Part shown: positions 1-64,000 of the stretch, in pieces | Layout: every line of letters begins with the position of its first letter | How positions within the stretch are numbered: the stretch's first letter is position 1 | Made by a program: the position numbers and the translations under genes | Origin: Gracilinanus agilis | Taxonomy: Eukaryota | Direction: 5' to 3' | Assembly (NCBI RefSeq): GCF_016433145.1 | Contig: NC_058131.1 | Coordinates: 601,478,868 to 601,542,867 of the forward strand | Length of the DNA: 64,000 nucleotides | The notes under the pieces: generated by a model | Database searches by the model: none | Seen by the model: the letters and a program-made list of their open reading frames with translations, nothing else | Told to the model about the DNA's origin: nothing

Positions 1-870
1 GGGGGTGGAGGGGCCGCGAGGACTTGGATCCCCTCCTTGGGGGTAGAGAATAGAGAAGAGTCTCGGAGTAGAGCTTGTTTCTAGGGGGTCCTCTATTTTG
101 TCTTGGCCTTGACTGGGAGCGCCTTGCGAAGAGGGACTGCCTTTGCCTTCGTTTGTATCCCCCCGCGGTTTAGCACAGTGCCTGGCACACAGTAGGCGCT
201 TGATAAGTGCTTGTTGGCTTGGAGGATGCACCTCGATGCCCCCGATTCAGAACCTTCCTCTCCCCACCCAGTGAGATTCCTGAAGGAATTGTCACGTAAG
301 CAGCTTTCCTGGCCCGCTGCCCAGTTTGGGGTGCGGCCCTGCTCCCGAGTACCCAGCGGAGTCTGTGCTAGGCTTAGCTCTTGTTTTGGGATGCTTGATT
401 CCCACCTGTTCCCTGAGAAACTGCCCTTCCGAAGCCTGGGATTGTGGGTGGAGACACGCCCATCTGGAAAAAGAGAAAACTGCTTGGAACTGTCGCATAT
501 TTACTGCGCTGGGGCGGAGTCCGGCCGGAGCCCCCGGGCTTACAAAAAGCTGGGGCCGGGAAAGCCGAGGCGGACTGAGTAAGGATTAGGCGAGGTAATC
601 CTCTCTGCCTCCTCCCGCTAGGATGGGAGTGGTGAGTAAATCGGCAACTTTGAGTACCACGTGGACTAACTTCTACGTAGTGTTTGTGTGCCGCAGCTTG
701 AGTGCTCGGGCTGTGCAGCCTTTTAGGTCGGGGCTTAATTGACAATTGACTGAGCAGTCCGCTGTCTAGATTGAGAAGCCTACAGCTAATGCAGCAGCGT
801 TAACTTTTCGGTATAGTCAGTCTACCGTCCGCCCGTGATGGTTCGGCATTCAGGCAGCCGGGTGGCACGT
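1..870 (+). promoter_or_regulatory. CpG-rich 5' part of PRC1 intron 1 (probable tail of the PRC1 promoter CpG island)
   Basis: High CpG density at the window start; no ATGAGGAGAAG exon found between 1 and 10027, so exon 1 is inferred to lie upstream. Confidence 0.55.
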
Positions 871-1080
871 GCATGTAATGCCCGACCTGGAGCCCAGAAG
901 ACTTGGCTTCACACCCTAGCAGTGTGGTCCTGGGCAAGTCACTCAACCCTGTTTGCTTCAGTTTCCTCATCTGCAGAATGAGGTGCCGAAGGAAATGGCA
1001 AACCACTCCAGTATCTCTGCGGAGAAAATCCAAGCGGGGTCCTAAAGAGTGGGACAGGTCTGAAAATGGGCCAAACAACT
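851..1080 (+). mobile_element. Mar1/MIR-core SINE
   Basis: CORE ctgggcaagtcact...cagtttcctcatctg plus Mar1 tail gaaggaaatggcaaaccactccagtatc. Confidence 0.75.
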
Positions 1081-3254
1081 ACACTGCTTTAGGTATGCTA
1101 GCTGGGCTGGCCTAGCTTCCGATTTCTCTGTCAAGTGGGCTAGTGAAAAGAAACAAAATGTTCTGCTTTATGGGAAATCTCTTGTCCCGACTCCAGTCTC
1201 AAATTAGTTGAAAGCTTAGCATAGCCTGAAATAGCAGGTTGTGTTCCTGCAATATTTAAGTGTATGTCGGCTGACCCTGGTCAGTGGTTCAGTCCTTAAA
1301 GCTTGACTCTTGCCAGACAGTCATCTTGCAGATATTAATTAATGAGCAAAGGAGCCCAGGCAGAGACAAAGCTAAAAGCACTGTACTAGCAAAAACAACC
1401 CAAAGAGTCTTTTCCAATTGCATGTCATGTCTAAGTGGAAACTTAGCTCTAAAAAGCTGCTTTTTGTAGTTGGTGTTGCCTTTTGGTACTCCCTGGGCAG
1501 CTTTATGAACTGGAAACTGCTGCCAGGTGCATCTAGTTTATAGCTTGTGCAGGCTCTTTATCTCCTCTGCTTTTTAGCCATACCCCTACTACCCAAAAGG
1601 AATCACCTTCCACTCTTGAGTCAAAAGGTCTCTTATAAGACTGACATCACCCTAAAGGTTGGTCTCAGATTTGGGTGTTATTTAGAGTGTGGTTTAGCGG
1701 AGGGAGTGTTAGGTTAGGAGATGGGAAGACTTTTCACTTCTGATGCTTTTTAGGAGCAAATCCCTTGGCTGGAAGCCTCTGGCCCCTCCCCATCGCCCAA
1801 ACCAGAGATGCTTCTGTCCCTTTGGGGAAGGGTCCCCTTCACTGATGCCTGCAGCTCTAGAATTCAGTCACCCCTGGGGTCACCAAGAGCTCCCCCTACC
1901 AAAAGAAACTGAAAGGTTGTCAGATGGATCACCTGCATGCTGATATTGACTCTGACCACAGTGATCTGAATGCTTTGTTATTATTATTATTATTTTTAAA
2001 CTCTTTACCTTCCATCTTAGATCATCAATGCTGTTTATCCGTTTCAAGGCAGAGGAATGGGAAAGACTAGGCAGTGGGGGGTTGAGTGTCTTTCTCAGGT
2101 TCACACAGATAAGAAGAGTTGGAGGCCGGATTTGAACCCAGGACCTTTTGTGTCCAGGCCTGGCTCTCAATCCGTCACCTAGCTGTCCATATCATAGTTT
2201 TTCTGTAAAATACTGTTGACAGTGTGATGTAACAGAATTACTAATTAGCTGTGCAAAGTCTAGGCATTTCAGTCCCCTTGCTTGTCTAATTGGGAACGGT
2301 GCTAAGACCCTCTTCCATCTCTATTAATGGTCAACTGGTCAGGATTTAAGTCTAGTTTTGTTTATGGGCTCCTCTTTGGAAAGCACAGGTAGACCTAAGC
2401 ACTGGGCCCCGGGCACCTTCTGTGCAACTGACCCCTGACCTCTGAGATTTGCCCAGGGTTCTACAGATGGAACCCAAGACTTCCTGACCCAGAGACCATT
2501 TCTGACATTTGTCTTCCCCCACGACCTCTCTAACCCATGCTAACACTAAGGATTGGTGACTGCAGGTGCTGTGGGTCCTCAAAAATAGGAGCCTTCAGGG
2601 CTCCTCATGGGGATGAGAGGCCCAGGTCCACTGAGGTTCTGACTTGTTCTCAGTCACGAATTCAGTTTCCCTGCCAGGGGCCTTTTCGCCTCCAGCTGGT
2701 GGAGTACAATTTAAAGAGACATGGAATTTAAAATGCAGGGAAGCCTGTAATGGCCAAGTTTTGATAGTAAATTAATTTTCCTTTCTCTGTTTCTACTGCA
2801 AATAAGTAGAAACCTATCTCCTGTCCCCGTCACTGATTCCCCACACACATACACGTTGGACCACACTAAGTCTGTGAGGTTCAGTGGAAAGAGTGTTAAG
2901 AGCCCAGATTCAAATCCTGATTCTGATACCTCCTCCCCTGGTGACCCTAGTCCAGTCACTTATCCTCTTGGAGGCCCCGGGCGACTCATCTGTAATGCTC
3001 ACCTCACGCAGCTGTGGGGAAAGCCTTGGGTCCGCTTCTAAAAGCTGTAGTCCAGAGCCTTCCAGAGAGAGTGCGAGGCCCCAGGGGTCCCCAAAGGACC
3101 GCCAGGCTGGAGGCTGGCCAGCAGGCGTATGAGGGCCGCTCATTCAGCTTCAGGTTGCATTGTGTGGGTGCACGTTAATGGTTGATATTCCAGTCATCAT
3201 CCACTTCCGAACTACAAAGGGTTTTTTCTCCCTAGAGCTTATTTCATTCACACG

Positions 3255-3620
3255 AAGGACTTTTCGCGTGTCTAGTCGGTCAATAAGTTTTATTTGGTGA
3301 GCTCCCAGGATGTGACTGCCCCCCTCGCCGTGGGGGCGGGGCGCAGCCTGCCAACCGCTCGGGGCGGGGCCAGTTTGCCAACCGCTGAGAGGAGGTGGGC
3401 GGGGCGCCCTCTGGGAGGGGAGAGCTGGCACTGGGGCGAGAAGGGTCCTTTGGGGCCACCCAAACACTTCCGGTACCCGTTCCGGAGGGCCCAGCCTGTG
3501 GCTTTGGGTCTCCCATAGACGGGGAGCAGATTCGGGGAACCAACCTAGTCCTGTGGAAAGGTTTCATTTCGGCTCTCAAGAGTCATGTGACCCCACGCCG
3601 AGCCCACAACCGGAGCCCAG
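3255..3620. promoter_or_regulatory. CpG/GC-box cluster in PRC1 intron 1 (candidate enhancer or alternative promoter)
   Basis: GGGGCGGGGC at 3333 and 3361, GGGCGGGGC at 3397, E2F-like TTTTCGCG at 3261, repeated GCCAACCGCT. Confidence 0.4.
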
Positions 3621-3824
3621 AGGCTTCGGAAGTCCTTGGACAGTGTCTTCATTTCAATCTAACCAGAGTTTAATGATGTTCCATTGCCTGATAGTATTAG
3701 GAAATGCTTTTCGATCTTTACTCAATAAAGGAATTGATGATTAATGAATAAGACTTCAGAAGAGCTCGGGGCCGCATCATGAGCCAAATCTTTCCCATCC
3801 TGGTTATGGTTCTGAAAGCCCAAA

Positions 3825-4250
3825 AAATCAGTCAACAAACACGGAGTGTTTACAGTGTGCCTAGCACTGTGCTCAGGGCTAGAAATGAATAAAGATTTTT
3901 AAAAAGGCAAAATACAGTCCATGCCCCCCACAAGGAATTTGCAGTCTAATGGGGGAGACAACAAATATATAAATAAGGTATGCACAGGAAAACATGGGAA
4001 ATAAAGAGGGAAAGCCCTAGAATGAAGAAAAATGGGTAAATTCTATCTTCCTGTAGAAGCTAAGATTTTATCTGGGTCTTGAAGGAAGCCAGTGAAAATA
4101 GGAGGTGAGGCAGGTCCAGGGAAAGAATTCCAGGCCAGGGGAAGAAACATCCAGCAAAAATGGGCAGAGTCTGGAGAGGAAGAGTCTGGTGTATTGACCA
4201 AAGAATAACCAGGAAGCTGTTATCATTGGAGTAAAGAATACATCGGTAAG
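3825..4250 (-). mobile_element. LINE-2 3' fragment interrupted by a SINE
   Basis: tcagtcaacaaac...gtgtgcctagcactgtgct L2 terminus motif. Confidence 0.65.
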
Positions 4251-5063
4251 AGAACTAGGTAGCTCAGTGGATGGAGAGCCAGGCCTAGAGATGAGAGTTC
4301 CTGGGTTCAAATGCAGCCTCAGACACTTCCTATCTGTGTGACCCTGAGCAAGTCACTTCACCCCTACTGCCTAGCCCTTCCTGCTCTTCTGCCTTGGAGC
4401 ATAGTATTGATTCTGAGATGGAAGGTGAGAATTTAACAAAAGGATGAGGTTTGATGAGGCCCTTGGATTGGGTGACCTCAATGGTCTGGGTTGAGTGCTT
4501 GGACTGTAGAGCATCAGGGCAGGAGAGTGAGAGGAAAAGCCTGTTGGCCCAGAGAGGAGAGTTGTGGGCAAAAAGAGAAGGCAGGATGGAAAAACTATTG
4601 GCTCTGTCAGTAACCATTGGCATGCCTGCTATGTGCCGAGGGCTGGATGGATAGGCTAGCTATGCTGTGCCTCTCCTCTCTGTTCTGGCTCCTGTTATGT
4701 CTGTGTGTGTATGTTGGGCGGGGGTGGGGGGGGGGAACGACAGACAGAAGGGGGAATGAGAAGGAGGTGCAAAAGGATTTCCTTTCTGAGGCCTTCTTTT
4801 AGGTGTGGCCTAATGTTTGGAGGGTGGCTGATGTTTTGACCAATATGGCATTTGTTGATTATTTTTTATTCTCTATCTTTTTGGTGTGGGTGCTCTCCTG
4901 GTGCCACTGATTACAGAAAACATCAATTAATGGGGCATGTGCAGAGAAAAAAGAGACATATTCCCTCTCCCCTGTCTGAGTACAATGGAAGCAGTATGAG
5001 ACATGATCTCTGACCTTGAAGTGTTCTTAATCTGTTTAAAAAGTAAAAACTAACACAAATGTT

Positions 5064-5276
5064 AGGCAGCAAGGTGGCTCAGTGGATGGAGAGCCAGGCC
5101 TAGAGACAGGAGGCCCTGGGTTCAAATTTGGCCTCAGATGCTTCCTAGCTGTGTGACCCTGGGCAAGTCACTTCACCCCCATCGCCTAGCCCTTATTATC
5201 GCTCTTCTGCCTTGGAACCAATTCACAATATCGATTCTATGATGGAAGGTTTAAGGGTTGAAAAGAAAGAAAGGCA
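5064..5276 (+). mobile_element. SINE1_Mdo-type SINE
   Basis: Typical head and tail; TSD actaacacaaa/actagcacaaa. Confidence 0.85.
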
Positions 5277-8200
5277 CTAGCACAAACCATTCTGACACAA
5301 TTCAGTGCCTGTGGTGAGCCTGCTTTTGTGTGCAGGGAGAGTTCCTGGGGAGAGTTGGGATGGAAGCTGCACTTCCTAAGGATGCCCTCTGTTGTAAAAG
5401 GGTCTGAATGGGAAGAGCCCCAAAGTGCAGAGGTCCCAGCTTCGAGGAACTGGCCATCATTTAGTGTAAGGATAATGACAAGAATGAAGCTAGCATTTAT
5501 ATAGCATATTAAGCAAAGCTTTATGCCCCTGTTATCTCATGGATCTTCAAAACCTCCCTATGTGTAGGAGTATTATTATCCCACTTTACAGATGGGGAAA
5601 CCAAGCCTTATAGAGGTTAAGTGACTTGTCTAGGGTCACACAGCAGGTATGTGTCAGAGACGGGACTTGAGCTGGAATTGTGCCAACTAGGATGGGGGCA
5701 ACAGGAAAGAGAAAAGAAAGTGTGACTCCAAAAGACGTTTCAGAAGAAAAATAAATGGCATTAGTTACCGAGTAATATAGGGAATGGAGAAGGAGGAGTG
5801 CTAAAGGCCACATGAAGGTTTACGGCCCTGGAGGTACCACTTAGAAAGGTAGGAAGCATTTGTTTGGGGGCTCTCTATCTGTTTCATTGGCATTTAGAAA
5901 TGATTGATTCATTTAAACTCTTTCTGTCTTAGTGACAACTCTAAGACAGAGAAGGGAAAGAGTTAGGAAAGTGAGGTTAAATGACTTGCCCAGGGTCACA
6001 CAGTTAAGAAGTATCTGAACCAAATTTGAATTCCAGGCCTCCTGACTCGGGTCCTGGGCTCTATTCACTGAGTCACCTAGCTGCCCTGGTTTCATTGGCA
6101 TTTTGCCATCCTTTTTCTCTCTCCCTCTTATCCTTCTCAGCTTTTTTTAATTATATGCTACAATATCAAAGCTGAAATGTCTTATAAAACTAAAGCTAAT
6201 TTAATTGCTTTTTTTATTTACTAGGTGGCCTTCAAAGATAGACAACTAGAGTAGAAAATCTTGGGTTGGGAATTGGGAGACCCAAGCTAGATTTCTTCCA
6301 TTAACTAACTTTGTTGTTGTTGTTTTTTAACTGTCTGAATGTGGTTTTTGTTGTTGTTGTTAGTCACTTTTTAAACAATTTGTTTCTTTGTTATGTTAAA
6401 GTTCCCAGGTATCTCTATCCTTTTCTCCCCTTCCAGAACTAAAGACAATATCACTTGAAAAAATACATATGCATATATAAAACCGTTTTGCACCTTTCTA
6501 TTTTTTGGTTCTTTCTCTGAAGGTGGACACAAAAGAGTAATTCTTTAAACATTTATGTTGCTGTATATGATGCTCTCTTGGGTTCATTTTACTCTTCATA
6601 ACTTCATGTATTTCTTTCCATTTTTTTCTTTAAATTAACCTGCTTGTCACTTCCCACAATCCTATGCCACCTATGCTCTAGTGAGTGGGTCAGGATCCCT
6701 TTAACAGAAAAAGGGTTCTCACTTCTGCTTTATCTTTTCACCAACCAATTCACTGCAGTCTGTCTTAGATAAGGTTCTAGAATATAGTCGTTAAAATTCT
6801 TTTGTATGACCCTAGGATGGTGTCTAAAAAAAAAACGAGCTGCTCCAAGAACCATCCTTTTTTTTAATTAAATAAGAATTTTGTAATTTCATAGATTAAA
6901 TATTCTGACTTCAAGGAGCTTATATTCAACTAATTAGTAACTAAAGTATGTTTCTGGTTGAAGTATTATCCCAATATAGAAAAGTTACTTTTTCTGACCT
7001 ATCAAATGGAAATTTTTAAAGCTGGCAATACATGAGTTTTTTGGACAGTATTAATAAATATGAAATCTGGGCAGGAGCCCTACTTTTGAAGATCATTACC
7101 TTTGTGACTCTGGACAGGCCACTTAACCCTTCTTGACCTCCATTTTTTTAATGTGTAAAATCAGAATTCTCTTCTGTTCTAGTTAAATACACCATGCCAG
7201 GAGCTGGAATATGAAAGTAATAAAGGCCTGGTCCCGGCCTCGTTAAGCTTCTGAACTATGCTCCTTGTGTTTGATTTGTGTATCCAGGATAGGCTTACTG
7301 CGAGACTAACCCGGTGTGTCTGCCTGAATGAGATTGTGATTTGGAAACGTTCTTCATGTGTGTGTTTTTTCTCTGTGGATTGACAGGCCGGTGACTCCCT
7401 TGGGGTTAGAGCATGCGGGGCGCCGGGGGGCTTGGAGATGGGAGGGCAAGGATGGCCATGGGCCCGGCGTCCTTTGCCACCCAATCGCCTCTTCCACTCC
7501 GTCCCTTCGGAAGGGAGGCTTAGCATCCATTCTACAACCAAAGGTAGAGTTTAAAAAAGGCTTCAGAGTGTGCTTGGGTCTGACGGTTACCTTCCTCAGT
7601 GGTTAAAACAGCTTGGCACCTGGCTGATGAAATGGGTTGAAATTGAGGTCCCTGTCGTACATCCAGATGGAAATGGCCAGGAGTAGGAGTTGGGAATGGG
7701 GGCGGGGTGGGGGGGCAGGGTGGTGGTGGTCCTAGGCTGCTGTTCATAACTCGTGGCTACGAGAAAGGAGACACATGAGAGCGCAAGAAACTCAAAGAAA
7801 GATGTTTTAAACAGGAAGAAGACAGAGCCTGAGCCTAAGGAGAAGCTGAAAATACAAGAGGGGAGATGGCTGATGGGCAGGTGGATGGAGGATGCAGGGC
7901 TGGCCTGGAGCTAGCTTTGGCAAGAAAAGGGCCACAGCTGTTGGGAAGGGGACCAGAAGATGGGGGACCTGGGAGATAGGGGGGGCCAGCTTGGCAAGAA
8001 AAGGGCCACAGCTGTCGAGATGGAGGCAAAAAAGATGTGCCGGGGGTGGGGGGGGTGATATCAAAAGATTGGTGAATGGGCAAAGTTTTAGAAATGGTAG
8101 GATGGAATGGAATCAAAGAAGCACATTGGAAGGGTTGGCCTTGGCAAGAAGTGACTTCTCGTCCTTTGATCAGGATGAGATATGCAAAGACACTGACCAG

Positions 8201-9050
8201 TTTCAAGGAGCAGAGTTCAAGAGAAGGCCAGGTTGAATGGTCTTAGCTTTTCCTAAGGCTCTTGTCTCCCAGGCAAATGCCTTGCATGGTATTATGGAGG
8301 GAAAAAAATCTGGTTTTGAGCTTAGTTGTCTGGATTCTGGATAGATGTGATCTTACTGTGCTGCTATTTGCTTGATTCCTTCCCTGCCTCAGTCCAGTAG
8401 AAAGAATATCAGATTTTAAATTGGAAGACTTAAGTTCCACCTCTGTCTTTGCCAGGTACCATCTCTGCGGTCTTGGGCAAGTCACATAATCTCTTCTGGG
8501 ACTTTGTGTCCCCATCTGTAAATTGGAGATATAATATTTCCTCACAGAACTATGATAATGAATGAAGTGGGGTACTTCATGAAGCGAGTCAAGACACCCA
8601 GAAGTTCCAATTAATGGAACCTTAATAAATGTACCTACTGGCCAGGACAGACTTTCTTAGTAAAAGCTACCCCAAACTGAAGTTAGACAGTTTTTATAGG
8701 GTTACATCCATGCAAGAGGTTAAACGAGCTTATACAATGTAGAAAATGATATATTGCTTTAAATCATACCACAAGTGAGATATAGCCTTAGTGACCAGGG
8801 CAGAATGACCAGGGCAAGCAAGCCTTACCGTACAGAAGCCAGATGTGCCCTTAGCAGGGGCGGACAGGACATTCCATGGTATATCTTTTCTGATATTGGA
8901 TTTATCCCTTCCTTAAGGAGTCATCCTTTGGGGCACATTGACCATGCATTGCTTCTGACTTTCCCCTGAGAAAGCATATTCCTAATGTCTGCTTGCTACA
9001 GGGAAAAGTAGGCTTATTGATTTAACCAATTGATCAGGGACCTAGTTTTT

Positions 9051-9250
9051 ATTTTTATTTTTATTTTTTAGACCCTTAACTTCTGTGTATTGGCTCCTAG
9101 GTGGAAGAGTGGTAAGGGTGGGCAATGGGGGTCAAGTGACTTGCCCAGGGTCACACAGCTGGGAAGTGTCTTGAGGCTGGATTTGAACCTAGGACCTCCC
9201 GTCTCTAGGCCTGACTCTCCATCCACTGAGCTACCCAGCTGCCCCAGGCA
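9051..9250 (-). mobile_element. Young SINE1_Mdo variant
   Basis: TSD acctagtttt; short-tail variant nearly identical to the copy at 51977. Confidence 0.85.
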
Positions 9251-9710
9251 CCTAGTTTTATTTCACTTCATGAACAGTTGAGATAACTTAAAGACATATT
9301 TAAATGTCGGTAGTGGCCATTATGTGTGTCTCCTGGAAAAACAAAAGGATTAAGACGTAATGGTTCAGATCATTGGATTTTCATGAGTTAGTAAGAATGA
9401 AGGAGGGAGTGAACATTATTTATTTTGAAGCCCTTTCCTTCAAACTGTTGGAGTAAGAATGCAGATCAAAGCATATGATTTTTTTACTTTGGTTTATTTG
9501 GATTTCTATTTGGGGGATTTTGGTTTTATATGATTATTCTCTTAAAAAACAAACAATATAGACATGTTTTGTGTGGTAAAACATGTATAACCAAGACTGA
9601 ATGGCTTGCCAGCTTTGGAAAAGGAAGGAGTGTGACAATTTGGATTATATAATTTTGGAAAACTTGAGTAGAAATTTCTTATTACATGTAATTGGTAAAA
9701 TAAAATATCT

Positions 9711-9895
9711 ATTAAACCCTTCCCTTCCATCTTAGAATCGATACTGTGTATTGGTTTCAAGGCAGAAGAATGGCAATGGGGGTCAAGTGACTTGCCCAGG
9801 GTCACACAGCTAGAAGTGTCTGAGGCCAGATGTGAACCCAGGACCTCCCATCTCTAGGCCTGGCTCTCAAGCCACTGAGCTACCCAGCTGCCCCC
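9711..9895 (-). mobile_element. SINE1_Mdo-type SINE
   Basis: Consensus-like full-length antisense copy next to an L1 3'UTR fragment. Confidence 0.8.
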
Positions 9896-10027
9896 ATGAA
9901 AAGTGATTTAGTAAAAGCCTTTGCTCCTTGCCAAGCACCGGGCTAAATACTAAAGGTACAGACAGATACATGTCATTTTAGTCCTGTCGTCTTGGATGTC
10001 ATCAGGTTTCTATTCTTACTTCTTTAG

Positions 10028-10160
10028 TGAGGTGCTGGCAGAGGAGTCGGTGGTTTGTCTCCAAAAAGCCCTGAACCGTCTTCGAGAAATCTGGGAATTG
10101 ATAGGCATTCCGGAGGACCAGAGGCTCCAGAGGACGGAGGTCGTCAAGAAGCACATAAAG
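10028..10160 (+). CDS. PRC1: PRC1 exon 2 (dimerisation domain)
   Basis: tttag|TGAGGTG...ATAAAG|gtgagt, 133 nt, EVLAEES...KKHIK. Confidence 0.96.
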
Positions 10161-10242
10161 GTGAGTGACTGGTTTTAGTTTGTGATGGATGGGCATCTGG
10201 GTGGGGGGCCGTGGAGGAGAGGGGACCAGGGGATCCTCTGAA

Positions 10243-10304
<62 letters not shown>

Positions 10305-13300
10305 GGAGCATCCTGTGGACAGATTCATCTTGGCTCTAGGGCCTGTTGGAAATGATGATTGCCGAAGAAGAGAGTCTAAAGGAGCGGCTCCTGAAAAGCA
10401 TCGACTTCTGTCGGAGAGAGCTCAACACTCTGTGCAGGGAGTTAAGCCTCGATTCCTTTGAAGTACGTTTTCTGTCCACTCTGGGTCATTCTGAAGTGAG
10501 GGGAACCGGGCGTGGGGCCCAAAGAAGCCTGAGCCAGGAAGGGGGGGAGTCCTGGGGTGCAGGGGCTGAGCCAGAGGGCCAGCTCGAGCTAGGGAAGAAG
10601 TAGCTTCCACGGGGAGGTCGAGCCACCAAGAAATTTATACCCGGGCCTCCATATAAGTGCAGGGACACGGCCCAGGGGCAGGTGGGGAGGCCTTGGCTAT
10701 GCCCCTTCAATGAGATAGGATGCTAGCCTCGGCTTCGCTGCAGGTTTTATCTGTCTCGCACCCAATCTGAGTTCCAGGAGGGCCACCCCAAGTCATTGTC
10801 CTGAAACAGAGACCCGGCGACACAGCCGACTCCCGGGAGGTCCGAGGAGCCGTTGGCATCTATCCACTTACTTGTTCCCAGAATGAGGTGCTGCCTCTTC
10901 CTCTGGCCCTAGATGGGCGCTTTTACCTAGGAGGCCTCTGGAAATCAATCCATCTGAGCGGCCCTCTGCCCCTGTGGCCAGCCTCCAGATGAGTCCCTTT
11001 GGCCTTAACTAGGCTGGCCTTGGGACAGCAGGCATGAAGCTGTTTGTTCCCCAAGCCTCCGGCCTCGCTTGATCTGTCTTGCGGCACTGATGGCCATTGC
11101 TTGATGCAGGAGAAAGAGGAGAGCACCATCTTGCAGCTCGAAAAGGATCTGCGCACTCAGGTGGAAGTGATGGTCAAGAAAAAGAAGGAGAGAATGCAAG
11201 AACTGAAAGTGCTTCGAGAACGCGACCAGGATCTGTGTGAGATCCTCTGCACACCCCTCTACAGCATCGATCTCACATCCGTCCCCAGCCTGGAGGAGCT
11301 GGAGCAGTTTAGGCGGCACCTGGCGACTCTGAATGAGACCAAGGTAGGTGGCCCGTCTCCCCCGGGGCTCTGCCCGGCCGGGCCCGCGGGTGCCGTGCCA
11401 ACCCCTTGTTCTCTCATAGACGAGCAGGCGGGAGGAATTTGTGAGCACAAAGAGGCAGATCATCCTGTGCATGGAGGAGCTGGATCACACACCGGACACG
11501 AGCTTCGAGAGAGACGTGGTGTGCGAGGATGAAGACGCTTTCTGCCTGTCACTGGAGAACATCGCGGCCCTGCAGACGCTGCTGCGACAGGTGCGCAGCC
11601 CCCGCAAGCCCCCTTCCCCGTGCACGAGCCTTGAAAACAAGCAACACCACAAAGATGGCTGTCATGTGTGCTTGTACCAGATTAGTCTTATTTTTCATTA
11701 AATTAGTGCCAGAATTGTCCAAGGTTTCTGAACCAAGTTTGCTTGCCGTTTAAAGTTGTCTTCATTTGCATTAAACAGGGCTTCCTTCCCCCTCGATTTT
11801 CCCATCAAGGTTTTGATACATTCTCTGGTTTGCATAAGAATTAAATGGGAATTTTGGGAGAGTTTTGTGCAGATGACACTTGAAGGCCAGCAGAAGACAG
11901 AAAAAATTTAGAAACTCAGAAATGCATAAGTAATATAGACATAGTATTGTATAATATCAACATATTTTATCTTTTAGTACTGTAAATTTCTGTAAAGAAT
12001 GTGTAAGCTAGAAAATGACACCCAAAGGCTAAAAGTGTTCACATTGACCATGACCTTAACCCAGATTTTATAGTAAGATAACGGTAAATACCCCATAAAT
12101 GAAAAAGAAAAAATTCAGACTTCTTCTCCGGTACAAAGAGAGGGCCAAACATTTTTACACTAGATTACAGGGGCGCCACCCCCCTAACCCAATCCAGCTC
12201 TTTTTTTTCTCCTCTGTATTACTTCATCCATGTCTCCCCAGAATGCTTTGGATTCTTCCTATTTGTTAATCCTTTATCTTCACAATCAAAATTGGTTCAG
12301 TTATTTCTCAATGGGCATAATGTTTCTATTTTTTTTCTATGACAAATAGCAGTATTTTGGGGCAAATAATTCTTCTCATTCATCTCTGTGGGATGTGTAC
12401 CCACTGGAGCCCTCGGCCGAAGGGTAGAACAATTTTATGCCTTTGCTTTGATGATTGCAGTCTGTTTTCCAGAATGGTTGGACCAGCTGGGCCAGCCTCG
12501 GTGATCGAGCCTTGTGGCTGTTTTACCTCCTTCCCACTTCTTTACTCGTCTCTTAGCACTGTTAGTTCACATCAGGCGGCTTTGGGCTTGCGTCTATAAC
12601 TTTGTGCTGGGTGAATGTGTCGTCGGGGTTTGGGGATGATGTTATTCCAGAAGTAGGATCCTCACCTCAGACACGGGAGGTGCCGGGGCCTCGTAAAGTC
12701 AGGAAAGTGGCTGCCCCTTCTTTCTTTCTTGTTTTAAATGTATATTCCTGCTGTGCAACAACAGATGAAACCCTGTAAATACACCAGCATGGAATGGGAA
12801 GCTGAGGCCTGAGAAGGGGCTGCTTTGTGTAACTCTTGGCTTTTTTCGCTTTAGCTGGAAATGCGGAAAGCTCAGAACGAAGCTGTGTGTGAGGGGCTGC
12901 GCTCGCGCATCAGAGAACTCTGGGACAGGCTGCAAATCCCCTTGGAGGAGAGAGAAGCCCTGACCCCATACATGAGCGGCTCCAAGGCCAAGATAAAGAA
13001 GGCGGTAGGGAAATGTGCGGCCCCTGGCCCAAGAGCTCTAGGCCCTCTCTGGCCAGCCCACTGGGCCTGAGACAAAGGCCGGCTGGAGTGGGCTGCTTTT
13101 TCAGGGACTGGTGGTGGTGCCTCAGGGGCTTTTAGACTCTTAGAACGCACATCACACTTCCCAGGAGCCCGAACCTCCTCCCTCCAAGGCTTTGCTGCTG
13201 GGAGTTCTATCCGAGAATAGAAACCTCGGCAACCATGAAAGCCTTTGGCAGGTTGAGGGGCCCCCTCCCTGTGGGGAAGCCTGCGGCCCTGTGCTCGGGG

Positions 13301-16300
13301 TGACGCTCTTAAGGAGCTGACCGTTCAGCCAGGAGCCTCTCTGGTTTGTTTTGTGGTTTCCACCATCTGACTCTTTGGGACTCCTTTTGGGGTTCTCTTG
13401 GCAAAGACACTGGAGAGGTTTGCCATTTCCTTCTTCAGCCCATTTGACAGATTAGGGGTAAGGGACTTGCCCAGGGTCACCCAGCTAGGAAATGTCTGAG
13501 GCTGGATTGGAACTTGGGTCTTCCTGACTCTGGGCCAGCTCTATCTGCTGGACCATCTAGCTGGGGCTATGGTGTGTGTGCTGATCTCTCCAGGGGCCCA
13601 AGTACAACAGAGGTCCAGGAGGCTTTTGGGTGGAGAGGCTGGCCTCCCCTCATCCTCCAGGCTCAGGTGGTGACACTTTCTGGCCTTTTCTCCCTTCGCA
13701 GCTGCAAGTGGAAGTGGATCGCCTGGAGGAGCTCAAGATTCAAAACATGAAGAAAGTGGTGGAAGCAATCCGCACGGAGCTGGCTCTGTACTGGGAAAAG
13801 TGCTTCTACAGCCAGGAGCAGAGGAAAGCCTTTGCCCCCTACTACGATGGTGAGTATGGCTTGCGACTGGGCTGACAAGCATTAGCTCCTTAAAGGTGTT
13901 TTGTTGATATCTTGTTTTTACATTGTCAAAATTTCCTCATCTCCGTTTCCCAGAGAGCCATCCCAGCTAACAACTTGATTTTTTTTAACTCTTACCGTCT
14001 ATCTTAGAATCAATACTGTGGATTGGCTTCAAGGCAGAAGAGTGGTAAGGGTGAGGCAATGGGGGTTAAGGGACTCATCCAGGGTCACACATTATATGGG
14101 GAATAGTCTTTTTTTTTTTTTTTTTTTTTTTAAGAAAGAAAAAAGAGGAAGAGAGAAAATCTGCAAAACTGTTCAGTATATCCAAAAAAAATTTGACTAT
14201 ATGCAATGTTTCCATACCCATGGACCAGTGTACCTTCATTTTTACAGGAGGCATGTTAGGGAGGTATCAAGAAATTTTTTAAAAATAAGTTTTTATTGAT
14301 AATTTGTTTCCTGCCAGAGAACCATCCTACATAAGAAATAGTATTTTTAAAATAATAATAATAATAATAAATTTAAGATAAAAGGTACATTTAAATTAGA
14401 ATATTAATTTTTAAGACATGAGTAGATCCAAGTGAAATTTAAATAAGATATAGTGCCTGCCCTTATAGAAGTTCTAGTCTTAATAGGAAGGATGTGGCAT
14501 ATTCATAAATAATGATAATATCTATAAATCCATAAGTGGTAAGGTAGAACTCCACTATTACATCTCTGCTATATAAAGATCATTCTCTGTGTGCCTTGGC
14601 ACTGGGTGTTTCCTCCCTCCTCAGGTCCCTGCCTCCTGGAAAGCCCAGGGCCGCCCCCCCAATTAGTGCTGCCCCGAGTTAGTGCCACGCCGCTCGAGAT
14701 CGCTGTGTTTGCTTCTCTGTTTGACTCTCTTCTGCTCCCCCCAAAATAAGCAACCACTGAGTCCTTTTGTCTGTCCCCAGCGTTAACACAGTCCCTGCAC
14801 GGTTTGGGGGTTGGGAGAATGGGTGAAAAGTGAGGCAGGGTCTCAAACCTATGATTTCATTCATTTGGGGAGCTTCGTGGACAGGAAAATCCCTCCCCTG
14901 CTGCAGATCAGCCATGTTTCAGCCATGATATCTCAGAACTGCCCAGCATCATATAGCCAGCCTGTGGCTGGAGCAGGGCCAGGGCACCTTGGACATAGGG
15001 CCTCCAGGCCGGGCCCCCTCATGCCTGCTCCTGGCCTCTAGTAGGTGCTGTTTGGAGGCTATTGTAGTCCAGAGTTTCCCTTGTGAGGATTTATACCTGG
15101 GGGACAGCGAGAGGAATGGCAGGGAGAGAGGAGAGAGGACTGAGGTAGGATGAGGAACCTCTAAACCTGTGTGGAGGGGGTGGGGAGGTGTCCTCAAGGC
15201 CACTGAAGAGAAGTCAGAGCCGAAGGTGGAGATGGGAGGGCGAAGGAAAGCCAGAGACGGTCTCGGGCAGCCAGAGGAATGGGAGAGGGGACCTTGGGGA
15301 GCCCTTGAAGCGGAGGAGAAAGGGGATCCCCAAAGGAGGTCGAGGAAGAGAGGCCTGATGGAGAAAAGAGAACATGGGGCTGGAACAGGAAGTGGGACGG
15401 AGCCCCAAGGGAGCAGAGAGCTTTTTCACAGTTTCCCCTGGAAATAGAGAAGAGAAAGCCAGGGAGGGCCATTGGAGGGTCAGATAGTAGGTGGGGTGAC
15501 CCAGGAAAAAGAGCAGAGGGGCAACGAAAGGCGCCTGAGAGAGAAGGAGCCACGGGTAGAACAAGGACCTAAAGAAGGTGTCGAGCCATTGGCATCCAGC
15601 GGAGGAAATCCATGGAGCCGAGCATCCCCGTCTGAGAGCTGAGGCCTGAAGGAGTCGCCTCATGTCCCCCCAGGACAGAGATCGTGTGTGCAGAAAGGGG
15701 AAGGGAAGGGGCCCTGCTTTCTAGCCATGCCTTTGGGACCTGTCGCATATAGCCTGGAGAGGCACTATCCAATGGGGAGAGTGTATGGGCTCCTGAGGAG
15801 GGAGTCAGCCTTCAAGCCCTCCTCTTTATTTTTAAAACCCTCATCTAATGTTTTAAGGGTCAATACTACGTATTGGTTCTAAGGCAGACGAGTGGTACGG
15901 ACTAGACTAGACGATGTGGGTGAAGTGACTTGCCCAGGGTCACCCAGCTAGGAAGAGTCTGAGGCCAGATTTGGGCCTCCTGTGTCTAGGCCTGGCTCTC
16001 CATCCTCCAACCTCCTAACTGCCCCCCCTCCCATCCTTTAAAAACAAAATGCAGCTCACACGCCGCCCTTCCAGCTGTCCTTCCCCTGACCCCAGGCCTC
16101 CCGTCTCTACTCCATCGCAGTTTCCCTCCCGGCCTCATCCCTGATCAAGACCGTTCCCTCCCATGTCACCGCCGATCTCTTCCTGGGCATTTCCGGGGTC
16201 TTCAGTTCTCATCCTTGGCCGTCGGGTGGATGTGGTGCCTCTCCCTGACCCTTCACCCTGGACGCTCTGTCCTGGAGCCTCGTCAGCTCCCCCAGGCGGG

Positions 16301-19300
16301 CAGAGTGACGGCCAGCCTCTGCCTTGGACGTCAGGCCTGCTTCCCCCCTGCCCGCTGGGCACTTGAAATGGTTCTTAGGCTAGAACGGCTCCCGTGCCGC
16401 CCTCTTCCTCATTGGGGCCCAAAGCCGCCGTCTCCTGCCCAGGCTCGACGTTGCCGGGGAGGTCCATCTGCGGGTGTCTGCGGCAGGCTGACCCTATTCC
16501 CAGCATTCATTTAGAGTATTTTCCCGTGGTTACACGATTCATGCTCTCACAATTCCATGGGTTTTACTTGTGTCATCCATCCAGACCTATTTCCACGTTA
16601 TTGATATCTGCTCTGGGGTGATTGTTTAGAGTCCACGTCCCCAGTCATGTCCCCATTGACCCATGTGGTAGATCACATGTTTTTCTTTTGCGTTTCTGCT
16701 CCCACAGTTCTTCCTCTGAATGTGGCTAGTTTTCTTTCTCATCAGTCCCTCAGAATAGTCCTGGGTCATTGCATCGCTGCTGGTACAGAAGTCCCTTATG
16801 TTCGATTGTGCCACCCTCCCTCCCTCCCTTTAAGGCGGCTCTCGAGCCCCCTCGTCCCTGGAGCCTTCCCCAGGCCTTTCCCCCTGTCCTTCGATGCTCC
16901 CCCAGGAAGGGTTGTTGGCCCTTTTGGGTCCGCATCCTGGCATGGAGCGGTCCCTTAGCGGAGGCTTAGCCATCCCTTCCCAGTGAGAGGAGGAGCCGTT
17001 GGGTTTTAGGGGTGAAAGCAAGCGAGGGAGGAGGCCGGCTTTGGCTCCTCGCTCGGGGTGCTCCAGAAGGGGGACGGGAGGAGAAGGCGGGCTAGAGAGA
17101 CGCTTCCCTGGACTCTTGTGCCCCCGCAGAGGACTACACGGAGACGCTGCTGCAGCTCCATGACGCCGAGCTCGTGCAGCTGAAGCACTACTACGAGGCT
17201 CACAAGGAGCTCTTCGAAGGCGTCCAGAAGTGGGAGGACAGCTGGAAGCTCTTCCTGGAGTTTGAGGTACTTCATGAGCGCGCGGCGTGCCTGGCCAGGA
17301 GGCTGCCCTCTCCCACCGCGCCCCGAGGCCGGCTCTGCCACGCCGCTGTGCTCACAGCCTGGCTCGTGTCTCCTGAAGGGTCAGCTGGGTGGGATGGAAG
17401 GCCTGGAAGGAAGCATGTGCTGCCACCGGCATTCGCCAGGTGGTCTCCTTCCATCTAGAATCAATACCGTATATTGGTCCCAAGGCAGAAGAGCAGTCAG
17501 GGCTGGGCAATGGGAGTGAAGTGACTTGCCCAGGGTCACCCAGCCAGGAAGTGTTTGAAGCCAGGATCTTTTCTCACTAGGTCCGGCTCTCTAACCACTG
17601 GGCCACCCAGCTGCCCCCTGGACCACAAGTTCTAACAGAAGTCTTTTGTCCGCAGAGAAAAGCCTCGGACCCAAGCCGATTCACAAATAGAGGTGGAAAT
17701 CTCCTGAAGGAAGAGAAGCAGAGAGCCAAGCTCCAGAAGACTCTCCCTAAGGTACGCCCTGTTTCCTGGCCTCCCACAGGACCCTTCTCACCCCACAAAA
17801 GTGGCCCCTGGAGAATTTTTGACTTCATGCCAGTCCCTAGGAGGAGATGGAGGCTGCCGGGGGCACTTCCTGCAGAGTGGCCCAAGGAATAAATCCCCAC
17901 TGAGCCGCGGGGCCCCCCGGAGACCTCCTTGTCCCGGCCTTGGCCCTCACTAGCGTGGCTCCTCTGGAGCTCCCCCGTCCCGAGGCCACAAAACTGGCCT
18001 GTACCGGGCAGCCTTTCCCCAGGCCGGCGTGGGCTCTGCTGCCACTTTTGCCTTTCCTCGGGCAGTCTGTGCCAGGCCCGCCTGAGAGCGAGGAGGAGGA
18101 GGCTCTCCATCTTCCTCCTGTCCTTCCTCCTCTGTGGTTGTGAATAAACCCCGCTAGGTGATGGAGCGCGCCCCGACGCCCCAGGACTTCCCCTGAAGCG
18201 CTCTGTGGGCTCCCGGGTGAGGCCCGCCGCCCTGACGTGTCTCTTTGTGGCGTAGCTGGAGGAGGAGCTGAAGGGCCGGATCGAGCTGTGGGAACAGGAG
18301 CGCGCGCAGGCCTTTGTGGTGAACGGGCAGAAGTTCATGGAGTACGTGACGGAGCAGTGGGAGCTGCATCGCCTGGAGAAGGAGAAGGCCAAGCAGGAGA
18401 GGGTGAGGGCCGGGCCGGGGGGCCGGGGGCCGCGGGGCGGCCTGGCAGGGACTGAGCCCTGCCTTTGGGCCTTTCTCTTGCAGCAACTCAAGAAGACCCA
18501 GCAAACGGAGGCGGAGATGCTGTACGGCAGTACTCCCCGGACGCCCGGCAAGCGGCGAGGCCCGGGCCCCAACACACCCGGCAAAGTCCGCAAGGTAGAG
18601 GAGGGCGCCCTCTGCGGGAGGTTCCCCGGGCCGGAGCCAGTCTGCTGAGGTCCCGTGACAGGTGGTGAGGCGCTTGTCCTCGGCGCTTAGAGCGCCAGCA
18701 CATAGAATGGCCCTAGACGGGTTTAGAGTTTCTCAGGAAGTCCAGTTAAATGAGTTGGAATGTGACGCTATAGGTGGAGGCATCAAGGCTGTGCGGCGGA
18801 CAGAGCCCTAGACCCGCTGGGCCACCCTGGGCAAGGCCCTTCACTCCCTTCCGCCTCAGTTTCCTCTTCTGTAAAAGGGGGAGGATCTCAGGCCTTCCCT
18901 CCCCAAGTTGTTGGCGAGGTGATAGCTCGGGGTGCTGCGGACATCCGTGGCAGCCTCTCGGAGAAGGCCTGGAAGGCCGGGCGTCTTTGAATGATGAAGG
19001 AGAACAAAGGGCGCTCCTGGGTCCTGGGCATTTCCACAAATGACCAGACCGGACATTCCGGGGAGCCGGAAGCGCTTTTGTGTTACAGGATCTCCAGTTA
19101 TTCTAGTTTATTCTTGAACTTGACAAGCATTTTGCTCTGGGATGCTTTTCATTTCACATATGTTACGTTTCTAGAGCCCGGCGCAACGTCTGGCCCTCGA
19201 GAAGCACTTCATGAGTACTGGGGGGGGGTGGGGGAGGTGCCCTTCGCCCTGCTCTGGGGGCCTGGTCTTCTGGGGGTGTCAGAGCTGGAGGCGATTGCCT

Positions 19301-22300
19301 AGTGCCCCCCCCCCCAAGGCCATCTCATCATGGCCATGGTTTTACATTTACATAACAAATAAGGACGTTTTTTAAAAAAAAAAAAGCCTTTTGTGTAGGG
19401 GCTGTAAAGTGACACATGGCCACGGCATCCTCTGCCTCTGTTCCTCTCTCTGGTCATGGATGCTACGCTATAGTCTGGCCTATGAGAGCAAACAATTTTA
19501 TTTCTATTTTATTTTCTTCCAGACGTGAGCTTTCTAGCTCAAATTTGTTTTGAATAAAGTTCAGATTCCTTTACACATTTAATTGACACCTTTTTTTTTT
19601 TTTTTTTAACTACTGGTCCTTCATTCAAGGCTTGTGTCCATGTGCTGTGAAGAGAATTTTGTATAGAATTATTTAAAACATTGTAGCAGCTGATTTTAAT
19701 AACTAGGTACTAACAGGAATATATTGTAGGAGCTGTTGGTCTTGCTTCCTTTCCTGTGAGCATTTCTGCTCTATCTCCAGTTTTGAATGATGTGCATTTA
19801 AATTAGTGGCTTGCTTTTTTCCCCAGCATTCCAAATTTAGTTAATACATGGTGCATTCACATTTGGGTTGGCAAGTTTACTTTGCAAAGTTGCCTTGAAA
19901 GGGGAATTATTTTTCGGATTTGTATCAAATGGTTCAAGTTATAAGTTGAAACTTGCACTAACTTGTCAGGACGTTAGTTAGGCCCTATTGCATGTCATAG
20001 GTTCCTCTCTGGACGGGATGAATGCCTCATCCCACGTAGTCGCTTTGTTCAGGTGCCCCCTTCCTGGCCTGCTCTCCTGGACAGGAGAAGGTCCAGAAAT
20101 GAGGATGTTAACATGTCGCTGGCCCAGGCTGTGCCACTAACCTCCCTGCTCTTCCCCTTCAGCTTAATGCCACCACCGTGTCCTCCGCCACTCCCAATAG
20201 CACCATGCGCTCCATCTTTGGCGGGACTGTCTACCATTCCCCAGCGGCCCGCCTGCCGCCCTCCGGAGGCAAGGTCAGTCTGTGGGGTGCATGCGCTGTT
20301 CTTGCACTAACTCATCCCCCCAACAACTATTCCACGTTGTTCTAGCCGGGCATCCCCGAGCCGCTCATTGTCTCGTGAGGCGTAGTTAGGCTGGACTAGC
20401 CCATGGCATTACTATCTGGTGTCGTATCTGCCTGGCTCAGGAGGCCGAGGGTCTGGGGAGGGTCCCTGCTGGCCCTGAGGGCCCTCATGAAGTCACGGAT
20501 GCTGGAGCAGAGACAGACATCGGTGCTCTACGAGTGCTGTCTGGCCTAGAGCTTTCAAGGGGGAGGTGGGGAAGGAGGGCTTGGCATGGCCCATTCCAGA
20601 TGGGAGTGTTTGGTAAAGAATCGAGCACTCCCATTCTGAATAAAACCCCAAAGACTTCAACAGCGCAGCAGCTCTTGCACCCTATTCCAGTGGCTTAGGC
20701 TAGCAGGTGCAAGGTCGGGCTCCACGATTGACTGTCTGATCTGTAGGGGCCAGCCTAGCCGAGCCCCTGCCCAGAGGGTCATCGCCAGGTTGGCCACAGG
20801 GTTGTGCGTTTTTGGGGCAAGCATCACACAGTCGATTATAGAGGGGTGGCCATCTGCCATGCCGACGGAAACCTGACCCCAAAAGAGCACTCTATCCAAA
20901 CACGTTATCATCCTCTTAAATGTTTGGGGTGGCTTTAGACACGGTCACAACGGTTCATGCGAAGGATAACTTACCTTCTTCTCCTTGTTTCCTTTGGGCA
21001 GCCATCCAGGACTCCCAGCCGCCCGGGGCCAAGGACGGCCCCTCTGGGCAGGCAGGGGCACAACAAAGAGAACATTGAGTTGAGTGGCAGCATCCTGACC
21101 GGTGGGTGTCCCTACTCGACCCCTCTCCAGCGTAACCTCACCGTTAATTCTGTTGCCAGCACCTATTCTGAGTTTGCGGTAATTTACCTTTTCTAAAATC
21201 TACCAATCCCTGGGGAGCACACAGTCAGGGCGGGGTGGGGAGAGCCAAGGGGGACACAGCTCCTCTGCCGGGGCAGGGTCAGCTCTGGGCGGAGAAACCT
21301 CTTTTGGTGGGAAGTCCTGTGCAGGAGGACGATTGGTGACGATGATCGGACGTCTAAATTAAATCCTTCTGTCCGAGACAAAGCATCCCTTAGCTGCAGA
21401 AGGACAGGCCCCTGAACTCACATTCATGTAGTGACCACCTGGGTGCTCTCTTGGTGGAGTTCTTGGTAACCGTCTCACTTCTTTGTTCTGTAGAAGGACC
21501 CCTCCCTCTTTGACTGCTCATCTGTGGGCTCTCAGGTGTGTATGTCCCTGCATGTCCCCTCTTCCTCCACACCTCCCGAGTAGCTCTGCCGGGAGACGCT
21601 CTGTACTAACCCTGGCCTCAGCCCCGTTCCCAGAGCCTACCGGCGCAGGGGAGCAGGAAAGCCTGGTGAGGAAGCTTAGAACGGGACTGTGGGCTTTCTC
21701 GAGTCCTTAATGCTCAGTTGTCTTTTATAAAAACTTGCTTCCGACCTCCACCTCCACTCAGGCAGCTCTCTTCCTGGGGCAGCTCCCCACCCCGAGCTGG
21801 GAGCACAGGCCTGGGGGCCCCAGGCACTGTTTGGGGAGAGAAGGGACGGAACCCTGACTGTGTGCTTCCTGTATTCAATTCCTTTGGGCCTGTGTGTTGA
21901 TTATTTCATGGAGTATATGCCTCACTAACCCCTGTCCCCGAGACTGCTTCCTTTCTGTCCGCTGTAAGCTAGCTAACGCTCCTTTGCCTGCTTTCCCGTT
22001 TCTGCTACACGACGCTGCTTGGATATTTGAGGCACTGAAGGGCCGAGATTTTCCAGACTAGCACTGCATGCTGATCCAAGCACCGTACCGGGTTCGAGAC
22101 CCTTATGCCTTGGTTTGCTATCCTCCCCCCATTTACCCTCTAACAACAGCTATTAACACCTGTAATCGAACGAGGCCAAGCTTGCGATGCTCCCCTTTCC
22201 CTCATTAGGAGGAGCGAGGCCGTTGTCACTCCTTCAGGCCCTGCCTTTTCAGTCATCAGGCTCCCAGGCCGCGTGGGGAGGCCCAGGGATGGTGACATCA

Positions 22301-23523
22301 GATGCCTTATGCCGGGGTCACGGCAGGAAGCAGATTCCTTCAGAATATCATAGTTTAGGAATTTGGCATCATTGCCTCTTCAGTTATTGAAATGTAGGGG
22401 TTTTTTTGTTTTTGTTTTTGTTTTCAAAAAAAAGCCTCTTTTCTGGATTTAGCTCCATCTCTGAAAGGGTGACCTTTGCAGCAGTGATCACCGAGATAAC
22501 CTAAGAGTTGCTGAGGCCACTCCCTCGTTCTCTCAGTCTTGCACAGGCCAGAACTATTGAAGAAGTCTAACCCCAGGGGCAGCAAGCCAGGTCTGGAGAT
22601 GGGAGGTCCCGAGTTCAAATGTGCCCTCAGGTGTTTCCTAGCTCTGTGTCCTTGGGCAAATCGCTTCACCCCAATTGCCTAGCCCTTACTGTTCTTCTGC
22701 CTTGGAACGGATACTTTAGTACTGATTCTAAGTCAGAGTTTTAAAAGAAACAAGTAACCAGTATTCCCTTTGGGCCCAGGTGTTCCCATGCCTGGTGTTT
22801 CCGGGAAGATCTCCTGAGGAGCCACAGCTTTGCCTTCCCCACTGTCTGTAGTCCTGCCTGTTTCAATCTAACATCCATTAACATCTTCCTATAACTAACT
22901 TGGCCTTTCCCTTCGCCTACCATGTGCTCCAGCATGAGATGAAATCATCAGCAGGTCACAGGGCTTTCAGCCCCAGGGATTGGTAGATCTGCGGGCCCTG
23001 ATCAGTAGAGGGATCACGGGCCGCTGCTTCGTCCCCTTTGCTGCCCTGGGCTCCAGCTCTTCGCCTTGTCCACAGAGCTTTTTGGGGCTCCATTTGGGCC
23101 TTTCTGTTTTACAGAAGAGGCTCTTTCCCAACCCAGTGTGACTTGGGGGGTATGCATGTGCATCTGAGCATTTTCTGTGACTAACTGAATGCACAAAGCC
23201 TGACTCGTGTCCTTAACACAGCTTTGGCTGGGACTGATGACTATGATCTGACCCGTGTCCACATCACGGTGACATCCTCTCCCCTGCTTGCCATTCTGAG
23301 AAGCCTGGCTGTCTCTTGCCATTGGGACTCCCCAGAGCTGCTGTGCTGACAGGGAGGGGGAAAGAAGAGTCCCTCACTCATCGGGCAGCTTCCTGGGCTT
23401 CTCACCCCCAGTCCTCGCCTAGCTTTCCTGACTCCTTTTCTCTTCCAACAGCGAGAACTTTCAAAGGCTTCCAGATCTGACGTCCCTTCTCGAATCCTCA
23501 ATTCTACCAATATCCAGTCCTGA
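10028..23523 (+). CDS. PRC1: Protein regulator of cytokinesis 1 (MAP65/Ase1/PRC1 family), coding exons 2-15; exon 1 not in window
   Basis: 14 GT-AG exons: 10028-10160, 10340-10462, 11110-11343, 11420-11590, 12855-13004, 13702-13849, 17130-17266, 17656-17751, 18256-18402, 18484-18594, 20163-20273, 21002-21178, 21494-21535, 23452-23523. Phases are consistent. With an 11-nt exon 1 the total is 1863 nt = 620 aa. Translation starts SEVLAEESVVCLQKALNRLREIWELIGI and ends ILNSTNIQS*. Confidence 0.97.
10244..10303. repeat. (AC)30 microsatellite in PRC1 intron 2
   Basis: Direct reading. Confidence 0.97.
10340..10462 (+). CDS. PRC1: PRC1 exon 3
   Basis: ctag|GGC...GAA|gtacgt, 123 nt, GLLEMMIAEEESLKERLLK. 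Confidence 0.96.
11110..11343 (+). CDS. PRC1: PRC1 exon 4
   Basis: gcag|GAG...AAG|gtaggt, 234 nt, EKEESTILQLEKDLRTQV. Confidence 0.96.
11420..11590 (+). CDS. PRC1: PRC1 exon 5
   Basis: atag|ACG...CAG|gtgcgc, 171 nt, KRQIILCMEELDHTPDTSFERDVVCED. Confidence 0.96.
12855..13004 (+). CDS. PRC1: PRC1 exon 6
   Basis: ttag|CTG...GCG|gtaggg, 150 nt, LEMRKAQNEAVCEGLR. Confidence 0.96.
13702..13849 (+). CDS. PRC1: PRC1 exon 7
   Basis: gcag|CTG...GATG|gtgagt, 148 nt, LQVEVDRLEELKIQNMKKV. Confidence 0.96.
15830..16030 (-). mobile_element. SINE1_Mdo-type SINE
   Basis: gtgacttgcccagggtcacccagctagg core with SINE1 tail. Confidence 0.8.
17130..17266 (+). CDS. PRC1: PRC1 exon 8
   Basis: gcag|AGGAC...GAG|gtactt, 137 nt, EDYTETLLQLHDAE. 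Confidence 0.96.
17441..17619 (-). mobile_element. SINE1_Mdo-type SINE in PRC1 intron 8
   Basis: ccttccatctagaatcaatac...cagctgcccc. Confidence 0.8.
17656..17751 (+). CDS. PRC1: PRC1 exon 9 (microtubule-contact loop/helix)
   Basis: gcag|AGA...AAG|gtacgc, 96 nt, RKASDPSRFTNRGGNLLKEEKQRAKLQKTLPK. Confidence 0.97.
18256..18402 (+). CDS. PRC1: PRC1 exon 10
   Basis: gtag|CTG...AGG|gtgagg, 147 nt, LEEELKGRIELWEQE. Confidence 0.96.
18484..18594 (+). CDS. PRC1: PRC1 exon 11 (CDK1 sites T470/T481, basic patch)
   Basis: gcag|CAA...AAG|gtagag, 111 nt, YGSTPRTPGKRRGPGPNTPGKVRK. Confidence 0.96.
20163..20273 (+). CDS. PRC1: PRC1 exon 12
   Basis: tcag|CTT...AAG|gtcagt, 111 nt, LNATTVSSATPNSTMRSIFGGTVYHSP. 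Confidence 0.94.
21002..21178 (+). CDS. PRC1: PRC1 exon 13 (with internal alternative donor after 21101)
   Basis: gcag|CCA...GCG|gtaatt, 177 nt, NKENIELSGSILTGG...NSVASTYSEFA. Confidence 0.94.
21494..21535 (+). CDS. PRC1: PRC1 exon 14 (42-nt cassette exon)
   Basis: gtag|AAG...CAG|gtgtg, KDPSLFDCSSVGSQ, homologous to human KDPSLSDSSTVGLQ (from memory). Confidence 0.88.
22575..22750 (+). mobile_element. SINE1_Mdo-type SINE
   Basis: ggggcagc...gattctaag...tttaaaa. Confidence 0.8.
23452..23523 (+). CDS. PRC1: PRC1 exon 15 (terminal coding exon)
   Basis: acag|CGA GAA CTT...CAG TCC TGA, RELSKASRSDVPSRILNSTNIQS*. Confidence 0.96.
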   Translation, partial: RELSKASRSDVPSRILNSTNIQS

Positions 23524-24007
23524 GATGGCCCTCAGCATCCTCCCCATTGTGGCTTCCCTGTGCCAACACTGGACCTAAAGACCTAAAGACACTGGGATGG
23601 CTTGTGTACATATTTTATATATATATATATACAAATCTCTCTTTTATTTCAGGCTTATTTTCAATTAAGGAGATGTTTAAACCAATGACTGGATCCAAAG
23701 CTCAGGGTCTGATAAAAGATTACAACCATTGTGGACAAGCCTTTTATAGGCCCAGTTGGTCCTAGAGACATAATCAGAAATTCTTCCTCATTGACTCTTA
23801 AAGTAAAACTAGTATGGTGTAAATAGCTCAAAGTGTAAATTTGAATATTCTAAAAGTCCTAGAGTTTTTACTCTGTTCCTCGACTTACTGAAGTGAGTTT
23901 AAGAATGTCATTTTTGTTCCTTTAGTGGAATAGAAGATGACTGATGGAATCTCTCCTTTGTATAGGTTATACATTTTCACTATGTAATTTTGGCTCATGA
24001 ACTAATA

Positions 24008-24013
24008 ATTAAA
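24008..24013 (+). terminator. Candidate PRC1 polyadenylation signal (ATTAAA)
   Basis: About 485 nt after the stop, in AU-rich 3'UTR-like sequence followed by a U/GU-rich tract; an alternative AATAAA lies at 24876. Confidence 0.4.
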
Positions 24014-25414
24014 ATGTTTTCATTTTGTGGATTTTTAATGAATTAACCCCTTTAGTTTTGTTCTCTTCTCTCAAAGGGATATCTCCTTCACTTTCATCAC
24101 TTAGGAAAGCCTACTGACTATAAGTACAGTCCATATAATCTGCTTCTTTATTTGAAATAGATAGTGTATAAGGAAAACACAAATTACTGCCAAAGAACTG
24201 ACTGTGGAAGATTAGGGGAAATCCCTGGACGGAAGAGAACTTGCCCTGTCCCTTCTTCCCACCTTCTCTATTTATGTTGTCTTTAGTTATGTCGGTTGTT
24301 ACGCCTCTTTCCTCTCCAAAAAAGTTAAGCCCATGAGCCTTGTGTGTGTGTCTATGGTCATGTTCCTTCTACTCGGCTCTCCTTCTGTCTGAATGTCCGT
24401 CTTCCTCTCGTGCGTTAAGGGGGGAAGTTACAAAATTGGTTCTTGATTTTACGAGTAAACATCTGGAATTCTCTTTCTAATGCTAGGGAGCTGCTTTGTA
24501 CTGTTCACAATGCTGAAGAATCATGCTGATGTACTTGATCACCCTGGCTCTCCCCAAAGCACTATCTTATTCTTTGCCTGGGTCTTTCTTCAGTTTGTAT
24601 GCCTGAGCACATGCTGCTATGTTTATCACATTAAATGGTTCTCAAAAGTTTGTGTGTGGATTTGTTTTGTATAGTTGCTAGTCACTTCACAGCAGCCATC
24701 TAAGGCAGCAGCTCTTTCCCACAGGAGGCCTCTTTACAAAGGACTCTCCAACTACTGTCCAGGCCTTCTAGAACTCTGTGCATATAAATGTGTAACTTGT
24801 GCATAGGATTCTGGGTAAAGAGCCTAGAAGGAACCTTCAAAACCTTAGTCCAATTTCCCTCCATCTGCAGATAAGAATAAAAGGCTTGGAGAATCCAGTT
24901 CAAGGCAATTTGTCTGCCACTCACAATGACTACTACTTGCAGGGAGGCAAAGCTGGGATCTGCACCCAATTCCTCTCCAGTGTACCATATTGCTTCCTGA
25001 TAAAAGAAAAATAACCATGTAAAACAAATGAATATACTTTATTTACATGACAAAAGTTGATACTATATAAAAATAAGGGGTTTTTGGGGGGAATTCAACA
25101 TATAAACTGGGACACCTCTCTATTTTACAAATCAATCAGAATTAGAAAAAAAGTAGAGCTTTATTTCATAGTATAACAAACCATCAATGATAGTAATAGT
25201 TGGGCTTTGGAAAGTGAGAATGTCTCTACACAGGAACCAAAACAGTTGTTTCCTCTTTCACCTGAGGCCCAAGAACTTATTTTAAAGATCAAGAATCCCG
25301 AAGTAGAATGGAAAGAGCCCTGAACTGAACAGAGGATAAAGGGTTGTCACACATCTTCTACTCGTTCTCTGAGCAAATAATTTGCTGTCTTTTGTAAGAG
25401 GGAGATTTTAGATA

Positions 25415-26047
25415 TTATAAATATATACTTAAAGTGTGGCTGCCAGGAATCAACATTTCAGATTGATTCCGTAATTAAATTAGACCCAAGTCAGGACTGG
25501 GTTTAAGGTAGTTTACAATTAGGAAAGTAAAGGGTAGGGAAATAGAGTGAGGGAGAGGCTAGTCCAGGCCTGCAGAGGCCTGGACGGAGAGAGAAGGTTA
25601 GAAGGCTAAATGAGGCTACATAGTCACAAGGCCTAGCAACCAGATAGGCAAGAGCCTACTCAAAGGTAGAGTTTGGAAATGCCAAGGTAGGCCAAGGAAG
25701 TCAGCCTAACTTACCCACGTGACCATTCAGAGTAGAAGCTGCCTGAGGTGTCAGCTGAGATCCTTCAGTGCCAAGTTCAAAGCTGGAACTCCCCTTGCAG
25801 GAAGTAACCAACATACTTGGTGTCTCTTGTCACTTCCTGTGGGTCCACCTCTAATTCAAGTGGACAAATGGCAGCCTCTACACTGATTTGGACTGCCCAA
25901 AGGGCAGTCTCTTGTTCTTGATTTGTTACTGTCATGTGTGGGTAACTCATTTCCCCTCCCCACTAAGGGAGGTGGGGATGACCTCATCTCTCTGCCTAGG
26001 GTAAGTAGAGTTTGACTATAAATGGGCTAGAGCTAATTCTAGTTACA
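25415..26047 (-). mobile_element. Putative solo LTR (ERV) between the convergent PRC1 and RCCD1 3' ends
   Basis: About 630-bp non-genic block whose minus strand starts TGTAAC; short internal hairpins (25562-25585, 25891-25909); TSD not resolved. Confidence 0.5.
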
Positions 26048-26860
26048 CACTTTGGGGACTCGTAGCCTACTTACTATCTAAAGGAGGTTCACAAGTTGAA
26101 GGCTTTCTGGCTTGACATTTTTTTCTAGTAGTGCCAAAAATGTAGCACATTATGCAGTAAAAAATGATCCATTAAGTTGGGAGGATTATAGGAAAGCAAA
26201 TCAGTTCAACAAAAGATTTGAAACATTTCTGAAGTCAGTATCAAGGTTTTCCTTCTGAAAAGTACTCTTCTCCCAACCCCTAAATATAGCTATACTTCCC
26301 AAGCCTAAGTAAATGTTAGCATTCTGTTCCTAATCTAGGAGCCAAAAAGTCTTTAGCATGAATTTGGTAGTCTTGACAGTTAGACTGAAAACTGACCTTG
26401 TGTTGATGCATAATAAACTTATCTGACCACAAATAGGAATGTGATGGAAGATTTGCAAGAATCCCCGGAGTTGACTTTCTTTTCCCACGAACACTTCCTA
26501 CAACCTTTTTCCATTTCAAAATGGCCAAATGTTTGGGATTTCTTCCCAAACATCTTGGATTCTTCCTGCACTGAGTCTTGTCTCAGGCTTTACTCTGCTG
26601 GGAAATGCCCTTGGGGGACAGGTAGGCAGTGCCAGCCCCACTTTACAACAATGTAAAGGTTTTAAAAGCTGGCCTCTAACTGAAGAGAGGTGCATCACCT
26701 TAGGTGTAGATTATGAATATTTTTTGTCTTCAGCAAAACCCCTTAAACCAAGATATGGGGAGGGTTGTACAGAACTGTAACAGCTTTGACCCTAAAGTTA
26801 AAAATATGTACCTGCCATTTGATTTCAAAACTGCCAAATATAGGAGGTACTAGAAGACAT

Positions 26861-26866
26861 TTTATT
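26861..26866 (-). terminator. Candidate proximal RCCD1 polyA signal (AATAAA on minus)
   Basis: About 130 nt after the RCCD1 stop; a second candidate lies at 25038-25043. Confidence 0.4.
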
Positions 26867-26992
26867 TGGCTTGAAAGTTTGTTTTTGATTTTTAGCAAAG
26901 CAAATTTTAGGGTTAGGTATTACCAATACAGATATAAACCCTCCCCAATGTTTCCTACAGCTCTAAAACGACGGCCGATTCAGAATCGTCAG

Positions 26993-27174
26993 CTACAGCG
27001 GGGCTCTGTCCAGTTGGCTAGAAAGTCTGGTCTTTTCTTCCACCGCATACACATAAGTGTTCCATGGGCCACAGATCACAGCTTCCACACGGAGCAGATT
27101 ATCTGTGAAATAGTCCACCCGTTGGGGACAATCCAAACTAGCTGTATTCTTGTGACCAAGTTGTCCATATTTGC
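26993..27174 (-). CDS. RCCD1: RCCD1 terminal coding exon
   Basis: tccag|GCAAATAT..., GKYGQLGH...[29 protein letters not shown] at 26995-26993. Confidence 0.94.
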
Positions 27175-30100
27175 CTGGAATAAATATAAAAACAAATGCC
27201 TTCCGCCACTCTCACCAACCTCACAGCCTCTTCTCCCCTCACCTGCTCCCATCTCTGAACAGGACAGGGAGTTTAGAACATCCCCAAACCCCAGCACTAA
27301 GGGCGGTTAGAAGTGTCTGGAAACACCTTGGAAAGTCCCAGGCCCGTCCTCTAAGGACGGCCTCTCCACTCTCCCTCGGATGCCCCTTCCCAGCACTGAG
27401 GTGCTCTTGGGACTATGCAGTCTTCAGGGCTAGAGAGCTTCGCTAGGGACCCCCTCGGTCCTCTGCCCAATAACAAATGCTGCTTCAGCCTTCCACCTTT
27501 GTTACTGTGGCCATGAATTCCTCCCACGCTTCTCCCCCTGGCTTTCCAGCTGGAGGGTTACTTACCCCAGCCCCAAGTGTAGAGTTCCCCATCTCCTACA
27601 ATTGAAACAACAGAAGTGAGGCGGTCACTACGCCCTCCCTGGCCAGTGCGTGTCACAATCAGCCAGAATGAATTTAACCGTGAACCTCTGGAGAAGCCGA
27701 GAACAAGGCGCAGACCGGCTATGCGATGGGTGACTTCTCACTGTCCAGCGGTGAACAGACCAAGAGCTGGGTTGGTGATTTGTTTGCTCTGGTGGGAACG
27801 GCGTGGCCGGCTTGGCCTGAACCCAACCTAACCTACCCGGCACTGCTTAGGAGCTCCCTCCACTTCCTGCCTGAGCTCACGAAGCTGCCTACTGGGAGTC
27901 CCTGAATCCTCCATAACCAACCGGCCCAGGCCTAGCTTTACTTACGGGTCACCACAGCCGTGTGTCGGGATCCACAGCTGGCCTTGCTGACCTCTGAGCC
28001 CCCGGGAAGATCCAGTAACGCTGGAAACGGCTGGATGGATATGAACTGAGCCGGGTCTCCATCCCCATCCACGATCGGTCCCTCTGCCTCAGGACTGCAC
28101 GAGGACGGCCCAGAAGCTGGGGGACAAAGAAGCAGGCCTCCGTTTACTGAGCACATCCACGGCAAAGGCAGCCAAGGTTTCTGCCGGGGACTCGCAAGGG
28201 GCTCTCTGAGTTTCACTGGGAGACGATGGCTAGGGATGGACGCTACGAAGGGTGACGGGCTTCTTGGGGGACCAGAATGAAAGAAACAAGGGAGTGGGGC
28301 CGGATGATAAAATGGAACTTCTTACCACCTGCCACTGTCTTCTCTTTCTCTGCAATGGCTCTGGAAGGCAGTGCAAGTTGCCCGGACTCATTCCAGCCCC
28401 ACACATAGAGATCACCAGCCTCTGCCAAAAAAAGAAGTCTCTTTCCAGCTAGCACTTTAGAAAAAGTAAACTGAACTCTGTCCCTTCTCAGCAGGGTGCT
28501 GGTGGGTTCTAGCTGCAATCAGTTGGTCAATAGTCAACAAGCCTTTACTATGTGCCAGACACTGTGCCAAGTGCCAAGTGCTAAGGACACAAAGAAAAAG
28601 CAAAAATACAACTGACCCTTGCCTTTGAGGAACTCAAAATTCTAATGGAGGAGACAATAATGCAAAGAACCTTGTACATTCAAGACATATAAGTAGCATA
28701 AATGACAAGCAGTATCAGAGGGGAGGAATCAGCAGTCAGTGGACCAGGAAGATCCCCTAAAGAAGGTGGGATTTGTGAGTAATTCTCCAGAGAAGTCAGG
28801 AGATGGAGGTGAGAAGGGAGAGCATGCTAGGCTAAGGGGACAGCCAGTGACAAAGCCCAGCCTCGAGAGACGGAGCATCCTGTTTAAGGTACACCTGGGC
28901 AGCCACTGTAGCTAGGTCTTAAGTACACAGAGGGAAGCACACTAGGAGATGACTGAAAAGCAGGAAGGACTTTAAATGCCAAACAGTACTTTATACTTGG
29001 TTTTGGAAGGTAATGGGGAGCTGATGGAGTTTAGGGGTGACATGGCCAGATCAGCGCTTTAGGCTAAATCACTTTGGTTGCTGAGTAGGGGCTAAACCAG
29101 GGCAAGGAGACAATCCAGAAAGCTATTGCAATAGTGTGGGTGTGAAATGACAGGGGCCCATACCACCGAGGCACTGTGTGGGTGAAGAGGATGCACATAG
29201 GATGTTGCAAAGGGAGAAACAAGATGACTCTAAAATGGATGGGTTGAGCGTGAGGAGCTGAGGGTGACACTAAGGTTGCAAGTCATGATTAGAAGAAGGA
29301 TAGTGGTACCCTCAACAGTAATAGGAAAGTTGGGAAGAGTGGGGAGTTTTGGGGAAAAAATGAGTTGTATTTTGGACATATTGAGTTTTGAGATATTTAC
29401 AGGACATCCAATTTGAGAATTCCAAAAGACGGTTGTGGCTTTAGTAATGTAAGACCATAGCCCAACAGAGAGGCTAAGGCTAGCTATACAGATGTGAGAA
29501 TTATTTGCATGGAGATAATGGAATCTATGGGAGCTGATGAGAAGATAAGAGGACCCAAAAAGAGTCTTACGGAGCATCCATGACAGGTGGACATTACCTG
29601 CATAAAGACTCAGCAAATGAAATTAAGCAGGAGAGAGCAGTGTTGGGAAAGCCTACAGAGGAAAGAAAATCCAAGGGAAGTTGATGGAGGACAGGATCAA
29701 TGGCTGCAGAGAGGTCCATAAGGATGAAGACTTGAAAAAAGGCCATTCAATTTGACAATTAAAAGAGATCAATGATAACTTTGGAGAAGAAAATTTCAGA
29801 TAAATAAGAAGCCAGACTCTAGAGAATTTAGAAGAGTGAAAAGAGGAGGATGGGATGCTACCTAAGACAAGCTGGATGGATCAGGAGGGAGGGTGTTTTT
29901 TGGATTGTTTGTTTTTAAAGGATGAGAGAAAGAGAGGAGTCACTTTGTAGGCAGCAGGGACGGATCTAGTTGTTAGGAAGAGACAAGATTAGAGAGAATG
30001 GGGATGATGGAGGGAGCACTCTCCAGAGGAAGACTGGAGGAAAGAGATCAAGGATGCACATAGTGTGCCTTTGCAAGAAGAAAGGTCACCTCTTCACAAG

Positions 30101-33100
30101 AGACAGAAAGAAAAAAAAAAGATGGGGGAAGATGTCTAAGTGATGTGAGCTGAGAAGAGAAGAGCAGCATCTCACTGAATGGTCTCAAACTGGATCCAGG
30201 TCCTCTGCTAAGAGAGTGTTGGAGCTTTGGGAAGCTGGAGGAAAGATAAGAAGTTTGGAATAGTCATTGGGGAAAGAGGAATTGTAAATCTATAAGGGAG
30301 GTATTGAAGGTTTGCCTTGATGCCATGAGGCCCCCAGTTAAGATTAACACAAGTTTGTGGTAGGCTTACTGGGTCAAGGACAGGCAGGAAAGAAAGAAGG
30401 AAACAAGCATTTATTAAATACTTTCTATGTACCTCCCAGAAGACACTGTGCTAAGTGCTTTAAAATATTTTCGACAGTAAAATATTGGGAAGATAGGTGC
30501 TATTATTAACCCCATTTTACTACTGGAGAAATTGGGGCACACAGAGGTCAAGTCACTTTCTCAGGGTCATGCTTTACCTGCTTCAGCCCCTCATTGCCTA
30601 AGGCTGACAAGGAAATGATTCTATACAACACAGAATTTAATTTATTCTAGTCATTCATAACTTGATTCCACAAACATTTACTGGCAGTCAGTCTGTGCAG
30701 AGCATGGTGCTCAGTGCTCATGACTGTCGCATGGGAGAGTTGGTTTTGTCTCTCTTTGAGTTGCCAAAGAGGAAACAAGGCTATGGATAAGGATGAGACA
30801 GAATCCATGAGATGGGGAAGGCTGGGAAGACTCGCAGTCTGTGGCTCGGAAGGAATGGCCTCCTTCCCTTTGAGGCCACCATAAATCCATCCACAAGTAC
30901 TGAGGTATAAGAAGATCCTTGAATGGAGCAGACCATAATGGAACGTCTGTGTCCCCACAGTGGGTCACGGGAGAGTTACACCTGGGGTAAGAGAAGGGCC
31001 AAAGGAACCAGGAGGAGGAGGAGGCTCACCGCTCACGCAGAGAGAATGCCACCCGCCGGCCGCTACCCGGGCCATGGGCAGGCCCTGAAGTGCCTCCACC
31101 TGCCGGGGCTCCAGCTCAGCTTCCAGGGCGCCGTGGCCCAGCTGCCCGTGTCTGAGCAAAGAGAGACAAGCCGGGGGAGTTTCAGAGCTCTCTGCTTTGA
31201 GCTCCCCCCTGCAAGCCCAGGACTCCCACTCCAGCCAGATTTCCTGGGCTTACCTGCCTGTGCCCCACGTGTACACCTGCCCCATTCCAGCCAACAGCAG
31301 GGCATGCTCTGCCCCCAGCACCAGCTGCCGGGCCTTCAGCTCTGGAGCCAGGGGCCGAGAGAAAGGCTGCCGAGGGCTCACGTACCAGCCGGGCTCTGGA
31401 ACTAGGGGGAGCAAAGCAGGGGCCAGGGGGCCTCCGGTCTGGGGCCCAGACCCAGGCTCCGACTCCCGGCTTCCCTGCTGCAGGAGCTGCTGGGTCCACA
31501 GGGGCTCCCCTCCAAGTTCAGGGGCTGCAGCCCAGGCCTGCACCTCTGCTGGGGTCCCCTCAGCCTCCATACGCAGCACAAGCAGATGCTGCTCTGAGGC
31601 CAGCATGTCCCTGCATCCTGGGAGCTGGCCACTCACAGAGCCCGACAGCAGCAGGCCACCATCCCCTGGAAAGGAAGAAGCATCTGTGCCTGGGGCTGGT
31701 CACTGGGGGCAGACACTGGGGTGACCGGCACTGGGTCTTCTGGGGAGGACACACGGGCAAGGAGCTGTGCGCACAGAGAGGGGGTGTGAGCATATGCCGT
31801 GCTAATGAAAGTTAAAGAACACCAGGGGCAGAGAGTTCCCCAGAAAATCATATGCCTGAAGACAAGCACGCAAGTCCTGGGCCAGCCCTTGGGTTGTTTA
31901 CGGCTCCCCAACTTCCTTAGGACGGAGGGTCCCCATCTCTTCCTTTCTCTGCTAGGACCTAAACATGAACTGGAGATACTGGCCTTACGTCAGCACTTTA
32001 TCCTGCCCCAATCTCAGAAATAACCTTCTTATGATTTGCTAAATGAACAGGTAAAACTCACCAATCCGGCGACAAGCAGCCTTTTGGGGAACCTGTTGTG
32101 TTTTTTTTTTTTTAAACCCTCATCTTCTTTCTTGGAATCTATATTAAGTATTGGTTCCAAGGCAGAAGAGCAGTAAGGGCTAGGCAATGGGGGTTAAGTG
32201 ACTTGTCTAGGATTACCCAACCAGGAAGTATCTGAGGCCACATTTGAACCCAGGACTTTCTGCCTCCAGGCCTGTCTCTCGGTCCACAGTGATACCTAGC
32301 AGCAATCCAGAAACCTGTTATGCATTCCCATTGTCTCCTCAAGAACAGCAACCAATGGGACATTACATGGATATTTCTGGGACTAAATACAGCTTCACAC
32401 TATAGATTCAGCTAAGGTTTTGCTTATCAAAACTCACAAGAATTTCCTGCCAGATCTCTGTGTGAAAGTTCATGGGAAATCCTGTGACTCAGGCTAGGTT
32501 CCACCGAGCAAGATGGACTCAAAGGTCAGGGGAATGAGCTGTCCCCTGGGATGGGGCCCAGCAGGGACAGAGGCAAGTACCAGGATAGGGTGAGCAGTGG
32601 GATGGGGGAGGGAGGCTGTTCCTGAGCTTCACCGGGATGGAGTCAAGGACAAGCTGCGCAGGATTGGTGGGTGGGAGTCTGTGCATGAAGATCAGCCAGA
32701 GAACGCTGGGGCTACAGGCCTTGGGAAGTTGGGGGGGCTGTGGAAAGAGAAGGACGAGGAGATCTGGGGCGCTTAGTGGATGGAAAGCCAGGTCCAGGGT
32801 TCACATTTGGCCTGGGACCCCTAAGTTGTGTGACCCTGGGCAAGTCATTTAACCCCATTGTCTAGCTCTTACTGCTCTTCTGCCTTAGAACCAATACATG
32901 GTATTGATTCTGAGACAGAAGATAAGAGTTTTAAATAAATAAAATAAAAGGAAGAGGAGGGGAAGGAGAAGCAGGAAAAAAGGAGAAAGATAAGGGGGAG
33001 GAGAAGAGGAAAAGGAGGAAGAAAGAAAGGGGAGAAGAGGAGGGAGGAGGAAGAAAAGGAGAAAAGGAAGGTAAGGGGGAGGGGCAGGAGAGGAAGAAAG

Positions 33101-33955
33101 AAGTGGGGAGAAGGATAAAGGAGAGGAGGAGGAGGAGAAGGCATAGAGGAACCGGGGAAGGGGTTGAAGGAAAAGAAAAGGAAGGGAAAGAGGAGGGGCA
33201 GGGGANNNNNNNNNNNNNNNNNNNNNNNNNNNNNNNNNNNNNNNNNNNNNNNNNNNNNNNNNNNNNNNNNNNNNNNNNNNNNNNNNNNNNNNNNNNNNNN
33301 NNNNNNNNNNNNNNNNNNNNNNNNNNNNNNNNNNNNNNNNNNNNNNNNNNNNNNNNNNNNNNNNNNNNNNNNNNNNNNNNNNNNNNNNNNNNNNNNNNNN
33401 NNNNNNNNNNNNNNNNNNNNNNNNNNNNNNNNNNNNNNNNNNNNNNNNNNNNNNNNNNNNNNNNNNNNNNNNNNNNNNNNNNNNNNNNNNNNNNNNNNNN
33501 NNNNNNNNNNNNNNNNNNNNNNNNNNNNNNNNNNNNNNNNNNNNNNNNNNNNNNNNNNNNNNNNNNNNNNNNNNNNNNNNNNNNAGGAAGAGGGGAGGGA
33601 GGAGGATGGTGGGGAGGAAAGGAGGAAGAAGGGGAAGAAGGAGGAGGCCAGGAGAAAGAGGAGGGGGAGGAGGAGGAAGAGAAGAAGGTGGGGGAAGGGA
33701 GGAGGAGAGCAGGCGCCCCGCCCCCCTCCTTCCGCGCTCACGTGTCAAGAAGCCGCTGAAGCTCCAGCTCGGCCGCACTTGGAGGACTTCGATGACCGCA
33801 GCCTGGGCCTTTTCCGGGTCTCTCTCTCCGCTGCCCTCCAGCACCAGCGGCTCGGGCCCGTATAAACTGCTCCGCGGCCCCAGCTCCGAGCCCAGAGCCT
33901 GCCCGAAACCGCGAAACCCAAACCCGAACCAACCTGGCCGCGGCGGGCTCCCCAT
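26993..33955 (-). CDS. RCCD1: RCC1 domain-containing protein 1, 7 coding exons, 408 aa
   Basis: Minus-strand GT-AG exons 33955-33742, 31665-31254, 31151-31030, 28421-28326, 28116-27946, 27595-27566, 27174-26993; total 1227 nt, phases consistent. N-terminus [19 protein letters not shown]; RCC1 repeats ([61 protein letters not shown]). Confidence 0.96.
27566..27595 (-). CDS. RCCD1: RCCD1 coding exon 6 (30 nt)
   Basis: tgtag|GAGATGGGGAACTCTACACTTGGGGCTGGG|gtaagt, [10 protein letters not shown]. Confidence 0.93.
27946..28116 (-). CDS. RCCD1: RCCD1 coding exon 5
   Basis: cccag|CTTC...ACCC|gtaag, 171 nt, [10 protein letters not shown]...[11 protein letters not shown]. Confidence 0.94.
28326..28421 (-). 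CDS. RCCD1: RCCD1 coding exon 4
   Basis: ggcag|AGGCT...GGTG|gtaag, 96 nt, [17 protein letters not shown]. Confidence 0.94.
28515..30420 (-). mobile_element. LINE-2 fragment in an RCCD1 intron
   Basis: L2 3' end signature at about 28530; minus ORF 29230-29616 resembles L2 RT C-terminus ([11 protein letters not shown]...[16 protein letters not shown]). Confidence 0.8.
31030..31151 (-). CDS. RCCD1: RCCD1 coding exon 3
   Basis: ctcag|ACAC...AGCG|gtgag, 122 nt, [16 protein letters not shown]. Confidence 0.95.
31254..31665 (-). CDS. RCCD1: RCCD1 coding exon 2
   Basis: tttccag|GGGAT...GGCAG|gtaag, 412 nt. Confidence 0.95.
32100..32300 (-). mobile_element. SINE1_Mdo-type SINE
   Basis: Antisense copy with T-tail. 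Confidence 0.8.
32946..33710. repeat. Polypurine (G/A-rich) low-complexity tract in an RCCD1 intron, containing an assembly gap
   Basis: Almost pure A/G on the + strand on both sides of the N run. Confidence 0.9.
33206..33584. other. Assembly gap (379 N)
   Basis: N run. Confidence 0.99.
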
Positions 33956-34155
33956 GCCCGGGCGTGTAGTGGAGCGGCCGGGGCGGCCTCTTTGCGGACA
34001 GCGCCCTCTGCTGTCCTGAGGCAGCACGCACGGCCCTCCCTGGGTCTGGGCGCCTGGGGGCGGGGCTAAGACCACGCGCGCAGCCTGAGCATCATTCAGC
34101 CCCACTCGCCATAGTATAGTCCCTGGAGTGTTTTGCGTGGAAGTGGCCGGAATAT
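33710..34155 (-). promoter_or_regulatory. RCCD1 promoter CpG island
   Basis: Dense CpG around the ATG; GC box near 34058; Ets-like GGAAGT/CCGGAA at about 34139-34152. Confidence 0.75.
33742..33955 (-). CDS. RCCD1: RCCD1 first coding exon
   Basis: ATG at 33955; donor TTGACAC|gtgag; [14 protein letters not shown]...WSFSGFLT. Confidence 0.93.
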
Positions 34156-35120
34156 ATGCAAAATTAAAAAAAGAAAGTCAAAATTGAATTACATGTGTAA
34201 ATTTTTTGCTTTTAACTTCTTCCAGTTACTAGCCCCGTGTCTTTCAGCAAATGACTTTACCACTTAGGAACCTCCTAATTTTCCTCAACTATAAAATGGA
34301 AATACTATTATCTTTCTTGCCAATTGGAGTAGACGATTTCCTGAGGGCCTGTTAAGGTCCAAGATTTATGACTCCTTAATCTGACATCCTTAATAACATA
34401 AATAACGATCAATGTGCAGTGTGACAATTAGGTATAAATAATAATAATAATAATAATAGCTAACATAGCATTGAAAGGTTTGTAAAGTGCTTAAAAATAT
34501 CTCATTTAATCTTCACAATTCTGGAAGATGGATGCTATTATTATAAATGATAATAAGTATTTTACTGTAATAATTTAAATTAAATGTACATATTTTACCA
34601 TAAATGACTCCGGTTTGTTTCCCTATAATGTGAGAAGTAGAAGGATGCAGAGATAATAATCACAAAGATTCCTTGACTGGCATTTGTTGCCAGTCCACTG
34701 GTACCTCCCTTCTGGGGATGGAACAGGTATGAAGAACACTTTTTCTTAACACAAGGATTGGAATGAACCACAATGCATCAGGGCTTAAAATGGAGAAGAA
34801 CTTTAGTCTTAATATTATAGGATATTATCCAAACAGAATTTAAATCTGAAAGAAGCTTAGAAATATGGAATTTGTTGCTGTTCGGTTGTGTCCAATTCTT
34901 TGTGACTCCAGCTGATATTTTCTTGGCAAAAATACTGAGTGGTTGACCATTTCCTTTTCTAGCTCATTTAACAGATGAGGAAACTGAGGCAAACAGGGTT
35001 AGGTGACTTGCCGAGGGTCACACAGCTAGTAAATATCCAAGGCTAAATTTGAACTCAGGAAGATGCCTTTCTGACTCCAAGTCCAGTACTCTGTCCACTG
35101 CACCCCCTAGCTGCCCTAAA

Positions 35121-35371
35121 NNNNNNNNNNNNNNNNNNNNNNNNNNNNNNNNNNNNNNNNNNNNNNNNNNNNNNNNNNNNNNNNNNNNNNNNNNNNNNNN
35201 NNNNNNNNNNNNNNNNNNNNNNNNNNNNNNNNNNNNNNNNNNNNNNNNNNNNNNNNNNNNNNNNNNNNNNNNNNNNNNNNNNNNNNNNNNNNNNNNNNNN
35301 NNNNNNNNNNNNNNNNNNNNNNNNNNNNNNNNNNNNNNNNNNNNNNNNNNNNNNNNNNNNNNNNNNNNNNN
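35121..35371. other. Assembly gap (251 N)
   Basis: N run. Confidence 0.99.
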
Positions 35372-35924
35372 AAGCAATGGGGGTTAAGTGACTTGCCCAG
35401 GGTCAAACAGCAAGGAAATGCCTGAGGCCAAATTTGAACCCAGGACCTCCCGTCTGTAGGCCTGGCTTTCAATCCACTGAGCCACCCAGCTGCCCCCCAC
35501 AGATCCCTTATTTTCAGATCAAGAAACTGATTTTATAAGGATCTATGAATTAAACATGTAACTCATGTGCTGAATATTTTTCACTCATTGATATTACATA
35601 TTGCTTAACTCCTCTGGAAACTTAGTTTCCACATCTGAAAAATAAGGATGCCTATTTTCACTTATACATGCATGTTATAGAGGAATATATATATGTGTGT
35701 GTGTGTGTATACACACAAATAAATAAATAAATAGTGCTTAATAAATGCTTTTGTAATTTGAAAGCAAATGCCCTTGTTATTATTTCTATGTCAGAAGAGT
35801 TAACAACCAGAATCTGAATAAAATAAAGGCCTATAATAAAAAGTTCTTTAGAAGTCAACACACTAGGAAAGGGCAGTATCACTTGGCAAAACCTGACAGT
35901 TCTGCAAGGCAACAAAACAGAGGG

Positions 35925-36170
35925 GAAGCCTAGTGGCATGGTAAATAGATCCCTGGCCTTGGGAGGAGAAAAGCATCTTCATGAGTTCAAATTTAGTTTC
36001 AGACACTTACTAGCTGTAGGACCCTAGGCAAGTTACTTAAGTCTATTTGCCTCAGTTTCCTCATCTGTCAAATAACCTAGTGAAAGAAATGGTAAACTAT
36101 TCCAACATCTTTGCCAAAAAAAAAAAAAACCCAAATGGAATCACAAAGAGTTGGACTTGACTGAACATGA
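35925..36170 (+). mobile_element. Mar1-type SINE
   Basis: CORE plus gaaatggtaaactattccaacatctttgcc tail. Confidence 0.7.
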
Positions 36171-36714
36171 ACATGTTCAAATATGTGTCTAAGAGCATGA
36201 GAAAACAACAAAAAAAATAAGCATACATGTTGATTTTAAATGATTATACTTTTTTTGGTAAATTTTCCTTATTTATTGATGGTTAACTGATCCCCAAAGT
36301 TGCATAATGCTCATTTTGTTATTTTCTTCAACTTTTTAAACCTTTTTTATGTCTATAGTTATAGATTTGTTGCTGTACATTACTTTCCAAAATGGTGGGA
36401 CCCATTCATCATTCCATCAGTAATGTAGGGACATAGTAGAGAGAGACCTCAATGCGAGGCACAGAAAATTCTGAACTCAGGATGTTATTTAGGTTATCAA
36501 TATACTTCCTAGTAAGTGACCCCCTGCCCAGTCACCTAACTATGCTGCTTTCTCCCTATATGACCTTGAGTAGATCTATTTTCATCCCCAGTGTAAGCAC
36601 AGTGCTTTGAACACAGTAAGGCTTAATAAACTTGTATTCATTCATTCATGGACCATTCCATACCCATTGCTTCCCCCATCTTTCTAAAGGATAAACTACT
36701 CTTTGGAAATTAAT

Positions 36715-36896
36715 CAGTGGTTCCCAAACTTTTTTGGCCTACCGCCCCCTTTCCAGAAAAAAATATTAGTCAGCGCCCCATGTCACATACTATCACCGCC
36801 CCCCTTACAGTGATTCACCGCCCCCAAATGCACCTGTGGCCATCACGACTCTCTTGGATCGCTGCAGCACCCACCAGGGCGCCCACTTTGGGAATC
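36715..36896 (+). mobile_element. hAT/Charlie-type MITE
   Basis: CAGTGGTTCCCAAAC left TIR; ends ctttgggaatc; same family as the copies at 46775 and 50112. Confidence 0.8.
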
Positions 36897-37149
36897 CAAA
36901 GTTTGGATCTTTGTCTCCACGGAAGGGACCAGGAGAATCCAATCAGAACCCGGTGAGAATACTTCCTCCGTGGCTCTGCTTCTGTTAGGGGGCTTCCCAG
37001 ACCTAATCTTATTAACAGCCAATTCACAGATCGTTTCTTGGAGTGCATCATTTATCGTTCATTTCTCAGAGATTCTTGGTCATTTTTGGATGCTGCTCGA
37101 TCTTAATACCTGCGCTTTTCTCGCCTTACTCTTTCCGCGCAGGATCCAC

Positions 37150-37680
37150 CCCAAATTGCTTGAGGCGGCTCGGCACTCCCTCCGGATTAGAGGAGGAGCT
37201 TCTCTATTTCAGGGAAGCCCCACCCCGCCGCGAGGATTGAATGTCGTAGCGGAGCGTGACTTGGAGGTTTGGACACTTCTGCTTTGACCGTGGGCTTTCT
37301 GGAAGCTGTCAGTAGTTAGAGCGACCGTGAGGGCTGGGCGAACTTTTAGAAAGTTTTGTCGGGAGTTGGAGCTCCTTCACGGACTGGATGGACCTTTTGG
37401 AATCTTTGCTGGGAGCTGGGACTACTTTAGGGACTAGACCGATGGGGCTTTAGGAAACTTTGCGGGACGTTAGAGCTAGCGCAGGGACTCCACGGACGGG
37501 ACGGGCGTAAACCTGAAGAACTAGGACTGGGCAAGATTGGGTCGGAACCGGCTGGCACACGTGCTTACTTAAGCTGGGAAAGGACCTGGCTCTACACAGC
37601 CGCCATGAGGAGAAGGTGATGTTTCTAGTGGAGTCTTCCCGACAGGGTCGCGGAATGTGGCAACCTAAGGTCTATAGCCA
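37150..37680 (+). promoter_or_regulatory. PRC1-like promoter/5'UTR CpG-rich region
   Basis: CpG-rich segment in AT-rich surroundings, ending at the Kozak ATG; GC box at 37223-37229; CCAAT upstream at 36939 and 37019. Confidence 0.7.
37605..37615 (+). CDS. PRC1-like: PRC1-like exon 1 coding part (MRR-S)
   Basis: Kozak gccgccATG, ATGAGGAGAAG|gt; same 11-nt structure as PRC1 exon 1 (from memory); phase 2 fits exon 2. Confidence 0.9.
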
Positions 37681-40600
37681 GGAAAGGGAGAGGAAAGCTC
37701 GGACTTTGCTCCGGATGCGCTGGGGTTTGAGAGAATCCCCAATTAAGCCCTAGTTCCTAATGCCTGGCTTCTAGTACGCGTTTAATAAAAGCTTAAAAGG
37801 TTGAATGAAGGGGCTTGCTTAGTTCCATCTGCTCTCCCCTTAGTGTTTGCAAATAAATATCAGAGAATTAAAAGGAGAGCTAATTTTTTGGGTTATGTGT
37901 GTGAAAATGGAGATTGAAAGTGGGAGTGGTGGACACTGTGTGCATGAGTATGCCATGAAGGCTTCATGGAAGAGGGTGTCCTTTGGGTTTTGAAGAATGG
38001 GCAGAATTTAATTTGGCATGAATAAAGAGGATTTTCCAGTCATGGGGAACTTTAAAGAGAAGAAAGAGTAAGAGAATTTATTGCAGGGTGTGAGGAGGCC
38101 AGTTGGACTAGACTGACCTCTAAGAATATGGATTTTCTTGTATTTTCCTTTGAATCCCAGAGCTTAGCACAGTGCCTGGCACAAAGATGGGCCCTTATAA
38201 GTGTTTATTGAAGGAATTTAGTTTATGAAGGGAAATTTGTAGTAAGGCTATAGAAGTTACACCCAAATGGGAATGGGCTGTCAGTACTTAGGTATGGAGC
38301 ACCAGGAATGGCTTTGGAGAAGAGGAATAAAGAGATTGGGCCTATGTTTGGAAGGGACGGTAGAAACTCCTCACTAAAGCAAGAATCTCCTTTGACATAT
38401 TCCTGAAAAGATCTCTTTGAAGATCTCTACTGGCAGAGAACTCTCAGCTGTTTTCAATAAGTCTTTGAGCTGAACTCTGATTTTCTGTAGCTTCTACCTA
38501 TTTGCCTTAGTTTTGACTTATATGGCCAAGCAAACCAAAATTCATCTCTGCTATATGACAGCCCTTGAGATACTTAAATACAATGGTCATAGTTTCCATG
38601 AATCTGTTCTAGGCAAATAGGTCCAGTTCCTTTACCAATTCTCTACACTTTCATGATTGATAAGTTAATATATATATAACCAGAAAGGCAATGGCCTTCT
38701 TAAGACACAGCAGCCAGTACTGTGGTCTAACATGATCAATCAGGGTTTATAGCTCATAGCAGTTAACTTATAAATCCTTGTTGATTTACCATAGTGGGTC
38801 TGTTGATGTCCCTGTTCTGCTACCTAATAAACCCTTCCCTAAACTCCAGGTTTTTTCCCTTCATATCATCAGGAATTAAGTCAACAAGCATTTATTAAGT
38901 ATTGACTGTAGGCTAGGCACTGGGCTAAGTGCTTAAATTAAATGAATATTTTTCTGAAAAAGTGTTTCCCCAGAACTTCTGCCTTTGGTAGTGAAGACTT
39001 TGACTTGCTCTGATATATGAATATTCTCAGATTATCAGGTTTAGCCTTGTCTCCTTCTGATACAGGTTTACCACAAAATGTTGAAACTTGGGTGCTTCTC
39101 TTTATTGCCTTTTCTTCCTTCAGAAAGATGAAATTCTCAATGCAAATCAAGAATTTCAGATGTTCAGTTCAACAAACATTAAGTTTGGTAACCCAAATCC
39201 TACAGATTGCATACTAGGTGCAATGACCCTCTCTGTCATTAATGTCAGGAAAATGCGTGCTTATCATGAGTGTTCAGCATTGATCCAGTTGTATATTTCA
39301 CTTCAAAAGAGGATTTCTTATAGATGATGAGATCCAGATGCTTCTGTTGTTCTGATGACATTGTGCTGGTTGCATTAAGCCCCTGAATGTTACAAAGCCT
39401 CCATCATGTCTCAAAAAAAATTTGCTTAATCACAAACACAGGAAAAATCAAGTGAATGCAGAATGCTTATTGCCCAGAGAAACTGTAGAACCATTCATTG
39501 ACTTATAGATCTTGGATAAATATAGCAAATGGAGATGAAGTTGAAGAATTGAATATATGAGATTTTTTAAAGTGATAATTTTTGTTTATATCACTTAATG
39601 TTTCCTAAATGTCCTCTTCTCATCTCACCTCAGCCAGCCAAGCCATACCCTATGCCAGTGATGGCAAACCTTTTAGAGACCAGTGCCCAAACTATAACTC
39701 TCACACTGCATGTGAGCTGCCCCCTTGCCCCAGACAGGGGAGGGAGGACTGCTGGGCAGAGGGGCAGGTGATGTAAAAAATATCCTCAGGCATGGTGGAG
39801 AGCATGAGAAGGGAGCAGTCCTCTCCAGCATGCATGCCATAGGTTCACCAACATGGCCCTATAACAAAAAATAAGAGAGAAAAAGCAGTTTTGCAAAATC
39901 AACCAAGTCTCATAGGGATGTATAGAATATTCCAGATCCTTAGTTTCCAAAGGAAGGAGGTACATTTTCTCAACCCTTCTCCAAAGATCATTGGATTTTA
40001 AATAATTGTTCGAAAAAAGGTTTTTTTGTTTGTTTGTTTGCTCGTTGTTTTTTTTTAAGACCAGGGATATCTGAGGATGTTTGTAAGTAGTAAGGATTGA
40101 AGATGCAAGAAAAGCAATAAATTGAACAGAGCATTAGGGGAAGTGGAAGGAATACTTTTGGCAAAAGGAAAGAAGCCATCTCCTCTAAGATAGGAGGGAA
40201 AGAAAGAAAAGATATGAAGGCGCTGAGTACTGAGAAGAATAATTGTTGGGGTTGAATGATCTTGATCTCAAGTAGAGATCATCTACTTGGGTATATAGGA
40301 ATAAAAATTCATATATACTTAGCTGACTACGTATGAAAAAAGAGATTAAAACTCAGCAGCTTTGCTAGTAAACTTTCAGGGAGTATTGTAACATAGCACT
40401 TCACCAGGACTGTAAAATCTGATATAGCAATCCTTTTATCATCTTTCCCCCCATTCTTTCCATGGATCTTCAGAAAGGTCTATATAGACTAGTTTCAGAC
40501 CTTCAGAAAGGTCTATATAGACTAGTTTTTGGCCTTTTATTGGTTCAAAGTTGGGGTGCCAAGCTTGCCTAGTATCAGCTAGAAAGAACTCTCAAGGCCA

Positions 40601-43600
40601 CCTTGTAGCAACCTCATTTTTTTGGATGAGGAAACTGAGGCCCAGATAAATTGTCATTAATGAGACTCTTCTCATAGCTACATGTCTCTTTTATGCACAT
40701 GTCCAAAACTCTCTTAAATTTGGGATTTTCCATATCCTCAGGACTCCTATTCTCAGAAATATTTCTAGGAAAGCAGGTGTGCAAATATATTAAACGTACA
40801 TAAATAAAATCTATGTTGATCATATTGAAGAAATTTTAGCTCTCAGACAACTATGCCAATCATTGATCATTAAAATAATTAGTTCAACCTTCCTTTAGCA
40901 GCTTAGCTTTAACAACTCCTAATACTAAAGCATGTATATACCATAGTCAAGCAAAGAAGACACAGGTAGAGAAGGGATATGATGAATAGGTCTAACATTC
41001 AAGAAATATGGTTAGGTAGGACAGAAATTGAGGTTGCTATCTATAGTGAAAGTACCTTCAGGGAAGATAAAATAGGGCACCTTTCCCGGGGTTTGATGGG
41101 ATTCTTCTTGCTGAAGTGCTTAGAGCCCTTGAATAGGGAGAAAAAAAGAATTTCTGGGTTTCTTAGGCCTCAGAAAAAGTAAGAGAGCCTGGGGATTTGG
41201 AAGTGAGAAGTACAGGTGTTTTCTGAGCCCTTTTCTAAGCCAAAGGGGAAACATTTTGATAAAATTGCCCTTCCCAAAGCCAGAAGTGCAGCGAGAGAAC
41301 AAAATCCTAGCTCTGTCTTTTATATATTTTTCAAATTGCACAGTATAATGTAATTGTCACATTTTTTAGTTTCTTTGTGTTTTGAAGTTTTCCACCCTCA
41401 CCCAGCAGACTTTTGTTGTAGCAGAGAAGTATAATTAATCAAAATAAGCCACCACATTGGCTGTCTGGCCACATATTCTTTCTGTACTAATAGTCTCTCA
41501 CTTTTCTGCTGAGATGGGAAGGTGAATTTTACCATTACTCTTCTGGAATCAAGACTCAATACCATATTATTCTGAGTTTTCCCTTTTCACTATTGTAGTT
41601 ATGGTGTTGATTATTCTTTTGGTTCTGCTCATTTTGCTCAGCATCAGGTTATACAAGTGTAAAACCTGTTTCATCAAGTTGTTCCACAGTGGCTATAGAT
41701 AGATATTGTGTATTTATAGGTCAGATGGATTGTGTCGGGTAGGAGAAGGAAAGTTTGTATTGGAAGTTGGGAAATTACAGTTGCAATTGTCATTCTGAGG
41801 TGCTTCCAGATTGAGTTAGGGAGTTTTATTGTCGATTTCTAATGAAAAATGGAGGACAGAGAGAAAGAAGGTGAAGAGAAACGTTTTTCGGAATTGTCTT
41901 AACCATTATGTTATAAAGAAACATAAGCAGAATTTTTCGAAGAGACTGAGGAAATAGCACTTTAGAGAGTATCTTAGAAATGATAATTACTGTTAGAGTG
42001 AAAAGAAAACAAAACAAAAAAGGATTAAAATAACCTATTTCTAAATTTAATTCTAATCTTCAGGAGAAATATGAAGAAGATTCTTGAGAGACTTTAGTCA
42101 GTATCTAGTGTGAGCTGAATGGTGAAATTGTGTTTCCAAAACTAAAATCATCAGCGATAATAATGATGGTTTGAGGTGACTCCAGCTGCGAAACCAAAAT
42201 GTTGGAAATATTTACACCTTTGTTTTATTATTGATTTAATTTTGTAATGAGTTGTATGTTTAGTCATTTTAATGTTTTCTGTACTAAAGTCATGGGAGAT
42301 CAAAGCATTTAACATACAGAGAGGAATGAATGACTACTCTTGGGAAAATAAATTTCTCTCCTTTAATGAACTAGAGATTTGAGCTGTCTGATTAATGAGA
42401 AAGAGGTTGCAATTTTATTAAGAAAATCTAGTCATATCTCTGGATTTTACATGATTTAATATGGGAATGAGTTAAGTGGCAGGCTAAATAAGATATGTGA
42501 CATACCTATGAATGCTGTCTCCTTTCTTATTTCTAAGTCTCTCTGTATTGTCCTAACATTTCTTACAGCGCGATAATATTCCATTCCATTCATATGCCAG
42601 AGTTCGTTCAGTGATTCCCCAATTAATGGTACCAATTGATTTGTTTCCAGTTTTTCCCCCTACCATAAAAATACTGTTATAAACATTACGTACACACAAA
42701 TATTTATAACAGCAATGTAGCTATATGGACAGGTAGCTAGGACTGTTCCTTGTCTTTGATCTCTTTGGGGTAGATGTCCATCACTAGGACAAAGGGTATA
42801 AGATAGTTTTATGATCTTTCCTTGTGCATCCAAATTGCCTTCTAGTGCCTCCCTTATTTTCCATTTGTAGGGAGATCTATATAACCATTCTTTGTCCCAG
42901 TATACCTCTTTCTCTTTCATTCTATTTAACCTTGCAAACATTTTTTAAAATTCTCTACCCACATGTGGTAGGTAGCTATACAAAAGATGATTATAATACA
43001 TATAGGAAGCCATGTTAAAATGTATAGAGGGCTTAGTTTTCTTAAGAAACCATTCTGATTTACTGTTGGGGAGAGAGATAGCATAGGGAGAATACCTATA
43101 GAGACTTGTGACAAAGAATTAAAAAAAAAAAAGGAAAAGTGCTTCTATACAGAATTGGAGGAAAATATTGTTGGAAAAAAAAAAGGAAAAGCAGTTCAAC
43201 AAAATCAGCTAATAAATCAATAGTATCTGACAGTAGGTGCATTTTTCTCCAATGATAATCCCTTACTTCTGCAAAAAAGAAAGGGAGGTGCATTTTTTCA
43301 AATCTCCTCTGGGACCACACTTTGTCATTAAAATTATACAACATTCAGTTTCGTGTTCTTTCAGCACAATAATAATACACTATTATATTGGCATACCACC
43401 ATTTGTTTGGGTATTCATTTCTCAGTTGGTGGGTATCTACTTTGTTTCAAGTCAATCATTGCCACAAAAGAAAATGCTATTATCAATATTTTGGTGTTTA
43501 TGGGACCACTGTTTCTGTCTTTGACTTCTGTTAGGCTATATGTATAGTAGTAGATTCTCTGGGTTAAAGAGTTTCAACATTTTAGTTGCCTTTTTTTTAA

Positions 43601-46600
43601 AAGGACAATTCCAAATTACTTTCCAGAATTGTTGGGCCAAACCACAGATCTAATTCCAACAAAGACACCAACAGTGTATTAAAGAACCTGTTGTTCCATA
43701 GCATCTCTAGCGTTATTTCTAGCTTTTGTCATTGTTTGCCCATTTGCTGGGTGTGAAGTGAAACCTCAGAGTCTTCTTGTGCCTTTCTCTTATTAGTGAT
43801 TTGGAACAATCTTTCAAATGGCTGTTGGTATTTATATTTCTTTTGAGAACTGTTGGTTCACATCCTTTGACCACTTACCTGTTTAAGAATATTACTTGGC
43901 TGTATATATTCAGATTATTTCCATGGGCAAGTCATATACTCTCTCTAAGCCTCAGTTACCCCTTCTATTAAATAAGGAAAACAATGCCTGCCATACTCTA
44001 CCTCAAGGGGTCATTATTAGAATCAGATGAGATAATCTTTAAGCGAAATGCTTTGTAAACTTTAAGAACCTCTCTTATCGTTGGCTATTATTCTGGATAA
44101 AGGGGAGTTTACAATAAGGGAATTTCCTTTTCTTCCCTTTATCAACTCATTTTTATTGTGGGACCTTTCTGGAGGCTAAATTGTGAGTTACCCCTGTGAT
44201 CAGAATGACTTAATTTCCATGAATTGATTGATGTGGTGCTTTTTTAAGTCCTTATAAATGTTGTCTCCAGTTTAGACAATGTTGCTTGATTTGGCAGGTC
44301 CATTTTTTTTTTCTTTTTGCTGCTTAGTGAAATCTTGGCACGGGACTTTGTGGGCTGTTTCTTCAAAGCTTTGGATCGACTTCAAGAAATCTGGGACTTG
44401 ATTGGGATTCCAGAGAACCAAAGGCTTCAGAGGTTTGAAAATGTCACACAGCATGTCCAAGTGAGTGGAGCCACAATCTTCTTTGTGGCCTCAAGGCTCT
44501 GAATTCACATCTGCTGACAATGGGCACATATCTCCAATTTGGCCTTTGTGAAATTGTTAACATTAAGACATCATGGAGGGGAGCAGTGAGGTGACTCATT
44601 GGCAGCTAGGTGGCTCAGCCAGGCCTAGAGATGTAGGTCCTAGGTTCAAATGTGGCCTCAGACACTCCTAGCTGTGTGACCCTGGGCAACTTACTAAACC
44701 CCCCTTGCCCATCCTTTACTGTTCTTCTGCCTTGGAACCAAAACACAGTATTGATTCTAAGGTGGAAGGTGAGGGTTAAAAAAAAAAGATGTCATGTGCT
44801 TTGTCTGTTGTAGGGGTCATCTGTTCTTGAAATACTATGAAATTGGTTTTTTCCCTTTTTTCTTTTAAACCCCTCCCCACTTTAGTGATCCATGGACTGA
44901 TTCTATTTTGCTTTAGAAACTCTTAGACATGATGATTGAAGAGGAAGAAAGCCTGAAAGAAAGACTACTAAAAAGAATTGAGTCATATCGAGAAGAACTG
45001 AACATTCTATTCAAAGAGTTAAAATTGGAACCATTTCTGGTAAATCTTATACTAAATGCAGCCTCTTGGAATTTAGTTACCAGCACTTGATGCAGAGGAC
45101 CAAGACCAGGCCCCCAAAATCTAAAGTCATAGCCCTGTCAGATGTATTTTCTGAGATTCAGGTCTACTTTTCCATCTGCTTGCTAGACATAACCACTGGG
45201 AGCAAAACCAGGACTGTAGGGCTATGGCAAAGAGGATGACACTTCTACACAGCCATTGATCTTCGTTACAGGGAAGGGACAATTGCCCTGTACCACCACT
45301 CACTTGGTGTTCCCCGGCCTGCCAGCTACATTTTCTCTTTCCCTGGGAGCACCACTGGGGAGGTAAGAGGAAGATACAAAATCTTAATTCCAAGAGAGGC
45401 CTCTGAGAAATGGTTCCCCTTCTTTTGGAGGTCTGGTTAGATACTTTCCCTTTCCCTTATTTTTCTAGAAAGCAAGCCTCCTTCCAACAATGCCCCTCTT
45501 TGGTCCTTTAAGCCCTCCCTGGTGAAGAGTTCTAAAATGATCATTGGGTATTGTGTTGGTAGTATTGTAGTCAGTTTTATATTGCAGTAAGTGGTTGGCT
45601 CCAGTGGCCTTGTGTCTACTGCACATGTCATTCCCCACTCTTCTGCCCAGGGACTGGGCCTACATCTCCTGCCACTTAGCCAGCGTCAACTACTCTATTC
45701 CTGTGCTGGGACAGGACAAGTGCTGTGATGGGGACCTGAGCTCTTCTGCCCTATGCTAGGGCAGAGTATTACTATAGGCTTGCATCTTTGGGACCTCCCA
45801 TCTCTGGGCCTGCCTCTCAACCCACTGAACTACCTAACTACCTCCAGGTACAGTTCTTTAGGAATTTAGGAGTATACTCACTTTAGTCTTTCCTTGCCAA
45901 TGGAAAGTTATTTTTTTAATATCCCAGAAGTGGAAGGCACCTCACAGTAAGCACATAAGGTCTCTAGAAGGATCTAGAGATGCAGCTAATTTATTCAATA
46001 GTTAGAGGACTTGACTTGAAGTCAAGAAGAACTGAATCTCTAAACGATCACTCTAATGCAAATATCAATAATATAGAAATAGGTTTTGATCAATGACACA
46101 CGTAAAACCCAGTGGAATTGAGCATTGGCTACAGGAGGGGAGGGAAAAACATGAATCATGTAACCATGGAAAAATTTTCTTAATCAATTAAATAAAATTT
46201 AAAAAAAAGAGTCACTTAATATCTTAAAAAAAAAAAAAAAAGAACTGAATCAAAATCATGCCTCAAATCCTAGCTGTGTGACCCTGGGCAAAACTGCCTT
46301 AATGTCTATCTACATATTTTTTCAACTATAAAATAGAGATAATACCTACCTGCCAATGTTGTTATGAAGGTAAAATGAGATGTTTGTAAAGTGCTCTGCA
46401 AACTTAACTTAAAATGTTATAGAAATATTAGCTATTATTATTATTATTATTATTACTATTATTATTGTCACCAAAATCATCAGCAGAAATATTGCTAGTC
46501 TGGGTTTACCTTCCTCTCAGAGCATTCACTGCCCATTCTCCTGTTTCAAAAAGCTTTTTAGGAGTCCTGCATGACTGTGCCAATTATTCTTGACTTTACC

Positions 46601-49600
46601 TGCCTAAGGTCAGAATCCCTGGTAGTTTTAGGTTCAATATTAGAACAAAATTTAGCCAGAGAAATTTACTTAACCGTATCAGAAGGATGTCCAGCAGAGA
46701 TAGGCATTAAGATCATCACCAGTTTGATTCAACTGAGAGAATGTAGGATTTAAAACAATGTTCAATACTCAAATCAGTGATTCCCAAAGTGGGCGCCACC
46801 GCCCCCTGGTGGGTGCTGCAGTGATCCAGGGAGGTGATGATGGCCACAGGTGCATTTGGGGGTGGTGAATAACTGTAAGGGGGCAGTGATAGTATGTGTC
46901 AGGGGGCGCTAAGTAATATTTTTTCTGGAAAGGGGGTAAAGTTTGGGAACCACTGCTCCAAGTATTATATTTTATTAAGTTTATTAATAATCTCTTGAAA
47001 TAAAGGAATAAAAAGGAAATAGAAGTATAAAAACATAATTAACCAAAATAAAACCACATGAATAAATTCTCTCACTTCTCCCAAAAAGCCTGCTTCAGCC
47101 AGCCCCCCCCATCACAGGAAGAGAGAGTGAGAGGCAGGACTACACAAAACTTATATTCTCCCAATGGCAGCATGTAATGTGAGAAGGAAAGTGGGGTGCT
47201 GGGAATTGTAGTTCTGGGGTTCAGATTCCAATTATACAAGAAACTTTCTTAGATTCTTTCTGGGGCTATTTCTGATTACCAGGAAGTGATGACACATTAG
47301 TCCCCTGAGCCAACAAAGTGGTACAGATGGCTGGAGTACCTTCTTAGAGAAAACTTTTAAAAGAAAAATTAGCCCAACTTACATGGAAGCAGATATTGAT
47401 CCAGCCATAGCTACCTTTTGCAAGAGGTTTTTCCTGGCTCCCAACCAGCTATTCCACCCTTCCCCTCTAAAATTACCTTTTATCTCCTTGTTACCTATCT
47501 CGATCTACCTATTTATATATATGTTGCCTTCCCTATTAGAATGGAAGATTCTTGAGAGTAGAGTCTGTTTTTGCTTTTTCTTTGTTTCCTCAGTGCTTAG
47601 CATAATGTCTGGCACATAGTAAGTTCTTAGTAAATAATTACTGATTGCTTCATATTCTTATGGTATAGTCAGTCAGGGGTGTGCCAATCAGCTGGGAAAC
47701 ATGAAGTTTTTAGCTTGGAAAAAAAGATCAAAACTGGGGTTCGATTGAGCTGTTTTTAAAAAAACAAAAAAAAATAAGATGAGGAATAACTGGGAAGAAT
47801 AAAAGGATATGGCAAAGATATAAATAACTTGTTGGATAAAGATTAAGCCAGAAAAACAAAGGTGTTTTTTTTTTTAATAACCCTTACCTTCTAAGTATCA
47901 ATACTAAATATTGGTTCCAAGGCAGAAGAGCAGTAAGGACTGGGCAATTGAAGTTAAGTGATTTACCAACGGTCACACAGCTAGGAAGTGTCTGAAGCCA
48001 AATTTGAACCCAGGACCTCCCATTTCTAACCACTGAGCTACCTAACTGCCCCCCCCAAAGCCAGAGGTTTTAAATTACTATCATCCCTAAAGGAGATCAC
48101 TTATAAACTAAACGAATCACCCTAGAAACTAACCAAAACCAAGCTTCTTGACCTTGGCTAGTTTCACTTAAAACTAGTAGAATTACAGATGTTACAAAAA
48201 CATTCTATGATGCTCTGATATATCCACATTGTTTATTTTTTAAAATAAGGAACCTCACAGGATTTTCGCCCCACATCTGGTCCCTGTTGTTGAGGACACA
48301 AATGAGTCGAATTGAGGGTTTCTGTCACCTGCCCTTCCTTTATGTACTCTGACATAGTTGTTTTTAGTGCTTTAGCTCTGACACATTGCTATTTGGCACA
48401 GGAAGGAGAGGACACTACTATCTTGAAGCTAGAGAAGTCTCTTCGAACACAGGTAGAAGAGATGAAAAGACAGAAAGAAGAAAGGCTACAAGAACAGAAA
48501 CGACTCCAAGAACAAGATCAAAAATTGTGTGAGATTCTTTGTATGCTACCATACAGCCTTGACAACAATTCGGTACCCAGCATGGAGGAGCTGAACCAGT
48601 TCAGAAATCACCTGGAAGCTCTGGCAGAAACCAAGGTAGAGTTGATTGTTGACCTTCTTCCTGTGTGTTTCATTCACTTCTGGGGTGCCATATGACTGAC
48701 CTCTTTGGTTTTACAGGCCAGCCGATGGGAGGTGTTTATCAGCACAAAGAAGCAGATTATACTCTGTATGAAAGATTTGGATCATATCCCAGAAACAGAT
48801 TTTGAGAGAGATGTGGTATGTGAGGCTGAAGAGAACTTTTGTCTGTCATCAGAGAACATGACAGCCCTGAAGAATCTACTTTTACAGGTATGCTGATCCA
48901 AGTTCAAGTAATTATTAACTTGATTATAGAATTTTGGAAGGTGACTGCGGCCAGAGCCTGGAGAATTTTTGCTTTGTTCCTGGACGTTGGGTTTATTGGA
49001 TGTAGCCTAGTAGTTTCGCGATAACTTTAAAACCTCCAGTTTTCTTTCTTTTCTTGCCATATGCAAAAGTAGCAAGCTTTTCATCAAGATAGTAACAATA
49101 ATGTAGCTAAATAAAAACCAAGATAATAATTCCCATCACTATTGTTCTTTAAGGTTCGCAAATTGATTTTCTCACAAAAACCCTGTGCACATCCAAAGTT
49201 GGTGTAAATGCTGATACATAGGAATAGTCAATGTTAGAGGAGACATAACCATTTTGAAAAAAAATTTGGAAAAAAAAATTTGACCAATGTTTATTATACC
49301 CTTTAGCCCAGAGATACTGCTGCTAGGTATATATTCCAAGGAGGTCAATGAATTTTTACAAAGGGCTCCATATCTACCAATTTATTTTTCTTTCTTTTTT
49401 TTAAATTTTTTAAACCCTAATATCTTATATATATATATCCTTCTATATTAATTTTATTTGTTATAGGGCTAGGCAATGGGGGTTAAGTGACTTGCCCAGG
49501 GTCACACAGCTAGGAAGTGTCTGAGGCCAGATTTGAACCTAGGACTTCCCATCTCTAGGCCTGGCTCTCAATCCACTGAGCCATCTAGCTGCCCCCCTAC

Positions 49601-52600
49601 CAATTTATTTTTAGTAGAACTTTTTGATTTTTTACATTTATTTTTAAAAAATTGAATTCCAGGGGAGTAACTAGAGATGAGAGGTCCTGGGTTCAAAGGT
49701 GACCTCAGATACTTCCTTGCTGTGTGATCCTGGACAAGTCACTAAATCCCAACTGTTTAGCCCTTACCACTCTTCTGCCTTGGAACTAATACTTACTATT
49801 GATCTTAAGACTAAAGATAAGGGTTAAAAAAAATCGAGTTCCAAATTCTTTTCCTCCCTCCCATCCCTCCCCAACCCATTGAGAAGGAAAACAATTTGAT
49901 ATCAGTTATAGATGTGAAGTCATGCAAAACATATTTCCATTTTAGCCATGTTAGCAAGAACTTTCTGCAATAGTAGAGAACTAGAAAGAAAGTAGATAGC
50001 AATGGGGAATAGCTAAATAGATTGTTATAAAAATATAATTGAATACATTGTAATACATGATGAATAGAAACAATTTAATAAGAATTTAGAGAATCATGGG
50101 AAGATTTACATCAGTGATTCCCAAAGTGGGCGCCACTGCCCCCTGGTGGATGCTGCAGCGATCCAGGGAAGCAGTGATGGCCACAGGTGCATTTATCTTT
50201 CCTATTCATTGCTATTGAAATTTTTAAAAAAAATTAATTTCCAGGGGGCTAAGTAATATTTTTTCTGGAAAGGGGGCGGTAGGCCAAAAAAGTTTGGGAA
50301 CCACTGATTTATATGAACTATTGATGCAAAGTAAAGTAAGGAGAACCAAGAAAACCATATCCAGGGACTGCAGTCATGTAAGTGGGAAGAATAAAAACAA
50401 TACTGAAAGCAAAGTAAGTATTGTATGAAGCTCCTTCCCAAAGAAGAGATGAGAAAATGCACTTCCCTTTCTTCTTTGCAGAGGTGAGGGACTGAAGGTG
50501 TGGAGCATTACATATCCTGTCAAGCCATTAATAGGATCATAGCAGCATAGATCTAGAGGTGGAAGGAACATCAAAAGCCATCTGGTTCAAGCTTTTCATT
50601 TTACAGAGAATAAATTGGGTTGGGTCTATACCCAAAGTCACTTAGGCAATAAGGAGAAGAGTTGGGATTTCAGTTCTTTCATTTCAAGTTCAGAATACTT
50701 TTTAACATACCCCTTTTCATTTAGTTTTGTAGAAATTCTTTTTCCTCCTTTTCTTTTTATATATTTTTTGTTATACTGTTGTGTTTGGAGTTCGATCTTA
50801 CTCCAAAAGAATTTCTCACTTGAGCTCTGTTCATCTGAGGCAAAACTTTTATTGGGGTTATTGGGGAGAAGTGGCTTGAGCTGGTGGAAGTGGTGCCCAT
50901 TGCTTCTTTTCAGGAGTGGAGTGGCCTTTCCCAGGAGAAGTGGGAGATAGAATCTTTATAGAGAAAAAGTCAAGGGCCCTCTGCCCCTGCCCTTAGGCTA
51001 GGCTTGAGGAGATGGAGGGGTGCCCTTGGGTAGCTCTACACAGGTGCAAACTAGTGGAATTTCCTCTGATGGTTGTTCTTTGGAGAGAGCCAGGTGTCCC
51101 CATAAGTACCCCTGGCTCTTAGACAAGGGCTCAGACTGATATCATTTGGTGCTCAGGGGTCCCAGCTCCCATAAGCACCCTTGACCTTGGATATATGCAA
51201 GTTCCTGGATTGGGGTCTAGTCTGATGTCATTTGATACCTGACTCAGGGGTCCCAGCCCCATCAGTAGGAAATGGTTTTCCAGGTAGGGAATAGAAGAAG
51301 GATATACTAAAAAAATGATATATGACAAAAGTATCAATAAGTTAAAAATTCTCATTTGATGCAAACCACTTTTTTAGCTGTAAGTCTAAATTCATGAAAT
51401 TTGTTTGATTCGTAATATGTAAACTATATGTGTGGGGTTGAAATTTTTTATATTCAATTATTTTATTCTAAACTTCACAAAAGACCAAGAGAATGGAAAT
51501 TTTCATATACAAAACAGAACAAAAAAGAGGATCATATGTAACACCATTAATCTCTATTATCATAAATTCAAGATGTTACTTTCAAAACTGTCTTGCATGT
51601 TTGTCTTTTTCTGAATTTCCTTCTGTTTTCTTCTTCACATTTAAAAAATGCTTCAGTGATCTTCTTTTTCCTTGTTTCCTTTTTATTTTTTTTTTGAGGT
51701 CATATGATTACTGGTTCTCTTTTGTCCCTCTTCCCCCAAGGATAAAAAGAAAAACACAGTTCTTGGAACAGATAGGCATAGTCCAGGAAAACAAATTCAC
51801 ACATTTTCCATATTCAAAAAATCTATTTCATTTTGGACTTTGAGCACATCACTTCTGGGACAATATTTCATCATAAATGTCTGGAGTCATGACAAACCAT
51901 TTTATTGATGTATTCTTAATAAGTTCTTAATAAGATGGGTAGCATGTTTCTTTATCATAAGTTCTTTGGACTTTTACCTTGTAAAAATAGTACTAAGGGG
52001 CAGCTGGGTAGCTGAGTGGATTGAGAGTCAGGCCTAGAGACTGGAGGTCCTAGGTTCAAATCTGGCCTCAGACACTTCCCAGCTGTGTGACCCTGGGCAA
52101 GTCACTTGACCCCCATTGCCCACCCTTACCACTCTTCCACCTAGGAGCCCAATATACAGAAGTTAAGGGTTAAAAAAATTTTTTTTAAATAGTACTAGAT
52201 GCTTTCGATGATTACTAATTTTACTACTAGTCTGTTCCCTTACCCTATAGCCCCACAGGTGACATGATAGCAGGCTTTTTGTCTGAAAACCTTATGAAAA
52301 CCCAGGACTGAGCATTCATTTATCCTACTGCTTTTCCAGAGTATCATCAAGAATGCTGCTTAATGGGATGGTGGAGTTGGGGAGGCTATACATGATTATA
52401 TTGGTGCTATTCTTTGTGTATACTGTCCTATGTCATATATGATTATAAGTATCAGTAAATCATTCTAACTCACCCTATTCTTGCTGAGTGCCATTCACTG
52501 AAATTTTGACCTAAATTTGCATGACGTGAATTCATTTGTGACTTGTTCAGTTTCTTTTTCTGAAACTGGGCTTAAACAATTTTTCTATTTCTTATTCTAC

Positions 52601-55600
52601 TAATATGAGTATTTATTGCAAACATTCATATATTTCAATTAAACTGTCAAGTTTTATTGACATATAATTGGACAAAATCCCTTCTAATAATTTTCTTTAG
52701 TTCTTAATTTGTTGCTAATTTTTATTTTTCATTTTTTTGATACTGGAAAATTGGTTTTCCTTTTTATTCTTTTTTAACTTAGCCAATAGTTCATTTTAAC
52801 TTTTTCCATATAAAATAACTTCTAGTTTTACTTATCAGGTCAGTATTTTTTCTTTCTTTCAAATTTTTAATCTTATATTTGATTTTCATAATTTCTACTT
52901 TGTTGTTTAGTTGCAATTACATTTTTTATTGGTATAATTTTTTTTACTTGTATGCCCAATCATTGATCTGTTCTTTCCCTTTTTCGTTGATGAAAATGTG
53001 ATAGACACAGAAATTTTTTCCTTAGGATTACTTTGGCTGAATCTAAAAGTTTTGATGTCTCATTGCTGTCATTTTTTAAAATGAAATTCTCTATTATTTA
53101 TGTGATTTCTCTGACCCACCAATTCTTTAAGATTACATTATTTTGGCTTTAAGTAATTCTTAATTCTTTCTTCAAAAGCCCTTTAGTGAATATAATTTTA
53201 TTGCATTGTGGTTGGTAAATAATGTATTCAGTATTTTTGCTTCCCTGTATTTGTTTTTAAGGTTTTTATGTCCTTTGAATATTGTGTTTGTAAAGGAGCC
53301 ACAGAGTACTTAGAAATATGTATGGTCCTTTCTGTTCCCATTCAGTAATCACTAGAGCTCTATCATGGGTTACTTTTTCTAAAATTTTGTTCAGTTCCTT
53401 AATATTTATGGTTTATTTTTGGTTAGAGATGTTTAGGTCTCAAAGGAATTCCTCAAGATCCTCACTGTTAGAGTTTTGCTGTCTAGTTCTTCCTATAAAT
53501 TGATTAACTTTTCTAAAGTTGAAGCATTTAGCTTCCATATCATTTGTTACAAATATTAAGCATTGATGTTAGTTATCTTTAGTACATTTAGGCATAATAT
53601 GGTGTTTACATTATTTTACTCAATACTTTAAAAAAACCCTGTTGTCTTGTCTGAGATTATGATTGCCACCTTTCATTTTTTTTTAGTTCTAAAGCATAAT
53701 ACATTTTTCCCTAGACATTATTTAACCATGTTGGGATATTTCTGTTTCAAGTGTATCTCTTTTAACTAATATTCTTGGATTCTCCTATCCTCCATTTTAT
53801 GAGAGTTCACTAGTTCTTGATTGTTATCATGGTTATGATTGTTAACTGTATTTCACTCCATCCTGTTTTCTTACACTTTTTCTCTCTCCTACCCCTCTTT
53901 ATTAAGAAGATGGTAGTGAGAGATAAGAATGTTCAGCATGAACAAACTATACTTGTTATAATCTACTTTTATTCTGTTGTTGTTCTTCTCTTCCCCTCAC
54001 CTGGTCCTCAATCATAGGCTCTGATCTTTTTTTTTCCTTTTATCCCCCTTCAGATCCATTCTCTAGAGTTTTTTTTGTTTGTTTGTTTCTTTTTTACATA
54101 GGACTTATTCCTCCCTGAATCTATCCTTATTCTTTAATTCCTATCTCCTATTGGGCATTCAACTCACCTTTGTCCAATTTATTTGTAGCCTGTTCTCCCA
54201 TCCCTTTTCCTCCTCATTTGCATAGTTTAAAAAATATAGAGAAGGGAGCAGATGAAAATTCAGTAGGGGATTCAGACAGGCAAGAACCATCTTGTACTCT
54301 CATGTTAAATGTAATACATACTTTTAAAAAATAATCTATATGTAGTAGAGATACAAAATTCCATATGTATAATTACTCTTTTACTGTTCTTTATTCATGG
54401 AAATAGCCATGTTTGTCAAAATCATCTTAAGAAAGAAAATTTCTTTTTCAAACACATACTGGAATTTTTCCCAGGCACCAGTCAACTTACTAATATTTTG
54501 AAGACTTTTTTTTTGGAGGGTAAACTGAGAAATCTCCTGATTTCCAATTTCATAATATTTCTCCAGTTCACTGATTTTCAGAGATCAGGAATGATGAATT
54601 AGCTGTTACATTCACTAGTTTTTTCAGATTGTATTGTAGTTTGTCTGAGCCTCCTTACTTAAAAATATAATAAACCCTTATCTTCTGTCTTAGAATCAAT
54701 ACTAGTATCATTTCCAAGGTGGATGGGAGGTAAGGACTAGGAAATTGGGGTAAGCGACTTGACTTTAAACTTCCTGAAGGCAGCTAGAGATTCTCTTAGC
54801 ATGACCTCAATTATATTCATTTTCAATTCCCTGTCAACCACATATTTTTACTGGCTCTTGCTAGGTGCATTGGATCTTTGGATAAGAGTACATCATTCCT
54901 TTCATTTAAGCTTTGGTCCAGAAATCCTAATTCTATTCTCAGACTTCTTCAACAGCTCAGTTCCAAAATTCACCTGTTCTAAAGCTTTTTCTTCCATTAG
55001 TAGCAATGATGAAACTCTCCTAAGGCTTTCATTTCCTTGCATAGTCCTTCATAATCACTGCCATTCTTCTCGAGATGATTTGTCCTTATGAACTGCCAGA
55101 AGAAGACAATGGTAGTAATGCTAGTTTATATTTATATATTTTAATTTAAAATTAATAGAGCACTTAAGAAATTTCCTGAGAAAACCAAGGAAGAGGTTAA
55201 GTGACTTCCCCAGAGTCACAAAGCTAATGTTGGAGGTAGAATTTGAACCCAAATCTTTGTGATTCTAATACATTAACCACAGCCACAATGCTTCTATGTA
55301 GTATGTTCAATATACCTGTCAGGTTGACATATCTTGGTGTATCCCTCAGTAGGGAGTCCCACTAACCACAATTCTGCTTTTCTTCTTCCTCTGACTAGTA
55401 ATGAATTCCCCTTCTGCAATTCTACATCATTATTCCTTTAGAACAGAACATGAGAAGCCATTCCTTCTTGAGAGGGTCCAGCTCCTTTCTCCTTTCTCCT
55501 TTCCCCAGAGATGCTGAACTTTTTACTGCTTTGCCAATGGTTATCTCCCCATAAAACAACTAGTTTTCTTAATTAAAAAAAATCATACTCAATCATATAT

Positions 55601-58600
55601 TTTCAAAATATTCCAACAGAAAATAGATGATGAAATTTATCTTTTTCCCTCACTGTGTCACATTTTTCCATCTTTCAGCATCCACACATAGGTTAAGCCT
55701 CCCTTATTTCTCTTCCCATGTTTATTCTCTTTTGTCATTAATTAATTAATTAATCAGTTTGGTTCTGTGTTTATTTATTTATAAAACCCTTATCTTCTGA
55801 CTTAGGATCAATACTGTGGATTAGTTCCGAGACAGAAGAGGGGTAAGGGCTATGCAGTGGGGGTTAAGTGACTTGCCCAGGGTCACACAGCTGGGAAGTA
55901 TCTGAGCCCAGATTTGAATCTAGGACCTCCCATCTCTAGGTCTGGTTCTCAACCCACTGAGCCACTCAGCTGCACCCCAACTTTTATTCTCTTTTGAAGC
56001 ACATTTTTCCATAAATATCTCATTCATCCTGACAATTTACAATATAAGCTCCTTGAGAATAGGGATTGTTTTATTCTTTGCTTTTGAATTATTCCTTACC
56101 TATAGTTGGTGCTCAAAAACTGCTTGCTGACTAAATGGAGAGAGGTATTCTGTTAGCCCTTTTACCCTGTGCATATGTACGTGGCACTGACAGATAAACA
56201 CAAATGTGTTTTCTTCAGGTTATTACGCAAAATCTTCTGCGTTCTTCAAACCTATGGGAAGGGGGAACCCCAGCTGTCTTTTGTTCATTTAATGAACTCA
56301 TGATGAATGGTTGTTTGCCTCTACCCATTCCTAACCTATGAGCTCCTAAATAAACTTTATCTATAGAACTCTTTTTCACCAGCTTGCTCAGCTGTCTTGA
56401 ATCCTGGTTAATATATTTCTGTTAAAGCCCTAATACAAATAGAAGCAGGACTGAGCTATTGTCAAAAAGGCCTTACACAGGAATTCCATTTCTAGGCAAT
56501 TTTCGCCTCTTTGCTATTCCAGACCATGTTGCCTGTACTCCGACATCTTCCTCACCCCACTTCCCACTGGAATCTGGTCTCTCTGATGCTGAGTTTTTGC
56601 CACATCTTTCCTGCAATCACGGAGTTATCAGACCTTCCATCCATATCCAAATCATGCTTCTAGGCATGGATTTCTCCCCCTTCTACCTCCTTTTAAGGGA
56701 TCATCTTCCCACATTAGAATGTAAGCATTTTGAGGGCAGTGACTGTCTTGCTTGTATTTGTATCCCCAGTACTTGGCACAGCACCTGGTGCATAGTAGGC
56801 ACTTTTTTTTTCATTAATTCATTCTTTTTTAAAAAGTCACTTAGATTTCAGACATCCATTCTTGTCCTCTACCCTGTTGCTTCAACATCTTCAGTTATTT
56901 CTCTTTAGAAATGAGGTACTTTGCTTTGATTAAGAACTCATTTTCTTTGTTGCAGCTAGAAATGGAAAAAGCTGAGAATGAAGCTGTGTGCGAAGGGCTA
57001 CGCTCTCAAATCTGTAAACTCTGGGACTCGTTACAGGTGTCTACCCAGGAGAGAGAAGCCCTGGCCGGTTTTATGACTGGGTCAAAGGACAAGATCAGAA
57101 AAGCGGTAAGAAATTATAATAGGCCAGAGATGGGCAACTTTTCTATCCTGGTATGTCAAAGTTTTGATTCTTTTCATTAGTGCATGGCGGAAAGAAGAGA
57201 ATGCTAGTTGTTAGCTAGCCACTCTGACTTGTGACACATTTTTTTGCACTGGGAAATGGGGTGCCATGCCAGGCATTATCTTTAGTGTATGTATCATATA
57301 TTGTCAACTCCTGTAACAGAAAAGACTGTTTTTCCATCACTTTTTGACTAGAAGACCACAATTCTATTTCCATGGCTTTCTAACTTTTGGTTACTCTTTT
57401 CTGAAAGGTACTTCAGAGCTTCCACTTTGTGAAAGACTTAGAGAACTAATAACCCTCTTTTATAGATTTACTCTTGGAAACCATCTTGAAATAGACTTTT
57501 GAGTCAATGAGTATTTTGAATTATGATCTAACTTTTTATTGCCAGTATTTTTTTTATTTCATGTTTATTTTATTGCCATTCTTTTTTTCCAATTATGTAA
57601 AGATATTATACCAATTACATGTAATAATAATTTTCCATATAAGTTTTCTGAGATTATAAGATCCAAATTGTCTGTCTCCTTCCCTTCCTTCCCCATCCCC
57701 ATAGATAGTAAGCAATTTGATTTGGGTTATGCATGTATTATCATGGAAAACGTATTTCCATATTGTTCATTGTTGTAAGAGAATAGTGATATAAAACCAA
57801 AAACTCAAATAAACTAAAGGAAAAAACTGGTTGGTTTGATCTGCATTCCAACTCCAACTTTTTTTTCTCAAGGCAGATAGTATTCTTTGTCATAATTTCT
57901 TCAGAATTGTCCCAGGTCATTGTGTTACTGAGAGTAGCTAAGTCTTTCATAGTTGATCATCGTACAATATTGCTCTTACTGCATACAGTGATCTCCTGGT
58001 TCTGCTTATTTCATTCTGCATCAGTTTATGTAGGTCTTTCCAGTTCTTTCTGAAATCATCCTGTTCATCATTTCTTACTGCACAATAATATTCCATCCCC
58101 ATCATATACCACAATTGTTCAGCCATTCCATTGATGGACATCCCTTTAATTTCCAGTTCTTTGTCACCTCAAAAAGAGCTGCTATAAATATTTTTTTTAC
58201 AAGTAGGTCCTCTCCCCGCTTTTTCAAAGATCTCTTTGTGATATAAAACCTAGTTGTGGTATTTCTGAATTAAAGTGTATGCATTGGTTTTTAGCCCTTT
58301 GGGCATAGCTCCAAACTGTTCTCCAGAATGGTTGGATCAGTTCACAACTCCAACAGCAATGCATTAGTGTCCCAATTTTGCCACATCCCCACCAACATTT
58401 ATCACTTTCCTTTATAGTCATACTAGCCAATCTGATAGATGTGAGGTGGTACCTCAGAGTTGTTTTAATTTGCATTTCTCTAATCAAGAGTGATTTAGAA
58501 CACATTTTAATATGATTATTGAGAGCTTTGATTTCTTCATCTGAAAACTGCTTACTCACATCCTTTAGCCATTTGTCATTTGGGGAATTATTGCCAATAT

Positions 58601-59994
58601 TCTTGACCGTTAGTTGAAACCCTGAAAACTTGGTAGATGACCAAATGAAATCAAACTCTAATCTGAGGCTTGACTAAACAGAAAAATGGCATAAAACTAA
58701 TGTTAAGATTGTTCTAGAGAAAAAGGAGAGGGGCACTAAGTAGGCACAGAGGACAGAGTGCCAGAAGACTTGAGTTCAAATTTGTCCTCAGACACATGTC
58801 CTACCTGTGTGACTCTGGGCAACCCCTCACTGCCTAGCCCTTGCTGCTCTTCTACCTTAAAATTGATACTAAGATAGAAAGAGGGTTATTTTTTTTAAAG
58901 TTACTTTTTGGACACTTTTCCCTTTTGTAGTTACAGTCAGAAGTGGATCGGTTGGAGGAACTGAAGATTCAGAACATGAAGAAAGTAATTGAAGCCATCA
59001 GGGCGGAGCTGGTACTATATTGGGAAAAATGCTTTTACAGCCAGGAACAGAAGGAAGCCTTTACCTATTACTATGACAGTTAGTATGGAGACTCTCAATA
59101 TAGACTTGCCTGCTTACTACTGAATTTCTACAAGACAGGTTTCCTGACAAGAAGAAAATAAACTTGAAAAAGAATTAATGTCAGATTATCTTTTTTCTGG
59201 CTACTCAGTATACATTAGTTTTGTTGTACAGATGACAGTTTTGCAAGGCTTCTGGAAGTGATCTGCAGTTTGTCTTGTTTGAAGCATTTCTTCTTCAGAG
59301 AGCTCTCAGGAGTAGGAAACTTTTCCCTCTTGAATCTCTTTAATATAGCTGACCACCTGGGATGAAGCTCTTAGAATACACTCAAGCATCTATGCTTGTC
59401 AAGTATCTGAATTCCTACTGTGCTGAATTTTTGAGTCAGGGGATGCAAAAGAAGTTTAGAAAGCTTGGGTCCTACCCTTAGGAAGCTTATATTTTCATTT
59501 TCATTTCATATTTTCATTCAATTATAATATTTTGTAACTTCGTAAGAGATGGTTGACATAAAAATGATAGATATTAGGAAACACCCAGTCACTAGAAGGC
59601 AGTGTGTAATTATGTAAAAAGTAATGATACAATTAAATGCTAGATAAACAGTAAATAAGATGAAATTGCAAGGGGAAACTGGAACTAGGAGGTAGAATTT
59701 GACCTGGCCTTAAAGGATGAGTAATATTTCAATAGACCAAAAGGGTAGGATAGATACAGTATGAGTAAAGGCATAGAGGTTAGAATGAACATAGCATTTT
59801 CTACTTAGGGAGGGATTAGAGAGAAAGGCAAGGCTGTGTCATGTTCTTAACTTTTGTGCCTTAGACCCCTTTGGCAATCTGAAATCTATGGACCCCTAGT
59901 CAGAAAAATGTTTTAAGTGTGTAAAATAAAACACATAGGATTACAAAGGAAATCAATTGTATTTAAATCTGTGTATATTTAAATACAATTTTAT

Positions 59995-60051
<57 letters not shown>

Positions 60052-63000
60052 AAGTTTATAGGTTCCAGGTTAAGAATTTTTGGTCCTAGAAGGATGAATG
60101 AAAGGATATGGATATTACTGTGTGGGTGGAGAACTATCAAAAATTCTTGAATCATATGATGATTATAGTGTTTTATTAAGATTAAGTTTGAGGGGACAGC
60201 TGGGTAGCTCAGTGGATTGAGATCCAGGTCTAGAGATGGGAGGTCTTAGGTTCAAATTTGATCTCAGATACTTCCTAGCTGTGTGACCCTGGGCAAGTCA
60301 CTTAACCCCCATTGCCTAGCCCTTACCGCTCTTCTGCCTTGGAACCAATACACAGTATTGATTCTAAGGTGAAAGGTGTAACATGGAAAATGGCAGGGTG
60401 GAATTCCTGCAAGATACAGGGTCAAGCCTAAACCCAGAATTCCAGGGGACCCCCCCTGGAGAACTCTGGGGGAGGGGCTTGACCCTGTATCTTGCAGGAA
60501 TTCCACCCTACCATTTTCCATGTTACAAAGGTAAGGGTTAAAAAAAAAAAAAGATTAATTCAGGGCCAGATTGTGCACTGTCTTAAGCACTGGGGAAATA
60601 AAGAAAGACAAAAAAGCAGTCTTTGCCCTCAAAGAGTTCATAGCCGATGGAAGACACAACATGCAAGCATTATGTATAAGCAAGATCTATACAGGACAAA
60701 TTGGAGGTCATCTCAGGGAAGGCTAGTGCATTAAGAGGAAAGGCTTCTCGTAGAAGGCGAGGTTTTAGTTGAGATCCAAAAGAAACCAGAACCACGAGAT
60801 AGAGATGAGGAGTGAGAGACAGCCAGTAAAAATGCCCAGTGTCCGGAGATGGAGTATCTTGAGCGAGGGTCCGCAAGGAGAACAGTGTCACTGGATCATA
60901 GATTACATGGAGGAGAATGAGGTGCAATAAAACTGGAAAGGTAGGTAGGAGCCAGATCCGGAAGGGTTTTCAAAGCCAAACAGCAGCTGTTATATTTGAT
61001 CCCGAAGGTCATTGTGGCTTTATTGAATTTTCGTGAATAGGTAGACTTGCTCTTTAGGAAGATCACTTGGTTACTTGAGTGGAGGATAGACTGTAGTGGG
61101 GAAAAGACTTGAGATGGGAGCACTAGAAGCCTATTGCAGTAATCTAGGTGGGAGGGGATGAGGGCTTCCCGTAGGGTATTGGCAGTGCCAGAGGTGGGAG
61201 TGTACATGAGAGATGTTGTGAAGGTAGAATTGATAAGATTTGGTGGCATATGGGATATTGGGAGATGAGAGAGTGATGAGTCATGGGCTGGGCAACTGCG
61301 AGGCTGGTGGCAACCTGGAATCATCCTTCCAGTTACCAGGAGGAGACATGGGCATGATAGTAGACATGAGGGAAGCACAGAGTAAATAAGGAGAGATTAA
61401 AGATTGGTGAGAAAGTAGGGATGAGAGAGGCTGGATAAGATAGGATGGAACAGATCAAGAGAGGCTATGATTATCCAGAGGCTGGGACAAGAAAAAGACT
61501 GTAGATGATTCAGTATATTTGGGGAAATGGGGGATTTTGCTATGTTGGGAACAGGAAAGACTAGCAACTAGGCTACATAAGTTTAGAAGAATTTTAAAAT
61601 TTGACTCCATTATTACCCTCACACAGAGGACTACACAGAGGTCTTGCTCCAGCTCCATGATGCAGAAATTGTGCAGTTGAAACAATACTATGAGATGCAC
61701 AAAGAAATCTTTGAAGGTGTTCAGAAGTGGCAAGAGAACTGGAGGCTTTTCTTGGAATTTGAGGTACTTTTTCAAAGGAAGGGAGGTAGGGAAAGGCCAG
61801 AAAAGTGTAACAAATTGCCCTGAACATAATTGCTTACCCCCATTCCCTTGGTGCAACAAGATTTCTGAAACCTGGCTTTGCCCTCTGAGTCTTCTCATTA
61901 CCACAAGCCATGTCTTTCGGACTTCTCATAAACCTGCTTCAGGATCAGTTCTAGTTGGGAATACTTTGGATTCCTTTTACTTAGTTGTTAGTGAAGGGAA
62001 GGAATATCAATAATCCTTCTTGGTCCTAATTTCTGGCTCCAGGAGGGTATGGGTTTTATGGCATTAAAGGACTTTCAAGAACTAAATCTTCCTTCTGTGC
62101 TTGAATTTATTAGTTAAATAGTAGCTCTAATTAAAGTATATTGTCTCCACAGAGAAAAGCTTCAGATCCAAGTCGATTTATGAACCGTGGTGGAAAACTC
62201 TTGAAGGAAGAAAAGCAACGAGCCAAGCTCCAAAAAACACTCTCTAAGGTAGATCCTGCTTTTTGGAGTGCTCCTCATGTTTTGCTTGCAAGATACTTCA
62301 TCTTAAAAAATATATCTTTGGTAAAAAACAGAACCAGGAAAACAACACATCAATTACAACAATGTAAAATAGAGAGAACAAAATCTTGAAGCTGAATGCT
62401 GCTTAATGATAATGACCAAAATTGACCTGGAAGAAAAAATAAGAAAAATGTCCCTTAGCATCCCTCTCTTCTTTGTAGAGGTGGAGTCTTTGGGTGCAGA
62501 AGATATCATATGCTCTCATTCTCTGTTGATGTCTTGCTTAGTTTTACTGAACTGCTTTTATTCCCCCCCTCATTTTATTCTTTGTTATAAGGGGTGACTC
62601 AGTGGAGAGAGAAGAATGAGATACATTCATAAATAAAGGTGATTAAAAATGTTATTCTTTTAAATTTTCTGCCAAAGAATGAGTCCTCCTATGTTAATTC
62701 CTCTGAGCAGGTAAAATACTACCTGATACCTCTCTCAGGAAGGCCATCCTTAGTAGAGTTGTCCATTGGGTAACAAGGGATGGAACTTTCTCACTGTTGT
62801 CTATTAATTAATAATTCTTATGAGGACCTCCTGCCATTGAGACTTGGGTTTTGCTGAAAGCCATAGCATCAAGAATGTCCAAAGGAGAACATTTTTAGAA
62901 GGAATGCCTGTGCTCTATTTCCCTTTCCTTCAACAGCAAGTGTCTTCTCAATAAGCCAGGGTTTTGTTTCCTGATGATCAGTTTTATACATATTCTGTCT

Positions 63001-63594
63001 TAATCTCATGTTTTGCTTCAAGTCATCAACATCCTGAAGTAGCACAATCGGCCTCAAATGAAAGAAGTCACCTCTGAGAACAGCAAGATTAATGAGAGTG
63101 ATAGCTAATTATTGATAGTAGGCTTTCCTTTTTTTAATTACTTCAGTTGGAAGAGGAGTTGAAAGCACAGACTGAAATATGGGAAAAGGAACATTCCAAG
63201 GCATTTGTGGTATATGGCCAGAAATTCACAGAATATATATCGGAACAGTGGGAGATGTTTCATTTGAAGAAAGAGAAAGAAAAGCAGGATCGAGTAAGTA
63301 AAAAACAAACAGGAAAAACTACCGTGAGCTCTTTGAGCAGCATATCTCTGCTAAGTTGTACAGATGGGGAGAGCACCCTTTCCTTCCATTTTGTGAGTGC
63401 TATAAACTATGAACTAGCTTTCCACCTCTGCCTTCCTACTCCCATCATGCTTTAATATTGTGCTTCCATTTCCATGACAATTCTCACAGCAGCTAAAGAA
63501 AAACCAGCAAACAGGAGCAGAGATGTTATATAGCAGCAGATTCAAAACACCCAGCAAGAAACAAGGACCTAACAGATCAGGCAAAGCTCACAAG
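37605..63594 (+). CDS. PRC1-like: Second, diverged PRC1-family gene (PRC1-like paralog), exons 1-11; continues beyond the window
   Basis: GCCGCC-ATG AGG AGA AG|gtgat at 37605-37615, then 44328-44460, 44917-45039, 48402-48635, 48717-48887, 56956-57105, 58931-59078, 61627-61763, 62153-62248, 63147-63293, 63490-63594. All GT-AG, same exon sizes as copy 1 except exon 11 (105 vs 111 nt). No stop or frameshift in 485 codons; about 69% aa identity to copy 1 by hand count. Confidence 0.93.
39656..39856 (+). mobile_element. hAT MITE with CAGTGATGGC(A/G)AACCT-type TIR (OposCharlie1/Myotis-hAT-like)
   Basis: CAGTGATGGCAAACCT...AGGTTCACCAACATGG; TSD ccctatgc/ccctataa; family name from memory. Confidence 0.65.
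40468..40528. repeat. Tandem duplication, period 33 bp
   Basis: cttcagaaaggtctatatagactagttt occurs twice. Confidence 0.9.
42480..43900 (-). mobile_element. Degraded LINE-1 3' fragments
   Basis: Similar to the 57.5-58.6 kb L1 (cattttcatatgcc..., ccatttgctgggtgtgaagtgaaacctcagagt); boundaries approximate. Confidence 0.6.
44328..44460 (+). CDS. PRC1-like: PRC1-like exon 2
   Basis: cttag|TGAAATC...CAA|gtgagt, EILARDFVGCFFKALDRLQEIWDLIGIPENQRLQRFENVTQHVQ. Confidence 0.94.
44601..44787 (+). mobile_element. SINE1_Mdo-type SINE in PRC1-like intron 2
   Basis: Consensus-like copy with A-tail. Confidence 0.8.
44917..45039 (+). CDS. PRC1-like: PRC1-like exon 3
   Basis: tttag|AAA...CTG|gtaaat, KLLDMMIEEEESLKERLLKRIE (missed by the ORF track). 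Confidence 0.94.
46039..46239 (+). mobile_element. 5'-truncated L1 3' end with double poly(A) and 12-bp TSD
   Basis: TSD AAGAACTGAATC at 46027-38 and 46240-51; L1-type tail aatcaattaaataaaatttaaaaa. Confidence 0.75.
46775..46955 (-). mobile_element. hAT/Charlie-type MITE
   Basis: cagtgattcccaaag...gtttgggaaccactg TIRs; degenerate TSD. Confidence 0.8.
48402..48635 (+). CDS. PRC1-like: PRC1-like exon 4
   Basis: acag|GAA...AAG|gtagag, 234 nt. Confidence 0.94.
48717..48887 (+). CDS. PRC1-like: PRC1-like exon 5
   Basis: acag|GCC...CAG|gtatgc, 171 nt. Confidence 0.94.
49390..49596 (-). mobile_element. SINE1_Mdo-type SINE with 16-bp TSD
   Basis: TSD CTACCAATTTATTTTT at 49374-89 and 49597-612. 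Confidence 0.85.
50112..50306 (-). mobile_element. hAT/Charlie-type MITE with 8-bp TSD
   Basis: Same TIRs as above; TSD atttacat/atttatat. Confidence 0.85.
50770..51430 (-). mobile_element. Possible LTR in PRC1-like intron 5
   Basis: GC-richer block with internal repeated motif (ctgatatcatttg..ctcaggggtcccagc) and minus-strand AATAAA near 50850; ends unclear. Confidence 0.35.
51977..52185 (+). mobile_element. Young SINE1_Mdo variant
   Basis: Near-consensus copy; TSD AAATAGTACTA. Confidence 0.88.
52540..53800 (-). mobile_element. Degraded LINE-1 fragment(s)
   Basis: T-rich antisense L1-like sequence in PRC1-like intron 5. Confidence 0.6.
55780..55978 (-). mobile_element. SINE1_Mdo-type SINE
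   Basis: Full-length antisense copy. Confidence 0.8.
56956..57105 (+). CDS. PRC1-like: PRC1-like exon 6
   Basis: gcag|CTA...GCG|gtaaga, 150 nt. Confidence 0.94.
57530..58580 (-). mobile_element. LINE-1 3' fragment (ORF2 C-terminus + 3'UTR)
   Basis: Minus ORF 58224-58559 CSKSLLIREMQIKTTLRYHLT...CWWGCGKIGTLMHC is the L1 ORF2 C-terminus. Confidence 0.9.
58931..59078 (+). CDS. PRC1-like: PRC1-like exon 7
   Basis: gtag|TTA...GACA|gttagt, 148 nt, LQSEVDRLEELKIQNMKKVIEAIRAEL (missed by the ORF track). Confidence 0.93.
60001..60048. repeat. (TA)n microsatellite, about 24 units
   Basis: Direct reading. Confidence 0.95.
60191..60552 (+). mobile_element. SINE1_Mdo-type SINE hosting the palindromic insertion
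   Basis: ggggacagctgggtagctcagtgg...attctaaggtgaaagg[insert]taagggttaaaaaa. Confidence 0.85.
60377..60527. mobile_element. 151-bp palindromic MITE/foldback element, TGT...ACA ends, 52-bp TIRs, 4-bp TSD (AAGG)
   Basis: 60377-60428 is the reverse complement of 60476-60527 with 1 mismatch; AAGG at 60373-76 and 60528-31; interrupts a SINE. Confidence 0.85.
60555..61340 (-). mobile_element. LINE-2 fragment
   Basis: Minus ORF 60896-61378 contains HLDYCNRLL...LQSILHS...LALKTLPDLAPTYLS, typical of the L2 ORF2 end. Confidence 0.8.
61627..61763 (+). CDS. PRC1-like: PRC1-like exon 8
   Basis: acag|AGGAC...GAG|gtactt, 137 nt. Confidence 0.94.
62153..62248 (+). CDS. PRC1-like: PRC1-like exon 9
   Basis: acag|AGA...AAG|gtagat, RKASDPSRFMNRGGKLLKEEKQRAKLQKTLSK. 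Confidence 0.95.
63147..63293 (+). CDS. PRC1-like: PRC1-like exon 10
   Basis: tcag|TTG...CGA|gtaagt, 147 nt. Confidence 0.94.
63490..63594 (+). CDS. PRC1-like: PRC1-like exon 11 (105 nt)
   Basis: acag|CAG...AAG|gtaaaa, QLKKNQQTGAEMLYSSRFKTPSKKQGPNRSGKAHK. Confidence 0.92.
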
Positions 63595-63630
63595 GTAAAA
63601 AAGTTCTATCTTGTGTAATAATTAAAATTA

Positions 63631-64000
63631 TGAGGCTGATAGTAGCTTAATAAGTTTATTAAATCAAAGTAATAGGAGTAGTAAAGAGAGGGGAAAGTAA
63701 GAAAAAGGTAGAGAGATATTTAGCTTTCTAATCTATTGGCTGCCATGATGGACCAGTGGCTAACTCCGACAAGAGTTCCTTCTGTTCTCTGTGATCCAGC
63801 CAGAAGACTCTAAAGAACCACTTGGTCTCCACTTATAAGCTCTTTTCTCCACCCACTAACTCTCACACTTCACATCTCAGGAACCAACCATTGTTTCTTA
63901 ATTTGCCTGGGACACCCAGGGGATTGTAGAATCAGTTTCCTATCTCATTGGTTCCTTGGTTCTTTAACTTCCTTTTTCAAAGGGCTTATCTAATCCTGAA
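63631..64000 (-). mobile_element. Putative LTR in PRC1-like intron 11 (antisense), truncated by the window end
   Basis: Minus strand ends ...agcctCA at 63631 with AATAAA about 25 nt inside, TATA-like ttataag at about 63833, CCAAT boxes (attgg). Confidence 0.5.

Follow-up and report, generated by a model that had tools for sequence, protein, structure and literature searches.

The window, a 64-kb stretch of the Gracilinanus agilis genome, contains two tandem PRC1-like genes on the forward strand, at ~10000–18400 and ~44300–63300. An open reading frame in one exon of these genes matches the Pfam family MAP65_ASE1 (E = 2.6e-19). The matched exons of the two genes are ~58–85% identical in protein, those of the second gene being set further apart by longer introns. 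The assembly has two gaps here (33206–33584 and 35121–35371; 630 N), the first within a CpG-rich stretch near 33–34 kb. From the exon matches, one intron of the second gene extends from approximately 59080 to 61626 (+ strand), and it contains a SINE into which a short palindromic element has been inserted.

The host SINE (60190–60552, + strand) is of the tRNA type, carries a poly(A) and is split in its 3′ tail. Compared with the other copies in the window, it deviates from the majority at 12 of 181 columns (6.6%), placing it among the least diverged there. Judged by this SINE, whose family we take to be SINE1_MD, the host looks like a didelphid marsupial. SINE_1 MD is described as occurring in American marsupials (PMC8056902). 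Excision of 155 bp gives back exactly the tail that 11 further copies of this SINE in the window possess. As this removal restores the tail, the element is younger than the SINE, which agrees with the original prediction.

The insertion is a 151-bp palindrome (60377–60527) with TGT…ACA ends. The 52-bp left arm, which starts with TGTAA (60377–60428, +), and the right arm, an inverted copy of the left that ends in TTACA (60476–60527, −), are complementary at 51 of 52 positions, reproducing the count first reported; the lone mismatch is 60394/60510. Between them lies a GC-rich imperfect hairpin of 47 nt (60429–60475, +). This center is merely near-palindromic, and the element matches its own reverse complement at 85.7% with gaps. 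Folded as DNA, the element forms a single hairpin of −75.8 kcal/mol (z = −16.35; equaled by 0 of 200 shuffles), so the earlier description of a whole-element hairpin with a near-palindromic center holds. The RNA fold reaches −127.7 kcal/mol (z = −18.64; again 0 of 200). The center region (60420–60482) folds by itself (z = −3.43; 1 of 200 shuffles), and the one-armed 101 nt as a whole fold weakly (z = −1.90; 9 of 200).

Within the window we found no second copy of the element, and no other segment of 100–1000 bp with TGTRA…TYACA ends and an exact 4–6-bp duplication around it. The 151 bp contain no AATAAA, ATTAAA or TATA-like hexamer. An Rfam search of 59500–61500 gave four matches at E up to 1, all under the gathering scores; for microRNA families, MIR5048 scored 34.7 against a threshold of 160 bits and mir-1296 scored 29 against 100. 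An exact 29-nt arm pattern had 0 matches in metagenome contigs and 0 in viral contigs.

Ends and target-site duplication

AAGG lies immediately to the left of the element (60373–60376) and, in the comparison at offset 155, again to its right (60528–60531). The full repeat at this offset is 6 bp (60372–60377 = 60527–60532), so that this copy alone is compatible with a duplication of 4, 5 or 6 bp. The 4-bp duplication originally proposed is therefore right as to AAGG on both sides, but its length does not follow from this copy alone; the other copies favor a boundary at TGT. In a public sequencing run, X24, contigs with long mixed flanks (agreement 0.39–0.41) meet the element at 60377 (70 contigs) and 60376 (37 contigs), and the six best rows of X24 loose ends (117 further rows exist) include none at 60378. 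Since 107 contigs break at 60376–60377, the element begins with TGT, and given this boundary the duplication of this copy is 4 bp. The same breaks, with 60378 missing from the best rows, disfavor a 6-bp duplication with GT…AC ends. Among the X24 contigs we saw no other copy with both flanks, and the 4-bp duplication thus comes from this copy only.

A miniature element of the hAT or Tc1/mariner type was also considered and rejected: it needs an 8-bp or a TA duplication, and at offset 155 no repeat exceeds 6 bp, nor is the duplicated sequence TA.

A further 28 contigs, breaking at 60386, have a different terminus in which the initial TGTAA is kept; two or more end subtypes thus exist in the family. 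At least 37 of the 107 contigs carry G directly before TGT (P = 1e-4 for an assumed G share of 19%); among the others the majority letter is C. Where retroviruses make 4-bp duplications, they are described as disfavoring A before the end and favoring a central pyrimidine–purine step (PMC4422553). In the pooled flanks, the majority letters of the 60377 group show such a step; it is missing from those of the 60376 group, which would suit a symmetric site of 5 bp equally well. As the step appears in the 60377 group only, the flanks lend partial support to a 4-bp retroviral site.

Relatives in public sequencing runs

The sequencing-run search listed 24 runs, and contigs of four of these were placed on 60352–60590. 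X24 contains 0.81 of the words of 60100–60800. From this run 2787 contigs were placed, SINE-tail contigs included (663 at ≥99%, 1127 at 95–99%, 825 at 90–95% and 172 below). The evidence for a family comes from this single run, and the window itself may derive from it. Summed word depth in X24 reached up to 680,000 on the left arm, compared with 26–33 for the eight long contigs listed. Summed depth is not a copy number, and the copy estimates take every 31-mer in a high-copy repeat to yield a separate contig; under this depth model, crude arithmetic gives ~880–900 arms and ~610–710 centers, crudely 600–900 copies overall, with a floor of about 370–730. The element is multicopy in X24, and the single-copy foldback that had been raised as an alternative is not upheld.

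The arm-to-center ratio, 1.24–1.47, is under the 2 expected if all copies had long inverted repeats at both ends. The depths suggest a one-armed majority and roughly 170–290 two-armed copies, a number that depends on the k-mer model and shrinks if centers are under-counted. Twenty X24 contigs exit at 60477 into common sequence (agreement 0.63). Four of the eight X24 pieces listed (records 9, 12, 14 and 15) match arm and center and then continue for another 107, 286, 51 and 63 letters in which no right arm follows, departing within 60468–60478; another three end at 60468–60477 and are uninformative on the right arm. From these exits, the part common to the longer one-armed relatives is ~100 bp (60377–60477, +), and the exit point is both the base of the central hairpin and the start of the right arm of the palindrome.

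Two-armed copies were also found. Record 16 spans the center and right arm by 44 and 52 letters and continues into 2087 letters of other flank. Four single-contig joints link the left to the right arm over a missing center (sides of 20, 26, 29 and 44, of which only 44 is strong), and in a further joint 18 letters lie between the arms. The strong joint, 60429>60482, and record 16 are contigs at single-copy depth. The shared 5′ part, the turn at the hairpin base and more than one two-armed copy are seen directly in the contigs. The palindrome thus consists of ~100 bp from the start of a longer, multicopy element that begins with TGTAA, followed by an inverted copy of the first 52 bp of that element. 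The original prediction had set a foldback against a mobile family. This contrast falls away, since the contigs suggest both: the palindrome would be a foldback of a longer one-armed element, and a recurring one. To the first observation, the present analysis adds that the element is multicopy, that its boundary is at TGT, and that there is a one-armed parent whose turn point is at the hairpin.

Relative to the common alleles, this copy has at least four differences in the 47 nt of the center (60430–60431, 60450 and 60471) and ~1 in the 104 nt of the arms. The differences private to this copy are concentrated around the base of the inner hairpin (60430–60431 and 60471–60477), which they weaken; pairing is better in the common alleles. 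Perfect palindromes may collapse where interrupted ones persist.

Single X24 contigs at single-copy depth (60377>60523 and 60376>60528) join the SINE tail across the element with both AAGG kept, and one of the two joints retains a few terminal bases. Such contigs may represent alleles that were collapsed or excised, or else paralogous SINEs bearing small insertions; we treated them as paralogous SINEs. No joint skipping exactly 155 bp, as an empty allele would, was listed in X24, where the right flank of this locus (60576–60590) was without cover and no contig spanned the locus. Of 69 words sampled from the region, X24 is without ~13 (0.19). Loss of the junction and center words of this copy would give 0.21, and about four flank differences would explain the 0.19 equally.

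In X1 (organism A; 879 million letters; 125 contigs placed) and X6 (organism B; 12 contigs placed), the SINE tail was covered and 60376–60519 was not; no X19 contig was placed on 60352–60590. As lack of cover in X1 and X6 is not proof of absence and these are possibly RNA runs, lineage specificity is at present a lead.

Origin of the palindrome

The window also contains a solo-LTR-like element (25393–26049, −) of 657 bp with TG…TTACA ends and AAAG on both sides, a 4-bp duplication if its start is 26049. The original prediction had placed an LTR at 26047 beginning with TGTAAC. That beginning is real, on the minus strand only, but the start is probably 26049. Its suggested link to the palindrome did not survive comparison: the local score is 20–21, against a mean of 17.6 and a maximum of 27 in 200 shuffles, and thus there is no detectable homology. 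The first 120 nt of the LTR-like element contain no notable hairpin (z = −0.80).

Our best reading, for which we judge the chances to be about even, is that the palindrome is a snapback of the U3 end of a young ERV1-like LTR that was inserted by a retroviral integrase. Of the enzymes put forward originally, an ERV integrase acting on inverted att-like ends fits best; the TGT termini and an integrase-type footprint are supported. The parent is known only from contig loose ends, in which we saw neither a TATA box nor a poly(A) signal, 3′ end, primer-binding site or internal ERV; calling it an LTR is our inference. An ERV1-like parent is suggested by the abundance of ERV LTRs in didelphids (PMC8390783, PMC8056902), the like footprint of the window's LTR-like element, the 4-bp duplications that gammaretroviruses are described as mostly producing (PMC4422553) and the lack of detected Ginger2 transposons in vertebrates.

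In this snapback model, the left arm would be the U3/att end of the parent, consistent with the boundary of other copies at 60376–60377, and the central hairpin would be the fold-back primer. During reverse transcription, plus-strand DNA from the U3 end would stall past the GC-rich hairpin, fold back and prime the copying of its own first 52 nt. Second-strand synthesis would then yield a short duplex with two U3 att ends, which integrase would insert with a 4-bp stagger; alternatively, two such ends might be inserted together and then joined by repair. With its turn point fixed by the hairpin, the same product would recur, and later loop deletions and mismatches would give rise to the shorter and interrupted copies. 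In yeast, single-stranded DNA with short inverted homology is described as folding back to produce inverted insertions (10.1101/2024.03.07.583931). Against the snapback model stands the excess of private changes in the center over the arms, which recurrent fresh snapback does not predict. Also counting against it, a duplex of only ~150 bp would have to bend sharply for a single intasome to capture its two ends.

The palindrome might instead have arisen in place and never have moved, which we consider unlikely though not negligibly so. A solo LTR would have been inserted first, with the AAGG duplication, and later, at the hairpin, a replication fork would have changed templates, making a backward copy of the left end before rejoining at the LTR's own TTACA end. 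Such an event explains the intact duplication without a mini-substrate, and micro-homology between LTR ends (TGTAA/TTACA) is present in the LTR-like element of the window. It also accords with the differing centers among two-armed joints and with the total of only about six two-armed contigs directly seen; the arm excess of 1.24–1.47, however, points to a number of two-armed copies well above what rare chromosomal events should produce. Agreement of the TGTNR termini, 4-bp duplication and 52-bp inverted repeats with the description of Ginger elements (repeats of 40–270 bp; PMC2836005) raises a further, unlikely reading, a miniature element of a Ginger-like or unknown TG…CA DNA transposon. This would be a doubled-end derivative of a longer non-autonomous element, moved by cut-and-paste by a transposase or a domesticated GIN protein. 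GIN1 is reported from opossum and GIN2 from marsupials (PMC2836005, PMC3424704), and a short right-hand repeat of the parent would escape contig placement. But the target is AAGG, neither CCGG/CCGT nor RTATAY. Ginger2 predicts an A before TGT, which is missing from the pooled flanks; the best rows include no group ending in GG (60375); and at least half of the center-bearing copies appear one-armed. Moreover, in 2012 data no Ginger2 transposon was detected in vertebrates (PMC3575427), and the catalytic triad of GIN2 is described as doubtful (PMC3424704). Since the AAGG site and the pooled flanks match neither Ginger preference, the Ginger-like candidate put forward originally fits poorly.

We think it improbable that the palindrome is itself a variant LTR of a non-autonomous ERV-like retroelement, its copies being solo LTRs left by recombination. 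TG…CA ends, a 4-bp duplication and many near-identical copies are typical of solo LTRs, but 151 bp free of AATAAA, ATTAAA and TATA-like hexamers contrast with TATA and AATAAA as conserved LTR features (PMC2664473), and the terminal loose ends are mixed flanks with no common primer-site or polypurine sequence among the best rows. Exact duplication, exact restoration of the SINE, the arm mismatch, the private center alleles and the two-armed X24 contigs at single-copy depth (record 16; joint 60429>60482, side 44) make it very improbable that an assembly or library artifact, a fold-back chimera of a normal repeat, produced the palindrome, even with gaps in the window (630 N), no X24 contig spanning the locus and ~13 of 69 sampled words missing from X24.

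A literature search, with most subscription journals and Repbase Reports outside its scope, returned no description of such an element or integrated product; the parent, and perhaps the palindrome, may already be catalogued in Dfam or Repbase. Mammalian MITEs are thought to derive from DNA transposons. If fold-back DNAs with two U3 ends were integrated by the hundred, as the snapback model would have it, they would represent a second route to MITE-like palindromes, undescribed in a mammal, and germ-line evidence of an integrase accepting ~150-bp same-ended substrates. Repeat pipelines would then misfile retroviral palindromes as DNA transposons or unknowns. Intronic copies, if transcribed, would be ready-made double-stranded RNA hairpins that might give rise to small RNAs or provide sites for editing. 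A bolder reading, which we consider rather unlikely, is that palindromes from retroviral ends form a new class of mammalian miniature elements, with its own lineage of hundreds of copies. Several families of them would then be present in this genome, and an ERV integrase or else an unrecognized Ginger-like enzyme, recently active in an opossum germ line, would have spread them. Should a Ginger-like enzyme be responsible, it would be the first of its kind with recent activity in a mammal.

Comparison with known systems

The element works like an integrase product, yet it is not a solo LTR. It shares TG…CA termini, multicopy status and, at this copy and given the TGT boundary, a 4-bp duplication with ERV1- or gammaretrovirus-like solo LTRs, and its footprint is like that of the 657-bp LTR-like element in the window. 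Unlike them, it is only 151 bp, carries the same end twice in inverted orientation and is without a TATA box, poly(A) signal or R-U5. The palindromic mammalian MITEs MADE1 and MER53 are short and near-fully palindromic, with one end doubled, and would give a hairpin RNA if transcribed; the same is true here. MADE1 and MER53 have TA or 8-bp duplications and DNA-transposon parents, whereas the element has TG…CA ends, a 4-bp duplication and probably a retroviral parent.

Ginger1, Ginger2 and Tdd resemble the element in their TGTNR termini (here TGTAA), 4-bp duplications and inverted repeats in the range of 40–270 bp (here 52 bp). The targets described are CCGG/CCGT for Ginger1 and RTATAY for Ginger2 (PMC2836005). 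The element differs from Ginger1 in its AAGG duplication and from Ginger2 and Tdd, with RTATAY, in its AAAGGT. Unlike Ginger elements, most relatives here appear one-armed and we saw no transposase; in mammals, only domesticated Ginger derivatives have been reported. Finally, fold-back templated inverted insertions at DNA breaks resemble the element in that the inversion is described as primed by short internal inverted homology in single-stranded DNA. Those insertions are captured by end joining (10.1101/2024.03.07.583931), whereas the palindrome has precise ends and an integrase-type duplication.
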